Part shown: positions 1 to 64,000 of the stretch, one piece after another
How positions within the stretch are numbered: the first letter of the stretch is position 1
Layout of the letters: every line of letters starts with the position of its first letter
Assembly: GCF_044647545.1 (NCBI RefSeq)
Contig: NZ_CP172818.1
Length of the DNA: 64,000 nucleotides
Direction: 5' to 3' (one strand)
From: Escherichia coli
GTDB taxonomy: Bacteria > Pseudomonadota > Gammaproteobacteria > Enterobacterales > Enterobacteriaceae
Made by a program: the position numbers and the translations under genes
Notes under the pieces: generated by a model
Databases searched by the model: none
The model's input: the letters and a program-made list of their open reading frames with translations, nothing else
Told to the model about the DNA's origin: nothing

Positions 1-243
1 GATAATCACCGGTCCGAGTACGTGGGCCAGAACAGGTGCCAGCGCGGTCATACCAACCATCGCCAGGCCCAGTGCGCCCATCGCCATAAAGCCTTCTTCA
101 AACTGCCCGCCGGATCCTTCGATACTTTTACCGAACTTACCGAGGAAACGAGCAGAACCGCCGAACTGCGACAGGATCCTGTCTACGGCAGCTATCAGCA
201 TAAAGAACATCATGATGTACATGATGATTTCGTTAATTCCCAT
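1..243 (-). CDS. eutH: ethanolamine permease EutH, 5' part only (gene runs off the left edge)
   Basis: Reverse strand from 243 reads ATG GGA ATT AAC... = MGINEIIMYIMMFFMLIAAVD..., a hydrophobic N-terminus; lies directly downstream of eutG in eut operon order. Confidence 0.8.
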   Translation of the reverse strand, partial: MGINEIIMYIMMFFMLIAAVDRILSQFGGSARFLGKFGKSIEGSGGQFEEGFMAMGALGLAMVGMTALAPVLAHVLGPVII

Positions 244-313
244 CGCCTTTACTCCCTGTTAGTTGTTATTTATCCGGCCAACACACCCACGCGGCAAGCG
301 TCGCATCCGGCAT

Positions 314-1501
314 TTATTGCGCCGCTGCGTACAGGCCGACAATCTGCTCCAGGCTGGCGGTACGCGGGTTGCTGCGCAGACAAATATCTTCCAGCGCGGC
401 CTGCGCCCATGCGCCGTAATGCGCAGATGTCGCACCAACATCGCCCAGTCGTTTACCAATCCCAACTTCAGCAATCAGCTCACTTACCGCGTTAATAGCG
501 TCACGATCGTCGGATTTTTTAGTTCGCAGCGCCCGACCAATCTGACTAAACCGATCACGACAAACCATCCGGTTAAATTCCATCACCGTTGGCAACAACA
601 TGGCGTTCGCCAGACCGTGCGGAATATGCAGCGCCGCCCCTGGCTGATGCGCCATCGCGTGGCATAACCCAAGCCCGGCGCTGGAAAACGCCATTCCCGC
701 CATACATGAAGCCAGCAACATGCTCTCGCGCGCGGCAAGGTCATGGCCGTAGCCCACCGCTTTCGGCAGTGATTTGCCAATCATCGCAATGGCACCAATC
801 GCCAGGCTGTCGGTAAACGGTGTAGCGTTCAGCGCGCTGTACGCTTCAATGGCATGGGTTAACGCATCAATGCCAGTCATCGCCGTGACATGCGACGGCA
901 CGCCTTCGGTCAACGCGGCGTCGAGAATCGCCACATCCGGCATCAGCGAGGCATGGGCTAACACCTGCTTGCGCCCGCTCACCGCGTCGATAATCACCGT
1001 TACGTTGGTGGTTTCAGAGCCGGTTCCGGCGGTCGTTGGAATGGCAATCAACGGCAGGCGCGGTTGCAGAACGCTGGTTTCTGACATTTCTGCCAGCGTG
1101 CTATCGGGGTTCGTCACCAGCAACGCCACGGCTTTCGCCGCATCCAGCACCGAGCCGCCGCCAAACGCGATCACCCCGTCACAACCTGATTCACGCAACT
1201 GCGCCACGGCTGCACACACGTCGGTGATGCATGGTTCGCCCACCGGACATGGCCAGAGCGTCATGGCGATACCTTTAACGGCCAGGCTACGCGTCAGCCC
1301 GGCGGTCATCCCTGCCTGATGCAAAAAGCTGTCTGCCATCACGAACAGATGTTTCAACCCACGCGTTTGCGCTTGCTGCCCACAACTGCTCACCGCGCCC
1401 GGACCGCAAAGCGTCACCGGTGGAACGCTAAATGTTTTTACCCGTTGCAGATTCAGGGTATCGAACGCCTGAAAGAGCGCGGTCTGCAATTCATTTTGCA
1501 T
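314..1501 (-). CDS. eutG: iron-containing alcohol dehydrogenase EutG
   Basis: 395-aa ORF, Fe-ADH family features (GGGSVLDAAK), position in eut operon. Confidence 0.93.
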   Translation of the reverse strand: MQNELQTALFQAFDTLNLQRVKTFSVPPVTLCGPGAVSSCGQQAQTRGLKHLFVMADSFLHQAGMTAGLTRSLAVKGIAMTLWPCPVGEPCITDVCAAVAQLRESGCDGVIAFGGGSVLDAAKAVALLVTNPDSTLAEMSETSVLQPRLPLIAIPTTAGTGSETTNVTVIIDAVSGRKQVLAHASLMPDVAILDAALTEGVPSHVTAMTGIDALTHAIEAYSALNATPFTDSLAIGAIAMIGKSLPKAVGYGHDLAARESMLLASCMAGMAFSSAGLGLCHAMAHQPGAALHIPHGLANAMLLPTVMEFNRMVCRDRFSQIGRALRTKKSDDRDAINAVSELIAEVGIGKRLGDVGATSAHYGAWAQAALEDICLRSNPRTASLEQIVGLYAAAQ

Positions 1502-2327
1502 ATAGCCCCTCCGCTTTCTCTCGCCCGCTACTGGCGATCGCCAGCGGGGTCATAAACAAACTGTGCTGCGGTAAATGCACCTGTAACGCCGGGAATTGTT
1601 TGCGAAACAGTTCCGCCACGCCCGGTTGCATACAAGAGCCGCCCGCCAGCCATAAATCAGTAATGCCCTGCCCTTCAATATGCCGGGCGACAATGTCCGC
1701 CATTTTTTCGTACACTGGTTTCACCGCGGGCCAAATCTCTTCACCGTGACCGCGCTTGTACTGCTCTGCCTCTTCCAGCGAAATACGACGATTTCCGGCG
1801 AGAGTCAGAGAGATGTGATGTCCGCCGGTCGCTTCATCCGCCGAGTACGTCACCTTGCCCTTTTTCACGATGGCAATACCAGTAGTGCCACCGCCGATAT
1901 CCACTACACCAGCGTTGTCCAGTTGCAGCAGATCCGCGACTGCGGTTGGCTCATCCAGTACATGGCTCACTTCCAGTCCGGCAGATTCCAGCACGTTGAT
2001 GGAAATACGCGGGTCCGTACCAGGAGGAAATGAGGTCGCCGCATGGCTAAAACGGCGACCGAATTGCTGCTCAAGGGTGTCGAGATGGCGACGAACAATG
2101 GTGACCGCACCGAAGAAATCCCAGACGATGCCGTCGCGGACCACATCGGCCCAGTCGAGGCATACCGCCACCGGCAGACCGTCGCGGTCGACAACCATCG
2201 ACACCACATCGCAAGTGCCCAGATCCACCCCCAGCCACAGCGGAGATTCCGTCGCGGCGGGCGTCTGGTTACACAGCGTTGCCGCCGTTTGCAGACGTGG
2301 GGTGAGCCATTGTTCATCGTGCGCCAT
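1491..2327 (-). CDS. eutJ: ethanolamine utilization chaperone-like protein EutJ (actin/Hsp70 fold)
   Basis: 278-aa ORF, DLGTxxxxxxV and DIGGGTT motifs, overlaps eutG start by 11 nt. Confidence 0.92.
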   Translation of the reverse strand: MAHDEQWLTPRLQTAATLCNQTPAATESPLWLGVDLGTCDVVSMVVDRDGLPVAVCLDWADVVRDGIVWDFFGAVTIVRRHLDTLEQQFGRRFSHAATSFPPGTDPRISINVLESAGLEVSHVLDEPTAVADLLQLDNAGVVDIGGGTTGIAIVKKGKVTYSADEATGGHHISLTLAGNRRISLEEAEQYKRGHGEEIWPAVKPVYEKMADIVARHIEGQGITDLWLAGGSCMQPGVAELFRKQFPALQVHLPQHSLFMTPLAIASSGREKAEGLYAK

Positions 2328-2337
2328 CGGTTACTCC

Positions 2338-3741
2338 TTAAACAATGCGAAACGCATCGACTAATACACAGCGACGCAGACGGACAAACGTCCGCGCGCT
2401 GGTTACCCCTTCACCGGTTGGCGTGGTGATGGTCATCGTGGTCCAGCCTTCCCCGCCCAGCCCCAGCCCGGCAATGCACGGTCCGTTCTTAACGAAAATG
2501 CTGGTATCAATGGCATTCGCCATCTGGTTCATGTTCTCGATATTGCGCGAGTGCATTGCCGCCGTGTGGTGGCAACCGCCTTCCAGTTTCACCGCCAGCG
2601 CAATGGCATCCGCCACGTTGGCGACGCGCACGACGGGCAGCACCGGCATCATCAGTTCAGTCACAGCAAACGGATGTTCTGCGGTGGTTTCTACAAACAG
2701 CAGTCGCGTTTGTTCCGGAACTTTAAGGCCGATTGCCGCCGCGATTTTCGCCGCATCGCGACCAACCCAGTCACGGCTGACGATGCTTTTTCCGCGCTCG
2801 TCGATATTTTTCAGCAACACCGGTTGCAGCTGCTGCGCCTGCTCTGCGGTCAGTTTCACCGCGTGCTGGCCTTCCATCAGACGCATCAGTTCATCGGCTA
2901 CGCTATCCACAACAATCAGTACCTTTTCGTCGGCACAAATGATGTTGTTATCGAAAGACGCGCCTTTGACGATGGACTGAGCAGCACGGGCGAGGTCGGC
3001 GGTTTCATCCACCACTACCGGCGGGTTGCCAGCGCCTGCGGCAATCAGACGTTTATTGGTGTGTTTACGCGCCGCTTCTACTACCGCTTCGCCGCCGGTC
3101 ACCACCAGCAGGCCGATGCCCGGAAACTTGAACAAACGTTGAGCGGTTTCAATATCCGGATTTGCCACAGTAACCAGTAAGTTTTCCGGCCCGCCTGCGG
3201 CAACAATCGCCTGGTTGAGCAGCGTGATCGCCCGCTGGGAGACTTTTTTCGCCGCCGGATGCGGGGCAAAAATGACGCTGTTGCCCGCGGCAATCAGGCT
3301 GATGGCGTTATTAATGACGGTTGCCGCCGGGTTGGTGGACGGAGTTACCGAAGCCACCACGCCCCAGGGCGCGTTTTCAATTAAAGTCAGGCCGTTGTCG
3401 CCAGTCAGCACTTGCGGAGAGAGGCACTCAACGCCTGGTGTGCCGCGCGCCTGAGCGACGTTTTTGGCAAATTTATCTTCAACGCGCCCCATGCCGGTTT
3501 CACTGACGGCAAGTTCCGCTAAATCTCTGGCGTGTTTTTCGCCTGCTTCACGAATGGCAGCAATGGCTAACTGGCGCATTGCCACGCTTTTTAACCCTTG
3601 CTGGGCGACTTTGGCTGCCGCAACGGCGTCATCCAGGGACGCGAAAACGCCCATCTCATGAACGGCGGCGGGCGGCGTGTCACTGCTTTGCATTTTCAGC
3701 AGTACCGCTTTCACCACCTGTTCAATATCCTGTTGATTCAT
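2338..3741 (-). CDS. eutE: CoA-acylating acetaldehyde dehydrogenase EutE
   Basis: 467-aa ORF, aldehyde dehydrogenase family, operon position. Confidence 0.93.
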   Translation of the reverse strand: MNQQDIEQVVKAVLLKMQSSDTPPAAVHEMGVFASLDDAVAAAKVAQQGLKSVAMRQLAIAAIREAGEKHARDLAELAVSETGMGRVEDKFAKNVAQARGTPGVECLSPQVLTGDNGLTLIENAPWGVVASVTPSTNPAATVINNAISLIAAGNSVIFAPHPAAKKVSQRAITLLNQAIVAAGGPENLLVTVANPDIETAQRLFKFPGIGLLVVTGGEAVVEAARKHTNKRLIAAGAGNPPVVVDETADLARAAQSIVKGASFDNNIICADEKVLIVVDSVADELMRLMEGQHAVKLTAEQAQQLQPVLLKNIDERGKSIVSRDWVGRDAAKIAAAIGLKVPEQTRLLFVETTAEHPFAVTELMMPVLPVVRVANVADAIALAVKLEGGCHHTAAMHSRNIENMNQMANAIDTSIFVKNGPCIAGLGLGGEGWTTMTITTPTGEGVTSARTFVRLRRCVLVDAFRIV

Positions 3742-3752
3742 GATGTTCTGCC

Positions 3753-4040
3753 TTATTTGTGGAAAATGACCTGACCGCCAGACACCACCTCATCGACAAT
3801 GCCAATCACGCACAGATCGACCGGTGACGTTTCGCTTTTATGCGCCTGGCGGGCGGAACTGCCACTCACCAGTAACACCCACTCCCCGGTTCCCGCGCCA
3901 ATATTGTCGATGGCGACGGCGCATTGCCCGTCAGGATTACCTTGTGGATCAATCATTTCCACCATCAGCAATTTGTCATGCGCCAGTCCGTGATGGCGTA
4001 CGGTACAAACAATTTGTCCAGTGACGACTGCCAGTTTCAT
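3753..4040 (-). CDS. eutN: microcompartment vertex protein EutN
   Basis: 95-aa ORF, EutN/CcmL family sequence, operon position. Confidence 0.9.
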   Translation of the reverse strand: MKLAVVTGQIVCTVRHHGLAHDKLLMVEMIDPQGNPDGQCAVAIDNIGAGTGEWVLLVSGSSARQAHKSETSPVDLCVIGIVDEVVSGGQVIFHK

Positions 4041-4146
4041 ACCCGCCTCCGTGGCGTATTTCAGGTAAAAGCTCCCCCTACCCTCCGCAGAAGGTAAAAT
4101 GAAAAAGGAGAGAGCGTGACGCCCGAATCGACGTCACACAGGGTGA

Positions 4147-4440
4147 TTACAGGTTGCTGCTATCGCCTTTCAGGCCGATCGGGAAGACTTCTTCCAGGTC
4201 GCCGTGCGGACGCGGGATAACGTGTACAGATACCAGCTCGCCGATACGCTGTGCCGCTGCAGCACCTGCGTCGGTCGCGGCTTTACAGGCTGCAACATCA
4301 CCACGAACCATGGCAGTACACAGGCCGCCGCCAATCTGCTTAACACCAACCAGCTTGACGCGCGCAGCTTTCACCATCGCGTCAGAAGCCTCAATCAGTG
4401 CAACCAGGCCCCGGGTTTCGATCATTCCTAATGCTTCCAT
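4147..4440 (-). CDS. eutM: microcompartment shell protein EutM (BMC domain)
   Basis: Track ORF is 111 aa; the internal ATG at 4440 is preceded by GAGGA and gives the 97-aa BMC protein [11 protein letters not shown]... Confidence 0.88.
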
Positions 4441-4478
4441 TGTGCTTTCCTCTTTATCAGGGTCCAGAACGGGACCGT

Positions 4479-5495
4479 TCATTCAACCAGTGTTTGTAAA
4501 CTGCTTTCGCGGTTCACTTCTGTCTGACGCGGCACAGCTGCCACCAGCGCCAGTTCGATAATTTCCTGCACGCTACAACCACGAGAGAGATCGTGCATCG
4601 GCGCGGCAAGTCCTTGTATCAATGGCCCGACGGCACGATATCCGCCAAGTCGTTGTGCGATTTTGTAGCCAATATTTCCTGCCTCCAGCGACGGAAAAAC
4701 CATCACATTGGCTTTGCCCTGTAACGGGCTGGCTGGCGCTTTTTGCGCCGCCACTTCCGGCACGAAGGCGGCGTCAAACTGCAACTCGCCATCGACAACC
4801 AGCTTTGGTGCGCACTCACGGACGATTTCTGTCGCCTGCTGGACGTTGGCAACGCAGGGGTGACGGGCACTACCGTTGCTGGAAAACGACAGCATCGCCA
4901 CGCGCGGTTCTTCTCCGGTGATGGCGCGCCAGGTTTCGGCGCTGGCAAGCGCGATATCCGCCAGTTGTGCCGCCGTCGGCTGCGGCACCACGCTGCAATC
5001 GGCAAAGCCCAACGCCGGACCGCTGTACTGTGGCAGCATCAGGAAAATGGATGAGAGCGTTTTACAGCCTGGCTGCAAGCCGATAATGCGTAATCCGGCA
5101 CGCAGCACATTCGCCGTGGAAGAGAGGTTGCCCGCGATACAGACATCCGCTTTGCCGGCGCTGACCATTGCGGCGGCGAACATCAGCGGATCGGTAAGTT
5201 TTTCCAGCGCATCCGGCGGCGTTTTTTCGCCCGCGCGGGCCAGCCAGCGATGAGCAAATTCTTCCCGCATTGCGAGGTTGCCATGCGGATCAATCACCTG
5301 TAGCCCGTCCATCGCCACGCCATGACTGAGCGCAAACTGACGAAGTTCAAACGGATTGGCGACCAGAATGGGCGTTGCCAGACCTTGTTGATGTAAATAT
5401 TGCGCAGCTTTCAGCACACGTTGATCTAACGCATCCGGAAAAACTACTCTGGCGGGCGCTCGCAACGCCAGTTCACGACAACGTTTAATAATCAT
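4479..5495 (-). CDS. eutD: phosphotransacetylase EutD
   Basis: 338-aa ORF, Pta family, operon position. Confidence 0.93.
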
Positions 5496-6295
5496 TGCGT
5501 TTCCCCCAGTCGTTGTTGGATCTGCTTCACCGTTAGCGGTTGTTTCGCTACGCTCAGGATCATCATCACGTAGACCGTGCTCGAAAGGCGGTTCAGCGCC
5601 TGCAAAATGTCCGGGCGTAATACTTCAAAGCTGCGGGTGATAAAGACCTGCGCCGCTACGGTTTCGGTTTCCCGCACTTTGGTGCGTAGCAGATTTAGCA
5701 ACGCCGCATCGCGCCCGTGGCTGGCTTCCGGCACCAGATGATCGTGGTCGAGATAACGCAGCGGCTGGTGAGAAAGCCGATGCAGATCTTCGTCAGAAAG
5801 CCCGACAATCGCCTGGCAGGCCAGCGGTTCCCCCAGCGCATCGGCACGCATAATGTTGCCAAGACGCGAACGGATATCCGCCAGCCACGGCTGCCACGGT
5901 TCCGCCAGTTCAATTTGCAGCCACACTGCCAGCGCAATGGTGCTGTCGAGAACCGCGCGAAAAGCCAGGCGCGGATCGCTTTTGGCAACCATTTTTTCCG
6001 CCGACAGGTGAGTCAGCGTATCCGGCTTTTTTGCCACCGGCTGGCGGCACAGTTCGCAGCACGCCTGCGGATGTTCATCGCTACTGGTAAGCCCGTGAAC
6101 GGGCTGCGGCTGCTGCTGTTCATCGTCAACAAACAGGCGGCCCTGCTCGTCAATAAACTTGATGCGCAGATGGCGGCTTTCCAGTAACTCCCGGGCAGAG
6201 GGCGTCAGGCGACTGTCCGCAGGGAGATGGATCTCTGCGCCTTCGCTGAGCGTATGGTTCGCTCTTAGCCATGCTTCGGTGATGAAATCTTTCAT
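5492..6295 (-). CDS. eutT: ethanolamine utilization cobalamin adenosyltransferase EutT
   Basis: 267-aa ORF, 4-nt overlap with eutD start (ATGA coupling). Confidence 0.9.
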
Positions 6296-6993
6296 AGGGA
6301 TTGCCAGTTAGCCGGCCAGGCGACATACAGGAATTTCACGCTGGATGTCGTACCAAATTCGATACTGGAGCCTTTCGGGATAAACATCACATCGCCCGCT
6401 TTGGCGATCATAGTTTCGCCTTCGTGGCGAACATGCAGCTCCCCTTCCAGCACCATGTCGATTTCGTCGTAGTTCAGGGTCCACGGAAAGAAGGCGTTCT
6501 CCCACTGCATAAAACCAGCGGCCATACTGCTGCCGTCGTCTCCGGTCACGAGATCAGTCAAGCCTACGCAGTGCGGTTCCGCGCCATCGAAACGACCAAA
6601 CTTGACGCTGCTGCCATCAATCACTTTGATGCCGCCTTTGCCGGTCACCGATTTGAAACTCGGCTGCATTGCACCCTGCTCCAGTGACTGTTTTTCCTTC
6701 ATCACTTTTTCCATCAGCTGCGCGACCAGGCTTTCGGTAAACTGGCCTTCCGGTAGCTGGGCGATGATGGTTTCGCGGATGCGCTGGCTTTCGGTTTTAT
6801 CGGCTGGCACGCTGGCGGGAACGGACGTCGTTACCGCAGTCGATTCATCACATTCGGTGATGGTAAAACCCAACAGATCAGCCACTTCACGAGCTTCCGG
6901 GGTAATAATGCTGGCGCGCAGAACCACGGACATTGCCAGTTCGCCGCGCGCGTGTGCTTCACGAATATCATTCGCTGTGATGAGTTTTTTCAC
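6292..6993 (-). CDS. eutQ: ethanolamine utilization protein EutQ (cupin)
   Basis: 233-aa ORF, operon position. Confidence 0.9.
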   Translation of the reverse strand: MKKLITANDIREAHARGELAMSVVLRASIITPEAREVADLLGFTITECDESTAVTTSVPASVPADKTESQRIRETIIAQLPEGQFTESLVAQLMEKVMKEKQSLEQGAMQPSFKSVTGKGGIKVIDGSSVKFGRFDGAEPHCVGLTDLVTGDDGSSMAAGFMQWENAFFPWTLNYDEIDMVLEGELHVRHEGETMIAKAGDVMFIPKGSSIEFGTTSSVKFLYVAWPANWQSL

Positions 6994-7447
6994 CTGCTTC
7001 CTCCTGTTTGGTGAGAGATGCCAGATAATCCACCAGTTGCTGCACGCTTTGCGGGTCGTGGCTGTTTAGCTCGAAAATCGGCTCTTCGAAGCCCGTCTCA
7101 AGCAATAACTTTCGCGTTGCGGCGACGTCAGCATCTGGCATGTCCGTTTTACTGATGACGGCGATTTGCCGTTTGCTGACGCCAATATCCAGCAACCCGG
7201 CAGGCAACCGACTTTCCGGGTCATTCGCGCCGTGGACATAGATCAGCATGTCCACATCCTGTAGCGTGGTAATTAAGGCGTGATACCAGCGGGGATGGCT
7301 AAAATATTCACCCGGCGTATCAATATCGCCCTTATCATTAAATTCCACGGCCTGTGTTTTTCTGGCGAGGGTATAATTCCCCTGCAACGCATTAAATAAC
7401 GTTGTTTTTCCTGCCCCGACGGTACCCACAAACGCAATTCGTTTCAT
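6968..7447 (-). CDS. eutP: ethanolamine utilization P-loop protein EutP
   Basis: 159-aa ORF with Walker A GTVGAGKTT; 3' end overlaps eutQ start by 26 nt. Confidence 0.9.
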   Translation of the reverse strand: MKRIAFVGTVGAGKTTLFNALQGNYTLARKTQAVEFNDKGDIDTPGEYFSHPRWYHALITTLQDVDMLIYVHGANDPESRLPAGLLDIGVSKRQIAVISKTDMPDADVAATRKLLLETGFEEPIFELNSHDPQSVQQLVDYLASLTKQEEAGEKTHHSE

Positions 7448-7459
7448 GAATGCCTCGTA

Positions 7460-7795
7460 TTAACTTTTGGTCATTTCACAAAGCGTATAATTTAATAAGC
7501 GTCCTAAACCACTGACGGTTTGTGATAACGCTTCTTCTACTGCGCCCACCGAGCCATAAATCACCAGCGCGCCGCTAAAACGGTCGAGAAAACCGATATG
7601 CACATCGGCGGCTTTCAACGCTAAATCACCGGCGATCATCGCCGTTTCTCCGGGAGTTAGCGTCATAATGCCGATTGCGCCCGCATCCGGAACGCCGATT
7701 TTCTTCGCCAGTTCCTCGCCGGGATGCGCGATGAGATGCGCCAGTGTGACCTGTTTACCGGGCACAAATTCCTGAATGATGCGTTCTTTATCCAT
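7460..7795 (-). CDS. eutS: microcompartment shell protein EutS
   Basis: Track ORF (135 aa) begins at a TTG; the ATG at 7795 gives the 111-aa protein [10 protein letters not shown]... Confidence 0.88.
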
Positions 7796-7958
7796 GAGTC
7801 GCCGCCTGTGAAAAACTTTCGTGTATCGTGACAATTTTTCGTCAGAGTAAATAACAAAATTCGGCAAGCGCGTTTAAAAGGTGAGGTAGATCACTAAGAA
7901 TGGAGAGATATTTTATGTTAAGAAAAAAAACATACATTGTATGAATATAAACGGGAAC

Positions 7959-8699
7959 CAATAAGTTTTGTTTATCATATTATATAGACTTCTTTAATTT
8001 TTAATAATTAGCAGAATACATATTTAATTACTGTTGTATTCTAAAAATATTTATCTTCACCCCATTTAAAATAATCTAGGATTTTATTCAGAAAATAAAA
8101 AAGACCCGAAAAAATCCTTCCCCCCCAAAGGCGCTAATTCATCCATATTAACTCAAGACTTCATAGAAAATTTTCTTAACCCCCATATAGAGCCTCTCTA
8201 AGCCTATTATCCTTTTATTATCAAATCTCTAACCCATCTTTACCTATCTGCAAAAACACACACAAACCACTATTTTATTTTTTTTAAAAACGGAAAAAAG
8301 CATAAGGAAACGAAACAAATGAGAAAAATTTCAAAAAAAAAGAAAAATAGAAAAAAAATAATAAAAAAAACGAAAGCGAATACGAAAGGAAGAAAAAAAA
8401 AAACAAAAAATTTCAAATTCCCCAACCCACAGCCACAAAGCAAAACGAACAAACCTGAGGAACTTAAAGAAAAAGAGTATATGAAACTTAAACTAACACC
8501 TAGCTAACTATAGTAACCGAAGAAAGAACACAAAAAAGAAACAAAAATACAAAAAAAAACTAAACAAAAAAAAAAGAAAATCATAAAATTTTTATCTCAA
8601 CATAAAAAAAAAATTGAACAAAAAAAAAATGACCCCAAAAAAAACACCCCAAAAAACAACAAAAGGAACACAACAAAACAAACAAAAAACACCCCAACA
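7959..8699. other. anomalous non-coding low-complexity block: left part AT-rich, right part (about 8281-8699) strongly A-rich/C-containing on + strand; putative foreign or artefactual insertion
   Basis: Hand tally of 8521-8700: A about 68%, C 19%, T 8%, G 4%; A-runs of 9-11 nt; only poly-Lys/poly-Phe pseudo-ORFs; eutS-maeB spacer is 978 bp here. Boundaries approximate. Confidence 0.6.
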
Positions 8700-8728
8700 C
8701 CACAGGAAGGGAGAGGAATCAGCTAAAC

Positions 8729-8756
8729 CGCTTACCCTGAATATTCAGGGTAAGCG
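8729..8756 (-). terminator. perfect 13-bp inverted repeat just downstream of maeB stop (candidate maeB terminator hairpin; weak U-tract)
   Basis: cgcttaccctgaa / ttcagggtaagcg, 17 nt from the maeB stop codon. Confidence 0.4.
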
Positions 8757-8773
8757 TGAGAGTTAAAAAAGAA

Positions 8774-20278: not shown

Positions 20279-23200
20279 ATGGCGAATTTCTTTATTGATC
20301 GCCCCATTTTTGCCTGGGTGCTGGCAATCCTGTTGTGTCTGACAGGGACCCTGGCGATTTTTTCATTGCCCGTTGAACAATACCCCGATCTCGCGCCACC
20401 GAATGTGCGAGTGACCGCTAACTATCCCGGCGCATCGGCCCAGACGCTGGAAAACACCGTGACCCAGGTTATCGAGCAAAATATGACCGGCCTCGATAAT
20501 CTGATGTATATGTCATCTCAGAGCAGCGGCACCGGTCAGGCATCTGTCACGTTAAGTTTTAAAGCAGGCACCGATCCGGACGAAGCCGTGCAGCAAGTAC
20601 AAAACCAGCTACAATCAGCCATGCGAAAGTTACCGCAGGCGGTGCAAAATCAGGGCGTGACGGTGCGTAAAACCGGCGATACCAACATTCTGACCATTGC
20701 CTTCGTCTCTACCGATGGTTCGATGGATAAACAGGATATTGCCGATTACGTTGCCAGTAATATTCAGGATCCGTTAAGCCGCGTGAATGGCGTCGGGGAT
20801 ATCGATGCCTATGGTTCGCAATATTCCATGCGTATCTGGCTGGACCCGGCGAAACTCAACAGTTTCCAGATGACGGCTAAAGATGTCACTGATGCCATTG
20901 AGTCACAGAACGCGCAGATTGCGGTTGGGCAACTTGGTGGTACGCCTTCCGTCGATAAGCAGGCGCTCAACGCCACCATTAACGCCCAGTCACTGCTGCA
21001 AACACCAGAACAGTTCCGCGATATCACCTTGCGGGTGAATCAGGACGGCTCAGAGGTAAGGCTGGGCGATGTCGCCACCGTCGAAATGGGGGCGGAAAAA
21101 TACGATTATCTTAGCCGCTTCAATGGTAAGCCAGCCTCCGGGCTGGGGGTAAAACTGGCCTCCGGCGCGAACGAAATGGCGACAGCGGAGCTGGTGCTCA
21201 ATCGTCTCGACGAGCTGGCGCAGTATTTCCCGCACGGACTGGAATACAAGGTGGCGTATGAAACCACCTCGTTTGTTAAAGCCTCCATTGAAGACGTGGT
21301 GAAAACGCTGCTGGAAGCTATCGCTCTGGTTTTCCTCGTTATGTATCTGTTCCTGCAAAACTTCCGCGCCACGCTGATACCCACTATCGCCGTGCCGGTG
21401 GTGTTGATGGGAACCTTCTCCGTACTTTATGCCTTCGGTTACAGCGTCAACACCTTAACCATGTTCGCGATGGTGCTGGCGATCGGTCTGCTGGTGGATG
21501 ATGCCATCGTGGTGGTGGAAAACGTCGAACGTATTATGAGTGAGGAAGGACTCACTCCTCGCGAAGCCACACGTAAATCGATGGGGCAGATCCAGGGGGC
21601 ACTGGTCGGGATTGCGATGGTGCTTTCGGCGGTATTTGTACCAATGGCCTTCTTCGGCGGCACCACCGGTGCCATCTATCGCCAGTTCTCTATTACCATT
21701 GTTGCAGCAATGGTGCTGTCAGTACTGGTAGCGATGATCCTCACTCCGGCTCTGTGTGCCACGCTACTTAAGCCACTGAAAAAAGGTGAGCATCACGGGC
21801 AAAAAGGCTTTTTTGCCTGGTTTAACCAGATGTTTAACCGCAACGCCGAACGCTACGAAAAAGGGGTGGCGAAAATTCTCCACCGTAGCCTGCGCTGGAT
21901 TGTGATTTATGTCCTGCTGCTTGGCGGCATGGTGTTCCTGTTCCTGCGTTTGCCGACGTCGTTCTTGCCACTTGAAGACCGTGGCATGTTTACTACCTCG
22001 GTACAGTTGCCCAGCGGTTCAACCCAACAACAGACCCTGAAAGTCGTTGAGCAAATCGAGAAATACTACTTCACCCATGAAAAAGACAACATCATGTCGG
22101 TGTTTGCCACTGTTGGTTCTGGCCCTGGGGGTAACGGGCAAAACGTGGCGAGAATGTTTATCCGCCTGAAAGACTGGAGCGAACGCGACAGTAAGACCGG
22201 CACCTCGTTTGCCATTATCGAGCGTGCAACGAAGGCGTTTAACAAGATTAAAGAAGCTCGCGTTATCGCCAGCAGCCCGCCAGCAATTAGCGGTCTTGGT
22301 AGTTCTGCGGGTTTTGATATGGAGTTGCAGGACCACGCTGGAGCGGGTCACGATGCGCTGATGGCAGCACGAAACCAGTTGCTGGCGCTGGCAGCGGAAA
22401 ACCCGGAGCTAACCCGTGTGCGCCATAACGGCCTCGACGACAGTCCGCAGTTGCAGATTGATATCGACCAGCGTAAAGCTCAGGCGCTGGGCGTTGCTAT
22501 CGACGATATTAACGACACACTGCAAACCGCCTGGGGTTCGAGCTATGTGAATGACTTTATGGATCGCGGTCGCGTGAAGAAAGTCTATGTGCAGGCAGCT
22601 GCGCCGTATCGCATGCTGCCAGATGACATCAATCTCTGGTATGTCCGAAATAAAGATGGCGGCATGGTGCCCTTCTCTGCTTTCGCGACCTCACGCTGGG
22701 AGACAGGCTCGCCGCGTCTGGAACGCTATAACGGTTATTCTGCGGTAGAGATTGTAGGGGAAGCCGCACCGGGGGTCAGTACCGGTACGGCGATGGATAT
22801 TATGGAATCGTTAGTGAAGCAGTTACCAAACGGCTTTGGTCTGGAGTGGACGGCGATGTCGTATCAGGAGCGGCTTTCCGGCGCGCAGGCTCCGGCGCTG
22901 TACGCTATTTCCTTGCTGGTGGTATTCCTGTGTCTTGCGGCGTTGTATGAAAGCTGGTCGGTGCCGTTCTCGGTAATGCTGGTCGTGCCGCTGGGGGTTA
23001 TCGGCGCGCTGCTGGCAACCTGGATGCGCGGGCTGGAAAACGACGTTTACTTCCAGGTGGGCCTGTTAACGGTCATTGGTTTATCGGCGAAAAACGCCAT
23101 CCTGATCGTCGAGTTTGCTAACGAGATGAACCAAAAAGGCCACGACCTGTTTGAAGCGACGCTCCACGCCTGCCGTCAGCGTTTACGCCCGATTCTGATG

Positions 23201-23392
23201 ACTTCGCTGGCATTTATCTTCGGCGTATTGCCAATGGCAACCAGCACGGGTGCCGGTTCCGGTGGTCAGCATGCGGTGGGTACTGGCGTAATGGGCGGGA
23301 TGATTTCGGCCACTATTCTGGCTATTTACTTCGTGCCGCTGTTCTTTGTGCTGGTGCGCCGCCGCTTCCCGCTGAAGCCGCGCCCGGAATAA
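20279..23392 (+). CDS. acrD: RND aminoglycoside efflux pump AcrD
   Basis: 1037-aa ORF, AcrB/AcrD family 12-TM transporter. Confidence 0.95.
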
Positions 23393-23403
23393 GCAATAAA
23401 AAA

Positions 23404-23430
23404 GGCGACATGCTAATGTGTCGCCTTTTT
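23404..23430 (+). terminator. rho-independent terminator after acrD
   Basis: ggcgaca tgctaatg tgtcgcc followed by ttttt. Confidence 0.8.
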
Positions 23431-23490
23431 CAACTTTCCGATTAAGAACCTGCTCAGCGGGTTCTTGCTGTTTGTACTTTGTCTCAGGAA

Positions 23491-23550
23491 TTACTTACGA
23501 AGCATAACTTCGATAAAGTCTTTCCAGTTCCCCAGTTCACGTTCAATCAT
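23491..23550 (-). CDS. ypfM: 19-aa small protein YpfM
   Basis: Reverse strand ATG ATT GAA CGT GAA CTG GGG AAC TGG AAA GAC TTT ATC GAA GTT ATG CTT CGT AAG TAA = MIERELGNWKDFIEVMLRK; below the track's size cut-off. Confidence 0.7.
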   Translation of the reverse strand: MIERELGNWKDFIEVMLRK

Positions 23551-23912
23551 AACAACCTCTCTTATAATTATGGGTATTCTACGGAAACAATATACCGTGG
23601 TGAAGCTAATTTACTCGATTGCTGCGATGACTACCTCCGGGGGACAAACCTTATGTAAATACTATGGTCCTGCGGTGATAATTTGTATGTGATACACAGC
23701 AACATTTCGAGATATTCATACGGCATCTAATACTGATTTAATTCTGGTTAAAATACAGACAGATAACAAGATGAATATTCTTAATGTTTACGTTAAAAAT
23801 GTTTAATGTTATTTAATAGTTGTTAATTTGAATACTTCGATAATGTTATATTTCCTGATAATCATTTGCAGGCAAAATGTTTTCACCCTTAAATGAGTAT
23901 TTATTCTCATAA

Positions 23913-24287
<375 letters not shown>

Positions 24288-24290
24288 TCT

Positions 24291-25418
24291 ATGTCGTGCC
24301 CGGTTATTGAGCTGACACAACAGCTTATTCGCCGCCCTTCCCTGAGTCCTGATGACGCAGGATGCCAGGCTTTGTTGATTGAACGTTTGCAGGCGATCGG
24401 TTTTACCGTTGAACGCATGGACTTTGCCGATACGCAGAATTTTTGGGCATGGCGTGGGCAGGGTGAAACGTTAGCCTTTGCCGGGCATACCGACGTGGTG
24501 CCGCCTGGCGACGCCGACCGTTGGATCAATCCGCCGTTTGAACCCACCATTCGTGACGGCATGTTATTCGGGCGCGGTGCGGCAGATATGAAAGGCTCGC
24601 TGGCAGCGATGGTGGTAGCGGCAGAACGCTTTGTCGCACAACATCCCAACCATGCAGGTCGACTGGCATTTCTGATCACCTCTGATGAAGAAGCCAGTGC
24701 CCACAACGGTACGGTAAAAGTCGTCGAGGCGTTAATGGCACGTAATGAGCGTCTCGATTACTGCCTGGTCGGCGAACCGTCGAGTATCGAAGTGGTAGGT
24801 GATGTGGTGAAAAATGGTCGTCGCGGATCGTTAACCTGCAACCTCACCATTCATGGCGTGCAGGGGCATGTTGCCTACCCACATCTGGCTGACAATCCGG
24901 TACATCGCGCAGCACCTTTCCTTAATGAATTAGTGGCTATTGAGTGGGATCAGGGCAATGAATTCTTCCCGGCGACCAGTATGCAGATTGCCAATATTCA
25001 GGCGGGAACGGGCAGTAACAACGTTATTCCGGGTGAACTGTTTGTGCAGTTTAACTTCCGCTTCAGCACCGAACTGACTGATGAGATGATCAAAGCGCAG
25101 GTGCTTGCCCTGCTTGAAAAACATCAACTGCGCTATACGGTGGATTGGTGGCTTTCCGGGCAGCCATTTTTGACCGCACGCGGTAAACTGGTGGATGCGG
25201 TCGTTAACGCGGTTGAGCACTATAATGAAATTAAACCGCAGCTACTGACCACAGGCGGAACGTCCGACGGGCGCTTTATTGCCCGCATGGGGGCGCAGGT
25301 GGTGGAACTCGGGCCGGTCAATGCCACTATTCATAAAATTAATGAATGTGTGAACGCTGCCGACCTGCAGCTACTTGCCCGTATGTATCAACGTATCATG
25401 GAACAGCTCGTCGCGTGA
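24291..25418 (+). CDS. dapE: succinyl-diaminopimelate desuccinylase DapE
   Basis: 375-aa ORF, M20 peptidase family. Confidence 0.95.
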
Positions 25419-25445
25419 TGAGTGGTTCCGCAAGAGGAAATAAGC

Positions 25446-25646
25446 ATGGACTGGCTGGCTAAATATTGGTGGATTCTGGTGATTGTCTTTTTGGTAGGCG
25501 TCCTGCTGAACGTGATTAAAGATCTCAAGCGCGTCGACCATAAGAAATTTCTCGCCAACAAGCCGGAGCTTCCCCCGCATCGTGATTTCAACGATAAGTG
25601 GGACGATGACGACGACTGGCCGAAAAAGGATCAACCGAAGAAGTAA
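25446..25646 (+). CDS. ypfN: small membrane protein YpfN
   Basis: ATG at 25446 gives 66 aa [21 protein letters not shown]... (one TM helix, acidic C-tail). Confidence 0.85.
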
Positions 25647-25653
25647 GCTAAGG

Positions 25654-25684
25654 GCCGGATAAGGCGTTAACGCCGCATCCGGCC
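25654..25684. repeat. REP (repetitive extragenic palindrome) element
   Basis: gccggataaggcgttaacgccgcatccggcc. Confidence 0.8.
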
Positions 25685-25725
25685 ATGATGCCTGATACAG
25701 TCTTATCAGACCTACCCGGCTATTA

Positions 25726-26424
25726 TTACATCATTTCAATCACATCATCATCGCCAGGCTTACCGCCGCTTAGCGCTTCGTCGAAATAATGTTTCGGAAT
25801 GGTATAACGCAAGTGATCCAGAGCAAATTGCATACTGCGATTGTCGATCGCATGGCCTAAATCCTCCACGATATCCAGCGTCACGTCACCACCGGCACTG
25901 ATTAACGCTTCCTGCGCCGCAACCGCATGCGCCAGATCGATAACCGGATCTTCACCGCCATGAATCAGGTGAATTGTCGTGGCTGTAGACGCGGTTTCCG
26001 GCAGGCTCGCATAGCGTCCGTTAAAGGCAATGACGCGTGAGGCAAGGCCCGGTTCGGCTTTAATGCTCTCCAGCGCCATAATCGCGCCTTGAGAGAAACC
26101 GATTAGCGCCGTGGCGTTAGCCCCTACTCCGCTCTGTTTCTGCCAGTAGCGCACCGTCTCAATAAACGTCGGCATGATGGCATCCACACGCGCCTGGCGA
26201 TTATCTTCCGTAATACCCTGCACCGAAAACCACTGACGCCCCGCCGGATTACCGCTCGGCTCCGCGCCTCCGACACTCACCACCAGCGCATCAGGAAATA
26301 GCGGCGCAAACCAGCTACCTATTTCCCCCATTGCCACCGGGTTATCCCCGACACCGTGGAAAAGCAGTAACAACTGTTGCGCAGGTTTATCCGGGCTTTG
26401 AACAACAAAATGGTCATGTTTCAT
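25726..26424 (-). CDS. ypfH: esterase YpfH (alpha/beta hydrolase)
   Basis: ATG at 26424 gives 232 aa; GFSQG serine-hydrolase motif. Confidence 0.9.
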   Translation of the reverse strand: MKHDHFVVQSPDKPAQQLLLLFHGVGDNPVAMGEIGSWFAPLFPDALVVSVGGAEPSGNPAGRQWFSVQGITEDNRQARVDAIMPTFIETVRYWQKQSGVGANATALIGFSQGAIMALESIKAEPGLASRVIAFNGRYASLPETASTATTIHLIHGGEDPVIDLAHAVAAQEALISAGGDVTLDIVEDLGHAIDNRSMQFALDHLRYTIPKHYFDEALSGGKPGDDDVIEMM

Positions 26425-26497
26425 GGCGAACTCCTTAACTGATGTCATTAATTTTACGCCGCTGACTCACAATGACCATGGGAGAAAATTGAAGGAG

Positions 26498-28513
26498 TCA
26501 GTGAAAAAATTGCCATTGCGTTATGCGATCGCGCAAACGCTCAGTGCGAACATCATCAAGTGCGTATAGCGCCTGCGCGGCCTCTTCCCGCTGACGGACC
26601 AGTAACAGCTTACGGCCTGAAAGTTTAAGTGTGGTACATAACTGCGCGTCACTGGCGTTTTTCTGTAAACGTCCACGCAGCGCCGGTAATGCCATTTCGC
26701 TGGTTTGTAACAGACGCATTAAGCAACCTAACGACGTTAATAGCGGACGATGAGCGAAAGCAAAACCGGCCAGTTCAAGCCAGTCGTCGTCAGAAAGGAC
26801 GGCATCGTTTAGTGGATCAACAGGAAGCGTTTCGCCATTCCACTTTGCGAGAGCTTGCGCATCGCGACGTAAACGGTAATGCTCACCTTCAGCCAGTTGT
26901 TTACCCGCATCACTCATCGGTAACAGCGCCATCGCCGTATAGCAACCGCTGCTGGCTTCACGATGATTACCCATTCGCACCAGCACAAAACCGCAGCGTT
27001 GCCAGAAACGCCATAATTCCCCGGTGTAACCAAAACTCACCGAAAGATAGTCGAGGTCATGCGTATATTGCAAAGCACCAGCAATCAGTTGCTGACCTGT
27101 GCCTTCCCGCTGACGAGCCGGATGAACTGCTATCCGGCTAACCCGCCTTCCGCGCAATGTCGCCGCCAGTGGATTGCTGCCGTGCGCCGCCAGCGACTGG
27201 GCCACCAGATTACCCCGCGGGCGACGAAAACCTGCCCATACCGCCTGACTGAGTTCTTGAGATAATCCGCCCTCATCCACCAGCCACAGCGCCCCGGCAA
27301 TCGCGTTTTCGCCAGCCGCCTGTAAAAAATGTTGCCCTGGTGCATCCATCATGCGGCGTAAATCCAGCGGCGAAGTCCGGTAGTGCGCACCAGACAATAA
27401 TTGATAAACCTTTAACGGCGTTTGTGGCTCGCTTCGCCATAACGTCTGTTCAAATGCGGAAATGACGATATTGCCTTGTGGTGTGTGGGTGAAGTTTTCA
27501 TCGTCAAAAACCAGTGCCTCACTAACCATTTTTTCCAGCGGGCATCCCTGTGCCCAGCGGATCGGCTGTTGCAGTTCAAAACGGTGTAAATGCGGAAAGC
27601 GAGCGCAAAATTTCAGCAAAAAACCACGTCCCGTGCCTTCGTAGCCCTGCACCGTAGTGGTTAACAACGTTCGAGGAAAACGCGATACCAGTTGATGCAA
27701 CAACGGCGCAGGTATGGCTGCGGCTTCATCGACCACCAGCCAGTCGGCTTGCTCATCGCTGGCTATCAAGGCATCCGGTGCAATAAAGCGAAACTTCTCG
27801 CCCGCAAATTGTGCCAGTACATCCGTTGCCGCTTTTGCGGGCGCGGTGACAATCGCACTGCCCGCAATACGAGAAATAAGTTGCCCTGCCAACGCCGACT
27901 TACCGCGCCCACGCGCAGCAGTTACCGCTGCCACGCCCGGCGGCATGGTCAGTAGCTGCTGTAAGAGTTGCTGTTGTTCTGGTTGTGGTGCGCCGGTCGC
28001 GGGGTGCCAGTCAGTACGGGGAGTAAAATGCGCCAACGAGAACGGCTGGTTTTGCCGCCAGAGGATAGCGTCGTTATTCGCCGTAATTACGCGTTTGAAA
28101 TGCTGGACAAAATGCGGCGTCGCAATAGGGTCAGGGCAATCACTCCAGCGCAGCGAGTCGGCATCAGGTTGGTTATCCCACTCTTCCCATACAGGGAGTA
28201 ACAAAACCAGCCAGCTTCCCGCTTTCAACGTTCCGCTAAGTGCCGCAAAGGCAGCGGCATCAAAGCCGTGGCGGGCGTCGAATACCGCATGCCGGAACTC
28301 GCGCCCAAGTAAAGTTTGTAGCGCCGAGGGAAAACAGTGGTTTTCAGCGACTGGCTGCGGCGAAATCCACAGCCAGTCGCCAGGTAAGGCATCACGCAAC
28401 TTAAGCGCATGATCAAAACACCAACCCTCTTCCCCGCTCAACACCAGCAAGCGGCGGATCCCTTCACGTTTCATTTGCGCTGTTAATGTGTGAAGCGCAG
28501 TCAGTTCAGCCAT
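26498..28513 (-). CDS. tmcA: tRNA(Met) cytidine acetyltransferase TmcA (formerly ypfI)
   Basis: 671-aa ORF, helicase-like ATPase plus GNAT region. Confidence 0.92.
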   Translation of the reverse strand: MAELTALHTLTAQMKREGIRRLLVLSGEEGWCFDHALKLRDALPGDWLWISPQPVAENHCFPSALQTLLGREFRHAVFDARHGFDAAAFAALSGTLKAGSWLVLLLPVWEEWDNQPDADSLRWSDCPDPIATPHFVQHFKRVITANNDAILWRQNQPFSLAHFTPRTDWHPATGAPQPEQQQLLQQLLTMPPGVAAVTAARGRGKSALAGQLISRIAGSAIVTAPAKAATDVLAQFAGEKFRFIAPDALIASDEQADWLVVDEAAAIPAPLLHQLVSRFPRTLLTTTVQGYEGTGRGFLLKFCARFPHLHRFELQQPIRWAQGCPLEKMVSEALVFDDENFTHTPQGNIVISAFEQTLWRSEPQTPLKVYQLLSGAHYRTSPLDLRRMMDAPGQHFLQAAGENAIAGALWLVDEGGLSQELSQAVWAGFRRPRGNLVAQSLAAHGSNPLAATLRGRRVSRIAVHPARQREGTGQQLIAGALQYTHDLDYLSVSFGYTGELWRFWQRCGFVLVRMGNHREASSGCYTAMALLPMSDAGKQLAEGEHYRLRRDAQALAKWNGETLPVDPLNDAVLSDDDWLELAGFAFAHRPLLTSLGCLMRLLQTSEMALPALRGRLQKNASDAQLCTTLKLSGRKLLLVRQREEAAQALYALDDVRTERLRDRITQWQFFH

Positions 28514-28527
28514 CCCTGCCCCGGAAG

Positions 28528-29391
28528 TTAAATGCTTTTACCAAAAGTATTGCATTGTGCCGGATCGCCACTGTCGAAACCACGTTTAAACCAGCTGTAG
28601 CGTTGCTGAGAAGTGCCATGTGTGAAACTGTCTGGTACTACTCGCCCCTGACTTTGCTGTTGTAAACGGTCATCGCCGATGGCCTGCGCCGCGTTCAGCG
28701 CCTCTTCCAGATCGCCGGTTTCCAGAACACCTTGCTGCTGCATACTATGCCCCCAGACACCGGCAAAACAGTCGGCCTGGAGTTCCATACGCACAGATAA
28801 GCGGTTCACTTCCGCCTGCGTCGCGTTTTGTTGCAGTTGACGAACTTTCGGCTCGATGCCTAACAGTTTCTGCACATGATGACCGACTTCATGGGCGATA
28901 ACGTACCCCTGGGCAAAATCGCCATCCGCGCCAAGTTTGTCTTTCATGTCATCATAGAAGGAGAGATCGATATAAACCGTGCCATCCGCCGGGCAATAGA
29001 ACGGTCCCATAATGGATTGGCCCGCCCCGCAGCCGGTGCGCGTCATTCCACGGTACATGACCAGCTTCGGTTGCTGATAGGTTTTACCCATCTTCTCGAA
29101 TTGCTGTCCCCAGGTGTCTTCCGTGGTTGCCAAAATCACCGAAGTGAATTTTGCGGCTTCGTCTTCATTAGGACTAATTGACCGTGTTGATTGCTGTTGG
29201 GAAACCGGCTGTCCGGTCATCAACCCGGTTAAATCAACGCCATAGTAGCCTGCAACCAGCACGACTATCAGTAAAATCAGCCCGCCTTTACCGCTTGGCA
29301 GGCGAAAACCTGGACCGCCCATTGACGGACCGCCGGAGCTATTGCGCCTGTCTTCAACATTGTCACTTTCACGTCGCCCTTGCCAACGCAT
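28528..29391 (-). CDS. ypfJ: putative zinc metalloprotease YpfJ
   Basis: 287-aa ORF with HEVGH zinc-binding motif and N-terminal TM segment. Confidence 0.9.
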
Positions 29392-29558
29392 AGATACCTC
29401 AACAATATATTCATTATAGAAATGATCGTAGGTGGTTCAGAGGAAGATTACCACAGGAAAGCGGGATGAAATGGCGGAGGAATGAGCGTTCAATACTCAT
29501 CTTATGAGAGCGGTTGTCTTGCCGTGCCAGCAGCACGGCAAGATGATGAATAAAAAAA

Positions 29559-30272
29559 TCAGTCCAGCTGTACACCCAAGCGGCGGGCAACGGCTTCATA
29601 GGCTTCGATCAGGCCACCGAGGCTCTGGCGGAAACGGTCTTTGTCCATTTTCTCCAGCGTTTCTTTGTCCCACAGACGGCTGCCGTCCGGGGAGAACTCA
29701 TCGCCCAGAACTACTTCGCCTTTGTACAGACCAAACTCCAGCTTGAAGTCGACCAGAATGAGACCAGCATCATCGAACAGTTTTTTCAGCACGTCGTTCG
29801 CTTTGTAGGTCAGCTCTTTCATACGCGCCAGGTTCTCTTTGCTCACCCAGCCAAAGGTTTCGCAGTAAGATTCGTTGACCATCGGATCGTGCATGGCGTC
29901 GTTTTTCAGGAACAGATCGAACAGTGGCGGGTTCAGCTCAATACCTTCTTCGATTCCAAGACGTTTCACCAGAGAGCCAGCAGCACGGTTACGCACGACA
30001 CACTCAACCGGCACCATATCCAGCTTTTTCACCAGACATTCGGTATCGGAGAGCAGACGCTCCATTTGAGTCGGGATACCCGCTTCAGCCAGTTTGCTCA
30101 TAATGAAGTAGTTGAACTTGTTGTTCACCATACCTTTGCGATCAAACTGCTCAATGCGCGCGCCATCCCCTGCTGACGTATCATTGCGGAATTCGAGCAC
30201 CAACAGGTCCGGGTTTTCCGTGCTGTATACGGTTTTCGCTTTACCACGATACAACTCAGCTTGCTTTTGCAT
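29559..30272 (-). CDS. purC: SAICAR synthetase PurC
   Basis: ATG at 30272 gives 237 aa [18 protein letters not shown]... Confidence 0.93.
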
Positions 30273-30335
30273 CTTTATCACTCCTGGGTGTGAATTAACG
30301 TTTTAAAATCTATTGCTGTCTGGTGTGCCGGATGT

Positions 30336-30374
<39 letters not shown>

Positions 30375-30425
30375 CCGACAAACAAATTTCGTGCGAATTA
30401 CCGCTAAAATCGCGTTTTTCTGCCG

Positions 30426-30441
30426 ACGCACACGTTTGCGT
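30426..30441. promoter_or_regulatory. PurR operator (pur box) upstream of purC
   Basis: acgcacacgtttgcgt versus palindromic consensus ACGCAAACGTTTGCGT (15/16). Confidence 0.6.
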
Positions 30442-30484
30442 ATCATATCAGAAAAAAGGGCCGGATGACTCCAGCCCTGTATTT

Positions 30485-31519
30485 TTACTTGCTAAACGCA
30501 GCCTGGAAGACAGCTACCAGCGCGTCGTTCTGACTCTGAGTCAGAGTATGACCTTTCGGATCGATGAACTGTAGGCTGCTGCGGTTATCTAAATCGCCAA
30601 CCTGCAGTTTATAGTCACCGGATGCCAGACCTGGATCGCTCGCGCCCAGTTCGTGCCATTCGCTGTCAGACAGCGGCTTGTAAGTTACGGCCATGTTGCC
30701 CTGCGAACGGGTGCTGTCGGTCACTTTCATGCCCACTTTTTCCAGCGCAGCTGGCAGACGTTGCCAAACCACATTGAACGGCCCGCGTACGACCAGCATT
30801 GGTAAACCGGTGTCATCAGCTGCACTTTGTACGTCCATAGTGGTGGAGGCACGATTTTGCGCAGCGTTCGCGGCGTCAGTGGCAGATTTATCCAGACCGG
30901 CGGAAATAACGTTCATCATCTCCGTGCTGTAACGCTGCATGGAAGCCGCGTCTGCAACCGGTTTGCCCGCCTGTTCCAGGTTCAGCAGTTTAACCGTAAC
31001 CGCCTGCTGATAACCCTGCGGCTTAACAGAGATTTGATAACGACCACGATACTGCTCGTCTTCGTCCAGACGGTTCCATTGTACCCAATCGGTGGTCAGT
31101 GTCTGACCAGCATCATCACGTTGGGTGATGGTGTAGTTTTTCGCCTGCAGCACGCTAACCACCTGCGGCCACAGAGTATTGCCACGACCATTTTCCACCA
31201 GCAATGAAGCGGTATCGCCCGTGAACTGGGTACGCGCGCCAGAAACCAGTGCCAGCGGCTGGGCTGGTGGACGAATGTCCAGCGCCTTACCGACAGCACC
31301 ACTACCGTTGGTCACCGGGATTGCATAATCACCGGAGGTCACCGGCAAAATCATTCCAGCCGGGGCATGAAGCTCCGCAAGCGGTGCCGCTTCCAGGTAG
31401 GCTTCATCACCACTGACCTGACGCTTATAGCGTGAGTCAGAACTACAGGCAGCGAGTAATAAAACAAGCGAAACACCCGCAACCTTTGCCAGGCGCGACT
31501 TTTGAACAGAGTAAGCCAT
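30485..31519 (-). CDS. bamC: outer-membrane lipoprotein BamC (formerly nlpB)
   Basis: 344 aa from ATG at 31519; lipobox LLAAC. Confidence 0.93.
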
Positions 31520-31535
31520 CAAATCTCCCTAAACT

Positions 31536-32414
31536 TTACAGCAAACCGGCATGCTTAAGCGCCGCTCTGACCGTCTCACGACCACTGTCGGTGATTGGTG
31601 TCATTGGCAGGCGCAGCGTATCGGTCGCCACAAGACCCAGTTCCTTACATGCCCATTTCACAGGGATTGGATTGGGTTCGACAAATAGTTTGTTGTGTAA
31701 TGGCATCAGACGCTGATTAATAACGCGTGCCTCGGCAAAATGCCCTTCTGCTGCCAGTTTGCACATCTGGGCCATATCACGCGCTGCGACGTTAGCCGTA
31801 ACGGAAATAACCCCATGACCGCCCAATTGCATGAAGTCCAGCGCGCTCGCATCATCGCCGCTCAGCAGAACAAAATCATCTGAAACCAGCTCTTTGATCT
31901 GGTTTACACGCGTTAAGTTCCCTGTTGCCTCTTTGATTCCGATAATATTTTTTACTTTCGCCAGACGGCCCACCGTTTCCGGGAGCAGATCGCAGCCAGT
32001 ACGGGACGGCACATTATACAGAATTTGCGGCAGGTCAGTATGTTCAGCGATGGCTTTGAAATGCTGATACAAACCTTCTTGCGACGGACGATTGTAGTAA
32101 GGGGTTACCGTCAGGCAGCCGACGATACCGCTGTCATTGAAGCGCTGCGTCAGGCTAATGGCTTCCGCAGTAGCGTTAGCACCGGTCCCGGCAATCACCG
32201 GAATGCGCCCGTCAGCCAGCTCCAGCGTCATCATCACCACATCAGCATGTTCGTCATGATTTAAGGTAGCGGACTCGCCAGTGGTGCCAACAGAAACGAT
32301 CGCCGAAGTACCGCTGGCGACATGATAATCAATCAGTTTTTTCAAGCTAGCCCGACAGACATTACCTTTTTCATCCATCGGAGTAACAATCGCGACAATA
32401 CTTCCCGTGAACAT
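31536..32414 (-). CDS. dapA: 4-hydroxy-tetrahydrodipicolinate synthase DapA
   Basis: ATG at 32414 gives 292 aa [13 protein letters not shown]... Confidence 0.93.
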
Positions 32415-32559
32415 GGGCCATCCTCTGTGCAAACAAGTGTCTCAATGGTACGTTTGGTATGGCATTAAAAGCAAGCAGACAGAACCGTTCTGATTGTTGT
32501 ATGCATGTTTTTTTTATGCTTTCCTTAAGAACAACTCACCCCTTGAAGGAATAACCAGT

Positions 32560-33132
32560 TTGACACTGTCATCGCAACATTATCTGGTGATCACTGCGTT
32601 GGGTGCCGATCGCCCTGGAATAGTGAACACCATCACCCGTCATGTCAGTAGTTGCGGCTGTAATATTGAAGACAGTCGCCTGGCGATGCTGGGAGAAGAG
32701 TTCACGTTTATCATGCTGCTTTCCGGTTCATGGAATGCCATTACTCTGATTGAATCAACGTTACCGTTGAAAGGTGCCGAACTGGATCTTTTAATCGTGA
32801 TGAAGCGCACGACGGCGCGTCCGCGTCCGCCAATGCCAGCATCTGTCTGGGTTCAGGTCGATGTGGCAGACTCCCCGCATTTAATTGAACGCTTCACAGC
32901 ACTTTTCGACGCGCATCATATGAACATTGCGGAGCTGGTGTCGCGCACGCAACCTGCTGAAAATGAACGGGCTGCGCAGTTGCATATTCAGATAACTGCC
33001 CACAGCCCCGCATCTGCGGACGCAGCAAATATTGAGCAAGCGTTCAAAGCCCTATGTACAGAACTCAATGCACAAGGCAGTATTAACGTCGTCAATTATT
33101 CCCAACATGATGAACAGGATGGAGTTAAGTAA
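32560..33132 (+). CDS. gcvR: glycine cleavage system transcriptional repressor GcvR
   Basis: TTG at 32560 gives 190 aa (M)TLSSQHYLVITALGADRPG..., ACT-domain protein; track ORF starts at an upstream ATG. Confidence 0.8.
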   Translation: MTLSSQHYLVITALGADRPGIVNTITRHVSSCGCNIEDSRLAMLGEEFTFIMLLSGSWNAITLIESTLPLKGAELDLLIVMKRTTARPRPPMPASVWVQVDVADSPHLIERFTALFDAHHMNIAELVSRTQPAENERAAQLHIQITAHSPASADAANIEQAFKALCTELNAQGSINVVNYSQHDEQDGVK

Positions 33133-33602
33133 TGAATCCACTGAAAGCCGGTGATATCGCACCGAAATTTAGCTTGCCGGATCAAGACGGAGAACAAGTT
33201 AATTTGACCGACTTCCAGGGACAGCGTGTTCTGGTTTATTTCTACCCGAAAGCCATGACCCCCGGCTGTACCGTACAGGCCTGCGGCTTACGCGATAACA
33301 TGGATGAGTTGAAAAAAGCGGGCGTTGATGTGCTGGGTATCAGCACCGATAAACCCGAAAAACTCTCCCGTTTTGCGGAAAAAGAGCTGCTTAACTTTAC
33401 GCTCCTGTCTGATGAGGACCACCAGGTGTGCGAACAATTCGGCGTCTGGGGTGAAAAGTCCTTCATGGGCAAAACCTACGATGGTATTCATCGCATCAGC
33501 TTCCTGATTGACGCTGATGGCAAAATCGAACATGTTTTTGACGATTTCAAAACCAGCAATCACCACGACGTTGTGCTGAACTGGCTGAAAGAACACGCCT
33601 GA
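33132..33602 (+). CDS. bcp: thiol peroxidase Bcp (peroxiredoxin)
   Basis: 156-aa ORF with peroxidatic motif PKAMTPGCT. Confidence 0.95.
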   Translation: MNPLKAGDIAPKFSLPDQDGEQVNLTDFQGQRVLVYFYPKAMTPGCTVQACGLRDNMDELKKAGVDVLGISTDKPEKLSRFAEKELLNFTLLSDEDHQVCEQFGVWGEKSFMGKTYDGIHRISFLIDADGKIEHVFDDFKTSNHHDVVLNWLKEHA

Positions 33603-33656
33603 TTACTTTGCTCCATTCCGTGCTGGCTGCGCTTGCGGTCAGCACACCTCACTTCT

Positions 33657-33672
33657 CGTGATCAAGATCACA
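33657..33672. promoter_or_regulatory. CRP/FNR-class palindrome upstream of hyf promoter
   Basis: cGTGATCaagaTCACA: perfect GTGA-N6-TCAC core, 14-bp perfect inverted repeat gtgatcaagatcac. Confidence 0.4.
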
Positions 33673-33797
33673 TTCTCGCTTTCCCCTGCGACACGGGTGT
33701 CGAATCCATTTATTGCTGAACGTTAATGACCATCATTTTTGTACCGTTCAGAATCCAGTTAACACATAAATTATTGAATATATTAAATTAATCAGAC

Positions 33798-33814
33798 TGG
33801 CATCCTTTATGCAA
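33798..33814 (+). promoter_or_regulatory. sigma54 (-24/-12) promoter of the hyf operon
   Basis: TGGCATC-N4-ATGCA with GG and GC 12 nt apart; about 40 bp upstream of hyfA ATG, which has an AAGGAG SD. Confidence 0.6.
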
Positions 33815-33854
33815 TATGAAATGCAATGTTTCATATCATTTTCAAGGAGCCGAC

Positions 33855-34472
33855 ATGAACCGCTTTGTGGTGGCCGAACCACTGTGGTGTACAGGATGTA
33901 ATACCTGTCTCGCTGCCTGTTCGGACGTGCATAAAACGCAAGGTTTACAGCAACACCCGCGCCTGGCCCTGGCGAAGACGTCAACACTCACTGCCCCTGT
34001 CGTGTGTCATCACTGTGAGGAAGCCCCTTGCCTGCAGGTCTGCCCGGTCAATGCCATCTCCCAGAGGGACGATGCGATCCAACTCAACGAAAGCCTCTGT
34101 ATTGGCTGCAAGCTTTGCGCCGTGGTCTGCCCATTTGGCGCAATCAGCGCTTCAGGAAGCCGTCCGGTGAATGCCCCTGCGCAATATGTTTTTCAGGCTG
34201 AGGGCTCACTCAAAGACGGCGAAGAAAACGCGCCAACCCAACATGCTTTGCTGCGCTGGGAACCGGGTGTCCAGACCGTCGCGGTGAAATGCGACCTGTG
34301 TGATTTCTTGCCAGAAGGTCCGGCCTGCGTTCGCGCTTGTCCGAATCAGGCGTTACGGCTGATCACCGACGATAGCCTGCAACGTCAGATGAAAGAAAAA
34401 CAGCGCCTTGCCGCAAGCTGGTTTGCCAATGGCGGGGAGGATCCCCTTTCCCTCACTCAGGAGCAACGCTAA
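33855..34472 (+). CDS. hyfA: hydrogenase-4 ferredoxin-type subunit HyfA
   Basis: ATG at 33855 gives 205 aa MNRFVVAEPLWCTGCNTC...; four Cys clusters. Confidence 0.9.
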   Translation: MNRFVVAEPLWCTGCNTCLAACSDVHKTQGLQQHPRLALAKTSTLTAPVVCHHCEEAPCLQVCPVNAISQRDDAIQLNESLCIGCKLCAVVCPFGAISASGSRPVNAPAQYVFQAEGSLKDGEENAPTQHALLRWEPGVQTVAVKCDLCDFLPEGPACVRACPNQALRLITDDSLQRQMKEKQRLAASWFANGGEDPLSLTQEQR

Positions 34473-36490
34473 TGGATGCCCTGCAATTATTAACCTGGTC
34501 GCTGATCCTCTATCTGTTTGCCAGTCTGGCTTCGCTATTTTTACTCGGTCTGGACAGACTGGCTATTAAGCTTTCCGGCATCACATCGCTGGTGGGCGGC
34601 GTGATTGGCATCATCAGCGGAATTACGCAATTACATGCAGGCGTAACTTTAGCCGCCCGTTTTGCCACACCTTTTGAATTTGCCGATTTAACCCTGCGAA
34701 TGGATAGCCTCTCGGCATTTATGGTGCTGGTTATCTCCTTGCTGGTGGTGGTTTGTTCGCTCTATTCATTGACTTATATGCGCGAATACGAGGGTAAAGG
34801 CGCGGCGGCGATGGGCTTCTTTATGAATCTTTTCATCGCATCGATGGTTGCCCTGCTGGTGATGGACAACGCTTTTTGGTTCATCGTGCTGTTTGAAATG
34901 ATGTCGCTGTCTTCCTGGTTTCTGGTCATTGCCAGGCAGGATAAAACGTCGATCAACGCTGGCATGCTCTACTTTTTTATCGCCCACGCCGGATCGGTGC
35001 TGATTATGATCGCCTTCTTGCTGATGGGGCGCGAAAGCGGCAGCCTCGATTTTGCCAGTTTCCGCACGCTTTCACTTTCTCCGGGGCTGGCGTCGGCGGT
35101 GTTCCTGCTGGCCTTTTTCGGTTTTGGCGCGAAAGCCGGGATGATGCCGTTGCACAGCTGGTTGCCGCGCGCTCACCCTGCCGCACCATCGCACGCTTCG
35201 GCGTTGATGTCTGGCGTAATGGTCAAAATCGGTATTTTCGGCATCCTTAAAGTAGCGATGGATCTGCTGGCGCAAACGGATTTGCCGCTGTGGTGGGGCA
35301 TTCTGGTGATGGCGATCGGCGCAATCTCCGCGCTCCTGGGCGTGCTATATGCGCTGGCGGAACAGGATATCAAACGGCTGCTGGCCTGGAGTACCGTCGA
35401 AAACGTCGGCATTATTTTGCTGGCGGTCGGTGTGGCGATGGTCGGTCTGTCACTGCACGACCCGCTGCTCACCGTTGTTGGACTGCTCGGCGCGCTGTTT
35501 CATCTGCTCAACCATGCGCTGTTCAAAGGGCTGCTGTTTCTCGGCGCGGGCGCAATTATTTCGCGTTTGCATACCCACGACATGGAAAAAATGGGGGCAC
35601 TGGCGAAACGGATGCCGTGGACAGCCGCAGCATGCCTGATTGGTTGCCTCGCGATATCAGCCATTCCTCCGCTGAATGGTTTTATCAGCGAATGGTACAC
35701 CTGGCAGTCGCTGTTCTCACTAAGTCGTGTGGAAGCCGTAGCGCTACAACTTGCGGGTCCTATTGCTATGGTGATGCTGGCAGTCACTGGTGGGCTGGCA
35801 GTAATGTGCTTCGTCAAAATGTACGGCATTACTTTCTGTGGTGCGCCGCGCAGTACACACGCTGAAGAGGCACAGGACGTGCCAAATACGATGATCGTCG
35901 CCATGCTACTGCTCGCGGCACTCTGCGTATTCATTGCGCTTAGTGCCAGTTGGCTGGCACCGAAGATAATGCACATTGCCCATGCGTTTACCAATACCCC
36001 TCCCGTCACTGTCGCCAGCGGAATAGCACTTGTACCCGGCACGTTTCATACACGGGTCACTCCCTCATTACTGTTGCTGTTACTACTGGCGATGCCTTTG
36101 CTGCCTGGCCTTTACTGGCTGTGGTGTCGTTCGCGCCGCGCAGCGTTTCGTCGCACAGGAGATGCCTGGGCATGCGGCTACGGCTGGGATAATGCGATGG
36201 CCCCGTCAGGCAATGGCGTGATGCAGCCGCTGCGTGTGGTCTTTTGTGCGCTATTTCGTCTACGACAACAGCTCGACCCTACGCTGAGGCTGAACAAAGG
36301 TCTTGCGCACGTCACCGCCAGGGCTCAGAGCACAGAACCCTTCTGGGATGAGCGGGTGATCCGCCCCATCGTGAGCGCCACCCAACGGCTGGCCAAAGAA
36401 ATACAGCATCTGCAAAGCGGCGACTTTCGTCTCTATTGCCTGTATGTGGTCGCCGCACTGGTTGTGCTGCTAATCGCTATTGCCGTCTAA
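34472..36490 (+). CDS. hyfB: hydrogenase-4 membrane subunit HyfB (NuoL/Mrp antiporter-like)
   Basis: 672-aa polytopic membrane ORF. Confidence 0.93.
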   Translation: MDALQLLTWSLILYLFASLASLFLLGLDRLAIKLSGITSLVGGVIGIISGITQLHAGVTLAARFATPFEFADLTLRMDSLSAFMVLVISLLVVVCSLYSLTYMREYEGKGAAAMGFFMNLFIASMVALLVMDNAFWFIVLFEMMSLSSWFLVIARQDKTSINAGMLYFFIAHAGSVLIMIAFLLMGRESGSLDFASFRTLSLSPGLASAVFLLAFFGFGAKAGMMPLHSWLPRAHPAAPSHASALMSGVMVKIGIFGILKVAMDLLAQTDLPLWWGILVMAIGAISALLGVLYALAEQDIKRLLAWSTVENVGIILLAVGVAMVGLSLHDPLLTVVGLLGALFHLLNHALFKGLLFLGAGAIISRLHTHDMEKMGALAKRMPWTAAACLIGCLAISAIPPLNGFISEWYTWQSLFSLSRVEAVALQLAGPIAMVMLAVTGGLAVMCFVKMYGITFCGAPRSTHAEEAQDVPNTMIVAMLLLAALCVFIALSASWLAPKIMHIAHAFTNTPPVTVASGIALVPGTFHTRVTPSLLLLLLLAMPLLPGLYWLWCRSRRAAFRRTGDAWACGYGWDNAMAPSGNGVMQPLRVVFCALFRLRQQLDPTLRLNKGLAHVTARAQSTEPFWDERVIRPIVSATQRLAKEIQHLQSGDFRLYCLYVVAALVVLLIAIAV

Positions 36491-36500
36491 GGAAATCACC

Positions 36501-37448
36501 ATGAGACAAACTCTTTGCGACGGATATCTGATCATTTTTGCGTTAGCACAGGCCGTGATTCTGCTGGCGCTAACCCCGCTTTTTACGGGGATTTCCCGGC
36601 AGATACGCGCGCGTATGCACTCCCGTCGCGGACCGGGGATCTGGCAGGATTATCGCGATATCCACAAACTGTTTAAACGCCAGGAAGTTGCGCCGACATC
36701 TTCAGGTCTGATGTTCCGCCTGATGCCGTGGGTATTAATCAGCAGCATGCTGGTGCTGGCGATGGCCCTACCACTATTTATTACTGTTTCCCCTTTTGCG
36801 GGCGGCGGCGATCTGATCACCCTTATCTATCTTCTTGCCCTATTTCGTTTTTTCTTTGCTCTTTCCGGGCTGGATACCGGAAGCCCCTTTGCGGGAATCG
36901 GTGCCAGTCGCGAGTTAACGCTCGGCATTCTGGTCGAACCCATGCTCATTCTCTCACTGCTGGTATTGGCGCTGATAGCGGATTCCACGCATATCGAGAT
37001 GATCAGCAAGACGCTGGCGACGGGCTGGAACTCGCCGCTAACCACCGTACTGGCGTTACTGGCCTGTGGTTTTGCCTGCTTCATTGAGATGGGAAAAATT
37101 CCCTTTGATGTTGCTGAAGCAGAACAGGAATTACAGGAAGGCCCGCTGACCGAATATTCCGGTGCCGGGCTGGCGCTGGCGAAGTTGGGGCTGGGGCTGA
37201 AACAGGTCGTGATGGCATCACTGTTTGTGGCCCTGTTTCTGCCCTTTGGGCGCGCGCAAGAGCTTTCTCTCACCTGCCTGCTGACTTCACTTGTCGTTAC
37301 GCTGCTCAAGGTTTTGCTGATTTTTGTTCTGGCCTCTATCGCAGAAAACACGCTGGCACGCGGGCGATTTTTACTCATTCACCATGTGACCTGGCTTGGC
37401 TTCAGCCTTGCTGCGCTTGCCTGGGTCTTCTGGTTAACCGGTCTGTAA
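36501..37448 (+). CDS. hyfC: hydrogenase-4 membrane subunit HyfC (NuoH-like)
   Basis: ATG at 36501 gives 315 aa MRQTLCDGYLIIF... Confidence 0.9.
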   Translation: MRQTLCDGYLIIFALAQAVILLALTPLFTGISRQIRARMHSRRGPGIWQDYRDIHKLFKRQEVAPTSSGLMFRLMPWVLISSMLVLAMALPLFITVSPFAGGGDLITLIYLLALFRFFFALSGLDTGSPFAGIGASRELTLGILVEPMLILSLLVLALIADSTHIEMISKTLATGWNSPLTTVLALLACGFACFIEMGKIPFDVAEAEQELQEGPLTEYSGAGLALAKLGLGLKQVVMASLFVALFLPFGRAQELSLTCLLTSLVVTLLKVLLIFVLASIAENTLARGRFLLIHHVTWLGFSLAALAWVFWLTGL

Positions 37449-37464
37449 GGAGCACTAACGGAAT

Positions 37465-38904
37465 ATGGAAAATCTTGCTCTGACGACGTTATTGCTGCCT
37501 TTTATCGGCGCACTGGTCGTTTCGTTTTCGCCACAACGTCGGGCCGCCGAATGGGGGGTTTTGTTCGCCGCGCTGACCACGCTGTGCATGTTGTCACTGA
37601 TCTCCGCGTTTTATCAGGCCGATAAAGTTGCCGTCACGTTGACGTTGGTCAACGTGGGGGATGTGGCGTTGTTTGGCCTGGTCATTGATCGCGTGAGTAC
37701 GCTGATTCTGTTTGTGGTGGTGTTCCTCGGTTTGCTGGTCACGATCTACTCCACGGGTTATCTGACGGATAAAAATCGCGAACACCTGCATAACGGCACG
37801 AATCGTTATTACGCATTTTTGCTGGTTTTTATCGGCGCGATGGCGGGACTGGTACTCTCCTCGACGCTGCTCGGTCAGTTGTTGTTTTTTGAAATTACGG
37901 GCGGCTGCTCCTGGGCGTTGATCAGTTATTACCAGAGCGATAAAGCGCAGCGTTCAGCACTAAAAGCGTTACTTATCACTCATATCGGTTCGCTGGGGTT
38001 GTATCTTGCCGCCGCCACGCTGTTTTTGCAGACCGGAACGTTTGCGCTTAGCGCGATGAGCGAGTTACACGGCGACGCACGTTATCTGGTTTATGGCGGC
38101 ATCCTGTTTGCCGCGTGGGGGAAATCGGCCCAGCTACCGATGCAAGCGTGGCTACCGGATGCAATGGAAGCGCCAACACCGATCAGCGCCTATCTCCACG
38201 CCGCATCGATGGTGAAAGTGGGCGTTTACATTTTTGCCCGTGCCATTATCGACGGCGGCAATATCCCGCATGTGATTGGCGGCGTTGGCATGGTTATGGC
38301 ACTGGTCACCATTCTTTACGGCTTCCTGATGTATTTGCCACAGCAGGATATGAAGCGGTTGCTGGCCTGGTCGACCATCACTCAACTTGGCTGGATGTTT
38401 TTCGGCTTGTCGCTCTCCATCTTCGGCTCGCGGCTGGCGCTGGAGGGCAGCATCGCCTACATCGTCAACCACGCGTTCGCTAAAAGCCTATTTTTCCTTG
38501 TAGCAGGTGCGCTGAGTTACAGCTGCGGCACGCGCTTGTTGCCGCGTCTGCGTGGCGTATTGCACACCCTGCCGTTGCCAGGCGTGGGTTTCTGCGTAGC
38601 CGCGCTGGCGATTACTGGCGTACCGCCGTTCAACGGCTTCTTCAGTAAATTCCCGCTGTTTGCCGCCGGTTTTTCGTTGTCAGTGGAGTACTGGATCCTG
38701 CTGCCCGCCATGATTCTGCTGATGTTTGAATCGGTCGCCAGTTTCGCCTGGTTTATTCGCTGGTTTGGTCGCGTCGTGCCTGGCAAACCGAGCGAGGCCG
38801 TCGCCGATGCCGCACCGCTGCCAGGATCAATGCGCCTGGTGTTGATTGTACTGATTGTGATGTCGCTGATTTCCAGCGTAATCGCCGCGACCTGGTTGCA
38901 GTAA
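37465..38904 (+). CDS. hyfD: hydrogenase-4 membrane subunit HyfD (antiporter-like)
   Basis: 479-aa polytopic membrane ORF. Confidence 0.93.
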   Translation: MENLALTTLLLPFIGALVVSFSPQRRAAEWGVLFAALTTLCMLSLISAFYQADKVAVTLTLVNVGDVALFGLVIDRVSTLILFVVVFLGLLVTIYSTGYLTDKNREHLHNGTNRYYAFLLVFIGAMAGLVLSSTLLGQLLFFEITGGCSWALISYYQSDKAQRSALKALLITHIGSLGLYLAAATLFLQTGTFALSAMSELHGDARYLVYGGILFAAWGKSAQLPMQAWLPDAMEAPTPISAYLHAASMVKVGVYIFARAIIDGGNIPHVIGGVGMVMALVTILYGFLMYLPQQDMKRLLAWSTITQLGWMFFGLSLSIFGSRLALEGSIAYIVNHAFAKSLFFLVAGALSYSCGTRLLPRLRGVLHTLPLPGVGFCVAALAITGVPPFNGFFSKFPLFAAGFSLSVEYWILLPAMILLMFESVASFAWFIRWFGRVVPGKPSEAVADAAPLPGSMRLVLIVLIVMSLISSVIAATWLQ

Positions 38905-38915
38905 GGAGATGATGA

Positions 38916-39566
38916 ATGACCGGTTCTATGATCGTAAATAATCTGGCGGGACTGATGATGCTGACATCGCTGTTTGTGATTAGCGTCAAAAGCTATCGCC
39001 TGTCATGCGGATTTTACGCCTGCCAGTCGCTGGTGCTGGTGTCTATTTTCGCCACCCTCTCGTGCCTGTTCGTCGCAGAGCAACTGCTGATCTGGTCCGC
39101 CAGCGCCTTTATCACCAAAGTGCTGCTGGTACCGTTAATCATGATTTACGCTGCACGAAATATTCCCCAGAACATCCCGGAAAAAGCGTTATTCGGTCCG
39201 GCTATGATGGCATTGCTCGCGGCATTAATTGTCCTGCTTTGCGCATTTGTCGTTCAGCCCGTGAAGCTACCGATGGCTACCGGGCTGAAACCGGCGCTGG
39301 CGGTGGCGTTAGGTCATTTTCTGCTTGGCCTGCTGTGCATTGTCAGCCAGCGCAATATCCTGCGGCAAATTTTTGGTTACTGCCTGATGGAAAACGGCTC
39401 CCATCTGGTGCTGGCGCTTCTTGCCTGGCGTGCACCGGAACTGGTGGAAATTGGTATCGCTACCGACGCCATCTTCGCCGTCATTGTGATGGTGTTACTG
39501 GCAAGAAAAATATGGCGTACCCACGGCACGCTGGACGTGAACAACTTGACCGCGCTGAAGGGATAA
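38916..39566 (+). CDS. hyfE: hydrogenase-4 membrane subunit HyfE
   Basis: 216-aa membrane ORF. Confidence 0.92.
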
Positions 39567-39570
39567 TGAG

Positions 39571-41151
39571 ATGAGTTATTCTGTGATGTTCGCTTTACTC
39601 CTGCTCACGCCGCTGCTTTTTTCGCTGCTCTGTTTTGCCTGCCGGAAATGGGGACACTCTGCGACTCGCACGGTGACAGTACTACATAGCTTAGGGATCA
39701 CACTGCTGCTGATTCTGACACTGTGGGTGGTCCAAACTGCCGCTGATGCGGGAGAAATATTCGCTGCGGGACTGTGGCTTCATATTGATGGTCTGGGCGG
39801 TTTGTTCCTCGCCATTCTTGGTGTGATTGGCTTTCTCACCGGTGTTTACTCGATTGGCTACATGCGTCATGAAGTGGCACACGGCGAGCTTTCACCCGTT
39901 ACGCTGTGCGATTACTACGGTTTCTTCCATCTGTTTTTGTTCACCATGCTGCTGGTTGTTACCAGCAATAACCTGATTGTGATGTGGGCGGCGATCGAAG
40001 CCACCACCTTAAGCTCGGCGTTTCTGGTAGGCATTTACGGTCAGCGTTCATCGCTGGAAGCTGCATGGAAGTACATCATTATTTGTACTGTTGGTGTCGC
40101 TTTTGGTCTGTTCGGTACCGTGCTGGTATACGCCAACGCCGCCAGCGTTATGCCGCAGGCAGAAATGGCGATATTCTGGAGCGAGGTTCTTAAGCAATCG
40201 TCCTTGCTTGACCCAACATTAATGCTGTTGGCCTTTGTGTTTGTGCTAATTGGCTTTGGCACCAAAACCGGGCTATTCCCCATGCACGCCTGGCTGCCAG
40301 ATGCTCACAGTGAAGCGCCGAGTCCGGTCAGCGCCCTGCTCTCCGCCGTATTGCTGAACTGCGCGCTATTGGTGCTGATTCGCTATTACATCATTATTTG
40401 CCAGGCCATCGGCAGCGATTTCCCCAACCGGTTGTTGCTCATCTTCGGCATGTTGTCGGTTGCCGTGGCGGCATTTTTCATTCTGGTACAGCGGGACATT
40501 AAGCGTCTGCTGGCGTACTCCAGCGTGGAGAACATGGGACTGGTCGCGGTGGCGTTAGGCATTGGCGGGCCGCTGGGAATTTTTGCCGCGCTGCTGCACA
40601 CCTTAAACCACAGTCTGGCAAAAACGCTGCTGTTCTGCGGTTCCGGCAATGTACTGCTCAAGTACGGCACGCGCGATCTCAACGTCGTCTGCGGAATGCT
40701 CAAAATCATGCCATTTACCGCCGTGCTGTTTGGCGGCGGTGCGCTGGCGCTGGCCGGGATGCCGCCCTTCAACATTTTTCTTAGCGAATTTATGACCGTT
40801 ACCGCCGGACTGGCGCGTAATCACCTGCTGATTATCGTCCTGCTGTTATTGCTGTTAACGCTGGTGCTGGCGGGCCTGGTACGGATGGCTGCGCGGGTGT
40901 TAATGGCGAAACCGCCGCAGGCCGTTAACCGGGGTGAACTTGGCTGGTTGACCACCTCGCCAATGGTGATTCTGCTGGTCATGATGCTGGCGATGGGAAC
41001 GCATATTCCACAACCTGTCATCAGGATCCTGGCGGGCGCTTCCACTATAGTCCTCTCAGGGACGCACGACCTGCCTGCACAACGTAGCACCTGGCATGAT
41101 TTTTTGCCTTCAGGCACCGCATCTGTTTCGGAGAAACACAGTGAACGTTAA
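39571..41151 (+). CDS. hyfF: hydrogenase-4 membrane subunit HyfF (antiporter-like)
   Basis: 526-aa polytopic membrane ORF. Confidence 0.93.
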
Positions 41152-42856
41152 TTCATCGTCAAATCGTGGCGAAGCGATTCTCGCCGCCCTGAAAACGCAG
41201 TTCCCCGGCGCGGTGCTGGATGAAGAGCGACAAACGCCTGAACAGGTCACCATTACGGTGAAAATCAATCTGCTGCCTGACGTTGTGCATTATCTTTATT
41301 ATCAACATGATGGCTGGCTTCCGGTCCTGTTTGGCAACGACGAGCGGACACTTAACGGTCATTACGCGGTTTATTATGCCCTTTCTATGGAAGGGGCCGA
41401 AAAATGCTGGATCGTGGTGAAGGCACTGGTCGATGCCGACAGTCGGGAGTTTCCGTCAGTCACACCGCGCGTCCCTGCCGCGGTCTGGGGCGAGCGAGAA
41501 ATTCGCGATATGTACGGGTTGATTCCGGTTGGCCAGCCGGATCAGCGTCGGCTGGTGTTGCCCGATGACTGGCCGGAAGATATGCATCCGCTGCGCAAAG
41601 ACGCGATGGATTATCGACTGCGCCCAGAACCGACGACTGATACCGAAACGTATCCGTTTATCAACGAGGGCAACAGCGATGCGCGGGTGATCCCTGTCGG
41701 CCCGCTGCATATCACCTCCGATGAACCAGGTCACTTCCGCTTGTTTGTGGATGGCGAGCAAATTGTCGATGCTGATTACCGCCTGTTTTATGTCCATCGC
41801 GGCATGGAGAAACTGGCAGAAACGCGGATGGGCTACAACGAAGTGACCTTCTTATCCGACCGCGTGTGTGGGATTTGCGGTTTTGCCCACAGTGTGGCCT
41901 ATACCAACTCGGTTGAAAATGCACTGGGGATTGAGGTGCCGCAACGAGCGCATACTATTCGCTCGATTCTGCTGGAAGTCGAACGGCTGCATAGTCATTT
42001 GCTCAACCTTGGCCTCTCCTGCCATTTTGTTGGTTTTGATACCGGCTTTATGCAATTTTTCCGCGTGCGGGAAAAGTCGATGACGATGGCGGAATTGCTG
42101 ACCGGGTCGCGTAAAACCTACGGTCTGAATCTGATTGGTGGTGTTCGCCGCGATATTCTCAAAGAGCAACGTCTGCAAACGCTGAAACTGGTGCGCGAGA
42201 TGCGCGCCGACGTGTCGGAGCTGGTAGAGATGTTGCTTGCCACGCCGAATATGGAACAACGCACTCAGGGCATTGGCATTCTCGACCGACAAATCGCCCG
42301 TGATTATAGCCCCGTAGGGCCGCTGATCCGCGGCAGTGGCTTTGCCCGTGATTTGCGCTTTGATCACCCCTACGCCGACTACGGCAATATTCCCAAAACG
42401 CTGTTTACCTTTACCGGCGGCGATGTCTTCTCCCGCGTGATGGTCCGTGTCAAAGAGACGTTTGATTCGCTGGCAATGCTGGAATTTGCCCTCGACAACA
42501 TGCCAGATACCCCACTGCTGACCGAAGGCTTTAGCTATAAACCTCACGCATTCGCGCTGGGCTTTGTTGAAGCGCCACGTGGTGAAGACGTGCACTGGAG
42601 CATGCTCGGTGATAACCAAAAATTGTTCCGCTGGCGCTGTCGTGCCGCCACCTACGCCAACTGGCCAGTGCTGCGTTACATGCTGCGCGGCAATACCGTT
42701 TCTGACGCACCGCTGATTATCGGTAGCCTTGATCCCTGTTACTCCTGTACCGACCGTGTGACGCTGGTTGATGTGCGCAAGCGCCAGTCAAAAACCGTGC
42801 CGTATAAAGAGATCGAACGCTACGGCATTGATCGTAACCGTTCGCCGCTGAAGTAA
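41141..42856 (+). CDS. hyfG: hydrogenase-4 [NiFe] large subunit HyfG
   Basis: N-terminal [11 protein letters not shown] and C-terminal DPCYSCTDR Ni-Fe ligand motifs; start placed at GTG 41141 ([13 protein letters not shown]...), exact start uncertain. Confidence 0.85.
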
Positions 42857-42865
42857 GGACAGAAA

Positions 42866-43411
42866 ATGCTGAAGTTACTGAAAACTATTATGCGCGCCGG
42901 AACCGCGACGGTGAAATATCCCTTCGCGCCACTGGAGGTCAGCCCAGGCTTTCGCGGGAAACCGGACCTGATGCCCAGCCAATGTATTGCCTGCGGTGCC
43001 TGCGCCTGTGCTTGTCCGGCAAATGCGCTGACTATCCAGACCGACGACCAACAAAATACGCGCACCTGGCAGCTCTATCTGGGGCGTTGTATTTACTGCG
43101 GACGTTGTGAAGAAGTGTGCCCGACCAGAGCCATTCAGCTTACCAATAACTTTGAACTGACCGTCACCAATAAAGCCGATCTCTATACCCGCGCGACGTT
43201 TCATCTACAACGTTGCAGTCGTTGCGAACGCCCATTTGCCCCGCAAAAAACCGTCGCACTGGCTGCAGAACTGTTGGCACAGCAACAAAATGCGCCACAA
43301 AACCGCGAAATGTTGTGGGCGCAAGCGAGCATCTGCCCGGAATGCAAACAACGCGCGACGCTGATCAACGACGATACAGATGTACCGCTGGTGGCTAAGG
43401 AGCAGCTATGA
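42866..43411 (+). CDS. hyfH: hydrogenase-4 2x[4Fe-4S] ferredoxin subunit HyfH
   Basis: 181-aa ORF with [12 protein letters not shown] and [12 protein letters not shown]. Confidence 0.93.
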
Positions 43412-44166
43412 GTCCAGTGCTTACGCAACATGTCAGCCAGCCCATAACGCTGGACGAGCAAACGCAAAAGATGAAGCAGCATTTGCTACAGGATATCCGT
43501 CGCTCGGCTTACGTTTATCGCGTCGATTGCGGCGGCTGCAACGCCTGCGAAATCGAAATTTTTGCCGCCATCACACCCGTATTCGACGCAGAACGTTTTG
43601 GCATTAAGGTTGTTTCATCACCGCGTCACGCCGATATTTTGTTATTTACTGGCGCAGTCACCCGGGCGATGCGTATGCCTGCACTTCGGGCATATGAGTC
43701 TGCCCCCGATCATAAAATCTGTGTTTCCTACGGCGCGTGCGGTGTCGGCGGCGGTATTTTCCACGATCTTTACAGCGTCTGGGGCGGCAGCGACACCATT
43801 GTCCCCATTGATGTTTGGATCCCCGGCTGCCCGCCAACACCGGCCGCCACCATTCACGGTTTCGCCGTGGCGCTCGGTTTGCTGCAACAGAAGATTCACG
43901 CGGTGGATTATCGCGATCCCACCGGGGTGACCATGCAACCGCTGTGGCCGCAGATCCCGCCATCACAGCGTATCGCCATTGAGCGAGAAGCGAGGCGGCT
44001 GGCGGGCTATCGTCAAGGGCGAGAAATTTGCGATCGGCTCCTGCGCCATTTAAGCGACGATCCTACAGGAAATCGGGTTAACACCTGGTTGCGCGAAGCT
44101 GACGATCCACGTCTCAATAGTATCGTTCAGCAACTCTTTCGCGTTCTCCGGGGGTTACATGGCTGA
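43408..44166 (+). CDS. hyfI: hydrogenase-4 small subunit HyfI (NuoB-like)
   Basis: 252-aa [13 protein letters not shown] and GCPP motifs; 4-nt overlap with hyfH. Confidence 0.93.
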
Positions 44167-44572
44167 GGAGTGCAGGGAAATTGTTTTCTGGACGCTGCGA
44201 AAAAAATTTATCGCCAGTAGCGACGAGATGCCGGAACACAGCTCCCAGGTAATGTATTACTCGTTGGCTATCGGTCATCACGTTGGCGTGATTGATTGTT
44301 TGAATGTCGCCTTCCGCTGCCCACAGACGGAATACGAAGATTGGCTTGCACAGGTCGAAGAGGAGCAAGCCCGACGTAAGATGCTGGGGGTGATGACTTT
44401 TGGTGAGATTGTTATTGACGCCAGCCACACCGCCCTGTTGACCCGGGCATTCGCGCCACTGGCAGATGACGCGACGTCGGCGTGGCAGGCGCGTAGCATT
44501 CAATTCATTCATCTGTTGGATGAAATTGTGCAGGAACCGGTCATCTATCTGATGGCCAGAAAAATTGCGTGA
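44159..44572 (+). CDS. hyfJ: hydrogenase-4 accessory protein HyfJ (HycH-like)
   Basis: 137-aa ORF, 8-nt overlap with hyfI. Confidence 0.9.
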
Positions 44573-44601
44573 GAAGGATTTCTCATTAATAAGGACTGTT
44601 G

Positions 44602-46614
44602 ATGGCTATGTCAGACGAGGCGATGTTTGCCCCGCCGCAAGGAATAACAATTGAAGCGGTAAACGGAATGCTCGCGGAGCGGTTAGCACAGAAACACGGC
44701 AAGGCGTCTTTATTACGCGCCTTCATCCCGCTGCCGCCGCCGTTCAGCCCGGTACAACTTATTGAACTGCATGTTCTCAAAAGCAACTTCTATTACCGCT
44801 ACCATGATGATGGCAGCGATGTGACGGCAACAACAGAGTATCAGGGTGAGATGGTCGATTATTCGCGCCACGCCGTCCTTCTCGGCAGTAGTGGAATGGC
44901 GGAGCTACGCTTTATTCGCACCCACGGCAGTCGTTTTACTCCCCAGGATTGCACACTGTTTAACTGGCTGGCACACATAATCACTCCGGTTCTGCAATCA
45001 TGGCTCAATGATGAAGAACAGCAGGTGGCGCTGCGTTTGCTGGAGAAAGATCGCGATCATCATCGGGTACTGGTGGATATCACTAATGCAGTGTTGTCAC
45101 ATCTTGATCTCGACGATCTGATCGCTGACGTCGCTCGTGAGATCCATCATTTTTTCGGTCTGGCTTCAGTCAGTATGGTACTGGGCGATCATCGAAAGAA
45201 CGAGAAGTTCAGCCTGTGGTGCAGCGATCTTTCTGCCTCACATTGTGCGTGTCTGCCACGCTGTATGCCTGGCGAAAGTGTATTGCTGACACAAACGCTA
45301 CAAACCCGACAACCGACCTTGACGCACTGTGCAGACGATCTGTTTCTCTGGCAACGCGACCCGTTATTACACTTACTTGCATCTAACGGCTGCGAATCTG
45401 CGCTCCTTATACCGCTCACCTTTGGCAACCATACACCGGGTGCATTGTTGCTGGCGCATACCTCTTCCACTCTCTTTAGTGAGGAAAACTGCCAGCTACT
45501 ACAACATATTGCCGATCGCATCGCTATTGCCGTTGGCAATGCCGATGCCTGGCGCAGCATGACCGATTTGCAGGAAAGCTTGCAGCAAGAAAACCACCAG
45601 CTTAGCGAGCAGCTCCTTTCGAATCTGGGCGTCGGTGACATTATCTATCAAAGCCAGGCAATGGAAGACCTGCTCCAGCAGGTAGATATTGTGGCGAAGA
45701 GCGACAGTACGGTGTTGATTTGTGGTGAAACCGGAACCGGCAAAGAGGTGATCGCCAGAGCGATCCATCAACTTAGCCCACGACGCGACAAGCCACTGGT
45801 CAAAATCAACTGCGCTGCCATCCCCGCCAGTCTTCTGGAAAGTGAGTTATTCGGTCATGACAAAGGGGCATTTACTGGTGCGATTAATACCCATCGTGGT
45901 CGTTTTGAAATTGCCGATGGCGGCACGTTGTTTCTCGATGAAATTGGCGATCTGCCGTTAGAACTTCAGCCTAAACTGCTGCGCGTATTGCAGGAACGGG
46001 AGATTGAGCGTCTCGGCGGGAGTAGAACGATCCCGGTAAATGTCAGAGTCATTGCCGCCACCAACCGTGATTTGTGGCAAATGGTTGAAGATCGCCAGTT
46101 TCGCAGCGATCTCTTTTATCGCCTGAATGTCTTCCCACTGGAACTGCCGCCACTGCGCGACCGTCCGGAAGATATCCCTCTTTTAGCAAAGCATTTCACG
46201 CAAAAAATGGCGCGCCATATGAATCGCGCAATTGACGCCATCCCGACCGAGGCGCTACGCCAGTTGATGTCGTGGGACTGGCCGGGCAACGTGCGCGAGC
46301 TGGAAAACGTGATTGAGCGAGCGGTACTACTGACTCGCGGTAACAGTCTGAATTTACATCTTAATGTCCGACAAAGCCGTTTACTGCCGACGCTAAATGA
46401 AGATTCAGCGCTTCGCAGTTCAATGGCGCAGTTACTGCACCCGACGACGCCAGAGAATGACGAAGAAGAACGTCAGCGCATTGTTCAGGTATTGCGAGAA
46501 ACCAATGGCATTGTTGCCGGGCCCCGTGGCGCGGCGACACGATTAGGGATGAAGCGCACCACGCTGCTGTCACGAATGCAGCGTCTGGGGATCTCGGTTC
46601 GCGAGGTGTTGTAA
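44602..46614 (+). CDS. hyfR: sigma54-dependent transcriptional activator HyfR (FhlA-like)
   Basis: 670 aa from ATG 44602; AAA+ sigma54-activator domain ([14 protein letters not shown]) and C-terminal HTH. Confidence 0.93.
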
Positions 46615-46635
46615 TCTGTTTTTGCAGGAGTATGC

Positions 46636-47484
46636 ATGAGAAACAAACTCTCTTTCGACTTGCAGTTGAGCGCCAGAAAAGCGGCAATCGCTGAACGGAT
46701 TGCCGCCCATAAAATTACCCGCAGCAAAGTGTCGGTCTTTTTAATGGCGATGTCCGCAGGCGTGTTTATGGCGATCGGATTTACTTTTTACCTTACCGTT
46801 ATCGCCGATGCCCCGTCTTCACAGGCATTAACCCATCTGGTGGGCGGCCTTTGCTTTACACTCGGCTTTATTTTGCTGGCGGTTTGCGGCACCAGCCTGT
46901 TCACCTCGTCGGTAATGACGGTGATGGCAAAAAGTCGGGGCGTTATTAGCTGGCGAACATGGCTGATTAATGCACTTCTGGTGGCCTGCGGTAATCTGGC
47001 AGGTATTGCCTGTTTCAGTTTGTTAATCTGGTTTTCCGGGCTGGTGATGAGTGAAAACGCGATGTGGGGAGTCGCGGTTTTACACTGCGCCGAGGGCAAA
47101 ATGCATCATACATTTACTGAATCAGTCAGCCTCGGCATTATGTGCAATGTGATGGTTTGCCTGGCGCTGTGGATGAGTTATTGCGGACGTTCGTTATGCG
47201 ACAAAATCGTCGCCATGATTTTGCCCATCACCCTGTTTGTCGCCAGTGGCTTTGAGCACTGTATCGCCAATTTATTTGTGATTCCGTTCGCCATTGCCAT
47301 TCGCCATTTCGCCCCTACCTCCTTCTGGCAACTGGCGCACAGTAGCGCAGACCATTTTCCGGCACTGACGGTCAGCCATTTTATTACCGCCAATCTGCTC
47401 CCGGTGATGCTGGGTAATATTATCGGCGGTGCAGTGCTGGTGAGTATTTGTTATCGGGCTATTTATTTACGTCAGGAACCCTAA
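46636..47484 (+). CDS. focB: formate channel FocB (FNT family)
   Basis: 282-aa membrane ORF, last gene of hyf cluster. Confidence 0.93.
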   Translation: MRNKLSFDLQLSARKAAIAERIAAHKITRSKVSVFLMAMSAGVFMAIGFTFYLTVIADAPSSQALTHLVGGLCFTLGFILLAVCGTSLFTSSVMTVMAKSRGVISWRTWLINALLVACGNLAGIACFSLLIWFSGLVMSENAMWGVAVLHCAEGKMHHTFTESVSLGIMCNVMVCLALWMSYCGRSLCDKIVAMILPITLFVASGFEHCIANLFVIPFAIAIRHFAPTSFWQLAHSSADHFPALTVSHFITANLLPVMLGNIIGGAVLVSICYRAIYLRQEP

Positions 47485-47516
47485 AAATCAGCCCGGCGAA
47501 ACAGTTCGTCGGGCTG
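47484..47516. terminator. bidirectional stem-loop terminator between focB and perM
   Basis: agcccggcg ...loop... cgtcgggct (9-bp stem, one G-T); T5 follows on the minus strand. Confidence 0.5.
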
Positions 47517-47520
47517 AAGA

Positions 47521-48582
47521 TTATTCTTGCGCGATTTGCCCATCGGGCCAGGCGTGAATCACGGCTTTGATCAGCGTCGCCAATGGAATGGCGAAGAATA
47601 CGCCCCAGAATCCCCACAAACCACCGAAGATCACCACCGATAAAATAATCACCAGCGGATGCAGGTTAACCGCTTCGGAGAACAACACCGGCACTAGCAG
47701 GTTGCCGTCCAGCGCCTGAATGATCAGATACACCGCGAAGCAGCTCCAGAATTCCGTGCCAGCACCAAACTGGAATAGCGCCACGCCAATCACCGGAATG
47801 GTCACCACAAATGCGCCAATGTACGGAATAAGAACCGAGAAGCCGACCAGCACCGCCAGCAGCAGCGAATAGTTCAGCCCGAAGAGTAAGAACCCCAGCC
47901 AGGTGGCGATCCCCACCACGATCATCTCCAGCACTTTGCCGCGGATATAGTTGGTGATTTGTTGATTCATCTCCTTCCACACCTGTCCTGCCAGTCCGCG
48001 GTTACGCGGTAGCACCCGACGAACGGCGTTCAGCATCTGCTCTTTGTCTTTCAGCAGGAAGAAGACCATCAATGGCACCAGCACCAGATAGACAGCTATG
48101 GTGAGCAAACCGACCAGCGAGGCGAGGGAAATTTTCACCACCGAATCGCCCATGGTCAGCATCCGACTGCGCATATTTTCGGCCATTGCATCAATAATGC
48201 CCGCGTCCATTAACGCCGGATAGCGGCGCGGCAACGTGGCGGCAAAGTCAGAAAGCTTATTGAGCATCCCCGGCATATCGCGAATTAAGTAGATGCCCTG
48301 CTGCCAGGCGATAGGCAATACCACGAACGCCATCAGTAGCAATATACCGACGAAAACCACCAATACAATCGACGTCGCCCAGCGGCGGGAGCAGCCAATA
48401 GATTGCAGGCGCACGGTTGGCCATTCCAGCAAATAGGCCAGCACAATAGCCACCAGCAACGGAGCAAGCAGGCCACTAAAGAAAAAGATAATGCCAAATC
48501 CGGCAACTAAAATAACCAGCAAGGCAATCGCTTCCGGGTCGCTAAAACGGCGGCGATACCATTGCATCAACATTTCGAGCAT
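47521..48582 (-). CDS. perM: AI-2E family permease PerM (formerly yfgO)
   Basis: 353-aa polytopic membrane ORF. Confidence 0.9.
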   Translation of the reverse strand: MLEMLMQWYRRRFSDPEAIALLVILVAGFGIIFFFSGLLAPLLVAIVLAYLLEWPTVRLQSIGCSRRWATSIVLVVFVGILLLMAFVVLPIAWQQGIYLIRDMPGMLNKLSDFAATLPRRYPALMDAGIIDAMAENMRSRMLTMGDSVVKISLASLVGLLTIAVYLVLVPLMVFFLLKDKEQMLNAVRRVLPRNRGLAGQVWKEMNQQITNYIRGKVLEMIVVGIATWLGFLLFGLNYSLLLAVLVGFSVLIPYIGAFVVTIPVIGVALFQFGAGTEFWSCFAVYLIIQALDGNLLVPVLFSEAVNLHPLVIILSVVIFGGLWGFWGVFFAIPLATLIKAVIHAWPDGQIAQE

Positions 48583-48735
48583 AAAGACCTTCCCTGAACC
48601 TCAAGAGCGGGATTGCGATCCGCAATTGTATCGAAATGTCACAAAAAAGACTTCGCTTTTTATGACGGATTCAGGAAACTGAAAAGTCATTTGAGTGGGC
48701 TAATCTTCGCCGTTACACTCAAAGGCGGCGCGGTG

Positions 48736-48763
48736 GGAACGATATTTCACAGTATCGGTCAAA
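48736..48763 (+). promoter_or_regulatory. sigmaE-type promoter for bepA
   Basis: GGAACga -N16- TCAAA (consensus GGAACTT-N16-TCAAA), about 30 nt upstream of bepA ATG. Confidence 0.5.
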
Positions 48764-48794
48764 TGACTATCTTCAGAAATACAGGATAGAGGTT

Positions 48795-50258
48795 ATGTTC
48801 AGGCAGTTGAAAAAAAACCTGGTTGCAACCCTCATTGCTGCTATGACCATTGGTCAGGTAGCCCCGGCGTTTGCCGACAGCGCAGACACCTTGCCGGATA
48901 TGGGAACCTCCGCAGGAAGCACGCTTTCCATTGGTCAGGAAATGCAGATGGGCGACTATTATGTCCGCCAGCTACGCGGCAGCGCGCCGTTAATTAATGA
49001 CCCGCTGTTAACGCAATATATTAATTCGCTGGGTATGCGTCTGGTTTCGCATGCCAATTCGGTTAAGACACCGTTTCATTTCTTTCTGATCAACAACGAC
49101 GAAATTAACGCCTTTGCTTTCTTTGGCGGCAACGTGGTGCTGCACTCTGCCCTGTTCCGTTATTCCGATAACGAAAGTCAACTGGCTTCAGTTATGGCGC
49201 ACGAAATCTCCCACGTCACCCAACGTCACCTGGCGCGAGCGATGGAAGATCAACAGCGCAGCGCGCCGCTGACCTGGGTCGGCGCGTTAGGTTCTATTTT
49301 ACTGGCGATGGCCAGTCCGCAGGCGGGGATGGCAGCGCTGACCGGTACACTGGCGGGAACGCGCCAGGGGATGATCAGTTTCACCCAGCAAAATGAACAG
49401 GAAGCGGATCGCATTGGTATTCAGGTGCTGCAACGCTCAGGATTCGATCCGCAGGCGATGCCGACCTTCCTCGAAAAATTGCTCGATCAGGCGCGTTACT
49501 CCTCGCGTCCGCCGGAAATTTTATTGACTCACCCGTTGCCGGAAAGTCGTCTGGCAGATGCCCGCAACCGTGCTAATCAGATGCGCCCGATGGTGGTGCA
49601 GTCGTCGGAGGATTTCTATCTGGCGAAAGCGCGCACACTGGGGATGTATAATTCCGGACGTAATCAGCTCACCAGTGATTTGCTGGATGAATGGGCGAAA
49701 GGAAACGTTCGTCAGCAACGAGCGGCGCAATATGGTCGTGCTCTACAGGCGATGGAAGCCAATAAATACGATGAGGCGCGTAAAACGCTGCAACCGTTAC
49801 TGGCGGCAGAACCTGGTAACGCATGGTATCTCGATCTGGCTACCGATATCGATCTTGGGCAAAACAAAGCCAATGAGGCAATCAATCGCCTGAAAAATGC
49901 CCGTGATTTGCGTACCAATCCGGTGTTGCAGCTCAACCTGGCGAACGCTTATCTGCAAGGCGGTCAACCACAAGAAGCGGCCAATATTCTGAATCGCTAC
50001 ACTTTTAATAATAAAGATGACAGCAACGGCTGGGATTTACTGGCACAGGCGGAAGCCGCGCTAAATAACCGCGATCAGGAACTGGCTGCGCGAGCAGAAG
50101 GTTATGCGCTCGCCGGGCGACTCGATCAGGCCATTTCCTTGTTGAGTAGCGCCAGTTCGCAGGTGAAATTAGGCAGCCTGCAACAAGCGCGTTACGATGC
50201 GCGCATCGACCAGTTGCGCCAGCTGCAGGAACGCTTTAAGCCTTATACCAAGATGTAA
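48795..50258 (+). CDS. bepA: periplasmic beta-barrel assembly-enhancing protease BepA (formerly yfgC), M48 peptidase + TPR
   Basis: 487-aa ORF, signal peptide, HEISH zinc motif. Confidence 0.93.
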
Positions 50259-50278
50259 TTCGCATTAAAGGAAGAACA

Positions 50279-50638
50279 ATGACCAAACAGGTAAAAATCT
50301 ACCATAACCCACGCTGTTCAAAGAGCCGGGAAACGCTGAGCCTGCTGAAAGAAAACGGCGTGGAGCCAGAAGTGGTGCTCTACCTTGAGACACCCGCCGA
50401 TGCGGCAACGCTGCGTGATTTGCTGAAAATGCTGGGAATGAATAGCGCTCGTGAATTGATGCGCCAGAAAGAGGATCTTTATAAAGAACTGAACCTGGCT
50501 GACAGTTCGCTTAGCGAAGGGGCGCTGATTCAGGCAATGGTGGATAATCCAAAGCTAATGGAGCGCCCGATTGTGGTCGCGAATGGCAAAGCGCGGATTG
50601 GTCGTCCACCGGAGCTGGTACTGGAAATCGTGGGTTAA
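50279..50638 (+). CDS. yfgD: ArsC-family protein YfgD
   Basis: 119-aa ORF, N-terminal catalytic-Cys motif HNPRCSKSR. Confidence 0.9.
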   Translation: MTKQVKIYHNPRCSKSRETLSLLKENGVEPEVVLYLETPADAATLRDLLKMLGMNSARELMRQKEDLYKELNLADSSLSEGALIQAMVDNPKLMERPIVVANGKARIGRPPELVLEIVG

Positions 50639-50668
50639 GAAGTGCTCCATCGCTAGTTGAAGCACATT

Positions 50669-50702
50669 GCCGGATGCGACGCTTGCCGCGTCTTATCCGG
50701 CC
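50669..50702. repeat. REP element
   Basis: gccggatgcgacgcttgccgcgtcttatccggcc. Confidence 0.8.
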
Positions 50703-50743
50703 GACGAATACTATGGGTGCATATCCGACAATAAACGTCTTGT

Positions 50744-51445
50744 CTACAGTTTCAGAATTTCTTTCACAAACGGAATGGTCAGCTTACGTTGCGCGGTAAT
50801 CGACGCACGATCCAGCTGATCCAGCGTCATAAATAACGTGCGCATTTCTCTGTCGAGCCGCTTCAGCAAGAAACGCCCCACATCTTCCGGCAGTTCAAAA
50901 CCACGCAAACGCGCGCGTAACTGTAGCGCCTGCAACTTATCTTCATCAGAAAGTGGCTGCAATTTGTAGATCTGCCCCCAGTCGAGTCGCGACGCGAGAT
51001 CCGGTAATCCCAGATTCAACTGCCGCGGTGGACGATCGCCGGTGATCAACAACCGTGTTTTGCCCGATTCCAGAATTCGATTGTAGAGATCGAAAATCGC
51101 CATCTCCCACAACTCATCGCCTGCAATACACTCAATGTTGTCGATACAGACCAGCGACAAATGCTCCATACCGTCGAGCACTTCCGGAACAAACCAGGTG
51201 CGTTTATCCAGCGGGACATAGCCCACCGCATCGCCACGCTGCGACAATTCCGCGCAAGCCGCGTGCAGCAGATGGCTGCGCCCCGCGCCTTCGCGTGCCC
51301 AGAGATAGATGTAACCGCTATGTTCCTGACGCAGCACGTTTTGCAGCGCGGCCAGTAAAGAGGAGTTATCCCCCGGCCAGAAACTTGCAAAGGTTTCGTC
51401 GTCAGGAAGATAAAGTGGCAAAGAGAGCTGTGCCGGTGTGTTCAG
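50744..51445 (-). CDS. hda: DnaA-inactivating factor Hda (AAA+)
   Basis: Track ORF is 248 aa from ATG 51490; I recall the functional Hda as 233 aa initiating at the in-frame CTG (51445). Either start gives the same AAA+ protein. Confidence 0.8.
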
Positions 51446-51510
51446 AGATACCTCAACCAGGATTTCACAAAATCGCGAGAAGTTTACCACAGAATCCCAT
51501 GATGTTTGAA

Positions 51511-51531
51511 CCGGGCAGCAACACTGCCCGG
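51511..51531 (-). terminator. stem-loop immediately downstream of uraA stop (candidate terminator, weak U-tract)
   Basis: ccgggcag caacac tgcccgg. Confidence 0.35.
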
Positions 51532-51539
51532 TCGGTACA

Positions 51540-52829
51540 TTATTTGTCTGTTATATCCGCGTCTTCTGCGTCCAGCACCACTTCTTCAGGGCGCAGCATA
51601 CTAATCAGTTTGAAGATCAAACTTAAGCCGATACCGACGATGGTCGCCAGCGCCATACCTTTCAGCTCCGCCGCGCCAATGTTTACCTTCGCGCCACTGA
51701 CGCCGATGATCAAAATAACGGAAGTCAGGATCAGGTTCTGTGCTTTGTTGTAATCCACTTTCGATTCGATCAACACACGAATACCGGAAGCACCGATGAC
51801 ACCGTAAAGCAGCAGCGAAACGCCGCCCATCACCGGCAATGGAATCATCTGGATAGCAGCAGCCAGTTTACCGACGCAGGAAAGCAGGATAGCGAAAATC
51901 GCCGCCCCGCCGATAACCCAGGTACTGTAAACACGGGTGATCGCCATCACGCCAATGTTTTCTCCGTAAGTGGTGTTTGGCGTGGAGCCAAAGAAGCCGG
52001 AGATCACGGTCGACAAGCCGTTAGCAAACATCGAACGGTGCAGACCTGGATCGCGCAGCAGATCTTTTTTGACGATATTAGCCGTTACCACCAGGTGCCC
52101 TACGTGTTCGGCAATAACCACTAACGCCGCTGGCAGAATAGTCAGAATGGCAAACCACTCGAAGCGCGGCGTATAGAGGGTCGGCAGCGCAAACCAGTGA
52201 GCATTAATAATCGGCGTGGTATCGACAATTCCCATTGCGAAAGAGAGCGCGTAGCCCACCAGCACGCCAATTAAAATCGGGATAATTGCCAGGAAACCAC
52301 GAAACAGCACGGAACCTAAAACCGTGACTGCCAAGGTGGTAATGGAGATGATGATGGTTTTGGAGTCTGGCGTTTGCCCTTCAGCCGGGAGTAAACCTGC
52401 CATACCGGCAGCTACGCCCGCCAGCTCCAGACCGATGACGGCAACGATTGCGCCCATTGCCGCAGGTGGAAACAGCACGTCCAGCCAGCCGGTCCCCGCT
52501 TTCTTCACGATAAAAGAAACCAGGCAGAACAGCACGCCGCACATAATAAAGCCGCCCAGCGCGACTTCATACCCTAACGGCAACAGTAACAATACCGGTG
52601 AAATAAAGGCAAAGCTGGAACCAAGATAAGCCGGGATTTTCCCTTTACAGATGAAGAGATACAGCAGCGTTCCTATACCGTTAAATAACAGTACAGTCGC
52701 CGGGTTAATATGAAATAAGACGGGCACCAGGACGGTTGCACCAAACATGGCGAACAAATGTTGCAAACTAAGCGGGATTGTCTGTAAAAGTGGCGGTCTT
52801 TCACTCACCCCGATAGCACGGCGCGTCAT
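51540..52829 (-). CDS. uraA: uracil:H+ symporter UraA
   Basis: ATG at 52829 gives 429 aa [16 protein letters not shown]...; NCS2 family. Confidence 0.92.
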
Positions 52830-52869
52830 AGAATTATCCTCTGTATTATGTGTTATAGGCGCTTTACTC

Positions 52870-52897
52870 AAAAAAAAGCCGACTCTTAAAGTCGGCT
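52870..52897 (-). terminator. rho-independent terminator between upp and uraA
   Basis: Minus strand: agccgact ttaag agtcggct followed by T8. Confidence 0.8.
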
Positions 52898-52914
52898 TTA
52901 ATTATTTTTATTCT

Positions 52915-53541
52915 TTATTTCGTACCAAAGATTTTGTCACCGGCATCGCCGAGGCCCGGAATAATGTATCCGTGCTCGTTCAGTCCCTGGTCAATCGATG
53001 CGGTATACAGTTCGACGTCCGGGTGCGCTTTTTCCAGCGCAGCGATACCTTCTGGCGCAGCTACCAGTACCAGAACTTTGATGCTGCTGCAGCCCGCTTT
53101 TTTCAGCAGGTCGATGGTCGCGATAACGGAACCACCGGTTGCCAGCATTGGGTCAACGATCAGCGCCATACGCTCATCGATGTTAGAAACCAGTTTCTGG
53201 AAGTACGGTACCGGCTCCAGCGTTTCTTCATTACGGTACATACCGACGACGCTGATACGCGCGCTCGGAACGTTTTCCAGCACACCGTCCATCATCCCCA
53301 GACCGGCACGTAGAATTGGCACAACGGTAATTTTCTTACCTTTGATCTGATCGATTTCTACCGGGCCGTTCCAGCCTTCGATAGTTACTTTTTCCGTTTC
53401 GAGGTCGGCGGTCGCTTCGTAAGTCAGCAGGCTACCCACTTCGGAAGCGAGTTCGCGAAAGCGCTTGGTGCTGATATCTTGCTCACGCATCAGTCCCAGC
53501 TTGTGTTTGACGAGTGGGTGTTTGACTTCCACGATCTTCAT
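52915..53541 (-). CDS. upp: uracil phosphoribosyltransferase Upp
   Basis: ATG at 53541 gives 208 aa [20 protein letters not shown]... Confidence 0.95.
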
Positions 53542-53566
53542 ACTCTTTCTCCTTTGAGGGGCAGCC

Positions 53567-53612
53567 ACAAAAAAATCGACGGATTATACCTCCTTTCTTC
53601 AAGGCGGCAATA
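53567..53612 (-). promoter_or_regulatory. upp promoter with T-tract initially transcribed region
   Basis: Minus strand: TTGCCG -N16- TATAAT ccgtc GATTTTTTTGTGGCTGCC; perfect -10, T7 run right after the likely start site. Confidence 0.6.
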
Positions 53613-53785
53613 TTATTTTCGTTGACTTTAGTCAAAATGATAACGGTTTGAGATAAAGTTATTTTGTATTCAAATGGTTATGGAAGAAGATTATTCCATC
53701 CGAAAACGATCCTTTGCCCTGGTACAAGTATTCTTTTGCCGCGCGCCTGGGGAAAAGACGTGCAAAAAGGTTGTGTAAAGCAGTC

Positions 53786-53801
53786 TCGCAAACGTTTGCT
53801 T
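53786..53801. promoter_or_regulatory. PurR operator (pur box) upstream of purMN
   Basis: tcgcaaacgtttgctt, core GCAAACGTTTGC perfect; about 65 bp upstream of purM start. Confidence 0.65.
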
Positions 53802-53846
53802 TCCCTGTTAGAATTGCGCCGAATTTTATTTTTCTACCGCAAGTAA

Positions 53847-54901
<1,055 letters not shown>

Positions 54902-54902
<1 letters not shown>

Positions 54903-55540
54903 TGAATATTGTGGTGCTTATTTCCGGCAGCGGAAGTAATTTGCAGGCAATTATTGACGCCTGCAAAACCAACAAAATTAAAGGCACCGTACGGGCAGTT
55001 TTCAGCAATAAGGCCGACGCGTTCGGCCTTGAACGCGCCCGCCAGGCGGGTATTGCAACGCATACGCTCATCGCCAGCGCGTTTGACAGTCGTGAAGCCT
55101 ATGACCGGGAGTTGATTCATGAAATCGACATGTACGCACCCGATGTGGTCGTGCTGGCTGGTTTTATGCGCATTCTCAGCCCGGCGTTTGTCTCCCATTA
55201 TGCCGGGCGTTTGCTGAACATTCACCCTTCTCTGCTGCCGAAATATCCCGGATTACACACCCATCGTCAGGCGCTGGAAAATGGCGATGAGGAGCACGGT
55301 ACATCGGTGCATTTCGTCACCGATGAACTGGACGGTGGCCCGGTTATTTTACAGGCGAAAGTCCCGGTATTTGCTGGTGATACGGAAGATGACATCACCG
55401 CCCGCGTGCAAACCCAGGAACACGCTATTTATCCACTGGTGATTAGCTGGTTTGCCGATGGTCGTCTGAAAATGCACGAAAACGCCGCGTGGCTGGATGG
55501 TCAACGTCTGCCGCCGCAGGGCTACGCTGCCGACGAGTAA
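54902..55540 (+). CDS. purN: GAR transformylase PurN
   Basis: 212-aa ORF; start overlaps purM stop (TAATG). Confidence 0.95.
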
Positions 55541-55556
55541 TGCCCCCGTAGTTAAA

Positions 55557-64000: not shown

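Follow-up and report, generated by a model that had tools for sequence, protein, structure and literature searches.

Translation starts of the shell-protein genes eutM and eutS in the Escherichia coli ethanolamine-utilization operon and their over-long open reading frames

The shell proteins EutM and EutS of Escherichia coli are represented by solved chains (PDB 3I6P and 3MPW for EutM and 3I96 for EutS), by NCBIfam models (NF012018 and NF012012, respectively), and by genes b2457 and b2462 of strain K-12. The short starts of both genes are thus already known, from RefSeq, the K-12 annotation, UniProt-derived names, and the PDB. A circularly permuted BMC fold has been described for EutS and for PduU of the propanediol microcompartment. 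PduU (3CGI) is the next-closest solved relative of EutS (E ~1e-35), and PduA, from the same microcompartment, holds that position for EutM (E ~1e-34); these proteins differ in being paralogues from another operon, and no pdu genes are present in the stretch examined here. The window, a 64,000-nucleotide stretch of E. coli DNA, carries on its minus strand, at positions 2338 to 7867, the 5' half of the E. coli ethanolamine-utilization (eut) operon, with the gene order eutS-P-Q-T-D-M-N-E. Its 97-residue EutM is identical to E. coli EutM over all 97 residues, and eutM is flanked by eutD and eutN, just as it is in K-12; its 111-residue EutS is identical to E. coli EutS over all 111 residues and is encoded by the first gene of the operon, again as in K-12. 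The proteins themselves therefore do not differ from those described, and only the open reading frame calls do, with 14 extra N-terminal codons for EutM and 24 codons added from a TTG for EutS.

The initial annotation had attributed these additions to the longest-open-frame rule, which gave EutM 111 amino acids and EutS 135, and had proposed internal ATG codons as the canonical starts. Both calls were reproduced in a mechanical list of open reading frames (eutM at 4147 to 4482, minus strand, from an ATG; eutS at 7460 to 7867, minus strand, from a TTG), and both internal ATGs, at 4440 (preceded by GAGGA) and at 7795, could be read on the minus strand, yielding products of 97 and 111 amino acids. 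Two of the eight eut genes in view are affected; for the remaining six (eutE, eutN, eutD, eutT, eutQ, and eutP), longest-frame lengths equal RefSeq CDS lengths. Simple arithmetic, which counts three of the 64 codons as start-type and three as stops and assumes equal codon frequencies, indicates that about half of all true starts will have an in-frame ATG, GTG, or TTG upstream before the first stop, so the eutM and eutS extensions are what chance gives, and the over-long frames are an ordinary artefact of the rule. The over-extension was placed in the six-frame track, where it is indeed seen, but it is not confined to it and recurs in deposited records and gene calls: deposited records of EDL933, CFT073, and Shigella flexneri carry the 135-residue EutS, and at least 1000 contigs have a 111-residue EutM call. 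RefSeq gives CDS lengths of 294 nt for eutM and 336 nt for eutS, both in K-12 MG1655 and in FDAARGOS_497, the strain nearest to the window (99.8% identical). Over-long forms are nevertheless still present in public databases, and automatic callers continue to produce them in Escherichia; shell-assembly models or expression constructs built from such records would carry a nonnative tail of 14 or 24 residues, although the significance is small and a matter of annotation hygiene.

When the long frames were aligned with the BMC shell families, full-length matches began at residue 15 of EutM and residue 25 of EutS. The equivalog model NF012018 (cut-off, 133 bits) scored 212 bits, with model positions 1 to 97 of 97 falling on residues 15 to 111 of the long EutM frame, and the subfamily model NF012012 (cut-off, 123 bits) scored 246 bits, with positions 1 to 111 of 111 falling on residues 25 to 135 of the long EutS frame. 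The same boundaries emerged from the solved chains: residues 1 to 97 of 3I6P and 3MPW are identical to residues 15 to 111 of the long EutM frame, residues 1 to 111 of 3I96 are identical to residues 25 to 135 of the long EutS frame, and the alignments with PduA (from query residue 14 or 15) and PduU (from query residue 26) begin at or beside the internal methionines. PF00936, the BMC domain (cut-off, 24.5 bits), was found once in the long EutM frame, at residues 17 to 92 with 101 bits, and scored 45.1 bits on EutS. The assignment to EutM is supported by domain score, by identity with the solved chain, and by a position between eutD and eutN in which the order of the frames matches the RefSeq annotation; that to EutS is supported by the BMC domain together with the full-length EutS-specific model and by identity with the solved chain.

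On this comparative footing, eutM is almost certainly translated from ATG 4440 and eutS from ATG 7795, with the longer frames spurious; solved chains, NCBIfam models, RefSeq, other genera, substitutions within Escherichia, and Shine-Dalgarno pairing agree in identifying the internal ATGs as the canonical starts. We infer that no longer isoform of either protein is made in vivo. The solved chains, however, came from recombinant constructs designed from the annotated starts; the structures demonstrate folding and assembly of the short forms but do not show these to be the sole forms. For the two E. coli genes, our literature searches turned up no N-terminal sequencing of the native proteins, no profiling of translation initiation, no mapped transcription start, and no discussion of the EutM or EutS start codon.

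In a set of 63 related loci, every full-length match retains the internal ATG. For eutS, in 26 of the 27 enterobacterial loci from outside Escherichia, reading upstream in frame meets a stop before any start codon, and in 20 of the 27 a stop stands one codon upstream of the ATG; for eutM, most such loci have an in-frame stop four codons upstream. These are the usual distances from the conserved ATGs in Salmonella, Citrobacter, and Klebsiella. The spacer between the eutD stop and the eutM ATG measures 36, 37, 38, 39, 40, or 41 nt according to genus, so the frame of the eutM extension is not preserved. The 111- and 135-codon frames would thus arise only because, in Escherichia, an upstream ATG or TTG happens to be joined to the true start by a frame free of stops. 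Within the genus, five sequences were compared codon by codon: 64 of the 65 variable codons of the two coding sequences are synonymous, and 7 of the 11 in the two extensions change the amino acid. Taken separately, amino acid changes account for none of the 26 variable codons in the eutM coding sequence and 2 of 4 in its extension, and for 1 of 39 in the eutS coding sequence (38 being synonymous) and 5 of 7 in its extension. The eutM extension frame is open in all five sequences; the eutS extension is interrupted by a TGA in one lineage, Escherichia sp. MOD1-EC7003. By these substitutions, the pattern in both extensions is that of noncoding DNA.

The eutM coding sequence, specifying a BMC-H shell protein, occupies positions 4147 to 4440 of the minus strand (97 codons plus stop). 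A Shine-Dalgarno sequence, GAGGA, can be read at 4448 to 4452 (minus strand), with a 7-nt spacer to ATG 4440, and is kept across genera as (G)AGAGGAA or CGAGGAA. The spurious 14-codon extension (4441 to 4482, minus strand) consists of the eutD-eutM spacer and the eutD stop, TGA, at 4479 to 4481; eutD (pta), the upstream gene, encodes a phosphate acetyltransferase of 338 amino acids (4479 to 5495, minus strand; 1017 nt in RefSeq). Both a conserved inverted repeat and the ribosome-binding site lie within this spacer. The eutS coding sequence, also for a BMC shell protein, extends from 7460 to 7795 on the minus strand (111 codons plus stop) and is preceded by a weak Shine-Dalgarno-like AGGCGG at 7802 to 7807 (minus strand), which in Citrobacter reads GGAGGCGG. 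Its spurious 24-codon extension (7796 to 7867, minus strand) is probably noncoding, being either untranslated leader or promoter sequence of the operon's main promoter. In the literature, EutR is described in general terms as acting at P1, the promoter upstream of eutS. A promoter and terminator scan of positions 7700 to 8400 returned no sites, and the eutS transcription start could not be placed from the sequence. As a separate observation, an unusual A-rich stretch of 0.6 kb lies upstream of eutS (8103 to 8718); a search of complete E. coli genomes with low-complexity filtering gave no match to it, and metagenome contigs lacked an exact 30-mer taken from it.

A stop/start overlap of the ATGA type can support termination-reinitiation, and ATG 4482, the start that gene callers often pick, overlaps the eutD stop in just this way. 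In Escherichia only, ribosomes finishing at the eutD TGA might restart there and make a minor 111-residue EutM beside the 97-residue protein, a proposal in keeping with the open frame, whose ATG lies 14 codons upstream in each of the five Escherichia sequences (15 codons in Klebsiella oxytoca), and with the many contigs on which this form is deposited or called. We nevertheless consider it very improbable. ATG 4482 is composed of the last A of the final GAA codon of eutD and the TG of the TGA stop; the upstream ATG is present only where eutD ends in GAA-TGA, of which it is a by-product. In Salmonella, most Citrobacter, and most Klebsiella, it either lies in another frame or is cut off by a stop. 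No Shine-Dalgarno sequence serves it (anti-Shine-Dalgarno duplex, -2.2 kcal/mol, versus -6.0 kcal/mol at ATG 4440), the conserved inverted repeat begins 6 nt past it, and the strong Shine-Dalgarno sequence and ATG of the short form follow 42 nt downstream; half of the few variable extension codons, moreover, alter the amino acid in a gene whose protein is otherwise unchanged.

A longer EutS, of 135 residues from TTG 7867 or 124 residues from TTG 7834, has in its favor an open frame and the 135-residue form in the early annotations of the three strains named above, and its probability appears close to negligible. TTG seldom serves as a start codon, and neither TTG is preceded by a Shine-Dalgarno sequence (duplex energies of +1.7 kcal/mol at 7867 and +0.1 kcal/mol at 7834, versus -5.8 kcal/mol at ATG 7795). 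The stop within the extension in one Escherichia lineage, its amino acid-changing codons, and the stop immediately upstream of the ATG in 20 related loci also argue against it. Upstream of the eutS ATG, K-12 and the window have just 118 nt in common, a stretch that must hold both the promoter and the EutR site; TTG 7867 is therefore likely not even transcribed. Initiation at the two internal ATGs thus remains the preferred reading.

The inverted repeat in the eutD-eutM spacer, GGTCC-cgttct-GGACC (4461 to 4476, minus strand), is a candidate RNA hairpin that starts 2 nt after the eutD stop and ends 20 nt before the eutM ATG. Across Enterobacterales, it takes the form GGTCC-N5-6-GGA(C/T)C, placed 18 to 23 nt before the eutM ATG, with loops that vary. 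The arms are invariant throughout 23 genomes, although only 10 of 90 third-codon positions of eutM are invariant in them and neighboring synonymous sites are largely randomized. This conserved element explains the conservation of DNA inside the eutM extension. Variation in the arms amounts to a one-sided change from G-C to G-U with no compensatory pairs, so RNA structure is not claimed. Folding of the E. coli spacer is no more stable than that of shuffled sequences (z = 0.11), and the minimum-energy fold in the window uses pairing other than the inverted repeat. An Rfam scan of positions 3900 to 8400 (E <= 1) matched no family, indicating that the repeat is not a curated RNA, and no eutD-eutM hairpin was found in the literature. 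A protein-binding site was also considered and set aside: the arms are 4 to 6 nt apart, a variable distance that would be more in keeping with a hairpin loop than with half-sites at a fixed spacing. We suggest, tentatively and with less than even confidence, that the repeat could be a functional intercistronic RNA hairpin that helps to set a high output of EutM, the major shell protein, relative to the upstream enzymes; it may act, for example, as a processing or stability barrier or as a translation-coupling element. The repeat offers a small, cheaply testable lead on shell-protein stoichiometry within the operon.

The eut genes form a compact row on the minus strand, as is evident both from the mechanical ORF list and from a reading of that strand: eutE (2338-3741), eutN (3753-4040), a 111-aa ORF holding eutM (4147-4482), eutD/pta (4479-5495), eutT (5492-6295), eutQ (6292-6993), eutP (6968-7447), and a 135-aa ORF holding eutS (7460-7867). 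Of 5426 complete E. coli genomes, 5415 contain window positions 4000 to 8000 by megablast (top match, 99.8% identity). The names eutN, eutM, pta/eutD, eutT, eutQ, eutP, and eutS are those that RefSeq assigns both in the best hit and in K-12 MG1655, which makes this stretch the 5' half of the E. coli ethanolamine utilization operon.

The initial annotation held that the longest-ORF calls for eutM and eutS, of 111 aa from ATG 4482 and 135 aa from TTG 7867, are over-extended; both ORFs were found as described, and translation from the internal ATGs proposed in their place, at 4440 and 7795, yields the predicted 97 and 111 aa. The GAGGA motif said to precede ATG 4440 was read at 4452-4448, with a spacer of 7 nt, and a weaker AGGCGG (7807-7802) lies upstream of ATG 7795. 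That the internal ATGs give the canonical BMC-domain proteins was borne out by solved chains and NCBIfam models, which begin exactly at these positions. Residue 1 of the E. coli EutM chains 3I6P and 3MPW aligns with long-ORF residue 15, and all 97 residues from there are identical; residue 1 of the E. coli EutS chain 3I96 aligns with long-ORF residue 25, and all 111 residues are identical. The alignment to BMC shell protein families that had been suggested was run, and both models matched end to end from the internal methionine: NF012018 (EutM) aligned over positions 1 to 97 of 97 to long-ORF residues 15 to 111 at 212 bits (cutoff, 133 bits), and NF012012 (EutS) aligned over positions 1 to 111 of 111 to residues 25 to 135 at 246 bits (cutoff, 123 bits). 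In the long EutM ORF the Pfam BMC domain begins at residue 17, and RefSeq gives coding sequences of 294 nt for eutM and 336 nt for eutS in both the nearest strain, FDAARGOS_497, and K-12. By every membership test applied, both proteins correspond to the EutM and EutS already known from E. coli.

The over-extension finding is thus correct but ordinary, an annotation error of a known type that is already settled in the reference annotation. It is expected by chance because start-type and stop codons are equal in number; by our own arithmetic, approximately half of true starts should have an in-frame ATG, GTG, or TTG before the first upstream stop. For the remaining six eut genes in view, the longest ORF and the RefSeq coding sequence are of equal length. 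Among the eut proteins listed for K-12, only EutM (NP_416952.2) and EutS (NP_416957.4) carry accession versions above 1, which would fit a past revision of these records. Over-long forms nevertheless persist in public protein collections: the exact 111-aa EutM is called on at least 1000 contigs, and the exact 135-aa EutS is deposited as AAG57571.1, AAN81437.1, AAN44008.1, and AAP17823.1, for which the organisms given by the database are Shigella flexneri and E. coli. From their accession series we take these to be EDL933, CFT073, and Shigella flexneri records. The 90%-identity cluster containing EutS (111 aa) also contains many EutP proteins (159 aa) and is represented by one of them, which looks like an oddity of database clustering rather than biology.

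Comparative evidence for the short starts is direct, as is that from the databases. A scan for EutS with one genome per species gave 63 loci, all including the eutS 5' region and usually the eutD-eutM junction as well, and the internal ATG was kept in every locus with a full-length match. Reading upstream from the eutS ATG, a stop is reached before any in-frame start in 26 of the 27 enterobacterial loci from outside Escherichia (Salmonella, Citrobacter, Klebsiella, Pseudocitrobacter, and Pluralibacter MAGs), and 20 have TGA one codon before the ATG; upstream of eutM, most have an in-frame stop four codons before the ATG. In the loci compared, an in-frame upstream eutM ATG occurs only in Escherichia and K. 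oxytoca. The upstream ATG is composed of the last A of a eutD GAA codon and the TG of the eutD TGA stop, and it is gone where eutD ends in GTA-TAA or GTT-TAG. The distance from the eutD stop to the eutM ATG is 36, 37, 38, 39, 40, or 41 nt according to genus, and the length changes are therefore not multiples of three. Variable codons in five Escherichia sequences were synonymous only in 26 cases and amino acid changing in none within the eutM coding sequence, against two and two in its extension; the corresponding counts for eutS were 38 and 1 in the coding sequence and 2 and 5 in the extension, with Escherichia sp. MOD1-EC7003 contributing a TGA to the 5. Pairing with the anti-Shine-Dalgarno sequence was -6.0 kcal/mol for ATG 4440 and -5.8 kcal/mol for ATG 7795, compared with -2.2 for ATG 4482, +1.7 for TTG 7867, and +0.1 for TTG 7834.

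Translation of eutM very probably starts at a strong ribosome-binding site of its own, 38 nt beyond the eutD stop. For eutS, the first gene, it very probably starts at ATG 7795, within the leader that follows the EutR-activated P1 promoter; P1 lies upstream of eutS and is the site of EutR action (PMC8565329). K-12 (L066) and the window are 100% identical only over 7790-7912, leaving 118 nt in common ahead of the eutS ATG, and strain-specific sequence starts beyond 7912; the shared promoter and EutR site must therefore lie within these ~118 nt, a stretch that overlaps the spurious eutS extension. Given this limit on the promoter, TTG 7867 is likely not transcribed. We see almost no prospect that a 135-aa EutS is made. 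Termination-reinitiation at the ATGA overlap could in principle generate a minor 111-aa EutM in Escherichia, but ATG 4482 lacks a Shine-Dalgarno sequence and is not conserved, substitutions in the extension behave as noncoding, and a strong competing start lies 42 nt downstream, so that we consider such a product very improbable. The absence of a longer isoform in vivo is something we infer only, because the literature searched yielded no native N-terminal or initiation-profiling data for EutM or EutS.

Conservation of the DNA in the eutM extension has a noncoding cause, an inverted repeat, GGTCC-cgttct-GGACC (4476-4461, minus strand), that follows the eutD stop and comes before the ribosome-binding site of eutM. 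It begins 0 to 3 nt past the stop (2 nt in this strain), ends 18 to 23 nt before the eutM ATG, and recurs at the same position, in the general form GGTCC-N5-6-GGA(C/T)C, in the related loci L002 to L046, L061, and L064. The arms are invariant in 23 genomes, as GGTCC...GGACC or as GGTCCC...GGGATC (Morganella, Serratia, Pluralibacter, Entomohabitans, and a Telmatospirillum MAG), while the loops vary in sequence and length; only 10 of 90 eutM third-codon positions are invariant in the same genomes. Together these features suggest a selected hairpin, but the repeat is a candidate intercistronic RNA hairpin only: no compensatory double changes occurred in the arms among the genomes compared, the E. 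coli eutD-eutM spacer folded no better than shuffled sequences (z = 0.11), and an Rfam scan gave no family at the repeat. Many non-Escherichia genera have a C-rich CCCCUU tract just 3' of the repeat, for which pairing with the Shine-Dalgarno sequence of eutM, GAGAGG or AAGAGG, is predicted (L006, L011 to L014, L019, L025, L028, and L030); the window sequence, CCCTGATAAAGAGG, is without pairing of this type.

The spacer between eutS and maeB measures 906 nt in the window versus 292 nt in K-12, and in the nearest strain it is ~2.3 kb and includes two glycosyltransferase genes. The stretch of note here is 7913-8718, above all the 0.6-kb core at 8103-8718, in which A makes up 54% of the bases and forms fifteen runs of at least 6. 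Searched with the low-complexity filter on, the 5426 complete E. coli genomes gave no match to the core, and metagenome contigs did not contain an exact 30-mer from it; the core may be an assembly artifact or a degenerate remnant. Toward the core from the eutS side, short G+C-containing blocks present in FDAARGOS_497 drop out of the window.

Follow-up and report, generated by a model that had tools for sequence, protein, structure and literature searches.

A low-complexity block between eutS and maeB in an Escherichia coli assembly reads as an ST648-lineage island that has lost about two thirds of its letters

The spacer between eutS and maeB in the stretch of Escherichia coli DNA analyzed here (64,000 nucleotides, hereafter the window) contains a block unlike anything else in it, and this raises the question of where the block came from and whether it is chromosomal DNA at all. 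Both bordering genes are intact: eutS (7460-7795, − strand), the leading gene of the eut operon, is 100 % identical to the annotated eutS of strains MS6198 and 104, and maeB (8774-11053, − strand) is a 759-aa open reading frame annotated as maeB in every matched genome. By the coordinates of these reading frames the spacer runs from 7796 to 8773 and measures 978 bp, the length given by the first-pass annotation; the anomalous stretch within it is 7981-8717, 737 nt.

The unusual character of the block was borne out by every measure applied. The first-pass annotation had described 8521-8700 as A-rich and strand-asymmetric from a hand count, which is matched by the computed composition (A 68.3, C 18.9, T 8.3, G 4.4 %); over 8281-8699 the values are A 63, C 16.5, T 11.5, and G 9.1 %, and the skew of the block reaches extremes of +0.74 for AT and −0.55 for GC. 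The A-runs and C-runs that had been remarked upon are present: the C-runs measure 4-7 nt, and there are nine A-runs of 8-11 nt, against five (the longest of 8 nt) in the 63 kb outside the block. Nothing comparable was thought to occur elsewhere in the window, and when all 64 kb were scanned, the 14 windows of 150 nt with the lowest entropy did indeed all fall within 8226-8750. The block was also rightly judged to hold no credible reading frame, RNA gene, terminal inverted repeat or recombinase: its listed open reading frames reach at most 62 aa and are all of low complexity; an Rfam scan of 7700-8900 returned no RNA family for the block, its single, chance-level match (E 0.55) lying within maeB; and a search of the block for hallmarks of mobile elements yielded neither a recombinase nor terminal repeats nor a target duplication, the repeat pairs being of the chance, A/T-rich kind only. 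Perfect inverted repeats were likewise absent from the block region except for the maeB terminator hairpin (8729-8756), which is a perfect palindrome of 14+14 nt.

Given a collection of 5426 complete E. coli genomes, the question of whether this spacer is native to the species could be addressed directly. The common eutS-maeB spacer is 292 bp long, in K-12 MG1655, in strain 104 and in most of the complete genomes, so the first-pass figure of only a few hundred base pairs for the K-12 spacer was correct. It lies between the same genes and shares with the window about 120 bp beside eutS and the maeB terminator; it lacks the sequence in between, the window leaving the common allele at 7916 and rejoining it at about 8703, and the window spacer is thereby 686 bp longer. 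Alignment to K-12 and the other genomes shows that the 978-bp spacer is not native in this form: none of the 5426 covers at least 80 % of window positions 7400-9400, a region that usually spans 1315 bp, as against 2001 bp here, and coverage of the block does not exceed 14 % in any of them, by way of a shared left edge. To this extent the first-pass annotation was right: the block departs from ordinary host sequence and is missing from typical E. coli.

The flanks of the block point to a particular lineage. They are 100.0 % identical to those of dozens of E. coli of the ST648 lineage, among them MS6198, ECONIH1 and strain ST648. In blastn alignments with MS6198 the identity is 100 % over window positions 1-273, 99.9 % over 289-7998 and 99.998 %, with one 1-nt indel, over 8718-64000. 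Strain 104, a member of phylogroup B2, appeared as the closest relative in a first search with 2 kb (99.7 %), but over the window it reaches only 96-99 % and was set aside. Outside the corrupted stretches the window differs from MS6198 at only about three places, and the source assembly is therefore not noisy overall.

In the ST648 lineage the eutS-maeB site carries an island-type spacer of 2399 bp (about 2.4 kb) with two extra genes on the + strand. The first of these encodes WP_022645959.1, annotated as a glycosyltransferase and of GT4 type by NCBIfam, with 356 aa when intact; the second encodes WP_224053104.1 (322 aa when intact), annotated as a [quoted passage not shown] The latter gene, at positions 9933-10901 of the MS6198 segment L005 and thus under window positions of about 8560-8717, carries the Pfam domain GINT1_N (PF24793, E 5e-35) and falls in no NCBIfam family; the domain is named for a eukaryotic sphingolipid glycosyltransferase. 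The composition of the island is even (A 27, C 23, G 23, T 27 %). Of the 5426 complete genomes, 91 have the island, at a single chromosomal site, and 84 of these carry it nearly whole (at least 80 % of its length at no less than 99 % identity), with the GT4 gene paired with the GINT1_N gene. Six genomes, including NZ_OZ546925.1 and NZ_OZ547117.1, have a diverged island of about 89 % identity that matches over the first 58 % only, that is, the GT4 gene, and in NZ_OW967003.1 an IS1 has inserted into the island. Because this diverged variant and the IS1-disrupted copy are also found, the site has at least three natural alleles. We found no description of the island in the literature.

In MS6198 the part of the island that corresponds to the block is NZ_CP015834.1 2779735-2781892, 2158 nt, in place of which the window has 737 nt. 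The window shares with MS6198 the site, the left edge (7916-7980) and everything from 8718 onward; it differs in that both reading frames and the start codon of the first gene are destroyed, and a search of the window for intact GT4 and GINT1_N reading frames, as a functional copy of the island would have, found neither. On alignment, the block is island sequence of the ST648 lineage from which some two thirds of the letters are gone: it keeps 34 % of the island bases (737/2158), among which A now makes up 53 % and G 8 %.

The relation is that of a subsequence to its source, and we examined it in two ways. Tiles of 40 nt from the block were each assigned the shortest island interval that holds them as an exact subsequence, with 100 shuffles per tile as the control. 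The tiles are colinear and contiguous, those of 7981-8260 falling at L005 8727-9150 and those of 8421-8580 at L005 9685-10018; none of 100 shuffles was as compact for nine of the 11 tiles, and one and three of 100 were for the other two. The second measure was the longest common subsequence (LCS) with the island, for which shuffled zones and random genomic pieces served as null models. It amounts to 79 of 80 positions for 8021-8100 (shuffled 57.5 ± 1.8, random genomic 48.4 ± 2.8), 160 of 160 for 8101-8260 (122.1 ± 2.4 and 119.7 ± 3.2, respectively) and again 160 of 160 for 8421-8580 (140.0 ± 2.0 and 125.7 ± 7.6). Across these informative zones (8021-8260 and 8421-8580) 399 of 400 bases form a colinear subsequence, with at most one substitution and no insertion, and the embedding lies 10-16 SD above the shuffles. 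A base-level alignment of 8080-8270 with 291 nt of the island tells the same story at higher resolution, with 190 matches, one mismatch and no insertion; the fraction of each base retained there is 0.91 for A, 0.82 for C, 0.66 for T and 0.19 for G. These comparisons show the derivation of the block from the island and its deletions-only character, together with the base bias of the loss, the identity of the flanks and the intact state of the island in all the closest genomes.

The damage is unevenly spread along the + strand. At the left, 7916-7980 is the intact edge of the island-type allele, identical to MS6198 and departing from the common spacer in the alignments with strain 104 and CFSAN061771. 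It is followed by a lightly corrupted part of the non-coding island leader (7981-8100, corresponding to L005 8735-8897), in which some 67-85 % of the bases are kept; its tiles embed at L005 8727, 8804 and 8848, with 0 of 100 shuffles as good. Each zone shows 0-1 substitutions and 0-1 insertions, with the exception of the very beginning of this one, where 7981-7997 has two substitutions and one extra base relative to MS6198; the left edge is therefore not perfectly deletions-only. The next zone, 8101-8260, corresponds to L005 8898-9150, in the 5′ part of the GT4 glycosyltransferase gene, and lacks 37 % of the bases; it is the first of the two zones that are exact subsequences over their whole length; retention is 0.92 for A, 0.81 for C, 0.65 for T and 0.17 for G, and the ATG start codon of the glycosyltransferase has been cut to a lone A.

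The middle of the glycosyltransferase gene is heavily collapsed in 8261-8420, which lies between L005 9151 and 9684 and keeps about 30 % of the bases, mostly A. The signal of this zone on its own is weak (LCS 159 against 154.5 ± 1.5 for shuffled sequence), and its position is set by the colinear anchors on both sides. The anchor to the right, 8421-8580, covers the 3′ part of the glycosyltransferase gene and the start of the GINT1_N gene (L005 9685-10018) at 48 % retention; it is the other exact subsequence, its four consecutive tiles are colinear, and A is retained at 0.94, C at 0.41, T at 0.21 and G at 0.22. The most collapsed part, 8581-8717, stands in place of the GINT1_N gene (L005 10019-10892, 874 nt), of which about 16 % would be kept, with gaps of up to 90 nt. 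The LCS test is powerless here, every shuffle embedding as well, and it is its position between the anchor ending at 8580 and the exact match beginning at 8718 that points to derivation of this zone from the island. The remaining 8718-8773, which closes the island and the spacer and includes the maeB terminator, is intact and matches MS6198 at 100 %.

In total about 1400 bases are lost, singly or in short runs, in some 240 separate small gaps across 2.2 kb, and overall G and T have been kept least. A is the best-retained base in all four zones from 8101 on, and in 7961-8100 T is retained at least as well as A. The A-runs, the C-runs and the strand asymmetry follow from this pattern, because the loss of G and T from a balanced island merges the A's and C's that remain. 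A model in which each base is deleted independently reproduces the longest A-run (11) and was nevertheless rejected, as it yields 3.3 ± 1.5 A-runs of at least 8 nt where nine are observed; the loss is therefore bursty, or the process may have added some A's.

A second corrupted spot lies in the eutH-eutG spacer, where 15 nt (274-288, + strand; CCGGCCAACACACCC, with no T and two G) stand opposite a 61-nt REP-like palindromic element in MS6198. They are compatible with a subsequence relation, which here is statistically uninformative. The site is naturally variable, strain 104 having 161 nt there and K-12 an extra REP copy. Elsewhere, the sole base substitution outside the corrupted stretches is at 2787, inside the eut operon (T here, C in MS6198), and the only other indel relative to MS6198 in 55 kb is a missing T at 25653, beside the REP-like GGGCCGGATAAG; either a minor consensus error or a genuine 1-nt variant is the probable explanation. 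Two further features concern the hyf region. In hyfG (1716 nt in MS6198, 1668 nt in K-12) the window has 48 nt more than K-12, inserted in frame at about 42302-42349; since MS6198 has this insertion as well, it is a real lineage variant. The hyf operon with hyfR and focB (33657-47512, 13.8 kb) is found in K-12 and is absent from the B2 strain 104; its presence or absence is ordinary polymorphism between phylogroups.

How could a sequence lose two of three bases and keep the remainder in order and nearly free of substitutions? The first-pass annotation proposed an insertion of roughly 740 bp, for which it named foreign DNA of possibly eukaryotic or synthetic origin, a chimeric assembly and a spacer placed on purpose as the likeliest explanations. 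An insertion it is not: measured against its own lineage (2399-bp spacer) the window comes out 1421 bp shorter, and a gain, of 686 bp, appears only against the common allele. The suspicion of an assembly problem was well placed; a chimera of two sources does not fit, the block having one source from which bases were dropped. A foreign, eukaryote-derived or synthetic spacer placed between eutS and maeB would account for a composition unlike that of E. coli and for the absence of the block from typical E. coli spacers, but it does not explain why an E. coli island that the closest genomes carry at this position contains the block, in order, as an exact subsequence; unrelated DNA would not embed 10-16 SD above shuffles. 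In blastn with the block alone, window positions 7997-8102 only gave matches, and these are to the E. coli island at the same site in the 91 genomes; a distant blastn search of plasmid and phage collections found no match to 7950-8710. Together with the lack of recombinase, terminal repeats and target duplication, this brings the probability of a foreign insert, in our estimation, close to nil.

The closest relatives, then, are intact at the site and essentially identical in the flanks, and the block differs from them by hundreds of small, base-biased deletions and almost no substitutions. The exact block has no counterpart among the 5426 complete E. coli genomes; a search of the GTDB species-representative genomes for a 63-nt exact stretch of it was negative, as was one for five of its ORFs in a collection of 15 billion proteins. 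No mutational, repair or recombination process known to us gives such single-base, A-sparing loss, and because some 240 base-biased deletions in 2.2 kb stand beside about 63 kb of near-identical flanks, it is very probable, judging from this pattern, that the block is a corrupted, deletions-only image of the island and not physical DNA. Local collapsed or deletion-rich consensus errors occur in long-read assembly and polishing. The block is like them in being a short damaged stretch in a near-perfect assembly, with correct bases, missing columns and a base bias; it differs in scale, the loss of two thirds of 2.2 kb being unusual. The most likely cause would be a consensus or polishing step that drops columns. 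Such a step in the source assembly would have picked “gap” over “base” column by column, either where many reads had a gap or where read support was poor; working by column, it would leave base identities correct and lose columns only. Near the decision threshold a slight base-dependent difference in support could be turned into a strongly base-biased loss, and changes in local support could give rise to zones of 85 %, 63 %, 30 %, 48 % and 16 % retention. Two of the three discrepancies from MS6198 outside the island adjoin or replace REP-like hairpin elements, a position of small errors that fits technical trouble. A later fault in data handling, or deliberate corruption, may also have produced the block; the resulting sequence would look no different from that left by a consensus fault.

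Several more specific technical routes were considered and put aside. A consensus guided by K-12 that mangled insertions is contradicted by the 48-nt insertion in hyfG and an 8-nt insertion, both specific to MS6198 relative to K-12 and both rendered faithfully in the window. That the common 292-bp allele was mixed in is unlikely, as the sequence is purely of island type over 7916-7980, the stretch in which the difference between the two alleles is plainest. Raw-read noise, such as one poor long read bridging a gap, is disfavored as well: poor long reads carry substitutions and insertions besides deletions, and the informative zones are virtually free of both.

Could the block nevertheless be real DNA, a decayed remnant of the island in a single strain? 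The sequence does run on into perfect flanks on both sides, and the island is accessory and open to disruption, as the IS1 copy in NZ_OW967003.1 illustrates. However, mutational decay yields substitutions and a few larger deletions, whereas here about 1400 bases are gone in about 240 small gaps with scarcely any substitutions, next to 63 kb of flanks with about three differences; nor is there any intermediate among the 91 island genomes, in which the island is either at least 99 % identical or the distinct variant of about 89 %. We consider such decay very unlikely. A mixed origin, in which part of the island is truly deleted (most of the second gene, say, under 8581-8717) and the rest of the block is an artefact, draws on the fall of retention to 16 % in that zone, where the gaps are estimated at up to 90 nt, and on the consideration that, if only some of the cells had the deletion, a consensus step would have met many gaps. 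Yet the A/C-rich garble is continuous to 8718 with no clean deletion junction, and no complete genome (91 with the island among 5426) has such a deletion, and we give this combination an equally small chance. More improbable still, though short of the near-nil estimate for a foreign insert, is that the block is physically real as the product of a template-dependent, skipping mode of copying that rewrote the island in place, dropping G and T, keeping A and leaving the flanks untouched. If that were true it would imply an unknown DNA-rewriting process; nothing here supports one.

Taken as a corrupted image of the island, the block is primarily a matter of quality control: what looked like a striking “non-host” element beside the eut promoter would be the garbled record of two ordinary accessory genes. 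An annotation of the record as it stands would miss the glycosyltransferase and the GINT1_N gene, and would suggest a false non-coding insert of 0.7 kb in their place. In practical terms, when a low-complexity block lies between flanks shared unchanged with close relatives, the first check should be whether it is a subsequence of the relatives' sequence at that site.

Follow-up and report, generated by a model that had tools for sequence, protein, structure and literature searches.

The gene analyzed here is that for YpfM of Escherichia coli K-12 (b4606; WP_001386977.1; NF033843), and a few other very small proteins and short transcripts resemble it in one respect or another. AzuC is an amphipathic protein of 28 amino acids, the transcript of which was first listed as an sRNA and is a dual-function RNA (AzuCR). 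AcrZ, the 49-aa partner of AcrB, is a transmembrane helix, and its gene is not adjacent to acrB. MgtL and TnaC are similar to YpfM in size and in their high conservation and lie upstream of the genes that they control. For YpfM itself, SPA tagging by Hemm in 2008 is said to have confirmed the protein. In Salmonella, STnc250 (Rfam RF01409) has been found to contain the ypfM ORF and to be a stable short mRNA of ~220 nt, with a 4x enrichment in the Hfq coIP (24 vs 6 cDNA reads; PMC2515195). A proteomics study of 2025 detected YpfM by top-down mass spectrometry (MS) with 100% sequence coverage and with the formyl-methionine retained, that is, as the untagged, intact 19-mer; the protein was also seen by PRM and DIA, it was consistently detected in low-Mn minimal medium, where it was found together with AzuC, and its detection in an earlier large study of the E. 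coli proteome was noted (PMC12529367).

We analyzed a window of 64,000 nucleotides of E. coli DNA (contig NZ_CP172818.1), the whole stretch to which all coordinates below refer unless another accession is given, in which an ATG...TAA frame encoding MIERELGNWKDFIEVMLRK occupies positions 23550-23491 of the minus strand. The preliminary description had placed a reverse-strand, 19-codon frame delimited by ATG and TAA in the acrD-yffB spacer, and the translation of the window agrees with this: the coding sequence (23491-23550, -; 19 codons plus TAA) starts with ATG at 23550-23548 and ends with TAA at 23493-23491, is convergent with acrD (20279-23392, +) and divergent from yffB (23931-24287, +), and reads ATG ATT GAA CGT GAA CTG GGG AAC TGG AAA GAC TTT ATC GAA GTT ATG CTT CGT AAG TAA. 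The peptide is identical to the product of the RefSeq CDS ypfM (WP_001386977.1), which is found at the equivalent coordinates in NZ_CP117001.1, so that the earlier identification of the product with annotated YpfM holds. There is no difference from K-12 in the peptide, in the position between acrD and yffB or in the strand relation. Of the 5426 complete E. coli genomes, 5425 contain a match to a 551-nt query that covers the spacer, and, among the E. coli genomes listed, the annotation under the spacer match is "ypfM: protein YpfM" (RefSeq); for the 60-nt ORF, the identity is 100% in 4787 of the 5424 records with a match and 95-99% in the remainder. The window frame is the already annotated, experimentally detected small protein YpfM, that is, a known gene and no discovery; predicted since 2001, annotated in RefSeq, represented by an NCBIfam model of its own and detected by MS, it carries little weight as a finding. 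As a separate observation, in E. coli strain EC488 (NZ_CP109874.1, 1436478-1437805), the acrD-ypfM-yffB spacer is 100% identical and is split in two by an IS1 insertion.

The gene is useful as a positive control, in that scans that threshold ORFs at >=20-30 aa miss it. The ORF lister had a floor of 20 aa, so the 19-codon frame was invisible to the thresholded track, which accounts for the absence of ypfM from the supplied ORF track that had been pointed out at the start; the more general statement made there, namely, that size thresholds miss genuine micro-proteins, is correct and well established in the literature. The window contains 641 ATG ORFs of 15-50 codons, among which an SD-like motif is present in 19, and at least 18 sense codons follow an ATG ~42% of the time. 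The bare ypfM ORF is no more than what is expected by chance, and therefore its status as a gene must rest on other evidence; the significance of this ORF comes from conservation, annotation and the published detection of the protein. The features that rescue genes of this kind are conservation that depends on codon position, fixed start and stop, and a conserved Shine-Dalgarno sequence, promoter and terminator.

For the comparative analysis, 80 loci were listed from other species of Enterobacterales with the neighboring YffB protein as the anchor, so that the search did not presuppose ypfM. The ypfM frame is kept, on the strand opposite yffB, in 73 of these 80 loci, with peptide alignment scores of 66-100, the second-best score in each locus being 21-33. 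All 73 frames start with ATG, 71 consist of exactly 19 codons, and the stop, be it TAA, TGA or TAG, is always in the same position; in these yffB-anchored loci, the translation beyond the stop diverges at once, and the constraint ends there. The nucleotide entropy at the three codon positions is 0.21/0.20/0.68 and rises to 1.5-2.0 right after the stop. By the Nei-Gojobori method, 62 distinct sequences yielded pS of 0.445, pN of 0.071 and pN/pS of 0.158; in the two shifted sense frames, pN/pS is 1.7-1.8, and stops are present in nearly all sequences. Free variation is confined to residues 4 (R/H/T/V/L) and 15 (V/G/D/A, among others). The gene is distributed among Enterobacteriaceae and extends to Yersinia, Erwinia and Dickeya, and the layout of the spacer, convergent with acrD and divergent from yffB, is retained in 70 of the 73 orthologous loci; in 7 of the 80 listed loci, including those from Lonsdalea, Erwinia psidii, Erwinia endophytica and Kosakonia oryziphila, ypfM was not found beside yffB. 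Judging from these comparisons, ypfM is a genuine protein-coding gene, the reading frame of which is under purifying selection across Enterobacterales. The preliminary description had proposed conservation as a check of the gene, and both the retention of the frame in 73 of the 80 loci and the low pN/pS speak in its favor; the absence of a translation signal, which it had named as grounds for abandoning the gene, is contradicted by the MS detection (PMC12529367).

The signals expected of an expressed gene surround the frame. The Shine-Dalgarno sequence AAGAGAGG (23556-23563, -) has a GAGG core that ends 5 nt before the ATG, and a match to an SD-type tetramer begins at -9 in 68 of 74 sequences, with an entropy of 0.1-0.3 in the core columns. 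A consensus scan revealed a sigma-70 promoter at 23576-23604 (-), consisting of the -35 hexamer TTCACC (23604-23599), a 17-nt spacer and the -10 hexamer TAGAAT (23581-23576). The identical hexamers are given for ypfM in a genomic SELEX study, in which H-NS is placed in the ypfM-yffB spacer (PMC3946193). The CTTCAC and GTAGAAT elements together with the AATAATA-AGA-GAGG leader are conserved across genera, and we infer, from the sequence, that transcription of ypfM starts near 23569-23571. The transcript predicted from the conserved promoter is ~150-172 nt long, which does not match the ~220 nt of the Salmonella Northern.

Several observations pertain to the region further upstream. In many genera, a conserved block, AATCACAGCAATC..GGTTAAAT, is located upstream of the -35 element (~23600-23625, -; about -75 to -50 from the ATG), and it may be a regulator site or an UP element. 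For the ypfM<>yffB spacer of Salmonella, a MarA ChIP peak has been reported. There is also a single chimera with ChiX; it bears the label 'ypfM 5'UTR' and lies at ~23707-23735 (-), ~170 nt upstream of the ATG. Given this chimera and the ~220 nt Northern signal, a further upstream start site for ypfM is possible.

Downstream of the stop, the 3'UTR, with a median length of 93 nt across the orthologous loci, contains a hairpin of the form AAGAACC...GGTTCTT (23444-23466, -) upstream of the terminator, and hairpins that differ in sequence between genera are present at the equivalent place in other genera. When the pre-terminator segment was compared with shuffles in 67 distinct sequences, it proved more stable in 64 of them (mean z -1.69), a count that is not a strict probability because the 67 sequences are phylogenetically related. 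An A-rich linker connects this hairpin with the intrinsic terminator (23398-23432, -), which is composed of an A-tract, a GGCGACA...TGTCGCC stem and U6 and is bidirectional, being common to ypfM and the convergent acrD: 6 nt separate the end of the ypfM U-tract from the acrD stop (the gene ending at 23392), so the terminator serves both genes. A terminator of the GGCGAC type is present in nearly all orthologous loci, and so is the arrangement of the 3' end as a whole. As a minor feature, a small additional hairpin, variable but of the UUUC...GAAA type, directly follows the ypfM stop in many species (within the first ~20 nt in loci L001-L012); this hairpin is absent from the E. coli sequence of the window.

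The 3' part of the gene coincides with STnc250. The Rfam match (RF01409, described as "Hfq binding RNA"; 23392-23511, -) covers the last 6 codons, the 3'UTR and the terminator with 37.1 bits and E = 9e-6, and, although it is full-length with respect to the covariance model (1-94), it falls short of the gathering score (42). The reason is a longer internal insertion in the E. coli 3'UTR, of 37 nt as compared to 13 in the model. By position and by the shared ORF, the window sequence is orthologous to STnc250, with which it has the acrD/yffB spacer and the orientation in common; the model begins with GAAGUCAUGCUUCGUAAAUAA, which is E V M L R K and the stop, and ends at the terminator. The name in Rfam suggests a non-coding sRNA, whereas STnc250 in reality represents the 3' portion of a small mRNA.

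The peptide YpfM contains four acidic and four basic residues. With at most 4 consecutive uncharged residues, it lacks a membrane-spanning segment. Its hydrophobic moment has a maximum, of 0.546, at exactly 100 degrees, and 2.9% of shuffles attain this moment. In the heptad notation, a continuous stripe is formed by I2(d), L6(a), W9(d), I13(a) and M16(d), with F12 and L17 on its flanks. Residue entropy is 0.22 at the a/d positions and 0.19 at e/g, compared to 1.05 at b/c/f, and the two hypervariable residues are located at f and c, the most exposed heptad positions. Most likely, YpfM is a single amphipathic helix that would pack on a partner protein or self-associate. The polar-face residues E5, K10 and R18 are invariant as well, so docking by the hydrophobic face may be too simple a picture.

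Putting these features together, we consider it very probable that ypfM is a one-gene transcription unit that encodes a soluble, trans-acting, presumably helical peptide, which would dock on a partner or on itself, with an Hfq-bound mRNA that ArcZ would repress. The self-contained unit, with a predicted length of ~172 nt, includes the conserved sigma-70 promoter, a ~20-nt leader, the strong Shine-Dalgarno sequence and the 19-codon ORF, and the structured 3'UTR of ~93 nt ends in the intrinsic terminator, back-to-back with the convergent acrD. The product is a stable, soluble 19-residue peptide that acts in trans; most likely, it folds into a single amphipathic alpha-helix and, through the invariant stripe of I2, L6, W9, I13 and M16, would dock on a larger partner protein or on itself. 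Hfq binds the mRNA, and ArcZ pairs over the start and the first codons, presumably repressing translation. With respect to the role of YpfM, the heptad stripe, the link to ArcZ and Hfq and the linkage with acrD should be regarded as leads for experiments and not as results.

The connection with ArcZ comes from Hfq CLASH, in which ArcZ-ypfM accounts for 13 hybrids (MFE -17.6) that were also found by RIL-seq, in the exponential and transition phases (PMC7213987 Supplementary file 3). The ypfM segment of the chimera extends from the start codon to codon 9 (23524-23551, -). We retrieved arcZ via Rfam RF00081 (117.6 bits), and RNAduplex predicts pairing of ArcZ with nt -4..+24 of ypfM at -17.2 kcal/mol, the proposed partner segments being CUGGGGAA and UUCCCUGG. 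The modeled position of the duplex over the ypfM start would be compatible with blocking of initiation. When the natural duplex was compared with synonymous recodings that keep the peptide, the recoded mean was -17.4, with 51% of the recodings equal to or better than the natural sequence; over 63 species, the natural mean was -18.2 vs -17.8 for the recoded sequences, with no trend. We rejected selection on ArcZ pairing as evidence on these grounds, and, the natural duplex being no stronger than synonymous recodings, the pairing may carry little selective weight.

A pattern of a different kind is seen at the synonymous sites of the ORF, some of which are nearly frozen across genera. Codon 5 is GAA in 56 of 56 cases, codon 7 is the rare GGG in 50 of 54 (GGC and GGT never occur), codon 8 is AAC in 49 of 49, and codon 10 is AAA in 55 of 56; for the same amino acids, the codons vary elsewhere in the ORF. 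This block, codons 5-10 (23524-23538, -), overlaps the ArcZ chimera segment. The frozen sites are at most suggestive of a role at the RNA level, but the pattern was noticed post hoc in a gene of 19 codons. Examined separately, the hairpin that the Rfam model places inside the ORF (nt 39-43 paired with 49-53) proved unsupported: it is pairable in 91.4% of cells but shows no compensatory changes and is equalled by shuffles.

The alternative that fares best, although we deem it rather unlikely, is that of a dual-function RNA, in which the transcript, besides encoding YpfM, would have an activity of its own on Hfq, either regulating by base pairing or sponging ArcZ, and perhaps SdsR, similarly to AzuCR and SgrS. 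The likeness to AzuCR is twofold, a very small, soluble protein with an amphipathic helix and a short transcript that associates with Hfq and first came to light in screens for sRNAs, but AzuC has no sequence similarity to YpfM, and a base-pairing role for ypfM is only a candidate. Such a function would fit the enrichment in the Hfq coIP, the fact that the RNA was originally classed among the sRNA candidates, with an orphan pair of promoter and terminator, and a 3' end made up of a hairpin, an A-rich linker and a U-tract terminator. It would be in line, too, with the 13 ArcZ-ypfM chimeras, where most entries have 1, and with the near-frozen synonymous sites of codons 5, 7, 8 and 10, which overlap the chimera segment. 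The chimeras, however, are silent on which RNA regulates which, and an ordinary relation of an sRNA to its target explains them; the ArcZ duplex is no better than recodings either in E. coli or in the 63 species; the Rfam intra-ORF hairpin shows no compensatory change; and the synonymous pattern is a post hoc one in a 19-codon gene. Furthermore, STnc250 was reclassified as a small mRNA by Sittka et al. (PMC2515195). There is perhaps a slim chance that the start-proximal segment (codons 5-10) and the Hfq-binding 3' end let the ypfM RNA titrate ArcZ or be co-degraded with it; if true, this would link a micro-protein gene to the ArcZ/RpoS network.

An additional small RNA might be relevant in the same context. 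A fragment labelled 'pphA 5'UTR' (AAGAGCCATTTCCCTGGACCGAATACAGG...), which we take to be the sRNA SdsR/RyeB, has the UUUCCCUGG motif in common with the ArcZ seed. One chimera joins the ypfM coding region to this fragment (PMC7213987 Supplementary file 2).

The neighborhood of ypfM offers another candidate function, namely, that the peptide assists or regulates the RND efflux pump AcrD, in analogy to the pair of AcrZ and AcrB, which we regard as very unlikely. The two genes are convergent and have one terminator in common, and among the 80 listed loci ypfM and a convergent acrD are both present in 70 and both missing in 6 (L053, L061, L067, L073, L074 and L075); ypfM occurs without acrD nearby in one evaluable locus (L079, Dickeya), and acrD without ypfM in one (L080, Erwinia endophytica). 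In most Enterobacterales, then, the two genes are acquired or lost together beside yffB, with these two exceptions. Co-occurrence of adjacent genes, however, is predicted by physical linkage alone, and the two exceptions, where each gene is found without the other, also speak against this reading. The likeness to AcrZ, a small protein tied to an RND pump, holds for YpfM by gene position only, and it is precisely in this respect and in topology that the two differ: AcrZ is a transmembrane helix encoded away from acrB, whereas YpfM, adjacent to acrD, cannot span the membrane. A functional link of the AcrZ-AcrB type is a long shot because YpfM has no membrane segment.

Still less probable, in our estimate, is a cis-acting leader or regulatory peptide, for which, as in the case of MgtL or TnaC, the act of translation would matter and not the product. 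Stalling leaders are typically peptides of very small size and high conservation, and MgtL and TnaC were detected in the same MS study as YpfM, but YpfM accumulates as the intact 19-mer (PMC12529367). Moreover, unlike the genes for these leader peptides, ypfM has no gene downstream on the same strand; it is followed only by the conserved terminator and then by the 3' end of the convergent acrD, and, lacking a downstream cistron, the leader-peptide model was rejected.

Finally, we give practically no credence to a chance frame, in which the conserved element would be a non-coding RNA or a gene of the opposite strand (+ strand ORFs of 75 aa and 59 aa lie over ypfM): short ORFs are abundant by chance, and none of the species has a stop in the codon-complementary antisense frame, the pN/pS of which is 0.317, but the sense pN/pS is lower (0.158), the positions of ATG and stop are fixed in the sense frame only, and the exact 19-mer has been seen by MS (PMC12529367). 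The antisense value is the expected mirror of the sense-frame signal. The antisense 75-aa and 59-aa ORFs were rejected as a real gene on account of their unconserved boundaries; the antisense open span is variable in length (35-145 codons) and continues into flanks that are under no constraint, and therefore is not a gene. The reading as a chance frame is refuted by the MS result together with the pattern of conservation over codon positions.

Returning to YpfM as a soluble peptide, orthologs with longer products are seen in two species. In Lelliottia nimipressuralis (L027; start at locus nt 2611, -), N replaces K as residue 19, and a sense codon takes the place of the stop, resulting in a 30-aa product, whereas in Yersinia nurmii (L071; start at 1457, -) there is one additional C-terminal Ala, for a total of 20 aa. 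No Pfam family was found for these longer natural variants. The NCBIfam model NF033843 (small_YpfM), an equivalog of 19 positions with a cut-off of 33 bits, was scored against these longer natural orthologs, giving 50.2 bits for the Lelliottia protein (30 aa) and 32.1 bits for the divergent Yersinia protein (20 aa). Within residues 1-18, position 15 is the only one at which the 30-aa variant of Lelliottia and the window peptide differ.

Follow-up and report, generated by a model that had tools for sequence, protein, structure and literature searches.

Three REP elements in a 64-kb stretch of Escherichia coli chromosome, mostly the remains of paired elements

The three palindromes that lie after ypfN, upstream of purC and after yfgD in the 64,000-nucleotide stretch of DNA analysed here (the window) are genuine Escherichia coli REPs, of type Y at the first two places and Z2-like at the third. 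Most of the REP sites in this strain are worn-down remains of larger paired elements; the purC copy alone of the three is structurally complete, and its spacer is fixed in the species. Taken as a whole, the data are in all likelihood best explained by genuine REPs that are mostly fossils in this strain and are now passive at the RNA level. REPs are among the longest-known repeats of bacteria, and the REP biology encountered here is already known, and the K-12 reference has REPs at these loci too. What our analysis adds is that REP singletons are shown, locus by locus, as decayed doublets in a lineage that appears to lack rayT.

The sequence of the window is that of an E. coli chromosome and shares 99.9-100% identity with ST648-like strains. 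The 701-nt stretch around the ypfN site matched 5,425 of the 5,426 complete E. coli genomes, with a best identity of 99.9% in ST648-like strains, and positions 8718-49999 are 99.99% identical to strain ST648 by BLAST, which also revealed a 1,420-nt offset relative to the ST648 reference before 8718. The initial annotation had taken the REPs as support for a native origin of most of the window; this fits, yet the direct BLAST identity to E. coli is far stronger evidence, and the annotation value of three real REP matches is that they mark native Escherichia chromosome. According to the K-12 and ST648 annotations, dapE-ypfN converges on ypfH and bepA-yfgD on hda, and purC, bamC and dapA all lie on the minus strand; no repeat_region features are listed for the K-12 stretch consulted in RefSeq.

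Identity of the three palindromes

Read directly, each of the three sequences lies within 1 to 3 nt of where it had first been placed. An inverted-repeat search indicated that all of them are imperfect palindromes: 25653-25668/25669-25684 after ypfN (site 1; 16-nt arms, 88% complementary), 30339-30352/30355-30368 between bamC and purC (site 2; 14-nt arms, 86% complementary) and 50669-50682/50688-50701 after yfgD (site 3; 14-nt arms, 86% complementary). A consensus with a fixed loop found one site and a fixed Z2 pattern none, because of loop-length variation and lost heads, and we therefore adopted a variable-gap REP core pattern, GATAAGNCG-N{3,9}-CGNCGCATC in GTAG orientation, with which both strands of the 64 kb were scanned. 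It gave three matches, at 25658-25679 (+), 30343-30364 (-) and 50673-50697 (-), and none in 100 dinucleotide-preserving shuffles. The search with the REP consensus pattern that the initial annotation had proposed as a check thus returned exactly three sites, and none of the three failed to match. The published Y consensus (Nunvar 2010, PMC2817692, Table 1) was found at 30338-30372 with 1 mismatch, 0 such matches being expected, and pairwise alignment with the published consensi gave identities of 29/35 for site 1 (Y), 33/35 for site 2 (Y) and 32/37 for site 3 (Z2). An nhmmer profile made solely from 19 distinct REPs of other genomes detected the same places, with E values of 1.2e-12 at 30373-30337 (-), 5.2e-11 at 25653-25683 (+) and 1.6e-9 at 50705-50667 (-), followed by two REP remnants with E values of about 1e-3 and 1e-2. 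Pattern, consensus, profile and gene annotation all bore out the three gene contexts to which the REPs had originally been assigned.

The defining features of REPs are a 5' GTAG, an AA-GC bulge and a length of 29-37 nt (Corneloup 2021, PMC8266576). The AA/GC bulge is present at all three sites (GATAAG...CGCATC) and appears in the folds as a 2x2 internal loop; the 5' GTAG head is found at site 2 (GTAGGTCGGATAAG) and is missing from site 1 (TAAGGGCCGGATAAG) and site 3 (GTCGGCCGGATAAG). Since the orthologous copies in other strains carry GTAG, sites 1 and 3 are mutated members of the family and not non-members, and the label canonical, applied to all three at first, holds for their palindromes and bulges and, as regards an intact head, for the purC site only. 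With a length of 35-38 nt, a G+C-rich imperfect palindrome and the AA/GC bulge, these sequences resemble the known E. coli REPs, or palindromic units, of types Y and Z2, which were reportedly described by Stern in 1984 and by Gilson and Bachellier. They are likewise extragenic, between the convergent pairs ypfN/ypfH and yfgD/hda and in the tandem bamC-purC arrangement, and multi-copy, as the REP parts of our queries matched the median E. coli genome at 3, 3 and 9 places in a megablast search that needs an exact 28-nt word. Unlike the known elements, sites 1 and 3 have lost the GTAG head, the former by deletion and the latter by a change of GTAG to GTCG.

We give practically no credence to the idea that these palindromes fall outside the REP family and are G+C-rich inverted repeats arisen by chance or intrinsic terminators of the ordinary kind. 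Their position at the ends of genes is one expected of terminators, and their folds are stable: as RNA, stretches of 66-86 nt around the REPs have energies of -29 to -38 kcal/mol, with z-scores of -2.6 to -5.3. However, the idea was refuted by the consensus match, by the shuffles, which gave 0 matches to the REP core or consensus, and by the profile search (E from 1e-12 to 2e-9). In addition, no T-run directly follows the G+C-rich hairpin at any site, the two convergent spacers hold no terminator, and every E. coli genome contains these 31-38-nt sequences at other places as well. A search of the window with Rfam at its gathering thresholds returned no match, which is uninformative either way; we know of no Rfam family for REP.

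Erosion of the paired elements and rayT

Two inverted REPs with a linker reportedly constitute the BIME of Gilson 1991 and the REPIN of Bertels and Rainey 2011. Doublets of the Y/Z2 type occur at ypfN-ypfH, yfgD-hda and eutH-eutG in other E. coli strains or Escherichia species, and at the ypfN and yfgD loci two complete inverted REPs with a short linker are found in K-12, in B1 strains and elsewhere in Escherichia. In the window, by contrast, all doublets are broken, the partner being truncated or nearly gone or the unit collapsed, and the loci are therefore former BIMEs and not BIMEs. The tktB-hda interval holds 3 intact cores in the window, 1 of them with GTAG, compared with 4 and 3 in UTI89, 5 and 4 in O55:H7 and 6 and 5 in B1. 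The count of three in the initial annotation is right for near-complete palindromes and leaves out the truncated partners at 25689-25715 and 50719-50730, the stubs at 30326-30334 and 14324-14332 and a collapsed BIME at 269-312.

After ypfN, the Y-type unit (REP 1a, 25653..25684, + strand) starts 6 nt past the stop codon (25644-25646) and has kept its AA/GC bulge, with TAAGG in place of GTAGG; in alignments with K-12, with B1 strains and with other species of Escherichia, 11-12 bp (GCTCAACCGTA) prove to be deleted here. Alignment, fold and profile (E 9e-3) identified next to it an internally truncated Z2-type partner, or iREP, of the ancestral BIME (REP 1b, 25689..25715, - strand), which keeps GTAGG..TGATAAGAC and ..ATCAGGCA, has lost its central ~17 nt and forms a short residual hairpin a few nt after the ypfH stop codon (25726-25728). 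Its orthologue is full-length in K-12, B1 strains, E. albertii, E. whittamii and Escherichia spp. The full doublet of K-12 and the B1 strains consists of a GTAG-headed Y REP, an 11-nt linker and a Z2 REP, and an outgroup scan of species-representative genomes, with a DNA pattern anchored on the YpfN C-terminus, recovered it in E. albertii, E. whittamii and two further Escherichia species. The short haplotype, common to the window, ST648, UTI89 (B2) and O55:H7, lacks the 11-12 bp, among them the GTAG that heads the first REP, together with about 17 nt in the middle of the second, and is derived, since the full doublet is present in K-12, B1 strains and other Escherichia species. It was found in 2,520 of the 5,426 genomes (46%, against about 54% with the long form). 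The window additionally has a private 1-nt deletion (T) at 25652/25653, adjoining REP 1a (AAGT|GGCC to AAGGGCC), that none of the 5,426 genomes shares, the best identity being 99.1% over 109 nt.

In Kluyvera and Citrobacter the ypfN-ypfH spacer contains REPs of other types, which indicates that the REP sequence type is genus-specific and that this spacer was colonised independently by different REP families. The REPs of these other genera form BIME-like doublets of genus-specific types, such as GTAGGCCTGATAAGCGCAACGCCATCAGGCA in Kluyvera; in Citrobacter amalonaticus we observed a plain hairpin instead.

After yfgD, an arsC-like gene, the Z2-like unit (REP 3a, 50668..50705, - strand), supported by inverted repeat, core pattern, consensus and profile, lies 30 nt past the stop codon (50636-50638). 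Its bulge is intact and its head reads GTCG (base 50703), where K-12 and the B1, B2 and E strains have CTAC/GTAG. Two inverted REPs are located here in A, B1, B2 and E strains; in the allele of the window about 31 nt of the second REP were deleted, and alignment identified a 12-nt remnant of it (GCATATCCGACA; REP 3b, 50719..50730, + strand). The one-REP allele was found in 804 of the 5,426 genomes.

Two further spacers showed the same kind of wear. Profile search (E 1e-3) and strain comparison detected a collapsed BIME at 269..312, with no strand assigned, in the eutH-eutG spacer (244-313), composed of an iREP tail (269-282) and, at 289-312, the 24-nt 3' part of a Z2-like REP, which reaches to within 1 nt of the eutG stop codon (314-316). 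The BIME is organised in 100-bp tandem units, of which the closest strain has 1, E. coli B 3 and strain ES1 5. The remnant in the window is non-palindromic, and its allele appears to be private, since it is 46 nt shorter than that of the nearest relative and the top match leaves its middle unaligned (2 pieces, 98% covered). In the strains that have this BIME, a REP hairpin begins about 2 nt after the eutG stop codon. The tktB-ypfG spacer (14316-14417 in the window) contains a full REP in E, B1 and B2 strains; in the window, strain comparison left a REP arm stub (GCCGGATGC, 14324..14332, + strand), the REP having been replaced by another palindromic dispersed repeat, CCCTCACCCTAACCCTCTCCCCAGAGGGGCGAGGGGAC (about 14328-14397, palindromic core 14354-14376). 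A genome search showed this repeat to be multi-copy, with a median of 16 places per genome, and the window allele occurs in 830 of the 5,426 genomes. The repeat is probably BoxC. BoxC is among the repeat families listed in PMC2267715. All five REP-bearing spacers vary between strains and their flanking genes are at least 99% identical, so that the REP spacers are hotspots of intergenic polymorphism in the window.

REPs are non-autonomous relics of REP/BIME (REPIN) elements, and their spread is the work of the HuH tyrosine transposase RayT (TnpA-REP), which binds the folded single strand and requires the 5' GTAG as well as the AA/GC bulge. At ypfN and yfgD the copies, both without GTAG, are singletons left after deletions destroyed their inverted partners. 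Since the E. coli TnpA-REP enzyme tolerates no mutation of GTAG (PMC8266576), these two copies are predicted not to serve the transposase as substrates. With the K-12 rayT gene as query, we detected rayT in 3,575 of the 5,426 complete E. coli genomes. A further DNA-level search used a chimeric query, in which a lineage-diagnostic segment of the window was joined to rayT. The 30 nearest relatives by megablast and the 12 nearest by blastn matched it at one place each, with no rayT match, and the median genome at two, and on this ground the lineage of the window appears to be without rayT.

These data bear on whether the elements are currently active mobile REPINs or BIMEs, still excised and copied by RayT in this strain, which we regard as extremely unlikely. 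The head and bulge of the purC copy are intact and CT dinucleotides lie nearby, and the eutH-eutG array, ranging from 1 to 5 units between strains, points to dynamic loci. However, two of the three REPs lack the head that the enzyme does not do without (PMC8266576), both doublets are broken, rayT was undetected in the nearest relatives by DNA search, and E. coli shares the sites as orthologues with other Escherichia species, which implies that the sites are old and vertically inherited; the copy number of the array could also change by replication slippage or recombination without RayT. Mostly fossil REPs are in line with the published view of REP singlets as decaying REPINs (PMC8049555), which the eroded loci and the absence of rayT fit, and the case offers an anecdotal illustration of the REPIN-RAYT decay model. 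The short ypfN haplotype is also present in a strain of the rayT-positive O55:H7 serotype, so that erosion at ypfN did not require the loss of rayT. Searching the literature for losses of rayT in particular E. coli phylogroups yielded no report.

The broken doublets also argue against a main role at the DNA level, in which the elements would serve chromosome organisation as binding sites of DNA gyrase, IHF or Pol I, a proposal made for BIMEs. The literature cited in PMC2817692 and PMC8266576 documents that BIMEs are bound in this way, and doublets of the Y/Z2 type were the ancestral state at ypfN and yfgD. In the window, however, those doublets are destroyed and single REPs are left, and no role of REPs in compaction or long-range contacts was found in a recent study (bioRxiv 10.64898/2026.03.23.713779). 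The degraded ypfN allele is carried by about half of the E. coli genomes and the degraded yfgD allele by 15%, and alleles as common as these argue against a strongly selected DNA-level function of the doublets. We therefore consider this role very unlikely, and fossil REPs passive at the RNA level remain our preferred reading.

The purC leader copy

The second REP (30338..30372, - strand), a complete Y-type unit with GTAG head and AA/GC bulge, is located about 65 nt upstream of the start codon (30272-30270) of purC (29559-30272, - strand), and bamC extends from 30485 (- strand). A terminator scan placed the intrinsic terminator of bamC, a 9-bp stem followed by TTTTTT, at 30457..30478 (- strand), upstream of the REP. 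Directly upstream of the PurR box of purC (30426..30441, - strand; ACGCACACGTTTGCGT on the + strand) lies an extended -10-like motif, TGATATGAT (30450-30442, - strand). The PurR operator is identical to the site defined by ChIP-chip (PMC3159470, Table 1). A promoter scan upstream of purC found no -35/-10 pair, and from its extended -10 character we infer that TGATATGAT is a purC promoter element. The order on the minus strand is thus the bamC stop codon, the terminator (30478-30457), TGATATGAT, the PurR box (30441-30426), the REP (30372-30338), the Shine-Dalgarno sequence and the ATG at 30272. Being downstream of both the bamC terminator and the ChIP-verified PurR box, the REP most probably lies in the 5' leader of purC and not in a 3' spacer, the transcript start being read from the -10-like motif and the operator position. 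The original description of the three elements as lying in 3' intergenic spacers therefore stands for the two convergent pairs and probably fails for the copy between purC and bamC.

A perfect 9-nt inverted repeat (30336-30344/30374-30382; TTTGTCGGA / TCCGACAAA) brackets the REP. A partial REP arm (TGCCGGATG, 30326..30334, + strand) pairs with 30374-30382, and together with a duplicated TCCGAC it extends the REP hairpin to a nested composite stem-loop of ~57 nt, with an MFE of -30 kcal/mol and a z-score of -5.2. A similar layout of a partial arm and a full REP was also observed at the tktB-ypfG REP of other strains.

The bamC-purC spacer has its full length in 5,425 of the 5,426 E. coli genomes, with identities of 90-100%. 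All six E. coli genomes compared contain the REP, as does E. albertii. In Citrobacter sp. R56 the same operator and Shine-Dalgarno sequence occur without the ~105-nt segment that holds the REP, which indicates an Escherichia-specific insertion. We asked whether this copy is a selected regulatory element of the purC leader, acting on mRNA stability or translation, and not a neutral insertion. The conservation of its spacer and its presence in E. albertii, the larger nested hairpin in which it is embedded and its position between the PurR operator and the Shine-Dalgarno sequence speak for such a role. However, Citrobacter sp. R56 has promoter/operator and Shine-Dalgarno sequence without the insert, so that purC regulation does not need the REP, and conservation in one species and its sister species is also expected from neutral vertical inheritance. 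Selection on this copy is, in our estimate, rather unlikely; as a mostly passive REP it would have no evident role. To our knowledge, no role has been attributed to a REP in a 5' leader position.

RNA-level role and other features of the region

Our functional statements on these REPs are drawn from published REP biology. REPs are said to act as 3'-UTR stabilisers or terminators, as reported in Newbury 1987 and in a 2026 preprint by Harris et al. The hairpins of the convergent spacers resemble those systems, as the terminator scan found no terminator-like site in the ypfN-ypfH and yfgD-hda spacers and the REP hairpin is the sole strong structure in both; the purC copy, unlike them, sits in a 5' leader. 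Because these spacers lack an intrinsic terminator, the REP hairpin is probably a 3'-end barrier, a stabiliser or a partial terminator, and would define or protect transcript 3' ends and limit convergent read-through. This is consistent with the description of REPs as terminator/stabiliser elements in 3' UTRs, as for REP325, and with the correlation of REPs between convergent genes with higher expression, in a study that also reports context-dependent effects and no general half-life difference (bioRxiv 10.64898/2026.03.23.713779).

REPs within 15 nt of a stop codon are reported to stall terminating ribosomes and lower translation (Liang, Rudd and Deutscher 2015, as summarised in PMC12306157). 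The yfgD REP, at 30 nt from the stop codon, is outside that range. In the window the hairpin begins 6 nt past the ypfN stop codon; the other strains of the short haplotype have a gap of 7 nt and K-12 one of 18 nt, so that the ypfN copy would resemble the stop-codon-proximal attenuators, inside the range of up to 15 nt, and its K-12 counterpart would not. By this rule the two common E. coli ypfN haplotypes may differ in YpfN output. A more specific proposal, that in a rayT-less lineage with decaying REPs the 11-12-bp deletion switched the small membrane protein YpfN to the REP-attenuated class, seems to us distinctly improbable; if true, the short (46%) and long (about 54%) haplotypes would differ in regulation without a coding or promoter change.

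The initial annotation had contrasted the REPs with a foreign-looking block at about 8000-8700, and this block is real, though a matter separate from the REPs. Positions 7998-8717 (~720 nt) in the eutS-maeB spacer consist of low-complexity, poly-A-rich sequence with 28-32% G+C, 51% A and an AT skew of up to +0.64. The block is present in 0 of the 5,426 complete E. coli genomes, where its matching flanks jointly span about 515 bp, compared with 1,201 in the window. An odd insertion and an assembly artefact are the two possible origins of the block. Strain ST648 has two glycosyltransferase-family genes at the insertion point of the block (6580-8717 of the compared NZ_CP008697.1 locus) and most strains just a short eutS-maeB spacer, which shows that this spacer is a variable insertion site. 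The three differences private to the window, namely the deletion at 25652/25653, the eutH-eutG collapse and the A-rich block, all lie in or next to repeats and may point to assembly errors.

Larger differences between strains were also observed in the region. A vapBC toxin-antitoxin pair is inserted between ypfJ and purC in the B1 strain O104:H4 and in the platypus isolate A2 (16219-16844 of each compared locus), and this insertion is absent from the window, K-12, UTI89 and O55:H7. UTI89 (B2) lacks the whole hyfABCDEFGHIJR-focB block (about 33856-47485 in the window), and its bcp directly adjoins yfgO (21043-21141 of the compared UTI89 locus).

What the first reader, a model, noticed from the sequence alone, without database searches (positions are those of the whole stretch)
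30426..30441. PurR operator upstream of purC
acgcacacgtttgcgt matches the palindromic pur box at 15 of 16 positions, in the purC upstream region.
Basis: partly seen in the sequence, partly recalled or inferred. Interest (0 to 1): 0.25.

Follow-up and report, generated by a model that had tools for sequence, protein, structure and literature searches.

The report
Known PurR operator at purC promoter
This 16-base palindrome is the well-documented docking site where the E. coli purine repressor PurR sits on the start of the purC gene and shuts it off when purines are plentiful, so it is real but ordinary.

Summary
Window 30426-30441 reads ACGCACACGTTTGCGT (ACGCAAACGTGTGCGT on the purC sense strand), 15 of 16 to the pur-box palindrome. 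It is the only match with one mismatch or fewer in 64 kb and the top hit of a PurR matrix built without it.

The window is E. coli chromosome: dapA-bamC-purC on the minus strand, with purC ATG at 30272.

- Cho et al. 2011 list this exact 16-mer as the PurR motif under the purC ChIP-chip peak.
- IPOD-HR (PLoS Biol 2021) shows occupancy there that is lost in a purR deletion or in minimal medium.

What I add is anatomy:
- A published TSS (Kim et al. 2012) maps to window 30435, inside the box, so the operator spans -6 to +10.
- The box directly abuts an extended -10 (TGaTATGAT).
- The -35 position falls in the bamC terminator hairpin.
- This is classic steric repression of initiation.

The same 16-mer, including its one non-consensus base, is identical upstream of purC in 63 of 114 Enterobacterales species sampled. 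It usually lies about 67 bp from the ATG. Escherichia carries a 103-bp REP-containing insertion in the 5' UTR, which moves it to 169 bp.

Verdict: already known, low interest.

The parts
30426..30441 (-). PurR operator (pur box) of purC. Sense-strand sequence ACGCAAACGTGTGCGT. It spans -6 to +10 relative to the published purC TSS.
   Evidence: Sequence. 15/16 to consensus and unique in the window. Top PWM hit at 18.3 bits. Identical to the published ChIP-chip motif. Identical in 63 of 114 Enterobacterales purC loci.
30435..30435 (-). purC transcription start site (published; mapped onto window coordinates).
   Evidence: Kim et al. 2012 TSS table: NC_000913 2,595,803, minus strand, purC, 5' UTR 163 nt, upstream sequence ending ...CTGATATGATACGCAAA. 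Offset from the pur box coordinates gives window 30435, and 30435-30272 = 163.
30442..30450 (-). Extended -10 promoter element TGaTATGAT. The hexamer TATGAT is at 30447-30442 (-12 to -7) and TG at 30450-30449. It directly abuts the operator.
   Evidence: Read from the sequence relative to the published TSS. Inference, not tested. The two-hexamer consensus scan found no promoter because there is no -35 match.
30451..30478 (-). bamC intrinsic terminator: 9-bp stem hairpin at 30478-30457 plus a T-run at 30456-30451. It occupies the position where a -35 element of purC would lie.
   Evidence: Terminator scan. The hairpin plus T-run is retained in all 15 genera displayed.
30273..30434 (-). purC 5' UTR (163 nt counting the TSS). 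It contains an Escherichia-specific 103-bp insertion with a REP-type palindrome (30336-30382), flanked by imperfect 13-nt direct repeats (30288-30300 and 30391-30403).
   Evidence: Repeats. Comparison with Citrobacter, Klebsiella and Enterobacter, where the box lies 65-68 bp from the ATG. RNA fold -48.6 kcal/mol, z -3.1. The 2.2-kb query hit a median of 7 places per E. coli genome, consistent with a dispersed repeat.
29559..30272 (-). purC coding sequence (SAICAR synthetase, 237 aa), the regulated gene.
   Evidence: ORF list. 100% identical DNA is annotated purC, WP_001295467.1, in RefSeq E. coli genomes.
30485..31519 (-). bamC coding sequence, the upstream neighbour whose terminator adjoins the purC promoter.

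Best explanation
The 16-bp imperfect palindrome at 30426-30441 is the operator through which PurR represses purC. PurR is the LacI-family purine repressor, a dimer that binds DNA when it carries hypoxanthine or guanine as corepressor.

The operator spans -6 to +10 of the purC promoter. It starts immediately after an extended -10 element (TGaTATGAT) and contains the transcription start. Bound PurR therefore occupies the DNA that RNA polymerase must bind and melt, and blocks initiation. When purines are scarce, PurR releases and purC is transcribed.

What is shown:
- the sequence match and its statistical uniqueness;
- the gene identities;
- conservation of the site across species;
- published in vivo PurR occupancy that depends on purR and on purine supply;
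- a published TSS inside the box.

What is inferred:
- that TGaTATGAT is the -10 element actually used;
- that repression works by steric exclusion of RNA polymerase rather than at a later step.
For: Sequence and statistics:
- 15/16 match, the only site with 1 mismatch or fewer in 64 kb.
- Top score of a leave-out PurR matrix, above all 30 shuffles.
- The two other published PurR ChIP motifs in this window (purMN at 53786-53801, yfgO/bepA at 48522-48537) are recovered by the same scans, so the matrix works.

Gene identity:
- The neighbouring gene is purC.

Published occupancy:
- Cho et al. 2011 Table 1 lists exactly ACGCACACGTTTGCGT for the purC peak, which is stronger with adenine. The same paper says the IMP-pathway genes are repressed in wild type but not in the purR deletion.
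- IPOD-HR Fig 1C shows occupancy at the purC PurR site that is lost in the purR deletion or in minimal medium, with RNAP occupancy rising in the deletion.

TSS:
- The TSS at MG1655 2,595,803 lies within the box.

Conservation:
- Of 114 purC loci from different Enterobacterales species, 63 carry the identical 16-mer in the same orientation and 27 carry another box of 17 bits or more.
- Flanking columns are only about 60-65% conserved across 61 distinct contexts.
- E. coli strains differ 2, 3 and 7 nt past the box but not within it.
- Erwiniaceae have replaced the box with AGGTAAACGATTGCGT. This scores higher for PurR (24.4 bits) but is a poorer palindrome, which is what a protein site would show and a hairpin would not.
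Against: Nothing in the data contradicts it. Caveats:
- The binding and expression evidence comes from papers, not from anything measured here.
- The TSS rests on one high-throughput data set (24 reads). I could not read the original primer-extension paper (Tiedeman 1990) or the footprinting paper (He 1990), and two other TSS supplements did not contain purC.
- 23 of 114 species show no box of 12 bits or more within 320 bp. These include Pectobacterium, Brenneria, Winslowiella and a few isolates named as Enterobacter, Klebsiella or Cedecea. The arrangement is therefore not universal in the order.
- The conservation figure for the box is 100% by construction, because those loci were selected on the exact match. 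The unbiased numbers are those.
Confidence: 0.97

Rival explanations
1. The palindrome is a chance match to the pur-box consensus with no regulatory role.
For: Short palindromes do occur by chance. A PurR-like 16-mer of 17.6 bits also lies inside the uraA coding region (52438-52453) with no reported ChIP signal, so high scores alone do not prove function.
Against: A 1-mismatch match is expected about 7e-4 times per window. The site scores above all shuffles. It is identical in 63 species while its flanks vary. Published ChIP-chip and IPOD-HR show PurR-dependent occupancy.
Confidence: 0.01
2. The inverted repeat acts as a nucleic-acid hairpin. It could be part of the bamC terminator, or a 5'-UTR or attenuator structure in RNA, rather than a protein-binding site.
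For: It is a palindrome only 10 nt downstream of the bamC terminator T-run, on the transcribed strand of any bamC read-through.
Against: As RNA it folds at only -5 kcal/mol, no better than shuffles (z 0.24; 118 of 200 shuffles fold as well). The purC transcript starts at box position 7, so the left arm is not in the mRNA. The Erwiniaceae replacement box keeps the PurR score but loses most of the self-complementarity. The bamC terminator is a separate, complete hairpin plus T-run.
Confidence: 0.01
3. The site is an operator, but it is bound mainly by another LacI/GalR-family repressor with a similar half-site (for example CytR or RbsR) rather than PurR.
For: LacI-family operators share a central CG and similar half-sites. 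I did not test specificity against other family members' matrices.
Against: The ChIP used tagged PurR, and the IPOD-HR occupancy disappears specifically in the purR deletion. The gene is a purine-biosynthesis gene. The site fits a matrix made only of PurR ChIP motifs.
Confidence: 0.01

Closest known systems
E. coli PurR-purC operator as catalogued in the literature (He et al. 1990; Tiedeman et al. 1990; Meng et al. 1990; Cho et al. 2011 ChIP-chip Table 1)
   Same: It is the same object. The 16-mer is identical to the published purC motif ACGCACACGTTTGCGT at MG1655 2,595,794-2,595,809, with the same neighbouring genes.
   Different: Nothing differs in the operator. This window is a non-K-12 E. 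coli strain with SNPs near the box but not in it: one in the loop of the bamC terminator, and two or three a few bases downstream of the box.
purMN pur box (TCGCAAACGTTTGCTT), also in this window at 53786-53801
   Same: A 16-bp PurR operator in front of a purine-biosynthesis operon, about 65-80 bp from the start codon. That is the same spacing the purC box has in non-Escherichia Enterobacteriaceae.
   Different: Two mismatches at the outer positions instead of one inner mismatch. There is no REP insertion between box and gene. Its position relative to its own TSS was not examined here.
purB and purR internal operators (roadblock-type PurR sites)
   Same: Same repressor and same 16-bp motif (for the roadblock statement).
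   Different: Those lie far downstream of the TSS, in the coding or leader region, and block elongation. The purC box overlaps the TSS and -10 flank, so it should block initiation.
carAB P1 PUR box (centred at -128.5)
   Same: Same repressor and motif.
   Different: At carAB the box is far upstream, and PurR alone cannot repress because it needs PepA-mediated remodelling. At purC the box is on the core promoter, and no helper is needed in principle.

Membership tests
PurR operator (pur box) of the E. coli purine regulon | 16-bp imperfect palindrome fitting ACGCAAACGTTTGCGT (ChIP consensus ACGNAAACGTTTGCNT) with a central CG step | tested here: met
   15/16 match with the central CG present. 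18.3 bits on a matrix built from 25 other PurR ChIP motifs. That is within the training-site range of 11.6-24.9 and above all 30 shuffled windows.
PurR operator (pur box) of the E. coli purine regulon | Located at or overlapping the promoter (or early transcribed region) of a purine/nucleotide-metabolism gene | tested here: met
   The gene downstream is purC. The box covers -6 to +10 of the published TSS and abuts a TGaTATGAT extended -10.
PurR operator (pur box) of the E. coli purine regulon | Occupied by PurR in vivo, in a corepressor (purine)-dependent way | not testable with these tools
   Published. ChIP-chip peak over purC with this motif, log2 enrichment 2.08 with adenine against 1.52 without (PMC3159470). 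IPOD-HR occupancy is lost in the purR deletion and in minimal medium (PMC8282354).
PurR operator (pur box) of the E. coli purine regulon | Expression of the target gene is derepressed in a purR mutant and repressed by purines | not testable with these tools
   Published. The IMP-pathway genes, purC among the PurR-repressed set, are repressed by adenine in wild type but not in the purR deletion (PMC3159470). RNAP occupancy at purC is higher in the deletion. The Meng et al. 1990 title names purC as purR-regulated.
PurR operator (pur box) of the E. coli purine regulon | Evolutionary retention of the site in front of the orthologous gene in relatives that have PurR (phylogenetic footprint) | tested here: met
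   Of 114 species, 63 have the identical 16-mer and 27 have another box of 17 bits or more upstream of purC. Flanks are about 60-65% conserved. No variation in the box among three divergent E. coli strains.
PurR operator (pur box) of the E. coli purine regulon | Direct binding of purified PurR plus hypoxanthine/guanine in vitro (gel shift or footprint) | not testable with these tools
   Reported in He et al. 1990 (J Bacteriol 172:4555), according to the citing papers. The paper itself is not held in the library, so I could not verify the details.

The most novel reading that the evidence does not exclude
The single non-consensus base (G at sense-strand position 11, which is +5 of the transcript) may not be neutral decay. 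It is invariant in 63 species from more than 20 genera, while sequence immediately outside the box varies. It may therefore be selected. One reason could be that the box doubles as the initially transcribed region of an extended -10 promoter that lacks a -35. Another could be that it tunes PurR affinity at what is one of the most strongly occupied PurR sites without added adenine: a ChIP value of 1.52, tied for highest in Cho's table. A second, weaker possibility is that the box also acts as a roadblock to read-through from dapA-bamC.
Probability: 0.3. Interest if true: 0.2.

Novelty: already known. Interest (0 to 1): 0.05.

Why it matters
It matters little as a discovery. PurR control of purC has been textbook knowledge since 1990 and has been re-confirmed genome-wide. 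The value here is as a positive control. A reader working from raw sequence found a true operator. A simple matrix scan then recovered all three published PurR ChIP motifs in this window. The comparative data give a tidy picture of the locus: the operator sits on the transcription start, the promoter is pressed against the bamC terminator, and the 5' UTR is a hot spot for REP insertions in Escherichia, Salmonella, Kluyvera and Klebsiella pneumoniae.

Tried and rejected
- Consensus sigma-70 scan of 30200-30600 found no promoter. The reason is that the promoter has no -35 match, and I relied instead on the published TSS.
- I tried to read the primary papers: Tiedeman 1990 (PMC526926), He 1990 (PMC213288) and Thomason 2015 (PMC4288677). 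None is held.
- I looked for a second TSS data set. The Mendoza-Vargas 2009 and Ettwiller 2016 supplements have no purC entry or matching coordinate in the text held. The supplements of Cho 2011 are not held, so I have no purC-specific fold-change.
- A search for 'purCp' gave nothing relevant to E. coli promoter mapping.
- The RNA/DNA hairpin reading of the palindrome is rejected.
- For loci without a box in 320 bp, I looked up to 1.5 kb upstream for a box displaced by a larger insertion. Nothing above 10.2 bits turned up apart from the two cases already seen (Shimwellia 13.0, Erwinia sp. OLFS4 18.0), so those lineages seem to lack it.
- I considered whether the uraA-internal PurR-like site explains the reported adenine repression of uraA. 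It is not in the ChIP list. The iModulon paper attributes the pyrimidine-type PurR-2 module to UTP-sensitive control. I have not seen that module's gene list, so whether it includes uraA is my assumption. I left this as a passing note.

Full report
**1. The observation**

The 16 bases at window 30426-30441 are ACGCACACGTTTGCGT on the plus strand. On the minus strand they read ACGCAAACGTGTGCGT. Against the perfect pur-box palindrome ACGCAAACGTTTGCGT this is one mismatch.

A mismatch-tolerant search of both strands of the whole window finds no other site with one mismatch or fewer. With up to three mismatches there are three sites, against 0.54 expected from dinucleotide-preserving shuffles. A one-mismatch match is expected about 7e-4 times in 64 kb (my arithmetic: 64000 x 49 / 4^16).

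I built a log-odds matrix from 25 PurR motifs in Table 1 of Cho et al. 2011 (PMC3159470). I deliberately left out the three motifs that lie in this window. On that matrix the site scores 18.3 bits. That is the best score in the window and higher than the maximum of any of 30 shuffled windows (mean of maxima 14.6, highest 16.8).

**2. Where it is**

The window is E. coli chromosome. A 2.2-kb stretch around the site is 100% identical to several complete E. coli genomes and is present in 5425 of 5426. RefSeq annotation of the identical DNA gives dapA, bamC and purC in tandem on the minus strand.

- purC is window 29559-30272, with its ATG at 30272.
- bamC ends at 30485.
- The box therefore lies in the 212-bp bamC-purC spacer, with its sense-strand 5' base 169 bp from the purC ATG.
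- Immediately upstream (sense direction) is the bamC intrinsic terminator: a 9-bp stem at 30478-30457 followed by a T-run.

**3. What is published about exactly this sequence**

Cho et al. 2011 list ACGCACACGTTTGCGT at MG1655 2,595,794-2,595,809 as the PurR motif under the purC ChIP-chip peak. Enrichment is 2.08 with adenine and 1.52 without. Prior genetic and biochemical work on purC is cited there (Tiedeman 1990; Meng 1990; He 1990). The same paper states that the IMP-pathway genes are repressed by adenine in wild type but not in the purR deletion.

The IPOD-HR paper (PMC8282354) uses this very promoter as its showcase. Protein occupancy at the PurR site upstream of purC is seen in rich medium. 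It is lost in the purR deletion and in minimal medium, while RNA polymerase occupancy rises in the deletion.

The two other PurR ChIP motifs expected in this stretch of genome are also present in the window:
- purMN TCGCAAACGTTTGCTT at 53786-53801;
- yfgO/yfgC CCGGAAGCGATTGCCT at 48522-48537.

Both are recovered by my scans. The purC-to-purMN spacing is 23,360 bp in the window against 23,346 bp in MG1655.

**4. Anatomy and mechanism**

The TSS table of Kim et al. 2012 (PMC3415461, supplement) gives a purC start at NC_000913 2,595,803 on the minus strand. The 5' UTR is 163 nt and the upstream sequence ends ...CCCTTTTTTCTGATATGATACGCAAA. Mapped through the box coordinates, this is window 30435, and 30435-30272 = 163 as listed.

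- The start is the seventh base of the box, so the operator covers -6 to +10.
- The hexamer TATGAT (30447-30442) is at -12 to -7 and is preceded by TG one base upstream (30450-30449). This makes an extended -10.
- The -35 position falls in the bamC terminator stem and matches TTGACA at 0-2 of 6 positions. That explains why the two-hexamer consensus scan found nothing.

The inference is that PurR, bound with hypoxanthine or guanine, occupies the DNA that RNA polymerase has to contact and melt, and so blocks initiation. This fits the general statement that PurR sites mostly overlap promoters. It differs from the roadblock sites in purB and purR and from the far-upstream carAB site.

Three things are inferred rather than shown here: the identity of the -10, steric exclusion as the step affected, and the use of a single TSS.

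**5. Comparative evidence**

I used a degenerate DNA pattern for the conserved PurC motif [10 protein letters not shown] to pull 120 purC loci from one-genome-per-species contigs, all Enterobacterales. In 114 of them at least 320 bp upstream of the ATG was available.

| Best PurR-matrix hit within 320 bp upstream of purC | Species | Notes |
|---|---|---|
| Identical ACGCAAACGTGTGCGT, same orientation | 63 | Citrobacter, Enterobacter, Klebsiella, Raoultella, Kosakonia, Kluyvera, Buttiauxella, Cedecea, Salmonella, Escherichia and others |
| Another box of 17 bits or more | 27 | Mostly the Erwiniaceae forms AGGTAAACGATTGCGT and AAGTAAACGATTGCGT, about 80 bp from the ATG |
| Intermediate, 12-17 bits | 2 | CCGCAAACGTGTGCGT (Shimwellia) and ATGCACTCGTTGCCGT |
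| Nothing at 12 bits or more | 22 by subtraction (one search prints 23) | Pectobacterium, Brenneria, Winslowiella and a few others; still nothing within 1.5 kb |

Across 61 distinct sequence contexts that carry the identical box, the flanking 45 and 30 bp have mean majority-base fractions of 0.65 and 0.60. The box itself is 1.00 there by construction, because those loci were selected on the exact match. The unbiased counts are those in the table above.

Only two near-variants of the box were seen: CCGCAAACGTGTGCGT in Shimwellia, and the flipped form ACGCACACGTTTGCGT in one Enterobacter sp. So the box is essentially either intact or replaced or absent.

Within E. coli, three divergent strains differ at positions 2, 3 and 7 past the box, in the terminator loop and in the 5' UTR, but not in the box or the -10. 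A 44-nt query centred on the box is found at 95% identity or better in 5409 of 5426 complete genomes (one more at 90-95%).

The Erwiniaceae replacement box scores higher for PurR (24.4 bits) while being a much poorer palindrome. That is what a protein-recognition site predicts and a hairpin does not.

**6. Rivals**

- **Chance.** Excluded by the statistics, the conservation and the in vivo data.
- **A nucleic-acid hairpin.** As RNA the palindrome folds at -5 kcal/mol with z 0.24, and 118 of 200 shuffles fold as well. The left arm is upstream of the TSS. The bamC terminator is a separate, complete element.
- **Another LacI-family regulator.** The ChIP was on PurR, and the IPOD-HR signal is purR-dependent.

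**7. The long spacer**

In most Enterobacteriaceae the box is 65-68 bp from the ATG. In E. coli and E. albertii it is 168-169 bp. The difference is a 103-bp insertion in the 5' UTR.

- It is bounded by imperfect 13-nt direct repeats: 30288-30300 GTGTGAATTAACG and 30391-30403 GTGCGAATTACCG.
- It contains a REP-type palindrome at 30336-30382.
- The UTR folds at -48.6 kcal/mol (z -3.1), dominated by that palindrome.

Other, unrelated insertions occupy the same spot in S. enterica arizonae (box at 142 bp), Kluyvera (130 bp) and K. pneumoniae (187 bp). This explains why the operator looks oddly far from the gene in E. coli. It does not change the regulatory logic.

**8. Comparison with the known, novelty and score**

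This is not merely like the purC PurR operator. It is that operator, base for base.

- Features I could compute are all met: motif, position at the purC promoter, phylogenetic footprint.
- Features that need experiments are met in the literature I could read: in vivo occupancy and purR/purine dependence.
- In vitro binding is reported only in papers I could not open.

Novelty: already known. Interest: 0.05.

The only mildly open point is why the one non-consensus base is invariant across so many genera. It could reflect promoter constraint at +5 or affinity tuning. I rate that at about 0.3 probability of reflecting real selection beyond PurR recognition, and of modest interest even if true.

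Noticed in passing
window 52438-52453 (+): ACGGCAACGATTGCGC scores 17.6 bits on the PurR matrix, second best in the window and above the purMN box. It lies inside the uraA coding region, 376-391 nt after the start codon, and is also present in a K-12-like genome. It is not in the Cho 2011 ChIP-chip list. That paper does report uraA down 17.6-fold with adenine and changed about 2-fold by purR deletion. It could be a purB-like roadblock site or a chance match. The score only just exceeds the shuffle maximum of 16.8.
   Followed up: partly
window 53786-53801 and 48522-48537: The published purMN pur box (TCGCAAACGTTTGCTT, in the upp-purM intergenic region) and the published yfgO/yfgC (bepA) PurR ChIP motif (CCGGAAGCGATTGCCT) are both present in this window. 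They serve as internal positive controls.
   Followed up: yes
window 30288-30403: A 103-bp insertion in the purC 5' UTR, specific to Escherichia (E. coli and E. albertii). It carries a REP-type palindrome (30336-30382) and is flanked by imperfect 13-nt direct repeats that look like a duplicated target (cgTTAATTCaCAC). Different insertions sit at the same spot in Salmonella arizonae, Kluyvera and K. pneumoniae, so this UTR position seems to be an insertion hot spot.
   Followed up: partly
L001 179-2992 (E. coli FDAARGOS_497, region equivalent to window ~28530-29390): In that strain the neighbouring ypfJ gene (neutral zinc metallopeptidase) is split by a group II intron encoding an ltrA reverse transcriptase/maturase. 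In the window ypfJ is intact at 28528-29391.
   Followed up: no
L013, L028, L055, L096 (Pectobacterium); L017, L071, L083, L103 (Brenneria); L082, L086 (Winslowiella); L006, L010, L043, L059, L064 and others: 23 of 114 Enterobacterales species have no PurR-like box of 12 bits or more within 320 bp upstream of purC, and none within 1.5 kb. Several Pectobacterium share a different conserved palindrome-like 16-mer, GGGCATACGCTAACCC, about 200-212 bp upstream. purC regulation may differ in these lineages.
   Followed up: partly
L008 (Enterobacter sp. BIGb0383), 100 bp upstream of purC ATG: The box is present in the flipped form ACGCACACGTTTGCGT on the purC sense strand, so the non-consensus base sits in the other half-site. 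This is the only such case among 114 loci.
   Followed up: no

Follow-up and report, generated by a model that had tools for sequence, protein, structure and literature searches.

The analyses presented here establish that the palindrome cGTGATCaagaTCACA, at positions 33657–33672 of the window (the whole 64 000-nucleotide stretch that was analysed, a segment of the Escherichia coli chromosome with 100% identity to several sequenced strains), is a known and annotated CRP site upstream of the hyf operon. We consider it very probable that it works as a high-affinity cAMP-CRP site of the hyf control region, positively coupling the sigma54 promoter of hyfA to carbon-source status. Such a site would explain how the largely silent hydrogenase-4 operon is linked to carbon source besides formate and anaerobiosis, a link that is already in the databases. 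The ambiguity between CRP and FNR, which is also found in published FNR prediction tables, is here resolved for CRP, and a conserved 31-bp spacing offers a handle on how CRP helps a sigma54 promoter, a question that has no general answer.

Read directly from the sequence, the 16-mer lies within the 252-bp spacer that separates bcp (stop codon 33600–33602) from hyfA (ATG at 33855). As a feature, the cAMP-CRP site CGTGATCAAGATCACA (33657–33672, no strand assigned) has its centre at 33664.5, which corresponds to −160.5 at the hyf sigma54 promoter. Two readings made in the initial annotation are exact, the GTGA-N6-TCAC core occupying 33658–33671 and the TGAT-N4-ATCA pattern 33659–33670. The description of GTGATCAAGATCAC as a 14-bp perfect inverted repeat does not hold: its reverse complement, GTGATCTTGATCAC, is not identical to it, because 6-bp arms (GTGATC and GATCAC) flank a non-symmetric central AA that is not self-complementary, and the palindrome is missing from the window-wide list of perfect 14-bp palindromes. 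The site had also been placed about 150 bp upstream of the sigma54 promoter; the upstream placement stands and the figure can be made more exact, since with the promoter at 33798–33813 the site centre at 33664.5 is 134.5 bp away from the leading G of the −24 GG (33799) and 160.5 bp away from the start implied by the database position. Two GATC (Dam) sites, 33660–33663 and 33666–33669, lie 6 bp apart within the CRP site. At other CRP sites, bound CRP has been reported to protect Dam sites from methylation, and CRP occupancy could protect the two GATC sequences at hyf in the same way. A literature search on hyfA and GATC gave nothing relevant to Dam protection at this palindrome, and a Dam methylome paper merely lists hyfR as CRP-regulated.

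The bare GTGA-N6-TCAC core occurs four times in the window against 0.82 expected, so that the core on its own is weak evidence, and no enrichment in the window was found for TGTGA-N6-TCACA with one mismatch. The scoring with CRP and FNR weight matrices suggested in the initial annotation was carried out with a CRP matrix derived from the 106 other sites of the ETEC H10407 CRP ChIP-seq table (PMC4287617), the hyfA site being left out, and an FNR matrix derived from the 63 sites that Table S6 of Myers et al. (PMC3688515) gives as ChIP-bound. With the CRP matrix the 16-mer scores 19.04 of 22.11 and takes rank 4 of 106, with a probability per position of 5.6×10⁻⁸ and an expectation of 0.0036 such matches per 64 kb, or 0.26 per 4.64-Mb genome. 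It is the top CRP matrix match in the window, the next (14.28) being almost 5 bits lower; nine of the ten core bases of the CRP consensus TGTGA-N6-TCACA are matched, and the score is within the range of sites bound in vivo. A chance palindrome is ruled out by the CRP matrix expectation (about 0.004 per 64 kb). The second-best CRP matrix match in the window, TGTGATTAGCGTCAAA (38975–38990; score 14.3), lies within the hyf coding region and is absent from the published CRP site lists compared. Elsewhere in the window, TGTGAGCCATGACACA at aegA/narQ (18131–18146; matrix score 12.1) is a CRP ChIP-seq site in ETEC H10407 (PMC4287617), and GGTGAGGTAGATCACT (7880–7895; matrix score 13.8) is a CRP SELEX-chip box between eutS and maeB (PMC3105977).

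According to the initial annotation, CRP and FNR could not be told apart here by sequence, a view that underrates what the sequence shows: the outer base of each half-site is G/C, as is typical of CRP (GTGA...TCAC, not TTGA...TCAA). As a rule, G or C at the outer half-site position directs CRP binding, and T or A directs FNR binding. We regard the question as largely settled in favour of CRP as the ligand, with FNR not the physiological one. That the palindrome might instead be an FNR site or a hybrid CRP/FNR site, at which FNR and CRP compete or alternate in the anaerobic activation of hyf, seems to us very unlikely. Eight of ten bases do match the FNR consensus TTGAT-N4-ATCAA, the outer discriminating bases being G/C rather than T/A, and the 14-mer GTGATCAAGATCAC is among the predicted FNR sites of Myers et al. 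(PMC3688515, Table S6), where its PatSer score of 13.04 exceeds the genome-wide cut-off; moreover, hyfA is one of five ‘silent’ sites in that study with prior EcoCyc evidence of FNR regulation, and overlapping CRP/FNR sites are discussed there at guaB, ptsH and uxaB, with the Salmonella pepT hybrid in the reference list. However, FNR ChIP-seq gave no peak at the predicted hyfA site, where IHF and Fis signals overlap (PMC3688515), and since the cultures were anaerobic on glucose, competition by CRP is an unlikely cause of the missing peak. With the FNR matrix the palindrome reaches 13.75 of 22.09 and rank 54 of 63, at a probability per position of 9.2×10⁻⁶, and 0.59 equal-or-better matches would be expected per 64 kb and about 43 per 4.64-Mb genome. 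Eight predicted FNR sites in the Myers table are of the GTGA-N6-TCAC type, and one of these (ppiA/tsgA) is FNR-bound, a number too small for statistics that nevertheless fits the established outer-base rule; at least four of the eight (ycfQ/bhsA, yibI/mtlA, ppiA/tsgA and hyfA) appear in the ETEC CRP ChIP list. The orthologous sites of Citrobacter and Kosakonia keep TGTGA/TCACA and score strongly for CRP, yet FNR-type half-sites are not kept, their FNR scores (8.7–10.1) lying below that of the weakest bound FNR site (11.94). The hyf site resembles the hybrid sites (pepT; guaB, ptsH and uxaB) in satisfying relaxed versions of both motifs, such that the FNR matrix detects it, but whereas guaB, ptsH and uxaB have an FNR ChIP-seq peak, no FNR occupancy was detected at the hyf site and both its half-sites are of the CRP type.

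The 14-mer GTGATCAAGATCAC has a second genomic copy near tppB (K-12 old coordinate 1710355), which is likewise a ‘silent’ predicted FNR site, and the near-identical CGTGATCAAGATCACG (ETEC 1811426) is a CRP ChIP site inside a gene listed as ETEC-specific. Three FNR-consensus sites found elsewhere in the window are entries of Table S6 in PMC3688515: TTGATATATATCAA (61734–61747, yfgF/yfgG), a perfect palindrome, and TTGACTTTAGTCAA (53622–53635, upp/purM) are both ChIP-bound, and TTGACGTTGGTCAA (37639–37652), inside hyfD, is a predicted FNR site that is silent.

Binding by CRP is documented in vivo as well as in vitro. Table S4 of Shimada et al. (2011; PMC3105977), which is in RegulonDB format with ECK ids, carries the entry ‘hyfABCDEFGHIJR-focB activator −160.5’ with the sequence TCTCGTGATCAAGATCACATTC, and the supposition of the initial annotation that the palindrome is an upstream co-activator site of the sigma54 hyf promoter is thereby borne out. 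In the same study, genomic SELEX-chip placed a CRP peak between bcp and hyfA (Table S3), its box TGTGATCTTGATCACG being the reverse complement of the site, and hyfA is among the RegulonDB CRP targets recovered by SELEX (Table 1). The RegulonDB/EcoCyc CRP site of hyfABCDEFGHIJR-focB in K-12 has the identical 16-mer and 22-mer core, in the same spacer and at the same computed position; the strain of the window differs from K-12 in a few flanking bases, e.g. C/T 12 bp upstream of the site, and the RefSeq K-12 record has no binding-site features annotated in the bcp–hyfA spacer. Further, a high-confidence CRP ChIP-seq peak in ETEC H10407 was assigned to hyfA with the sequence CGTGATCAAGATCACA (Haycocks et al., 2015; PMC4287617). 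Since those cultures were grown aerobically in M9-fructose (PMC4287617), and expression of hyf would not be anticipated there, the peak demonstrates occupancy and not effect. Counted from the site centre at 33664.5, position −160.5 gives 33825 as the start, which leaves 30 bp to the hyfA ATG and agrees with the sigma54 boxes. The hyf start mapped by Skibinski et al. in 2002 reportedly agrees with 33825, and expression of a hyf-lacZ fusion reportedly needs crp/cAMP. The ‘activator’ role of the site is thus a catalogued one, resting on the database entry and on this reported crp/cAMP dependence; a text search found no usable published account of a crp effect on hyf, and we are aware of neither footprinting nor site-directed mutagenesis at the palindrome.

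We also weighed a bound but neutral CRP site, with the crp dependence of hyf arising indirectly, e.g. through formate supply or through expression of hyfR/fhlA. To our knowledge the site has had no mutational test, its occupancy in ETEC was recorded in cultures in which one would not expect hyf expression, and many CRP-occupied sites are without a change in expression, as discussed by Myers et al. (PMC3688515). We nevertheless think such neutrality very unlikely, given how the site is distributed and conserved, both within E. coli and between genera.

Within E. coli, the 16-mer is identical in six divergent strains, in which bases 2 bp upstream and 6–8 bp downstream vary, and the whole spacer is present in 4297 of 5426 complete genomes. 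About 1126 of the 5426 (approximately 21%, e.g. ST131) are missing hyf, bcp being followed there by yfgO on the opposite strand. In these genomes homology to the window stops at about 33650–33654, 3–7 bp before the palindrome (junction at about 33650–33656; loci L049 and L050, 2501–2597). Since the hyf-less strains are without the palindrome, the site travels with hyf and not with bcp; that it is gained and lost together with hyf speaks against a neutral site. It also bears on whether the inverted repeat might be an RNA hairpin, i.e. a terminator or 3′-end structure of the bcp transcript, as its place on the transcribed strand, 55 nt past the bcp stop codon, would allow. We give this reading virtually no credence: hyf-less strains keep bcp and a separate hairpin but not the palindrome, the arms of the repeat are just 6 bp with a 2-nt centre, and its orthologues preserve half-site bases and not base-pairing. 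Folding and a terminator scan likewise reject it, the repeat being unpaired in the minimum-energy fold and no terminator-like site being called. The stable structure (minimum free energy of the entire folded segment −31.5 kcal/mol, z-score −2.9) is a separate hairpin at 33620–33645 on the plus strand, after the bcp stop codon, with an 11-bp stem and a GCUU loop. This hairpin, which has no T-run and was therefore not called by the terminator scan, is likely to be the 3′ end of bcp or to resemble a terminator. The hyf control region has its upstream limit at this hairpin, and a few bases past it the hyf-less E. coli cease to be homologous to the window.

A separate variation concerns the promoter itself. 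In O157:H7 the hyf −24 box has TGACAT in place of TGGCAT (Sakai, locus L051 246–251, equivalent to window positions 33798–33803), and an exact 40-mer with this variant occurs in at least 139 complete genomes, with the CRP site intact. With the conserved GG gone, the hyf sigma54 promoter of O157:H7 would be expected to be crippled.

Between genera, a scan for HyfA with one genome per species returned 45 loci, none of them from Escherichia, the diversity of E. coli itself being taken from the E. coli genome collection. The order gcvR-bcp-hyfA-hyfB is found in only six of the 45 (Citrobacter amalonaticus, three Citrobacter sp. and two Kosakonia), where Bcp is 95–98% identical to that of E. coli and HyfA only 64–72%. 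Our comparison of seven sequences comprises E. coli and these six syntenic loci, the four Citrobacter genomes representing two sequence types and the Kosakonia two species. All six have a strong CRP match at −186.5 to −191.5 from the ATG (E. coli, −190.5), the orthologous sites being TGTGATCGCAATCACA, TGTGACTAATATCACA and TTTGACCGCGATCACA with CRP matrix scores of 18.9, 17.5 and 15.9, respectively; the chance expectation of such matches within ±3 bp is 10⁻⁵ to 5×10⁻⁷. In the alignment most of the spacer has diverged, and the TGA and ATCACA of the CRP site are invariant with the central bases variable. The other blocks conserved within the spacer are CGACAC-N3-TGYCG, TGACCATCAYTTTTGT, YAA-N4-TTGAWW, the sigma54 boxes and the ribosome-binding site. 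From the CRP centre to the centre of CGACAC-N3-TGYCG the distance is 31.0 bp in all seven sequences, though the intervening bases differ, and to the −24 GG it is 132.5–134.5 bp. Positional conservation of this kind is the mark of a protein-binding site that selection has kept in place; half-sites that stay invariant across three genera around a free centre, at a fixed 31 bp from the putative enhancer and amid mostly diverged positions, argue against neutrality and for the functional cAMP-CRP site that we propose. The 31-bp spacing between CRP site and candidate enhancer is new and minor, and should be taken as a lead rather than a finding. In distant hyf operons (Atlantibacter, Morganella, Providencia, Dickeya, Pectobacterium, Serratia and others, none beside bcp) no CRP match above 8.5 was found in the 450 bp upstream of hyfA, and the CRP input to hyf therefore appears to be restricted to the bcp-linked Escherichia/Citrobacter/Kosakonia clade.

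The remaining conserved blocks outline the control region into which the CRP site is set. The palindrome CGACACGGGTGTCG (33689–33702, centre 33695.5, no strand assigned), whose centre is separated from that of the CRP site by exactly 31 bp, occurs just once in the window (0.06 expected) and shares the hexamer TGTCGA/TCGACA with the FhlA-bound hycA–hypA spacer; with its conserved pattern CGACAC-N3-TGYCG, it is a putative HyfR/FhlA enhancer or upstream activating sequence. The hycA–hypA spacer contains no CRP-like site, its best score with the CRP matrix being 4.9. Further downstream, the block TGACCATCATTTTTGT (33727–33742, no strand assigned), which is the same in all seven sequences bar one C/T position, may be a second activator-binding element. 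Within the AT-rich stretch between the presumed enhancer and the promoter lies an IHF-like element, TAAATTATTGAAT (33767–33779, no strand assigned), of the form YAA-N4-TTGAWW; this pattern and its distance of 31–32 bp to the −24 GG are kept in all seven sequences, and the match to the consensus is our own reading. The sigma54 promoter TGGCATCCTTTATGCA (33798–33813, plus strand), with its GG at 33799–33800, its GC at 33811–33812 and a start near 33825, fits the consensus TGGCAY-N5-TTGCW and is conserved in Citrobacter and Kosakonia. It is followed on the same strand by the hyfA ribosome-binding site AAGGAG (33844–33849, from the sequence) and by hyfA itself (33855–34472), the first gene of the hydrogenase-4 operon according to the RefSeq annotation and the list of open reading frames (in frame with the 33816 ORF). 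The layout is that of an enhancer-dependent sigma54 promoter, with −24/−12 boxes, an upstream palindrome to which HyfR/FhlA would bind, and an IHF-like element at fixed distances. In agreement, sigma54-holoenzyme SELEX gave a peak in the bcp/hyfA spacer that reached 92% of the top peak with the holoenzyme alone and was itself the top peak when NtrC was added, and the spacer is enriched in IHF ChIP-chip as well as in Fis ChIP (PMC3688515, Table S6).

A genomic SELEX peak of RpoD holoenzyme is also found in the bcp/hyfA spacer, for which a sigma70 promoter, ATGACC-17-CAGAAT (33726–33754), was proposed. Class I and II CRP-dependent promoters have CRP centred at −41.5, or at −61.5, −71.5, −82.5 or −92.5, from a sigma70 start, and CRP bound far upstream usually works through the alpha C-terminal domain at sigma70 promoters. 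CRP could on this basis act in class I fashion on a sigma70 promoter within the spacer, producing a second, catabolite-controlled transcript into hyfA. We judge this to be highly improbable, considering that a consensus scan of 33500–33950 finds no sigma70-like promoter, that the proposed hexamers match four of six bases each, and that a start near 33761 would put the CRP centre at about −96.5, off the usual positions. Moreover, the proposed −10 is not kept in Citrobacter and Kosakonia, unlike the CRP site and its distances to the presumed enhancer and the sigma54 boxes, and the proposed −35 is overlapped by TGACCATCATTTTTGT, a block whose conservation is like that of a protein-binding site. 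Promoter scan, CRP position and −10 conservation alike give no class I or class II CRP-dependent sigma70 promoter in the spacer.

Returning to cAMP-CRP acting on the sigma54 promoter of hyfA, we suggest that CRP would be bound three helical turns (31 bp) upstream of, and on the same face of the DNA as, the enhancer palindrome occupied by HyfR/FhlA. A CRP-induced bend, or a direct contact, could then stabilize, orient or position the activator oligomer, which would in turn contact sigma54-RNA polymerase across an AT-rich spacer bent by IHF. We infer this step of co-operation between CRP and the activator from the arrangement of the sites. It is possible, though on balance doubtful, that CRP and HyfR/FhlA form a fixed same-face module in which CRP directly assists a sigma54 enhancer-binding protein, either architecturally or by contact; the idea is put forward because the 31 bp are exact in three genera and because a look-alike at fdhF, with CRP occupancy in vivo, has a spacing of 33 bp. 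If true, this would be a general and so far undescribed route to catabolite control of the sigma54 promoters of the formate regulon. We know of no established general mechanism by which CRP activates sigma54 promoters from around −160, and given the IHF and Fis ChIP enrichment in the spacer, anti-repression or architectural roles are inseparable from direct co-activation.

Finally, the hyf control region may be compared with other sigma54 promoters at which CRP has a part. At glnAp2 of E. coli and at rhizobial dctA, CRP is a negative factor. These promoters are like hyf in that CRP, upstream of or near a sigma54 promoter, reportedly modulates enhancer-dependent transcription; they differ in that CRP is inhibitory there, whereas at hyf the site has an activator entry in the databases and is found upstream of the putative enhancer, not between it and the promoter. 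The prpBCDE operon (PrpR) of E. coli and Salmonella shares with hyf a sigma54 promoter, an enhancer-binding activator of its own and a need for cAMP-CRP that leads to catabolite control, but has another activator and a divergent promoter layout; the sigma54/PrpR details are attributed to Lee, Newman and Keasling in 2005. Both prpB and prpR figure among the RegulonDB targets of CRP given in PMC3105977. Within the formate regulon, fdhF (FhlA, sigma54) has a CRP-type palindrome, CGTGATGGCTGTCACG, outside the window (K-12 fdhF upstream region, locus L047 738–753, minus strand of the locus), with the inverted repeat of the FhlA region centred 33 bp downstream of it, as compared with 31 bp at hyf. 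A CRP ChIP-seq peak was recorded at fdhF in ETEC (PMC4287617), and fdhF is absent from the 2011 RegulonDB and SELEX CRP tables (PMC3105977). The fdhF site is weaker than that of hyf, with a matrix score of 13.1 that includes the site itself in the training set, and the parallel arrangement of CRP and activator sites is a lead rather than a finding. From the CRP palindrome to TGGCA the distance is 111.5 bp at fdhF and 133.5 bp at hyf, a difference of 22 bp, or about two turns of the helix.

Follow-up and report, generated by a model that had tools for sequence, protein, structure and literature searches.

The 64,000-nt stretch of Escherichia coli DNA analysed here, hereafter the window, carries the sigma-54 (RpoN)-dependent promoter hyfAp of the hydrogenase-4 operon, a reading to which we give a probability of about 95%. 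The promoter element, cTGGCATCCTTTATGCA, was located by direct reading of the sequence at positions 33797-33813 of the + strand, within the 252-nt spacer between bcp and hyfA. Its identification as a sigma-54 promoter, proposed in the first-pass annotation of this DNA, is supported by the geometry and orientation of the element, by its conservation across genera, and by the ChIP-seq and gSELEX data for K-12. hyfAp is a catalogued, experimentally supported promoter, and its recognition here is no discovery. The individual upstream assignments, namely which block binds which protein and what roles IHF and CRP play, are predictions from the sequence and are held less firmly than the identity of the promoter.

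Position and geometry of the -24/-12 element

The 16-nt core of the element, TGGCATCCTTTATGCA (TGGCATC-CTTT-ATGCA), occupies positions 33798-33813 (+ strand); the surrounding sequence in the window reads ...aatcagaCTGGCATCCTTTATGCAatatgaaatgcaatgtttcatatcattttcAAGGAGccgacATGaaccgc. The first-pass annotation had described the pattern as TGGCATC-N4-ATGCA with GG and GC dinucleotides 12 nt apart, and had placed it at 33798-33814. The dinucleotides are indeed found at 33799-33800 (-24 GG) and 33811-33812 (-12 GC), in the arrangement GG-N10-GC with 12 nt from start to start. The first coordinate of the proposed span is correct as well, while the last one, 33814, falls one base past the 16-nt pattern. 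The element is intergenic, points at hyfA and displays the geometry of a sigma-54 promoter (YTGGCACGR-N3-TTGCW, exact N10), deviating from the strict consensus at -21 (T instead of C) and at -15 (A instead of T). The heptamer ATGCAAT is repeated in this region (33809-33815 and 33821-33827). A second -12 element at the downstream copy was considered and rejected, because there is no GG 12 nt upstream of it.

The distance between the element and the hyfA start codon (ATG, 33855) is 42 nt, in agreement with the ~40 nt initially proposed, and the AAGGAG Shine-Dalgarno sequence claimed for hyfA is present at 33844-33849 (+ strand), 5 nt before the ATG. It is kept as AAGGAG or AGGGAG in the cross-genus alignment. 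Transcription is predicted to start at 33824-33825 (+ strand), 12-13 nt past the C of the -12 GC, which would give a 5' UTR of 30-31 nt; this predicted start precedes the Shine-Dalgarno sequence by 19-20 nt. For this strain, the precise base at which transcription begins is deduced from the promoter geometry. In K-12, the hyf start has reportedly been mapped by primer extension 30 bp upstream of hyfA and found to depend on sigma-54 and FhlA; start-site mapping and the dependence on rpoN and on fhlA/hyfR are said to be essentially published already.

The gene hyfA (33855-34472, + strand) encodes a 4Fe-4S ferredoxin-type subunit of hydrogenase 4 (205 aa), as indicated by PGAP annotation of an identical sequence and by the presence of Fer4 domains, and is the first gene of hyfABCDEFGHIJ(R-focB). 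The ATG at 33855 agrees with the PGAP start on that identical sequence. The program that listed open reading frames instead opens this frame at 33816, an in-frame ATG located upstream of the predicted transcript start.

Match quality and chance expectation

The pattern TGGCAY-N5-WTGCW has a single exact match in the window, against 0.54 expected, and at least one match was obtained in 45 of 100 shuffles. The strict consensus with two mismatches was uninformative, with 47 matches against 47.0 expected in the window. The site was also scored by a log-odds matrix trained on the 41 further sigma-54 ChIP-seq sites that are intergenic and oriented towards a gene (Bonocora et al., 2015), the hyfA site being left out. 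At 15.07 bits, it ranked first among ~128,000 positions on both strands of the window and fell inside the range of the training sites (9.0-21.7 bits; median 16.0). However, simulation of 64-kb sequences with a first-order Markov model gave 1.1 matches with at least this score. For the 252-nt spacer, sense strand, the simulated rate translates arithmetically into ~0.002 such matches.

Thus, the motif by itself does not exceed chance, since 64 kb of random sequence should contain 0.54-1.1 matches of this quality. The case for hyfAp therefore rests on the position of the element, its conservation and the published binding data.

Published data and comparison with K-12

The homologous K-12 site, ATGGCATCCTTTATGCA, corresponds to ChIP-seq peak OS23, which was assigned to hyfA with a fold-above-threshold (FAT) value of 16 and a start 31 nt away (Bonocora et al., 2015). 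In Table 1 of the same study, OS23 is flagged 'C', i.e. experimentally confirmed in EcoCyc. In gSELEX with the RpoN holoenzyme, the bcp>hyfA spacer reached 92% of the top peak; with NtrC, it was the highest (100%) (Shimada et al., 2021). FhlA and HyfR appear in the title of Skibinski et al. (2002) as the sigma-54-dependent regulators of the hyf operon. As quoted in a paper citing Skibinski et al. (2002) and Self et al. (2004), hyf is poorly expressed, or 'silent', in K-12; therefore, occupancy is not equal to activity under ordinary conditions. Published work on relatives includes Proteus mirabilis, where the orthologous hyf promoter loses activity in fhlA and rpoN mutants, and Pectobacterium, where hydrogenase-4 activity requires hyfR.

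The site examined here and K-12 hyfAp (hyfABCDEFGHIJR-focB) have in common the locus, the 16-nt core, the spacing from hyfA and the neighbours bcp and hyfA, and the two sequences are identical from TGGCA to the ATG. They differ at -26 (33797), where K-12 has A and this strain has C. The latter is closer to the consensus, with a score of 15.07 bits as compared to 13.57 bits for the K-12 version. The whole 252-nt spacer contains nine single-base differences between the two strains, so that eight besides that at -26 are located further upstream.

Conservation at orthologous loci

A scan for HyfA with one genome per species yielded 45 loci, and the 350 nt upstream of each were scored by the same matrix. 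The loci were sorted by downstream gene order, those with hyfB-hyfC-hyfD synteny being regarded as hyf-type. All 27 hyf-type loci of the Enterobacterales (Citrobacter, Kosakonia, Atlantibacter, Sodalis, Morganella, Providencia, Dickeya, Pectobacterium and one MAG) carried a -24/-12 match scoring 10.9-19.3 bits, with the -12 C 41-86 nt ahead of the start codon. The opposite strand of these upstream stretches gave an equally strong match in one locus only. The seven hyc-type loci had no comparable element in the stretch upstream of hycB (best match 10.3 bits, at 320 nt). These loci provide an internal negative control: with hycA located ahead of hycB, the promoter should lie elsewhere. The element was also absent from the same 350-nt stretches in five hyf-type loci of alpha- and betaproteobacteria. 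High motif scores for the hyf site in several genera are also given in the conservation table of Bonocora et al. (2015).

The hyf promoters of Citrobacter, Kosakonia, Atlantibacter, Proteus/Morganella/Providencia, Dickeya and Pectobacterium share with that of E. coli the motif 41-86 nt upstream of the gene, an IHF-like A/T block and TGTCGA/CGACA repeats. They differ in the sequence of the spacer between GG and GC, in leader length and in flanking genes; only Escherichia, Citrobacter and Kosakonia have bcp next to hyfA on the upstream side. In Dickeya undicola, the minus strand within 350 nt upstream of hyfA carries an additional sigma-54 match of 16.5 bits. This arrangement suggests a divergent sigma-54 promoter pair, like that of hycA/hypA in E. 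coli.

Conserved blocks upstream of the promoter

The bcp-hyfA spacer was aligned for eight sequences from Escherichia, Citrobacter (four species) and Kosakonia (two species), all with bcp upstream. Discrete blocks, including the Shine-Dalgarno sequence and the start codon, are kept amid otherwise diverged sequence. Within the -24/-12 element, only the letters TGGCA and TGC are invariant. The positions of block centres given below were counted from the start at 33825.

The most distal block is a CRP-like palindrome, cGTGATCAAGATCACa, at 33657-33672 (centre ~-160.5), with one mismatch to TGTGA-N6-TCACA. This pattern has six matches in the whole window, and 0.02 are expected per spacer. The site is a perfect TGTGA-N6-TCACA in Citrobacter and is largely kept in Kosakonia. 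The hyf operon has reportedly been called silent and dependent on CRP. EcoCyc is quoted as listing hyfR, and hence the hyf unit, as regulated by CRP-cAMP.

An inverted repeat, CGACAC-GG-GTGTCG, occurs at 33689-33702 (centre ~-129.5) and is a candidate upstream activator sequence for FhlA/HyfR. The letters CGACAC...TG.CG are invariant in Escherichia, Citrobacter and Kosakonia, and related TCGACAC-N-GACGA or TGTCGA repeats are present upstream of the hyf promoters of Atlantibacter, Sodalis, Morganella, Providencia, Dickeya and Pectobacterium. In K-12, the sigma-54 motifs of the hyc-hyp spacer are preceded by CGACA/TGTCG repeats, and fdhF by TCGTC/GACGA repeats.

The next conserved block, TGACCATCATTTTTGT, is at 33725-33740 (centre ~-92) and is possibly a second activator half-site. 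Its part TGACCATCAYTTTTGT is invariant in all eight aligned sequences of Escherichia, Citrobacter and Kosakonia and loosely resembles CGACATCATCGACA in the FhlA region of the K-12 hyc-hyp spacer. An FNR-like reading (TTAATGACCATCAT, two mismatches) was rejected, as the match is absent from Citrobacter.

An IHF-like site, ATTCAATAATTTA, separates the upstream repeat from the -24 element; it was found on the - strand at 33767-33779 (centre ~-52), with one mismatch to WATCAANNNNTTR. Its core CATAA-N4-TTGA is kept in the alignment, and the sequence of Citrobacter NCU1 is a perfect match. Similar A/T-rich ...TTGA/CTGAT... blocks occupy a comparable place in the more distant hyf promoters. A ModE-like reading of the A/T-rich block overlaps the IHF-like site, was unsupported and was rejected.

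From the resemblance of these blocks to those of distant hyf promoters, the hyc-hyp spacer and fdhF, we infer an FhlA/HyfR enhancer at 33689-33702, possibly together with 33725-33740, and an IHF bend site at 33767-33779. With regard to the layout of an upstream activator (~80-150 bp, with IHF in between), the spacer holds the inverted repeat at -129.5, the block at -92 and the IHF-like site at -52 with its one mismatch; the fit to the FhlA consensus is poor. Namely, FhlA boxes defined by the consensus of the Proteus paper match the spacer only with 3-4 mismatches and were not assigned. The assignment of the activator site is tentative, since the published FhlA consensus fits the hyf upstream region only with at least three mismatches.

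The formate-regulon promoters controlled by FhlA (hycA, hypA, fdhF and hydN) resemble that of hyf in having a -24/-12 element, which in their case is located 20-41 nt before the first gene. Comparable repeats upstream of the sigma-54 motif occur in the hyc-hyp spacer (CGACA/TGTCG) and at fdhF (TCGTC/GACGA). Further common traits are an A/T-rich IHF-type region between repeats and motif, and an activator of the GAF-AAA+-HTH type. The -24/-12 element of hyf is weaker than those of hypA and hycA, with PSSM scores of 10.5 versus 14.1 and 12.4 and FAT values of 16 versus 201 and 91, respectively, in the scoring of Bonocora et al. (2015). The hyf promoter is also unlike the other formate-regulon promoters in having a paralogous activator gene, hyfR, in its cluster, a CRP-like site and low native expression.

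The hyf cluster and HyfR

As judged from the annotation of identical sequence, the gene order in this region is gcvR-bcp, hyfABCDEFGHIJ-hyfR-focB and yfgO. Positions 33300-34500, which span bcp, hyfA and hyfB, are 100% identical to several E. coli chromosomes. All 12 open reading frames of the hyf cluster, from hyfA at 33855 through focB at 46636-47484, are intact in the window.

The gene hyfR (44602-46614, + strand) was recognized by domain search and annotation as encoding a bacterial enhancer-binding protein of 670 aa. The domains detected were GAF (E = 6.6e-13), Sigma54_activat (E = 4.7e-75) and AAA_lid_14 (E = 4.5e-23). HTH_8 was marginal, its 21.1 bits being slightly below the 22-bit cut-off. 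HyfR carries the domain set of a sigma-54-dependent enhancer-binding protein. A gene for a cognate enhancer-binding protein is present in the cluster in the form of hyfR; fhlA lies elsewhere in the genome, outside the window.

The initial suggestion that the operon encodes its own sigma-54-dependent activator therefore holds for the gene cluster, in which these domains were found. It does not necessarily hold for the transcript. The chromosomal hyfR of K-12 is said to be poorly expressed and perhaps not co-transcribed with hyfA-J; RT-PCR across hyfJ-hyfR reportedly gave no product, and deletion of the chromosomal gene is said to have had no effect. FhlA is reportedly the main native activator in K-12.

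Variation among E. coli genomes

The promoter is carried by 4297 of 5426 complete E. coli genomes, all but one of which show an identity of 95% or more across 33790-33857. In 3742 of these 4297 genomes, no change occurs within the 34 nt that run from TGGCA to ~+7 (33798-33831). Over the 68-nt stretch 33790-33857, the version present in the window (C at -26) was found unchanged in 674 of the 4297 genomes and the K-12 version (A) in 2599. In the remaining ~1129 genomes (~21%, e.g. ST131), the match stops ~49 nt past bcp. Presence or absence of the entire hyf cluster, including promoter and enhancer region (33652-47520, ~13.9 kb), is polymorphic in E. coli. Since bcp directly adjoins yfgO in one ST131 genome, promoter and operon are either both there or both missing, as one unit.

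A few rare deviating alleles were observed; those of the two named isolates below fall in the region homologous to 33797-33815. The -24 GG is changed to GA in the E. coli O157 assembly FDAARGOS_293, A is changed to T at ~-10 in O157:H7, and the pig isolate Res13-Lact-PEB14-36 has a 14-nt tandem duplication of CATCCTTTATGCAA, which displaces the start region. The change of GG to GA and the 14-nt duplication could be natural promoter-down or altered-start alleles, or sequencing errors.

Strain FDAARGOS_497 (NZ_CP033850.1) is identical to the window around hyfA; its ypfJ is split by a group II intron (ltrA reverse transcriptase/maturase) at 8886-12092. In the window, ypfJ is intact (287-aa open reading frame, 28528-29391) with K-12-like spacing, and an Rfam scan of the whole window gave no match to any family, introns included. 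The window thus comes from a strain other than FDAARGOS_497. The two sequences correspond only from the vicinity of dapA on; an identical stretch of 1.2 kb did not guarantee colinearity.

Other sigma-54-like sites in the window

The second-best matrix match in the window (14.24 bits), ATGGCGCAGTTACTGCA, is located at 46423-46439 (+ strand) in the 3' end of hyfR, ~197 nt before focB (46636), and has an intact GG-N10-GC. It points at focB, and hyfR-focB is said to be transcribed apart from hyfA-J. ATGGCGCAGTTACTGCA is probably a chance match, because hyfR and focB do not appear in the supplementary tables examined from the ChIP-seq study of Bonocora et al. (2015).

The published intragenic sigma-54 ChIP-seq site IA19, ACGGTACAATTTATGCA in K-12, has its homologue in the window at 19079-19095 on the - strand, antisense within narQ (18415-20115). 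Here the sequence is ACGGTACAATTTATGTA, with the -12 GC changed to GT, a substitution expected to impair binding or abolish it. The narQ-acrD spacer contains GTGGCACTTAAGGTTCA at 20139-20155 (+ strand), ~124 nt before acrD (20279), which has a good -24 half (TGGCAC) and no -12 GC (TTCA). The gene acrD is among the RegulonDB sigma-54 targets in the gSELEX paper (Shimada et al., 2021); high-stringency ChIP-seq gave no peak at the narQ-acrD spacer.

Proposed mode of action and alternative explanations

In the mechanism that we propose, RNA polymerase-sigma-54 holoenzyme would bind 33797-33813 and form a stable closed complex that is unable to open the DNA alone. FhlA, and HyfR when expressed, would occupy the upstream repeats ~90-130 bp from the start, for which 33689-33702 and perhaps 33725-33740 are the candidates. 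Bending at the IHF-like site at ~-52 may bring the activator to the polymerase, and ATP hydrolysis by its AAA+ domain would then produce the open complex, with initiation at ~33824-33825. The resulting transcript would have a leader of ~30 nt with the AAGGAG ribosome-binding site ahead of hyfA. CRP-cAMP bound to the CRP-like site at ~-160 would probably add catabolite control.

Alternatively, the element could be a poised, essentially non-productive sigma-54 binding site of an operon that is effectively silent in natural E. coli and has little physiological output. We consider this unlikely. The idea draws on the poor native expression reported for hyf, and on the fact that ChIP-seq and gSELEX measure binding rather than transcription; the cluster and its promoter are, moreover, dispensable, as they are missing in about one-fifth of complete E. 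coli genomes. However, conservation of the -24/-12 element and of the upstream blocks across genera argues for selection on function, and multicopy, plasmid-borne hyfR is said to raise expression of hyfA-lacZ ~1000-fold. Silence is also a matter of degree; it fits the low expression in K-12 and leaves the identity of the site unchanged.

It is highly improbable that the motif is a chance match without a role and that hyfA is transcribed from a sigma-70 promoter or by read-through from bcp: a match of equal quality is indeed expected about every 64 kb in random sequence, and some read-through is conceivable, as the weak hairpin 3' of bcp (33620-33645) lacks a T-run and no terminator was called there, but a simple sigma-70 scan of 33560-33900 revealed zero -35/-10-like sites against 0.7 expected in shuffles (a weak negative), sigma-54 binds the site in vivo and in vitro in K-12, and the distance to hyfA is conserved in many genera, with the expectation of ~0.002 matches for the sense strand of the spacer.

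Implications for hydrogenase 4

As the sigma-54-dependent promoter of the hydrogenase-4 operon, hyfAp serves as a positive control, in which a real -24/-12 promoter and a linked activator gene were recognized from sequence alone. The arrangement of CRP-like site, CGACAC/GTGTCG repeat, -92 block, IHF-like site and -24/-12 element also offers an ordered map for activating the poorly expressed hydrogenase 4 (formate hydrogenlyase-2). The invariant TGACCATCAYTTTTGT at ~-92 might bind an uncharacterised factor. As a speculation to which we attach only a small likelihood, such a factor, or the C allele at -26 with its ~1.5 bits of gain towards the consensus, could tune the silence of hydrogenase 4 among lineages. 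If true, this tuning would fit the presence/absence polymorphism of the whole promoter-plus-operon unit in E. coli.

Follow-up and report, generated by a model that had tools for sequence, protein, structure and literature searches.

A total of twelve genes, hyfABCDEFGHIJ-hyfR-focB, all intact and in one orientation, occupy positions 33855-47484 of the 64-kb stretch of DNA analysed in the present study (hereafter the window). Consecutive spacings from hyfA to focB are -1, 10, 16, 11, 4, -11, 9, -4, -8, 29 and 21 bases, and the tightly packed or overlapping arrangement described in the initial annotation is borne out by this range of -11 to +29. The annotated hyfA-focB sequences of strains including IMT16316 and ECONIH1 match this region at 100% identity, and flanking genes in the annotation of the identical sequence place it between bcp and yfgO. 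Pfam domains are consistent with the identity of each hyf gene and of focB, and ORF lengths equal those of K-12 for eleven genes, with hyfG as the exception. The genes and regulatory elements are listed below.

33689..33702, no strand assigned: inverted repeat CGACACGGGTGTCG, from its sequence a putative upstream activating site for FhlA/HyfR; the -24/-12 element lies ~100 bp downstream
33798..33813, + strand: sigma-54-type -24/-12 promoter element TGGCATCCTTTATGCA, with the ATG of hyfA 42 bp downstream
33855..34472, + strand: hyfA, 205 aa, multi-[4Fe-4S] ferredoxin-like subunit, HycB homologue (Pfam Fer4 families; 52% identity to HycB; RefSeq annotation of identical sequence)
34472..36490, + strand: hyfB, 672 aa, antiporter-like membrane subunit, HycC homologue (Pfam Proton_antipo_M, E=8e-54; tblastn HycC, E=9e-101)
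36501..37448, + strand: hyfC, 315 aa, ND1/HycD-like membrane subunit (Pfam NADHdh, E=2e-58; 52% identity to HycD)
37465..38904, + strand: hyfD, 479 aa, antiporter-like, without hyc counterpart (Pfam Proton_antipo_M, E=3e-54)
38916..39566, + strand: hyfE, 216 aa, ND4L-like membrane subunit, without hyc counterpart (Pfam Oxidored_q2, E=8e-18)
39571..41151, + strand: hyfF, 526 aa, antiporter-like, without hyc counterpart (Pfam Proton_antipo_M, E=1e-55)
41141..42856, + strand: hyfG, 571 aa, GTG start, [NiFe]-hydrogenase large-subunit precursor with NuoC-like and NuoD-like domains, full-length allele
42866..43411, + strand: hyfH, 181 aa, 2x[4Fe-4S] subunit, HycF homologue (Pfam Fer4_7; 45% identity to HycF)
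43408..44166, + strand: hyfI, 252 aa, hydrogenase small subunit, HycG/NuoB-like (Pfam Oxidored_q6; 62% identity to HycG)
44159..44572, + strand: hyfJ, 137 aa, HycH-family assembly chaperone, the last hyc-like gene (Pfam HycH, E=3e-56; 48% identity to HycH)
44602..46614, + strand: hyfR, 670 aa, sigma-54-dependent activator with GAF, AAA+ and HTH domains, FhlA paralogue (Pfam Sigma54_activat, E=5e-75, GAF and HTH_8; 51% identity to FhlA)
46636..47484, + strand: focB, 282 aa, FNT-family formate channel (Pfam Form_Nir_trans, E=3e-64)
47488..47517, + strand: strong stem-loop of 13 pairs between the convergent focB and yfgO, the best terminator-like site of the scan

The locus has the hallmarks of a hyf (FHL-2) operon, namely HyfD, HyfE and HyfF beyond the hyc-like core (two Proton_antipo_M proteins and one Oxidored_q2 protein), its own sigma-54 activator HyfR, the FNT channel FocB and the bcp/yfgO site. 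Its product, hydrogenase-4, supplies formate hydrogenlyase-2 (FHL-2) with its hydrogenase and its membrane module. HyfJ (HycH family) is the sole dedicated assembly factor kept. No ORF for a HycI-type endopeptidase (~156 aa) was found in the locus, where no intergenic gap exceeds 29 bases. A tblastn search of the whole 64-kb window with K-12 HycI, HypA-E and HycA as queries gave no real match, the best HycI alignment having an E value of only 2.7. Of the alternative-frame or antisense ORFs in the locus, the eight largest were scanned against Pfam and showed no significant family, with one spurious match (E=0.0076). The initial annotation was therefore right that the locus contains neither protease nor hyp genes. 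It was also right in calling this a known hyf/hydrogenase-4 system; gene content and order match annotated loci, and the system has been published (Finney et al. 2020, PMC7654741). Both the locus and the absence of its protease gene are already textbook knowledge; the useful addition here is a full-length hyfG allele, with 16 residues that are lost in K-12 and in about half of hyf-carrying E. coli.

The pattern TGGCAYN5WTGCW has a single match in the 64-kb window, the element at 33798..33813 (0.54 matches expected by chance), and a promoter scan returned no sigma-70-like site upstream of hyfA. The half-sites of the upstream inverted repeat, CGACA and TGTCG, also occur in the K-12 regulatory regions of hycA-hypA and hycB-hycA. 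The stem-loop past focB is likely the operon terminator, and an Rfam scan of 33000-48800 gave zero matches. Transcription would be activated by HyfR or FhlA, begin at the sigma-54 promoter ahead of hyfA and continue across all twelve genes to the terminator past focB.

HyfG and its 48-bp allele difference

HyfG is 72% identical to K-12 HycE over 568 aa, and its best solved homologue is chain E of 7Z0S (E=1e-291). Pfam assigns it Complex1_30kDa (residues 39-155, the NuoC-like N-terminal domain), Complex1_49kDa and NiFeSe_Hases. Both cysteine ligand motifs, full-length homology to HycE and a VGPxxR[AG]SG segment identify it as a group 4a large subunit, and its sequence, with a putatively cleavable extension of 32 residues, is that of a precursor-type large subunit. 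The relevant features of the gene are the following.

41861..41893, + strand: first [NiFe] ligand motif (RxCGxCxxxH type), HyfG residues 241-251, identical in HycE
42296..42343, + strand: 48 bases deleted in K-12 and present here, HyfG residues 386-401, from alignments
42731..42757, + strand: second [NiFe] ligand motif DPCYSCTDR (DPCxxCxxR type), HyfG residues 531-539, identical in HycE, with predicted cleavage after R539
42758..42853, + strand: C-terminal extension of 32 residues, of which 22 are the same as in the HycE assembly peptide

Both ligand motifs noted in the initial annotation are present, though the placement of the first near the N-terminus was incorrect: it starts as far in as residue 241 because HyfG, like HycE, has an N-terminal NuoC-like domain.

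The window carries the full-length hyfG allele and not that of K-12, in which 48 bp between a pair of 10-bp direct repeats are deleted in frame, leaving a product of 555 aa (571 aa here). The 48-bp segment starts GCCCGTGATTATAGCCC and ends GGCTTT, and the direct repeat GCCCGTGATT, 10 bp long, marks its two boundaries, at 42296-42305 and 42344-42353. Among the 4292 hyf-positive complete genomes, 2113 have the K-12 deletion junction and 2179 are full length. Because 2113 complete genomes, independent and from numerous hosts, share the identical junction, a sequencing artefact or a peculiarity of laboratory strains is rejected as an explanation. The motif of the segment is found in HycE and kept in all intact representatives, which marks the full-length form as the ancestral state. 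Recurrent deletion at the 10-bp repeats was considered, and a small tree, in which one full-length allele is nested inside the deletion clade, mostly favours a single ancestral deletion event. Full-text literature searches and targeted reading of Finney 2019/2020, Steinhilper 2022 and Sawers brought up no mention of a hyfG polymorphism, and it may have been noticed earlier.

Only 13 columns are invariant in an alignment of 52 diverse homologues, and the ordered segment of residues 386-401 holds two of them, G393 and R397, together with a near-invariant Gly. The VGPxxR[AG]SG segment appears here as VGPLIRGSG, including R397, and is absent from the K-12 allele. HyfG R397 aligns with HycE R395, a residue named in the conserved canopy proton pathway (PMC9474812). 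An AlphaFold2 model of full-length HyfG had a mean pLDDT of 88.9, with a local value of 98 at the segment versus 76 at the K-12 junction; the overall fold of the deleted allele was still predicted (mean pLDDT 88.2), with two short helices gone. This comparison shows a local drop in confidence only, and by itself cannot establish a loss of function. A pN/pS of 0.066 indicates purifying selection on the full-length alleles, in which the 16-codon segment has synonymous changes only, versus a value about three times higher (0.219) for the deletion alleles, based on small, non-independent counts.

Loss of hyf across E. coli and the activity of hydrogenase-4

Of 5426 complete genomes, 1128 (21%) lack the hyf locus and have a clean 98-bp bcp-yfgO junction in its place, and the hyfG deletion is found in 39% of complete genomes. 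Seven of the 12 hyf loci sampled had additional lesions in hyfF, hyfH or hyfI, in the form of frameshifts, internal stops or a 162-bp deletion. The operon is dispensable in E. coli, where an intact frame is no guarantee of use, and can be regarded as a cluster now undergoing decay in the species as a whole. Such losses, together with the deletion in 2113 of 4292 hyf-positive genomes and the lack of Hyd-4 activity in engineered K-12 strains (PMC7654741), would suit the view that hyf in E. coli, the window copy included, is a decaying relic with little or no transcription and no active enzyme, heading for loss, the absent protease being another sign of decay. We consider this a possible but rather doubtful account, as all twelve genes are intact in the window and full-length hyfG is under strong purifying selection. 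In addition, loss of hycI from hyf is common to the four genera with both operons (PMC7654741), which suggests economy and not decay, and FHL-2-dependent effects have recently been reported in stationary-phase E. coli (PMC11841067).

PMC7654741 also describes K-12 Hyd-4 as inactive even when Phyc (from hyc) or PT5 (from T5) had taken the place of the native promoter, despite grafting of the HycE tail onto HyfG, and despite extra HycI or HyfK. Hydrogen production by Hyd-4 was obtained in none of the engineered K-12 strains, and an "additional, unknown biosynthetic problem" is the published description. These experiments contradict the earlier remark that the absence of a protease gene agrees with a largely silent locus in K-12. 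Since K-12 has the deleted allele and the window the full-length one, K-12 phenotypes are not simply transferable to the window copy; the engineered strains carry the deletion, and their negative H2 results say little about the Hyd-4 encoded here; enzymatic activity of Hyd-4 in any E. coli is putative.

We tentatively propose, while rating it as less than an even chance, that the 48-bp deletion inactivates or cripples Hyd-4 and would itself be the biosynthetic problem of K-12. The full-length allele would then be matured in trans by HycI and the Hyp proteins and be potentially active, and the dispute over FHL-2 would in part be a reference-allele artefact. Within K-12, MG1655 and the lineage of MC4100 both have the deletion, as do ~49% of all E. 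coli with hyf. The opposing explanation, that the deletion is functionally neutral, both alleles being equally active or inactive and the difference between the window and K-12 without consequence, is consistent with an in-frame event present in about half of hyf-positive genomes, with the retained overall fold, and with the hyf-dependent phenotypes that several groups have reported in K-12 derivatives (PMC7654741 refs 17-18, PMC11841067). We nevertheless think neutrality unlikely given the two invariant columns and near-invariant Gly of a segment missing from no intact representative, the position of HycE R395 in the proton pathway, the local fall in pLDDT with loss of two helices, and the higher pN/pS of the deletion alleles, although the latter counts are small and non-independent.

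Nearly all experiments on E. coli hydrogenase-4 have used K-12, with a catalytic subunit short of 16 conserved residues. The deleted allele is a simple candidate explanation for >25 years of conflicting or negative Hyd-4 and FHL-2 results, and strains with the full-length allele, such as the source of the window, are the right material for asking whether FHL-2 of E. coli is functional and energy-conserving.

Maturation of HyfG

The initial annotation had predicted an extension of about 32 residues past DPCYSCTDR; it is exactly 32 residues long, aligns colinearly with the assembly peptide of HycE, also 32 residues, and is 69% identical to it. HycE is cleaved after Arg537, at a site aligned with the second HyfG motif (PMC7654741). 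In the suggested alignment of HyfG with HycE, P4-P1 (CTDR) of the predicted cleavage site are the same in both proteins, with Val in HyfG and Met in HycE at P1'. The tail has a pLDDT of 41-64 in the AlphaFold2 model, as expected of a flexible extension.

A hycI gene was found in 5425 of the 5426 complete E. coli genomes, which supports the earlier claim that the maturation genes are located elsewhere, as is also stated in PMC7654741. Because hycI occurs in practically every E. coli genome and none lies in hyf, HyfG is most likely cut by HycI in trans. HyfG would first be made as a precursor, into which Hyp proteins encoded elsewhere would insert the NiFe(CN)2CO cofactor; the 32-residue C-terminal peptide would then be removed by a cut after Arg539, most likely by a HycI-type protease, for which HycI from the hyc operon is the leading candidate. 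FdhF would likewise be provided in trans. Published work points in the same direction: Pectobacterium Hyd-4 is strictly dependent on a HycI-type protease, E. coli HycI being a working substitute, and a Pectobacterium hyfK mutant is rescued by E. coli HycI just as an E. coli hycI mutant is rescued by HyfK (PMC7654741). The same source lists four organisms known to contain hyc as well as hyf, each with one protease gene only, in hyc.

It is very improbable that HyfG is matured by HyaD or HybD instead, or needs no cleavage: processing is dispensable for some [NiFe]-hydrogenases and there is debate over what the assembly peptide does (PMC7654741), but the HyfG tail equals that of HycE in length and at P4-P1, Pectobacterium Hyd-4 requires a HycI-type protease for which E. 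coli HycI suffices, and maturation proteases cannot as a rule be exchanged between hydrogenase groups. We put the probability that the locus is the E. coli hydrogenase-4 operon of a non-K-12 lineage, with a HyfG precursor most likely matured by HycI in trans, at roughly 85%.

Comparison with known systems

The hyfABCDEFGHIJK-hyfR cluster of Pectobacterium atrosepticum, which encodes a functional FHL-2, is like hyf here of the Hyf-type group 4a with an enlarged membrane arm, and its large subunit has an assembly peptide needing a HycI-type protease (PMC7654741, PMC7384014). The Pectobacterium enzyme is demonstrably active, the E. coli one putatively so. Unlike the E. coli operon, that of Pectobacterium includes a protease gene, hyfK, whose product is 74% identical to HycI.

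The hyc operon (hycABCDEFGHI, hydrogenase-3/FHL-1, structure 7Z0S) shares a core with hyf, comprising the pairs HycB/HyfA, HycC/HyfB, HycD/HyfC, HycE/HyfG (72%), HycF/HyfH, HycG/HyfI and HycH/HyfJ. The two large subunits have the same ligand motifs and each has a 32-residue assembly peptide. In hyc the last gene, after hycH, is the protease gene hycI, whereas none follows hyfJ, and hyc adjoins hypABCDE-fhlA, whereas the hyf locus is without hyp genes. Only hyf has the HyfD/E/F membrane subunits, its own activator hyfR and the formate channel focB.

The K-12 hyfABCDEFGHIJR-focB operon (b2481-b2492), reportedly described by Andrews et al. in 1997, has, like the window, twelve genes in the same order at the bcp ... 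yfgO site and no protease gene. Its proteins are 95-99% identical to those of the window and its DNA differs by ~2%, in contrast to the 100% match of IMT16316 and ECONIH1. The K-12 hyfG product, at 555 aa, is without the 48 bp encoding HyfG residues 386-401, whereas the window has both the bases and the residues.

Content of the hyf locus and its predicted regulatory signals

The genes hyfABCDEFGHIJ-hyfR-focB are annotated in several E. coli chromosomes, including ECONIH1 and IMT16316 (the latter presumably ST648, phylogroup F), with 100% identity to window 33855-47484; most other E. coli are 95-99% identical over this stretch. The 12-gene locus described in the initial annotation was thus confirmed in content and order. 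As in K-12, its neighbours are gcvR-bcp on one side and the convergent yfgO on the other. All 12 reading frames are open and, hyfG excepted, have the K-12 lengths. Start codons are ATG in 11 genes and GTG in hyfG, a recognisable ribosome-binding site precedes most of the 12 genes, and consecutive genes overlap by up to 11 bases or are separated by up to 29. The expected Pfam family was assigned to every product.

Pfam assignments of the hyf-focB products
HyfA, HyfH: ferredoxin-like
HyfB, HyfD, HyfF: antiporter-like
HyfC: ND1-like
HyfE: ND4L-like
HyfG: NuoC-like, NuoD-like and [NiFe]-hydrogenase
HyfI: NuoB-like
HyfJ: HycH family
HyfR: GAF, sigma-54 AAA+ and HTH
FocB: formate/nitrite transporter

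About 16 kb upstream of hyf, a minus-strand reading frame (window 17736-18209) encodes another multi-[4Fe-4S] ferredoxin-like domain, with 39% identity to HycB (tblastn E=8e-38), which from its map position we take to be probably part of aegA.

Signals flanking the hyf genes (window coordinates)
33689-33702: perfect inverted repeat CGACACGGGTGTCG, some 100 bp before the sigma-54 element
33798-33813: sigma-54 -24/-12 element TGGCATCCTTTATGCA, 42 bp upstream of the hyfA start
33817-33835: inverted repeat ATGAAATGCAATGTTTCAT, downstream of the sigma-54 element and ahead of the hyfA ribosome-binding site
47488-47517: strongest terminator-like hairpin of the region, after focB

The sigma-54 element is the single match to its pattern in the 64-kb window, and a scan upstream of hyfA for a sigma-70-like site returned none. 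In K-12, the hyc/hyp intergenic regions controlled by FhlA also contain half-sites (CGACA/TGTCG) like those of CGACACGGGTGTCG, and this repeat is a candidate HyfR/FhlA activator binding site. The ATGAAATGCAATGTTTCAT repeat could represent a 5'-UTR hairpin or a protein-binding site. An Rfam scan of the hyf region gave no matches.

A 48-bp deletion in hyfG of K-12 and other strains

The hyfG product (41141-42856) comprises 571 aa in the window and 555 aa as annotated in K-12. Protein alignment revealed one in-frame gap, with HyfG residues 386-401 (16 residues) missing in K-12 and present in HycE. In the DNA, 48 bp (window 42296-42343) are missing from the K-12 comparison region (at L003:11643), the window carrying the full-length form. 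These 48 bp sit between two copies of a 10-bp direct repeat, GCCCGTGATT, which is the signature of a putative slippage or microhomology-mediated deletion. Of the 4292 genomes matched by a 108-bp probe spanning the site, 2179 matched at full length, and a 40-bp probe for the K-12 junction matched exactly the other 2113 of these hyf-positive complete genomes. Carriers include MG1655, BW2952 (MC4100 lineage), XL1-Blue, E. coli B, O111:H8 and isolates of many hosts. Given this number and diversity, the deletion is genuine and widespread, and the strains behind essentially all Hyd-4 experiments carry it. No mention of the polymorphism was found in the full-text papers searched; key subscription papers lay outside this search, and earlier notice is possible.

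An exhaustive HMMER search yielded 150 representatives, 123 of which span the deletion site, and the motif [VT]G[PV]xxR[AG]SGxxxDxR is kept in all of these but five; the exceptions are evidently truncated or out of frame. An alignment of 52 sequences (29-71% identity to HyfG) has just 13 invariant columns; two of them, G393 and R397, fall inside residues 386-401, as does the near-invariant G400. HyfG R397 aligns with HycE R395, which Steinhilper et al. 2022 (PMC9474812) match to NDUFS2 R297 of complex I and place in a conserved route that takes protons from the canopy of the active site to bulk (R478/D529/H284/E437/R395). The segment is ordered in AlphaFold2's prediction for the window HyfG (pLDDT 98), with short helices at 383-389 and 394-397. 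In the K-12 model, built from the same alignment, both helices are lost and the junction has a pLDDT of 76, but this comparison is weak evidence because the global fold is still predicted. Among seven full-length alleles the 16 codons show synonymous differences only. Estimates of pN/pS were 0.066 for full-length versus 0.219 for deletion alleles, from small, non-independent counts and with low divergence inflating the ratio. Contrary evidence comes from hyf-dependent phenotypes reported in K-12 derivatives by several groups (cited in PMC7654741, PMC11841067). The lead for specialists is that a universally conserved 16-residue segment of the catalytic subunit, intact in the window, is missing from K-12 and from half of the hyf-positive E. 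coli.

Presence, loss and decay of hyf

The hyf-focB block is absent in 1128 of 5426 complete genomes. Where it is absent, bcp and yfgO lie ~98 bp apart (counted in 1127 genomes; L016:601-698 in a comparison region with the empty site), and this site can still be aligned to the bcp-hyfA spacer over its first ~120 bp (block edges, window 33603-33730 and 47485-47520). The empty site suggests loss of hyf rather than gain, and a GCTGAA motif at each edge of the block hints that the loss may have occurred by microhomology deletion. Further lesions in hyfF, hyfH and hyfI are flagged in seven of 12 sampled loci (L004, L009, L010, L011, L013, L014 and L015).

RefSeq-flagged lesions in sampled hyf loci
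H10407: internal stops in hyfF and hyfI
Four strains: common 1-bp deletion in hyfI
Two strains: hyfF frameshifts
AF58: 162-bp deletion in hyfH

The operon gives the impression of decay in many lineages, with the window copy intact. In a small neighbour-joining tree (2871 aligned bases) the deletion alleles cluster, with one full-length allele nested within, and the window allele occupies a distant branch, 47-56 differences from the deletion clade. A 6-bp in-frame hyfH indel (540 versus 546 nt; aligned columns 2230-2235) was observed in one strain with full-length hyfG and one with the deletion (L005 and L012), a distribution suggestive of within-operon recombination or recurrence.

HyfG maturation and the silence of the K-12 locus

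HyfG and K-12 HycE share 72% identity over 568 residues, and among solved structures the best homologue is HycE of the FHL cryo-EM complex (7Z0S chain E, E=1e-291). The two [NiFe] ligand motifs and C-terminal extension of about 32 residues proposed initially were upheld: exactly 32 residues follow DPCYSCTDR (531-539), and these are colinear with the HycE assembly peptide, also of 32 residues, and identical to it at 22 positions. The first motif (241-251), described as near the N-terminus, holds that position in the NuoD-like domain only, since the NuoC-like domain comes before it. At the tail junction HyfG and HycE share P4-P1 and differ at P1' (Val in HyfG, Met in HycE); HycI is reported to remove the HycE peptide after Arg537, and the HyfG peptide is likewise given as 32 residues (PMC7654741). 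AlphaFold2 modelled the window protein with a mean pLDDT of 88.9; long low-confidence stretches are confined to the inter-domain linker and the tail, which for the tail is what a flexible extension should give.

With K-12 HycI, HypA-E and HycA as tblastn queries, no matches were obtained across the whole 64 kb (best HycI E=2.7); the same run did detect the paralogue of FhlA and all of the Hyc structural homologues. Among alternative-frame and antisense reading frames, the eight largest in the locus gave no credible Pfam family, and no intergenic gap exceeds 29 bases. These searches agree with the claim that the locus holds no protease or hyp gene; a protease gene inside it, which would have overturned that claim, was sought and not found. 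One dedicated assembly factor, HyfJ, is kept. Of 5426 complete E. coli genomes, 5425 have hycI at >=80% coverage, and HycI is therefore almost certainly supplied in trans in any genome carrying the window hyf.

The locus observation is accurate but already known, its points appearing in Finney et al. 2020 (PMC7654741), who report no HycI homologue or other protease encoded in E. coli hyf. As to interpretation, the dependence on genes in trans held, and neither the link from missing protease to silence nor the use of K-12 to stand for the window copy did; K-12 is not a valid proxy. Among the 15 K-12 strains described by Finney et al. were some with the hyc promoter (Phyc) or the T5 promoter (PT5) in place of the hyf promoter, some with the HycE tail grafted onto HyfG, and some with combinations; a number of them also received extra HycI or HyfK from plasmids. 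Those without Hyd-3 gave no H2 at all, so that no Hyd-4-dependent H2 was detected, which contradicts the protease explanation; the authors invoke 'additional, unknown, biosynthetic problems' as a hindrance to E. coli Hyd-4 (PMC7654741). According to the same source, Pectobacterium Hyd-4 requires HyfK, HyfK and E. coli HycI are interchangeable in both directions, and the four organisms known to combine hyc and hyf each have a single protease gene, located in hyc. In the hyc operon hycI directly follows hycH, whereas in hyf the gene after hyfJ is hyfR.

Follow-up and report, generated by a model that had tools for sequence, protein, structure and literature searches.

The closest described counterpart of the gene considered here is hyfG of Escherichia coli K-12 (b2487; NP_416982.1; HYFG_ECOLI, 555 aa), which begins with a GTG codon, is preceded by a GGAG Shine-Dalgarno (SD) sequence and overlaps the end of hyfF by 11 nt. 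GUG has been given as the start codon of E. coli hyfG (Finney 2019), and the same source gives a GUG start for hyfG of Pectobacterium atrosepticum (ECA1241), which encodes the catalytic subunit of an active FHL-2. A third relative is HycE of hydrogenase 3 (FHL-1; PDB 7Z0S chain E), a group 4a [NiFe] large subunit of the same NuoC+NuoD type. We analysed the hyfF-hyfG junction in a 64,000-nt window of the genome of another E. coli strain, in which the start, SD and overlap described for K-12 are all found again. A first-pass annotation had pointed out that the listed open reading frame for hyfG starts at an ATG (41096) inside hyfF, and had favoured GTG 41141 as the real start codon. Both points hold: the ORF list and direct reading bear out the first, and the second agrees with annotation, literature numbering, homology, the SD sequence, conservation and substitution pattern alike. 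We conclude that hyfG is very probably translated from GTG 41141 to give a 571-aa protein, with its SD inside hyfF and its translation coupled to the end of hyfF, ATG 41096 being a chance triplet. The features concerned are as follows.

39571-41151, plus strand: hyfF coding sequence, hydrogenase-4 antiporter-like membrane subunit F, 526 aa, from the ORF list and annotated in the same way in NZ_CP033850.1, a record of 100% identity, and in MG1655
41096-41098, plus strand: in-frame ATG heading the longest ORF (586 aa), inside hyfF and judged not to be the start
41130-41134, plus strand: hyfG Shine-Dalgarno sequence GGAGA, within the hyfF coding region, with a 7-nt spacer from GGAG (41130-41133) to the GTG
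41141-41143, plus strand: hyfG start codon GTG, as in the RefSeq/PGAP and MG1655 annotation and in Finney 2019, and a GTG in 15 of 15 taxa
41141-41151, plus strand: hyfF/hyfG overlap GTGAACGTTAA, 11 nt, the presumed site of translational coupling
41149-41151, plus strand: hyfF stop codon TAA, from direct reading
41141-42856, plus strand: hyfG coding sequence, 571 aa, group 4a [NiFe]-hydrogenase large subunit with NuoC-like and NuoD-like domains

The surroundings are those of a hyf (FHL-2) operon, with hyfD, hyfE and hyfF 5' of hyfG and hyfH, hyfI and hyfJ 3' of it; all ORFs of the hyf gene set (33.8-47.5 kb of the window) are intact, and their order and lengths are as in MG1655. Region 40900-41400 is 100% identical to strain FDAARGOS_497, and the junction was found in 4294 of 5426 complete E. 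coli genomes. The translation also has the hallmarks of its family. A NuoC-like Complex1_30kDa domain is followed by the NuoD / NiFe large-subunit domain, both Cys pairs of the NiFe site are present (DRVCGICG and DPCYSCTDR), and a C-terminal assembly peptide follows an Arg (R|VTLV), matching the HyfG cleavage site described by Finney 2019.

The ORF listing gives 41096-42856 as the longest ORF in the hyfG frame, beginning with ATG and encoding 586 aa. This ATG lies 45 nt 5' of GTG 41141; no canonical start stands between it and the preceding stop of that frame, which is open for 30 codons before the GTG. By our own arithmetic about 78% of random open stretches of 30 codons contain at least one ATG, GTG or TTG, so the presence of ATG 41096 is no more than expected by chance. 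In the hyfF frame the same letters (cATGat) are part of His and Asp codons. The choice of ATG 41096 as a start is an artefact of the longest-ORF rule, and a GTG start of hyfG that overlaps hyfF is ordinary and already known.

That HyfG really begins at ATG 41096, as a 586-aa protein with a 15-residue extension, is nevertheless an alternative to be weighed, since ATG is preferred to other start codons and the longest ORF begins with it. We consider it extremely unlikely. Its ATG has no SD sequence: the best anti-SD duplex is +0.5 kcal/mol for ATG 41096, compared with -6.6 kcal/mol for GTG 41141 and -1.7 kcal/mol for the next in-frame candidate, GTG 41213. Set against a background across hyfF-hyfG with a mean of -3.95 and a standard deviation of 2.55, the value for GTG 41141 denotes a moderate SD.

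Annotation and published numbering point the same way. The RefSeq/PGAP start of hyfG is at the position equal to 41141 of the window in both NZ_CP033850.1 (571 aa) and K-12 W3110 (555 aa), and the curated MG1655 record, with hyfF at 2606917..2608497 and hyfG at 2608487..2610154, has the same 11-nt overlap; the MG1655 protein, NP_416982.1, is still at version.1 and has never been revised. The ATG is used in none of the curated annotations that we checked. In Finney et al. (2020, PMC7654741), a HyfG tag is placed between Gly-85 and Ala-86 and the part encoding mature HyfG is taken as nt 1-1569; these values fit GTG-based numbering only. Among protein records, the exact 571-aa and 555-aa forms each occur on at least 1000 contigs in a 15-billion-protein collection, and in several JGI entries the first residue is still written as V, the mark of a GTG start. 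The exact 586-aa sequence does exist in nr, under the single accession WP_152931892.1. Annotation, literature numbering and the N-termini of homologues descend partly from the same gene-calling conventions.

The homology boundaries of the protein also agree with the GTG. The first-pass annotation had called for alignment with HycE, and the boundary obtained fits the GTG protein: HycE (7z0s_E) matches the long ORF over the full length of HycE (E = 1.4e-291), with HycE residue 4 paired with residue 22 of the 586-aa ORF, so that the GTG protein extends 3 residues beyond the HycE N-terminus and the ATG protein 18. The alignment to the NCBIfam NuoC/D (NuoCD) model begins at residue 17 of the long ORF; the NCBIfam search returned no HyfG-specific model, only NuoD/NuoCD-type matches below their cut-offs, and these were used solely for the N-terminal boundary. 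Pfam PF00329 (Complex1_30kDa) covers residues 54-170 of the long ORF and, like PF00374 and PF00346, scores above its gathering threshold. The 15 extra residues of the ATG form match nothing in the HycE, NuoCD or Pfam alignments, and the extension thus lacks homology. Across 120 HyfG/HycE homologues, the annotated N-terminus mostly lies 60-72 residues before the invariant FGNDER anchor; the distance is 63 residues from the E. coli GTG and 78 from the ATG.

The comparison among relatives is the strongest line of evidence for the GTG as the predicted start. The sample consisted of E. coli and 14 other taxa, with junctions taken from a HyfF scan of genome contigs by exact peptide patterns, which gave 8 loci and supplied Klebsiella indica, three Citrobacter, Phytobacter and Brenneria, and from HyfG orthologues (8 loci: Shimwellia, Proteus, Pectobacterium, Providencia, Gilliamella, Dickeya, Shewanella and Yokenella). 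A GTG start with GGAGA, mostly AGGAGA, 6-7 nt 5' of it was found in 15 of 15 taxa, the start position at the eight HyfG-orthologue loci being that of the gene caller, and the anti-SD duplex of this GTG ranges from -6.4 to -8.5 kcal/mol across taxa. The two genes are closely juxtaposed in all 15 taxa, with a gap of 1 nt and an overlap of 23 nt as the extremes: Proteus and Providencia have the gap (TAAc|GTG) and no overlap, Citrobacter NCU1, Phytobacter, Gilliamella and Yokenella have a GTGA overlap, and K. indica and some Citrobacter have the overlap of 23 nt. Because the position of the hyfF stop differs among taxa, the GTG is not retained merely as part of hyfF codons.

The ATG behaves quite differently. 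It is missing in the aligned relatives, where the matching triplet is CAA, CAC or CGT, and 8 of the 14 relatives have a stop codon in the hyfG frame fewer than 45 nt 5' of the GTG and no alternative in-frame start. A comparative point in favour of initiation at this position is an in-frame GTG at -45, together with an open frame, in Citrobacter Awk4 and R56, the only aligned relatives with a GTG there. Within the species the junction is almost invariant: of 4294 E. coli genomes, 4281 match it at 99% identity or more across 110 nt, so within-species data cannot separate the two starts.

We counted the substitutions that separate E. coli from its six closest relatives at each hyfG codon position; since these sequences share ancestry, the counts are descriptive. 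In the 15 codons ending at FPG there are 21, 14 and 44 substitutions at positions 1, 2 and 3, an excess at the third position; in the 45 nt 5' of the GTG the counts are 33, 56 and 48, the highest being that at hyfG position 2, equivalent to position 3 of hyfF. The pattern 5' of the GTG fits hyfF coding alone and counts against a start at ATG 41096. These counts indicate that 5' of the GTG a coding signature is apparent in the hyfF frame only, and that 3' of it one is apparent in the hyfG frame.

The same data bear on a start farther downstream, for example at GTG 41213 (Val-25), the next canonical in-frame start, which would give a shorter protein. Shortened orthologues do appear in some databases (Sodalis, 561 aa; Brenneria alni, 566 aa; Morganella, 558 aa). 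However, the weak duplex of GTG 41213 given above speaks against its use, and residues 13-24 show conservation both in HycE (HYLAALNEAFPG) and among the orthologues; the excess of third-position substitutions argues that these residues are translated. We regard the chance of a downstream start as vanishingly small.

A further reading is that initiation occurs at both codons, so that most HyfG would come from GTG 41141 and a small amount of a longer form, specific to E. coli, from ATG 41096. In its favour, essentially all E. coli have the ATG in an open frame, and alternative in-frame starts are frequent in INRI-seq and Ribo-RET data. On the other hand, the ATG has neither an SD nor an A-rich leader, sits within an ORF that is read in a different frame and is not conserved, and we think such dual use very unlikely.

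Expression of hyf is poor. HyfG is not among the proteins in the TRAINSPOTTER N-terminomics supplements. The complete Table S3 of INRI-seq (PMC9825163) lists alternative sites for hyfD, hyfH, hyfI and hyfR, and none for hyfG within -30..+150, which argues against a downstream start; the assay is blind to the ATG at -45 because its oligos span only -30..+150.

How might ribosomes reach GTG 41141? The layout is that of a translationally coupled overlapping pair, with both genes on the same strand, the start near the upstream stop and the SD inside hyfF. The GGAG(A) in the last hyfF codons, 7 nt 5' of the GTG, may recruit ribosomes directly; alternatively, ribosomes terminating on hyfF would re-initiate at the GTG, which would constitute translational coupling. 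Either route should be open to them, since the SD lies in the end of hyfF and the hyfF stop begins 8 nt past the first base of the GTG. Folding of the RNA from 41081 to 41200 gave an energy no different from that of shuffled sequences (z = -0.08) and no sign of a structure-gated start; as the fold masks the start no more than usual, coupling is not required by structure. The first-pass annotation had called the GTG typical of coupling to the end of hyfF, and the 11-nt overlap and the SD in hyfF agree with this, coupling itself being the probable consequence. It had also placed the GTG 11 nt before the hyfF stop: 11 nt are indeed shared by the two genes, but counted from first base to first base the GTG lies 8 nt 5' of the TAA. 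The anatomy of the junction, its annotation, the homology boundaries and the conservation of the GTG start across genera were established directly in this analysis; we strongly infer that initiation in vivo occurs at GTG 41141 and is coupled to the termination of hyfF.

A second matter, separate from the start codon, is the length of HyfG. The first-pass annotation had wavered between 555 and 571 aa and had linked the difference to the choice of start. Both lengths are real, but their cause is an internal 48-bp in-frame deletion and not the start: 571 aa is the HyfG allele of this strain, 555 aa is the K-12 (UniProt HYFG_ECOLI) allele, and both carry the same annotated GTG start. The two are natural alleles that differ by the following segment.

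42296-42343, plus strand: 48-bp segment (16 aa) present here and deleted in K-12, from alignment to W3110

The segment is bounded by a 10-bp direct repeat, GCCCGTGATT, with copies at 42296-42305 and 42344-42353. Because all outgroups and HycE keep the segment, the K-12 allele is the derived state. Of 4294 complete E. coli genomes with hyf, 2179 have the segment by blastn, which leaves about 49% with the deletion. Rows sampled at even intervals from the genome ranking (29 of 60) were in line with this share, and the deletion rows all had the same flank identity. Two search settings gave misleading results: megablast with a 60-nt query undercounts the segment (410 genomes) because SNPs break its 28-nt word, and a coverage threshold of 80% is unusable for the deletion since overlap of the repeats lifts coverage to 82%.

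The deleted segment encodes VGPxxRGSGxxxD, which is conserved from complex I to archaeal hydrogenases. The motif GPxxR(G/A)SGxxxDxR occurs in 114 of 120 homologues, with five of the six that lack it being of E. coli/Shigella type, and it is free of gaps in alignments with HycE, the large subunit of Pyrococcus MBH and the 49-kDa/ND7 subunits of complex I. Finney et al. (2020, PMC7654741) describe 15 K-12 strains with strong promoters and swaps of the HycE C-terminus, none of which had Hyd-4 activity; the failure is put down there to 'additional, unknown, biosynthetic problems', and the part of the text examined makes no mention of a deletion in hyfG. Nor did we find a report of the 48-bp deletion in the literature searched, outside which most older hyf papers fell. 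We tentatively suggest, as one possibility, that a deletion removing this motif may be a main reason why no Hyd-4/FHL-2 activity is seen with K-12, even under strong promoters, and that strains which, like this one, combine an intact 571-aa HyfG with a hyf operon intact in its other genes might make an active enzyme. The high frequency of the deletion and the otherwise intact K-12 operon call for caution in reading it as inactivating.

In summary, the existing annotation of hyfG is confirmed, and the start itself has little wider consequence. Residue numbers, tag positions and constructs that take the GTG as their starting point are sound, the start of the longest ORF being an artefact. GTG with GGAGA, mostly AGGAGA, is retained in at least three gammaproteobacterial orders, even where no overlap constrains the start, suggesting that a non-ATG start of this catalytic subunit is under selection. 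The one item that deserves follow-up is the deletion allele: the reference K-12 HyfG is a variant without a motif conserved throughout its superfamily, which bears directly on why Hyd-4 activity has for so long gone undetected in laboratory E. coli.

Compared with the systems described at the outset, the window is closest to K-12, whose DNA shows no difference between the upstream ATG and the end of the hyfG start region; the K-12 protein differs by the absence of the 16 residues encoded by the 48 bp and by four substitutions (H50Q, Q132L, T168S and T321I, window to K-12). The hyc operon is arranged differently, for hycE has an ATG start after a 17-nt gap behind hycD (TGA ... ATG), whereas hyfG has a GTG and overlaps the preceding gene, and hyfF has no counterpart there. 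HyfG of P. atrosepticum is experimentally active, has its own protease, HyfK, in the operon and carries a polar N-terminal tail 7 residues longer. The related P. betavasculorum locus has AGGAGA-N6-GTG and a 14-nt overlap with hyfF, and Pectobacterium HyfG keeps the VGPxxRxSG segment, as does the allele in the window.

One segment found in hyfG of the window strain has no counterpart in K-12:

42296-42343, 48 bp, hyfG codons 386-401, present in the window strain and missing from K-12 (MG1655, W3110).

The K-12 deletion is flanked by 10-bp direct repeats, GCCCGTGATT, and it costs HyfG 16 residues. These residues form a motif that is kept in HycE, in archaeal MBH and in the 49-kDa subunits of complex I. 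K-12 is not alone in lacking the segment: 2179 of the 4294 hyf-carrying complete E. coli genomes keep it, and the deletion is found in approximately 49% of those with hyf. The loss may have a bearing on why hydrogenase-4 activity has never been detected in K-12. We found no report of the deletion in the searchable literature.

The hyfF-hyfG junction itself had no match whatever in 1132 of the 5426 complete E. coli genomes in our collection, implying that at least that stretch of the hyf operon is missing from them. In the Pectobacterium betavasculorum locus (L013, 1-1514), hyfF is called as two genes. The first extends past the start of the locus and ends at 1037; the second, at 1050-1514, has a 154-aa product with no Pfam match. 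This suggests a frameshift or stop within hyfF in that assembly.

The overlap between the two genes also varies. Compared with Citrobacter and Klebsiella indica, E. coli is without 12 nt (TATTCAGACAGC-like) at 41146/41147, right behind GTG AAC and inside the overlap, which shrinks from 23 to 11 nt through this loss. Frame is kept in both genes. As a result, each protein is 4 residues shorter in E. coli, HyfF at its C-terminus (SELFRQR* to SER*) and HyfG at its N-terminus (NYSDSVN to NVN).

Some HyfG orthologues each occur in public sources with two N-termini. The long form has 577-581 aa, and the short one, with 13-19 residues fewer, begins within the conserved GxGYLAQVR helix:

P0038/P0043, Sodalis ligni
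P0086/P0087, Brenneria alni
P0113/P0115, Gilliamella
P0033/P0035, Morganella

For the first three of these, the contigs behind the long and the short form are equal in length. Databases do disagree, therefore, on hyfG orthologue starts, though the disagreement runs the other way from the question of a longer ATG form in E. coli. For K-12, in vitro initiation profiling (INRI-seq; Table S3 of PMC9825163) reports alternative start sites for hyfD (CTG -22), hyfH (CTG +66), hyfI (ATG +63) and hyfR (ATG +6 and ATT +48), and none for hyfG between -30 and +150.

The GTG start is conserved well beyond E. coli. GGAGA (mostly AGGAGA)-N6-7-GTG was present at the hyfG start in all 15 of 15 taxa (window 41130-41143; relatives' loci L003-L008 and L011-L018), which span Enterobacterales, Orbales (Gilliamella) and Alteromonadales (Shewanella). 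In Proteus and Providencia, hyfF stops ahead of the GTG, so that the codon is not constrained there by hyfF, yet the arrangement is kept. This pattern of sequence conservation suggests that the GTG start of the FHL-2 catalytic subunit gene is under selection. By contrast, hycE, its hydrogenase 3 counterpart, has an ATG start behind a 17-nt gap.
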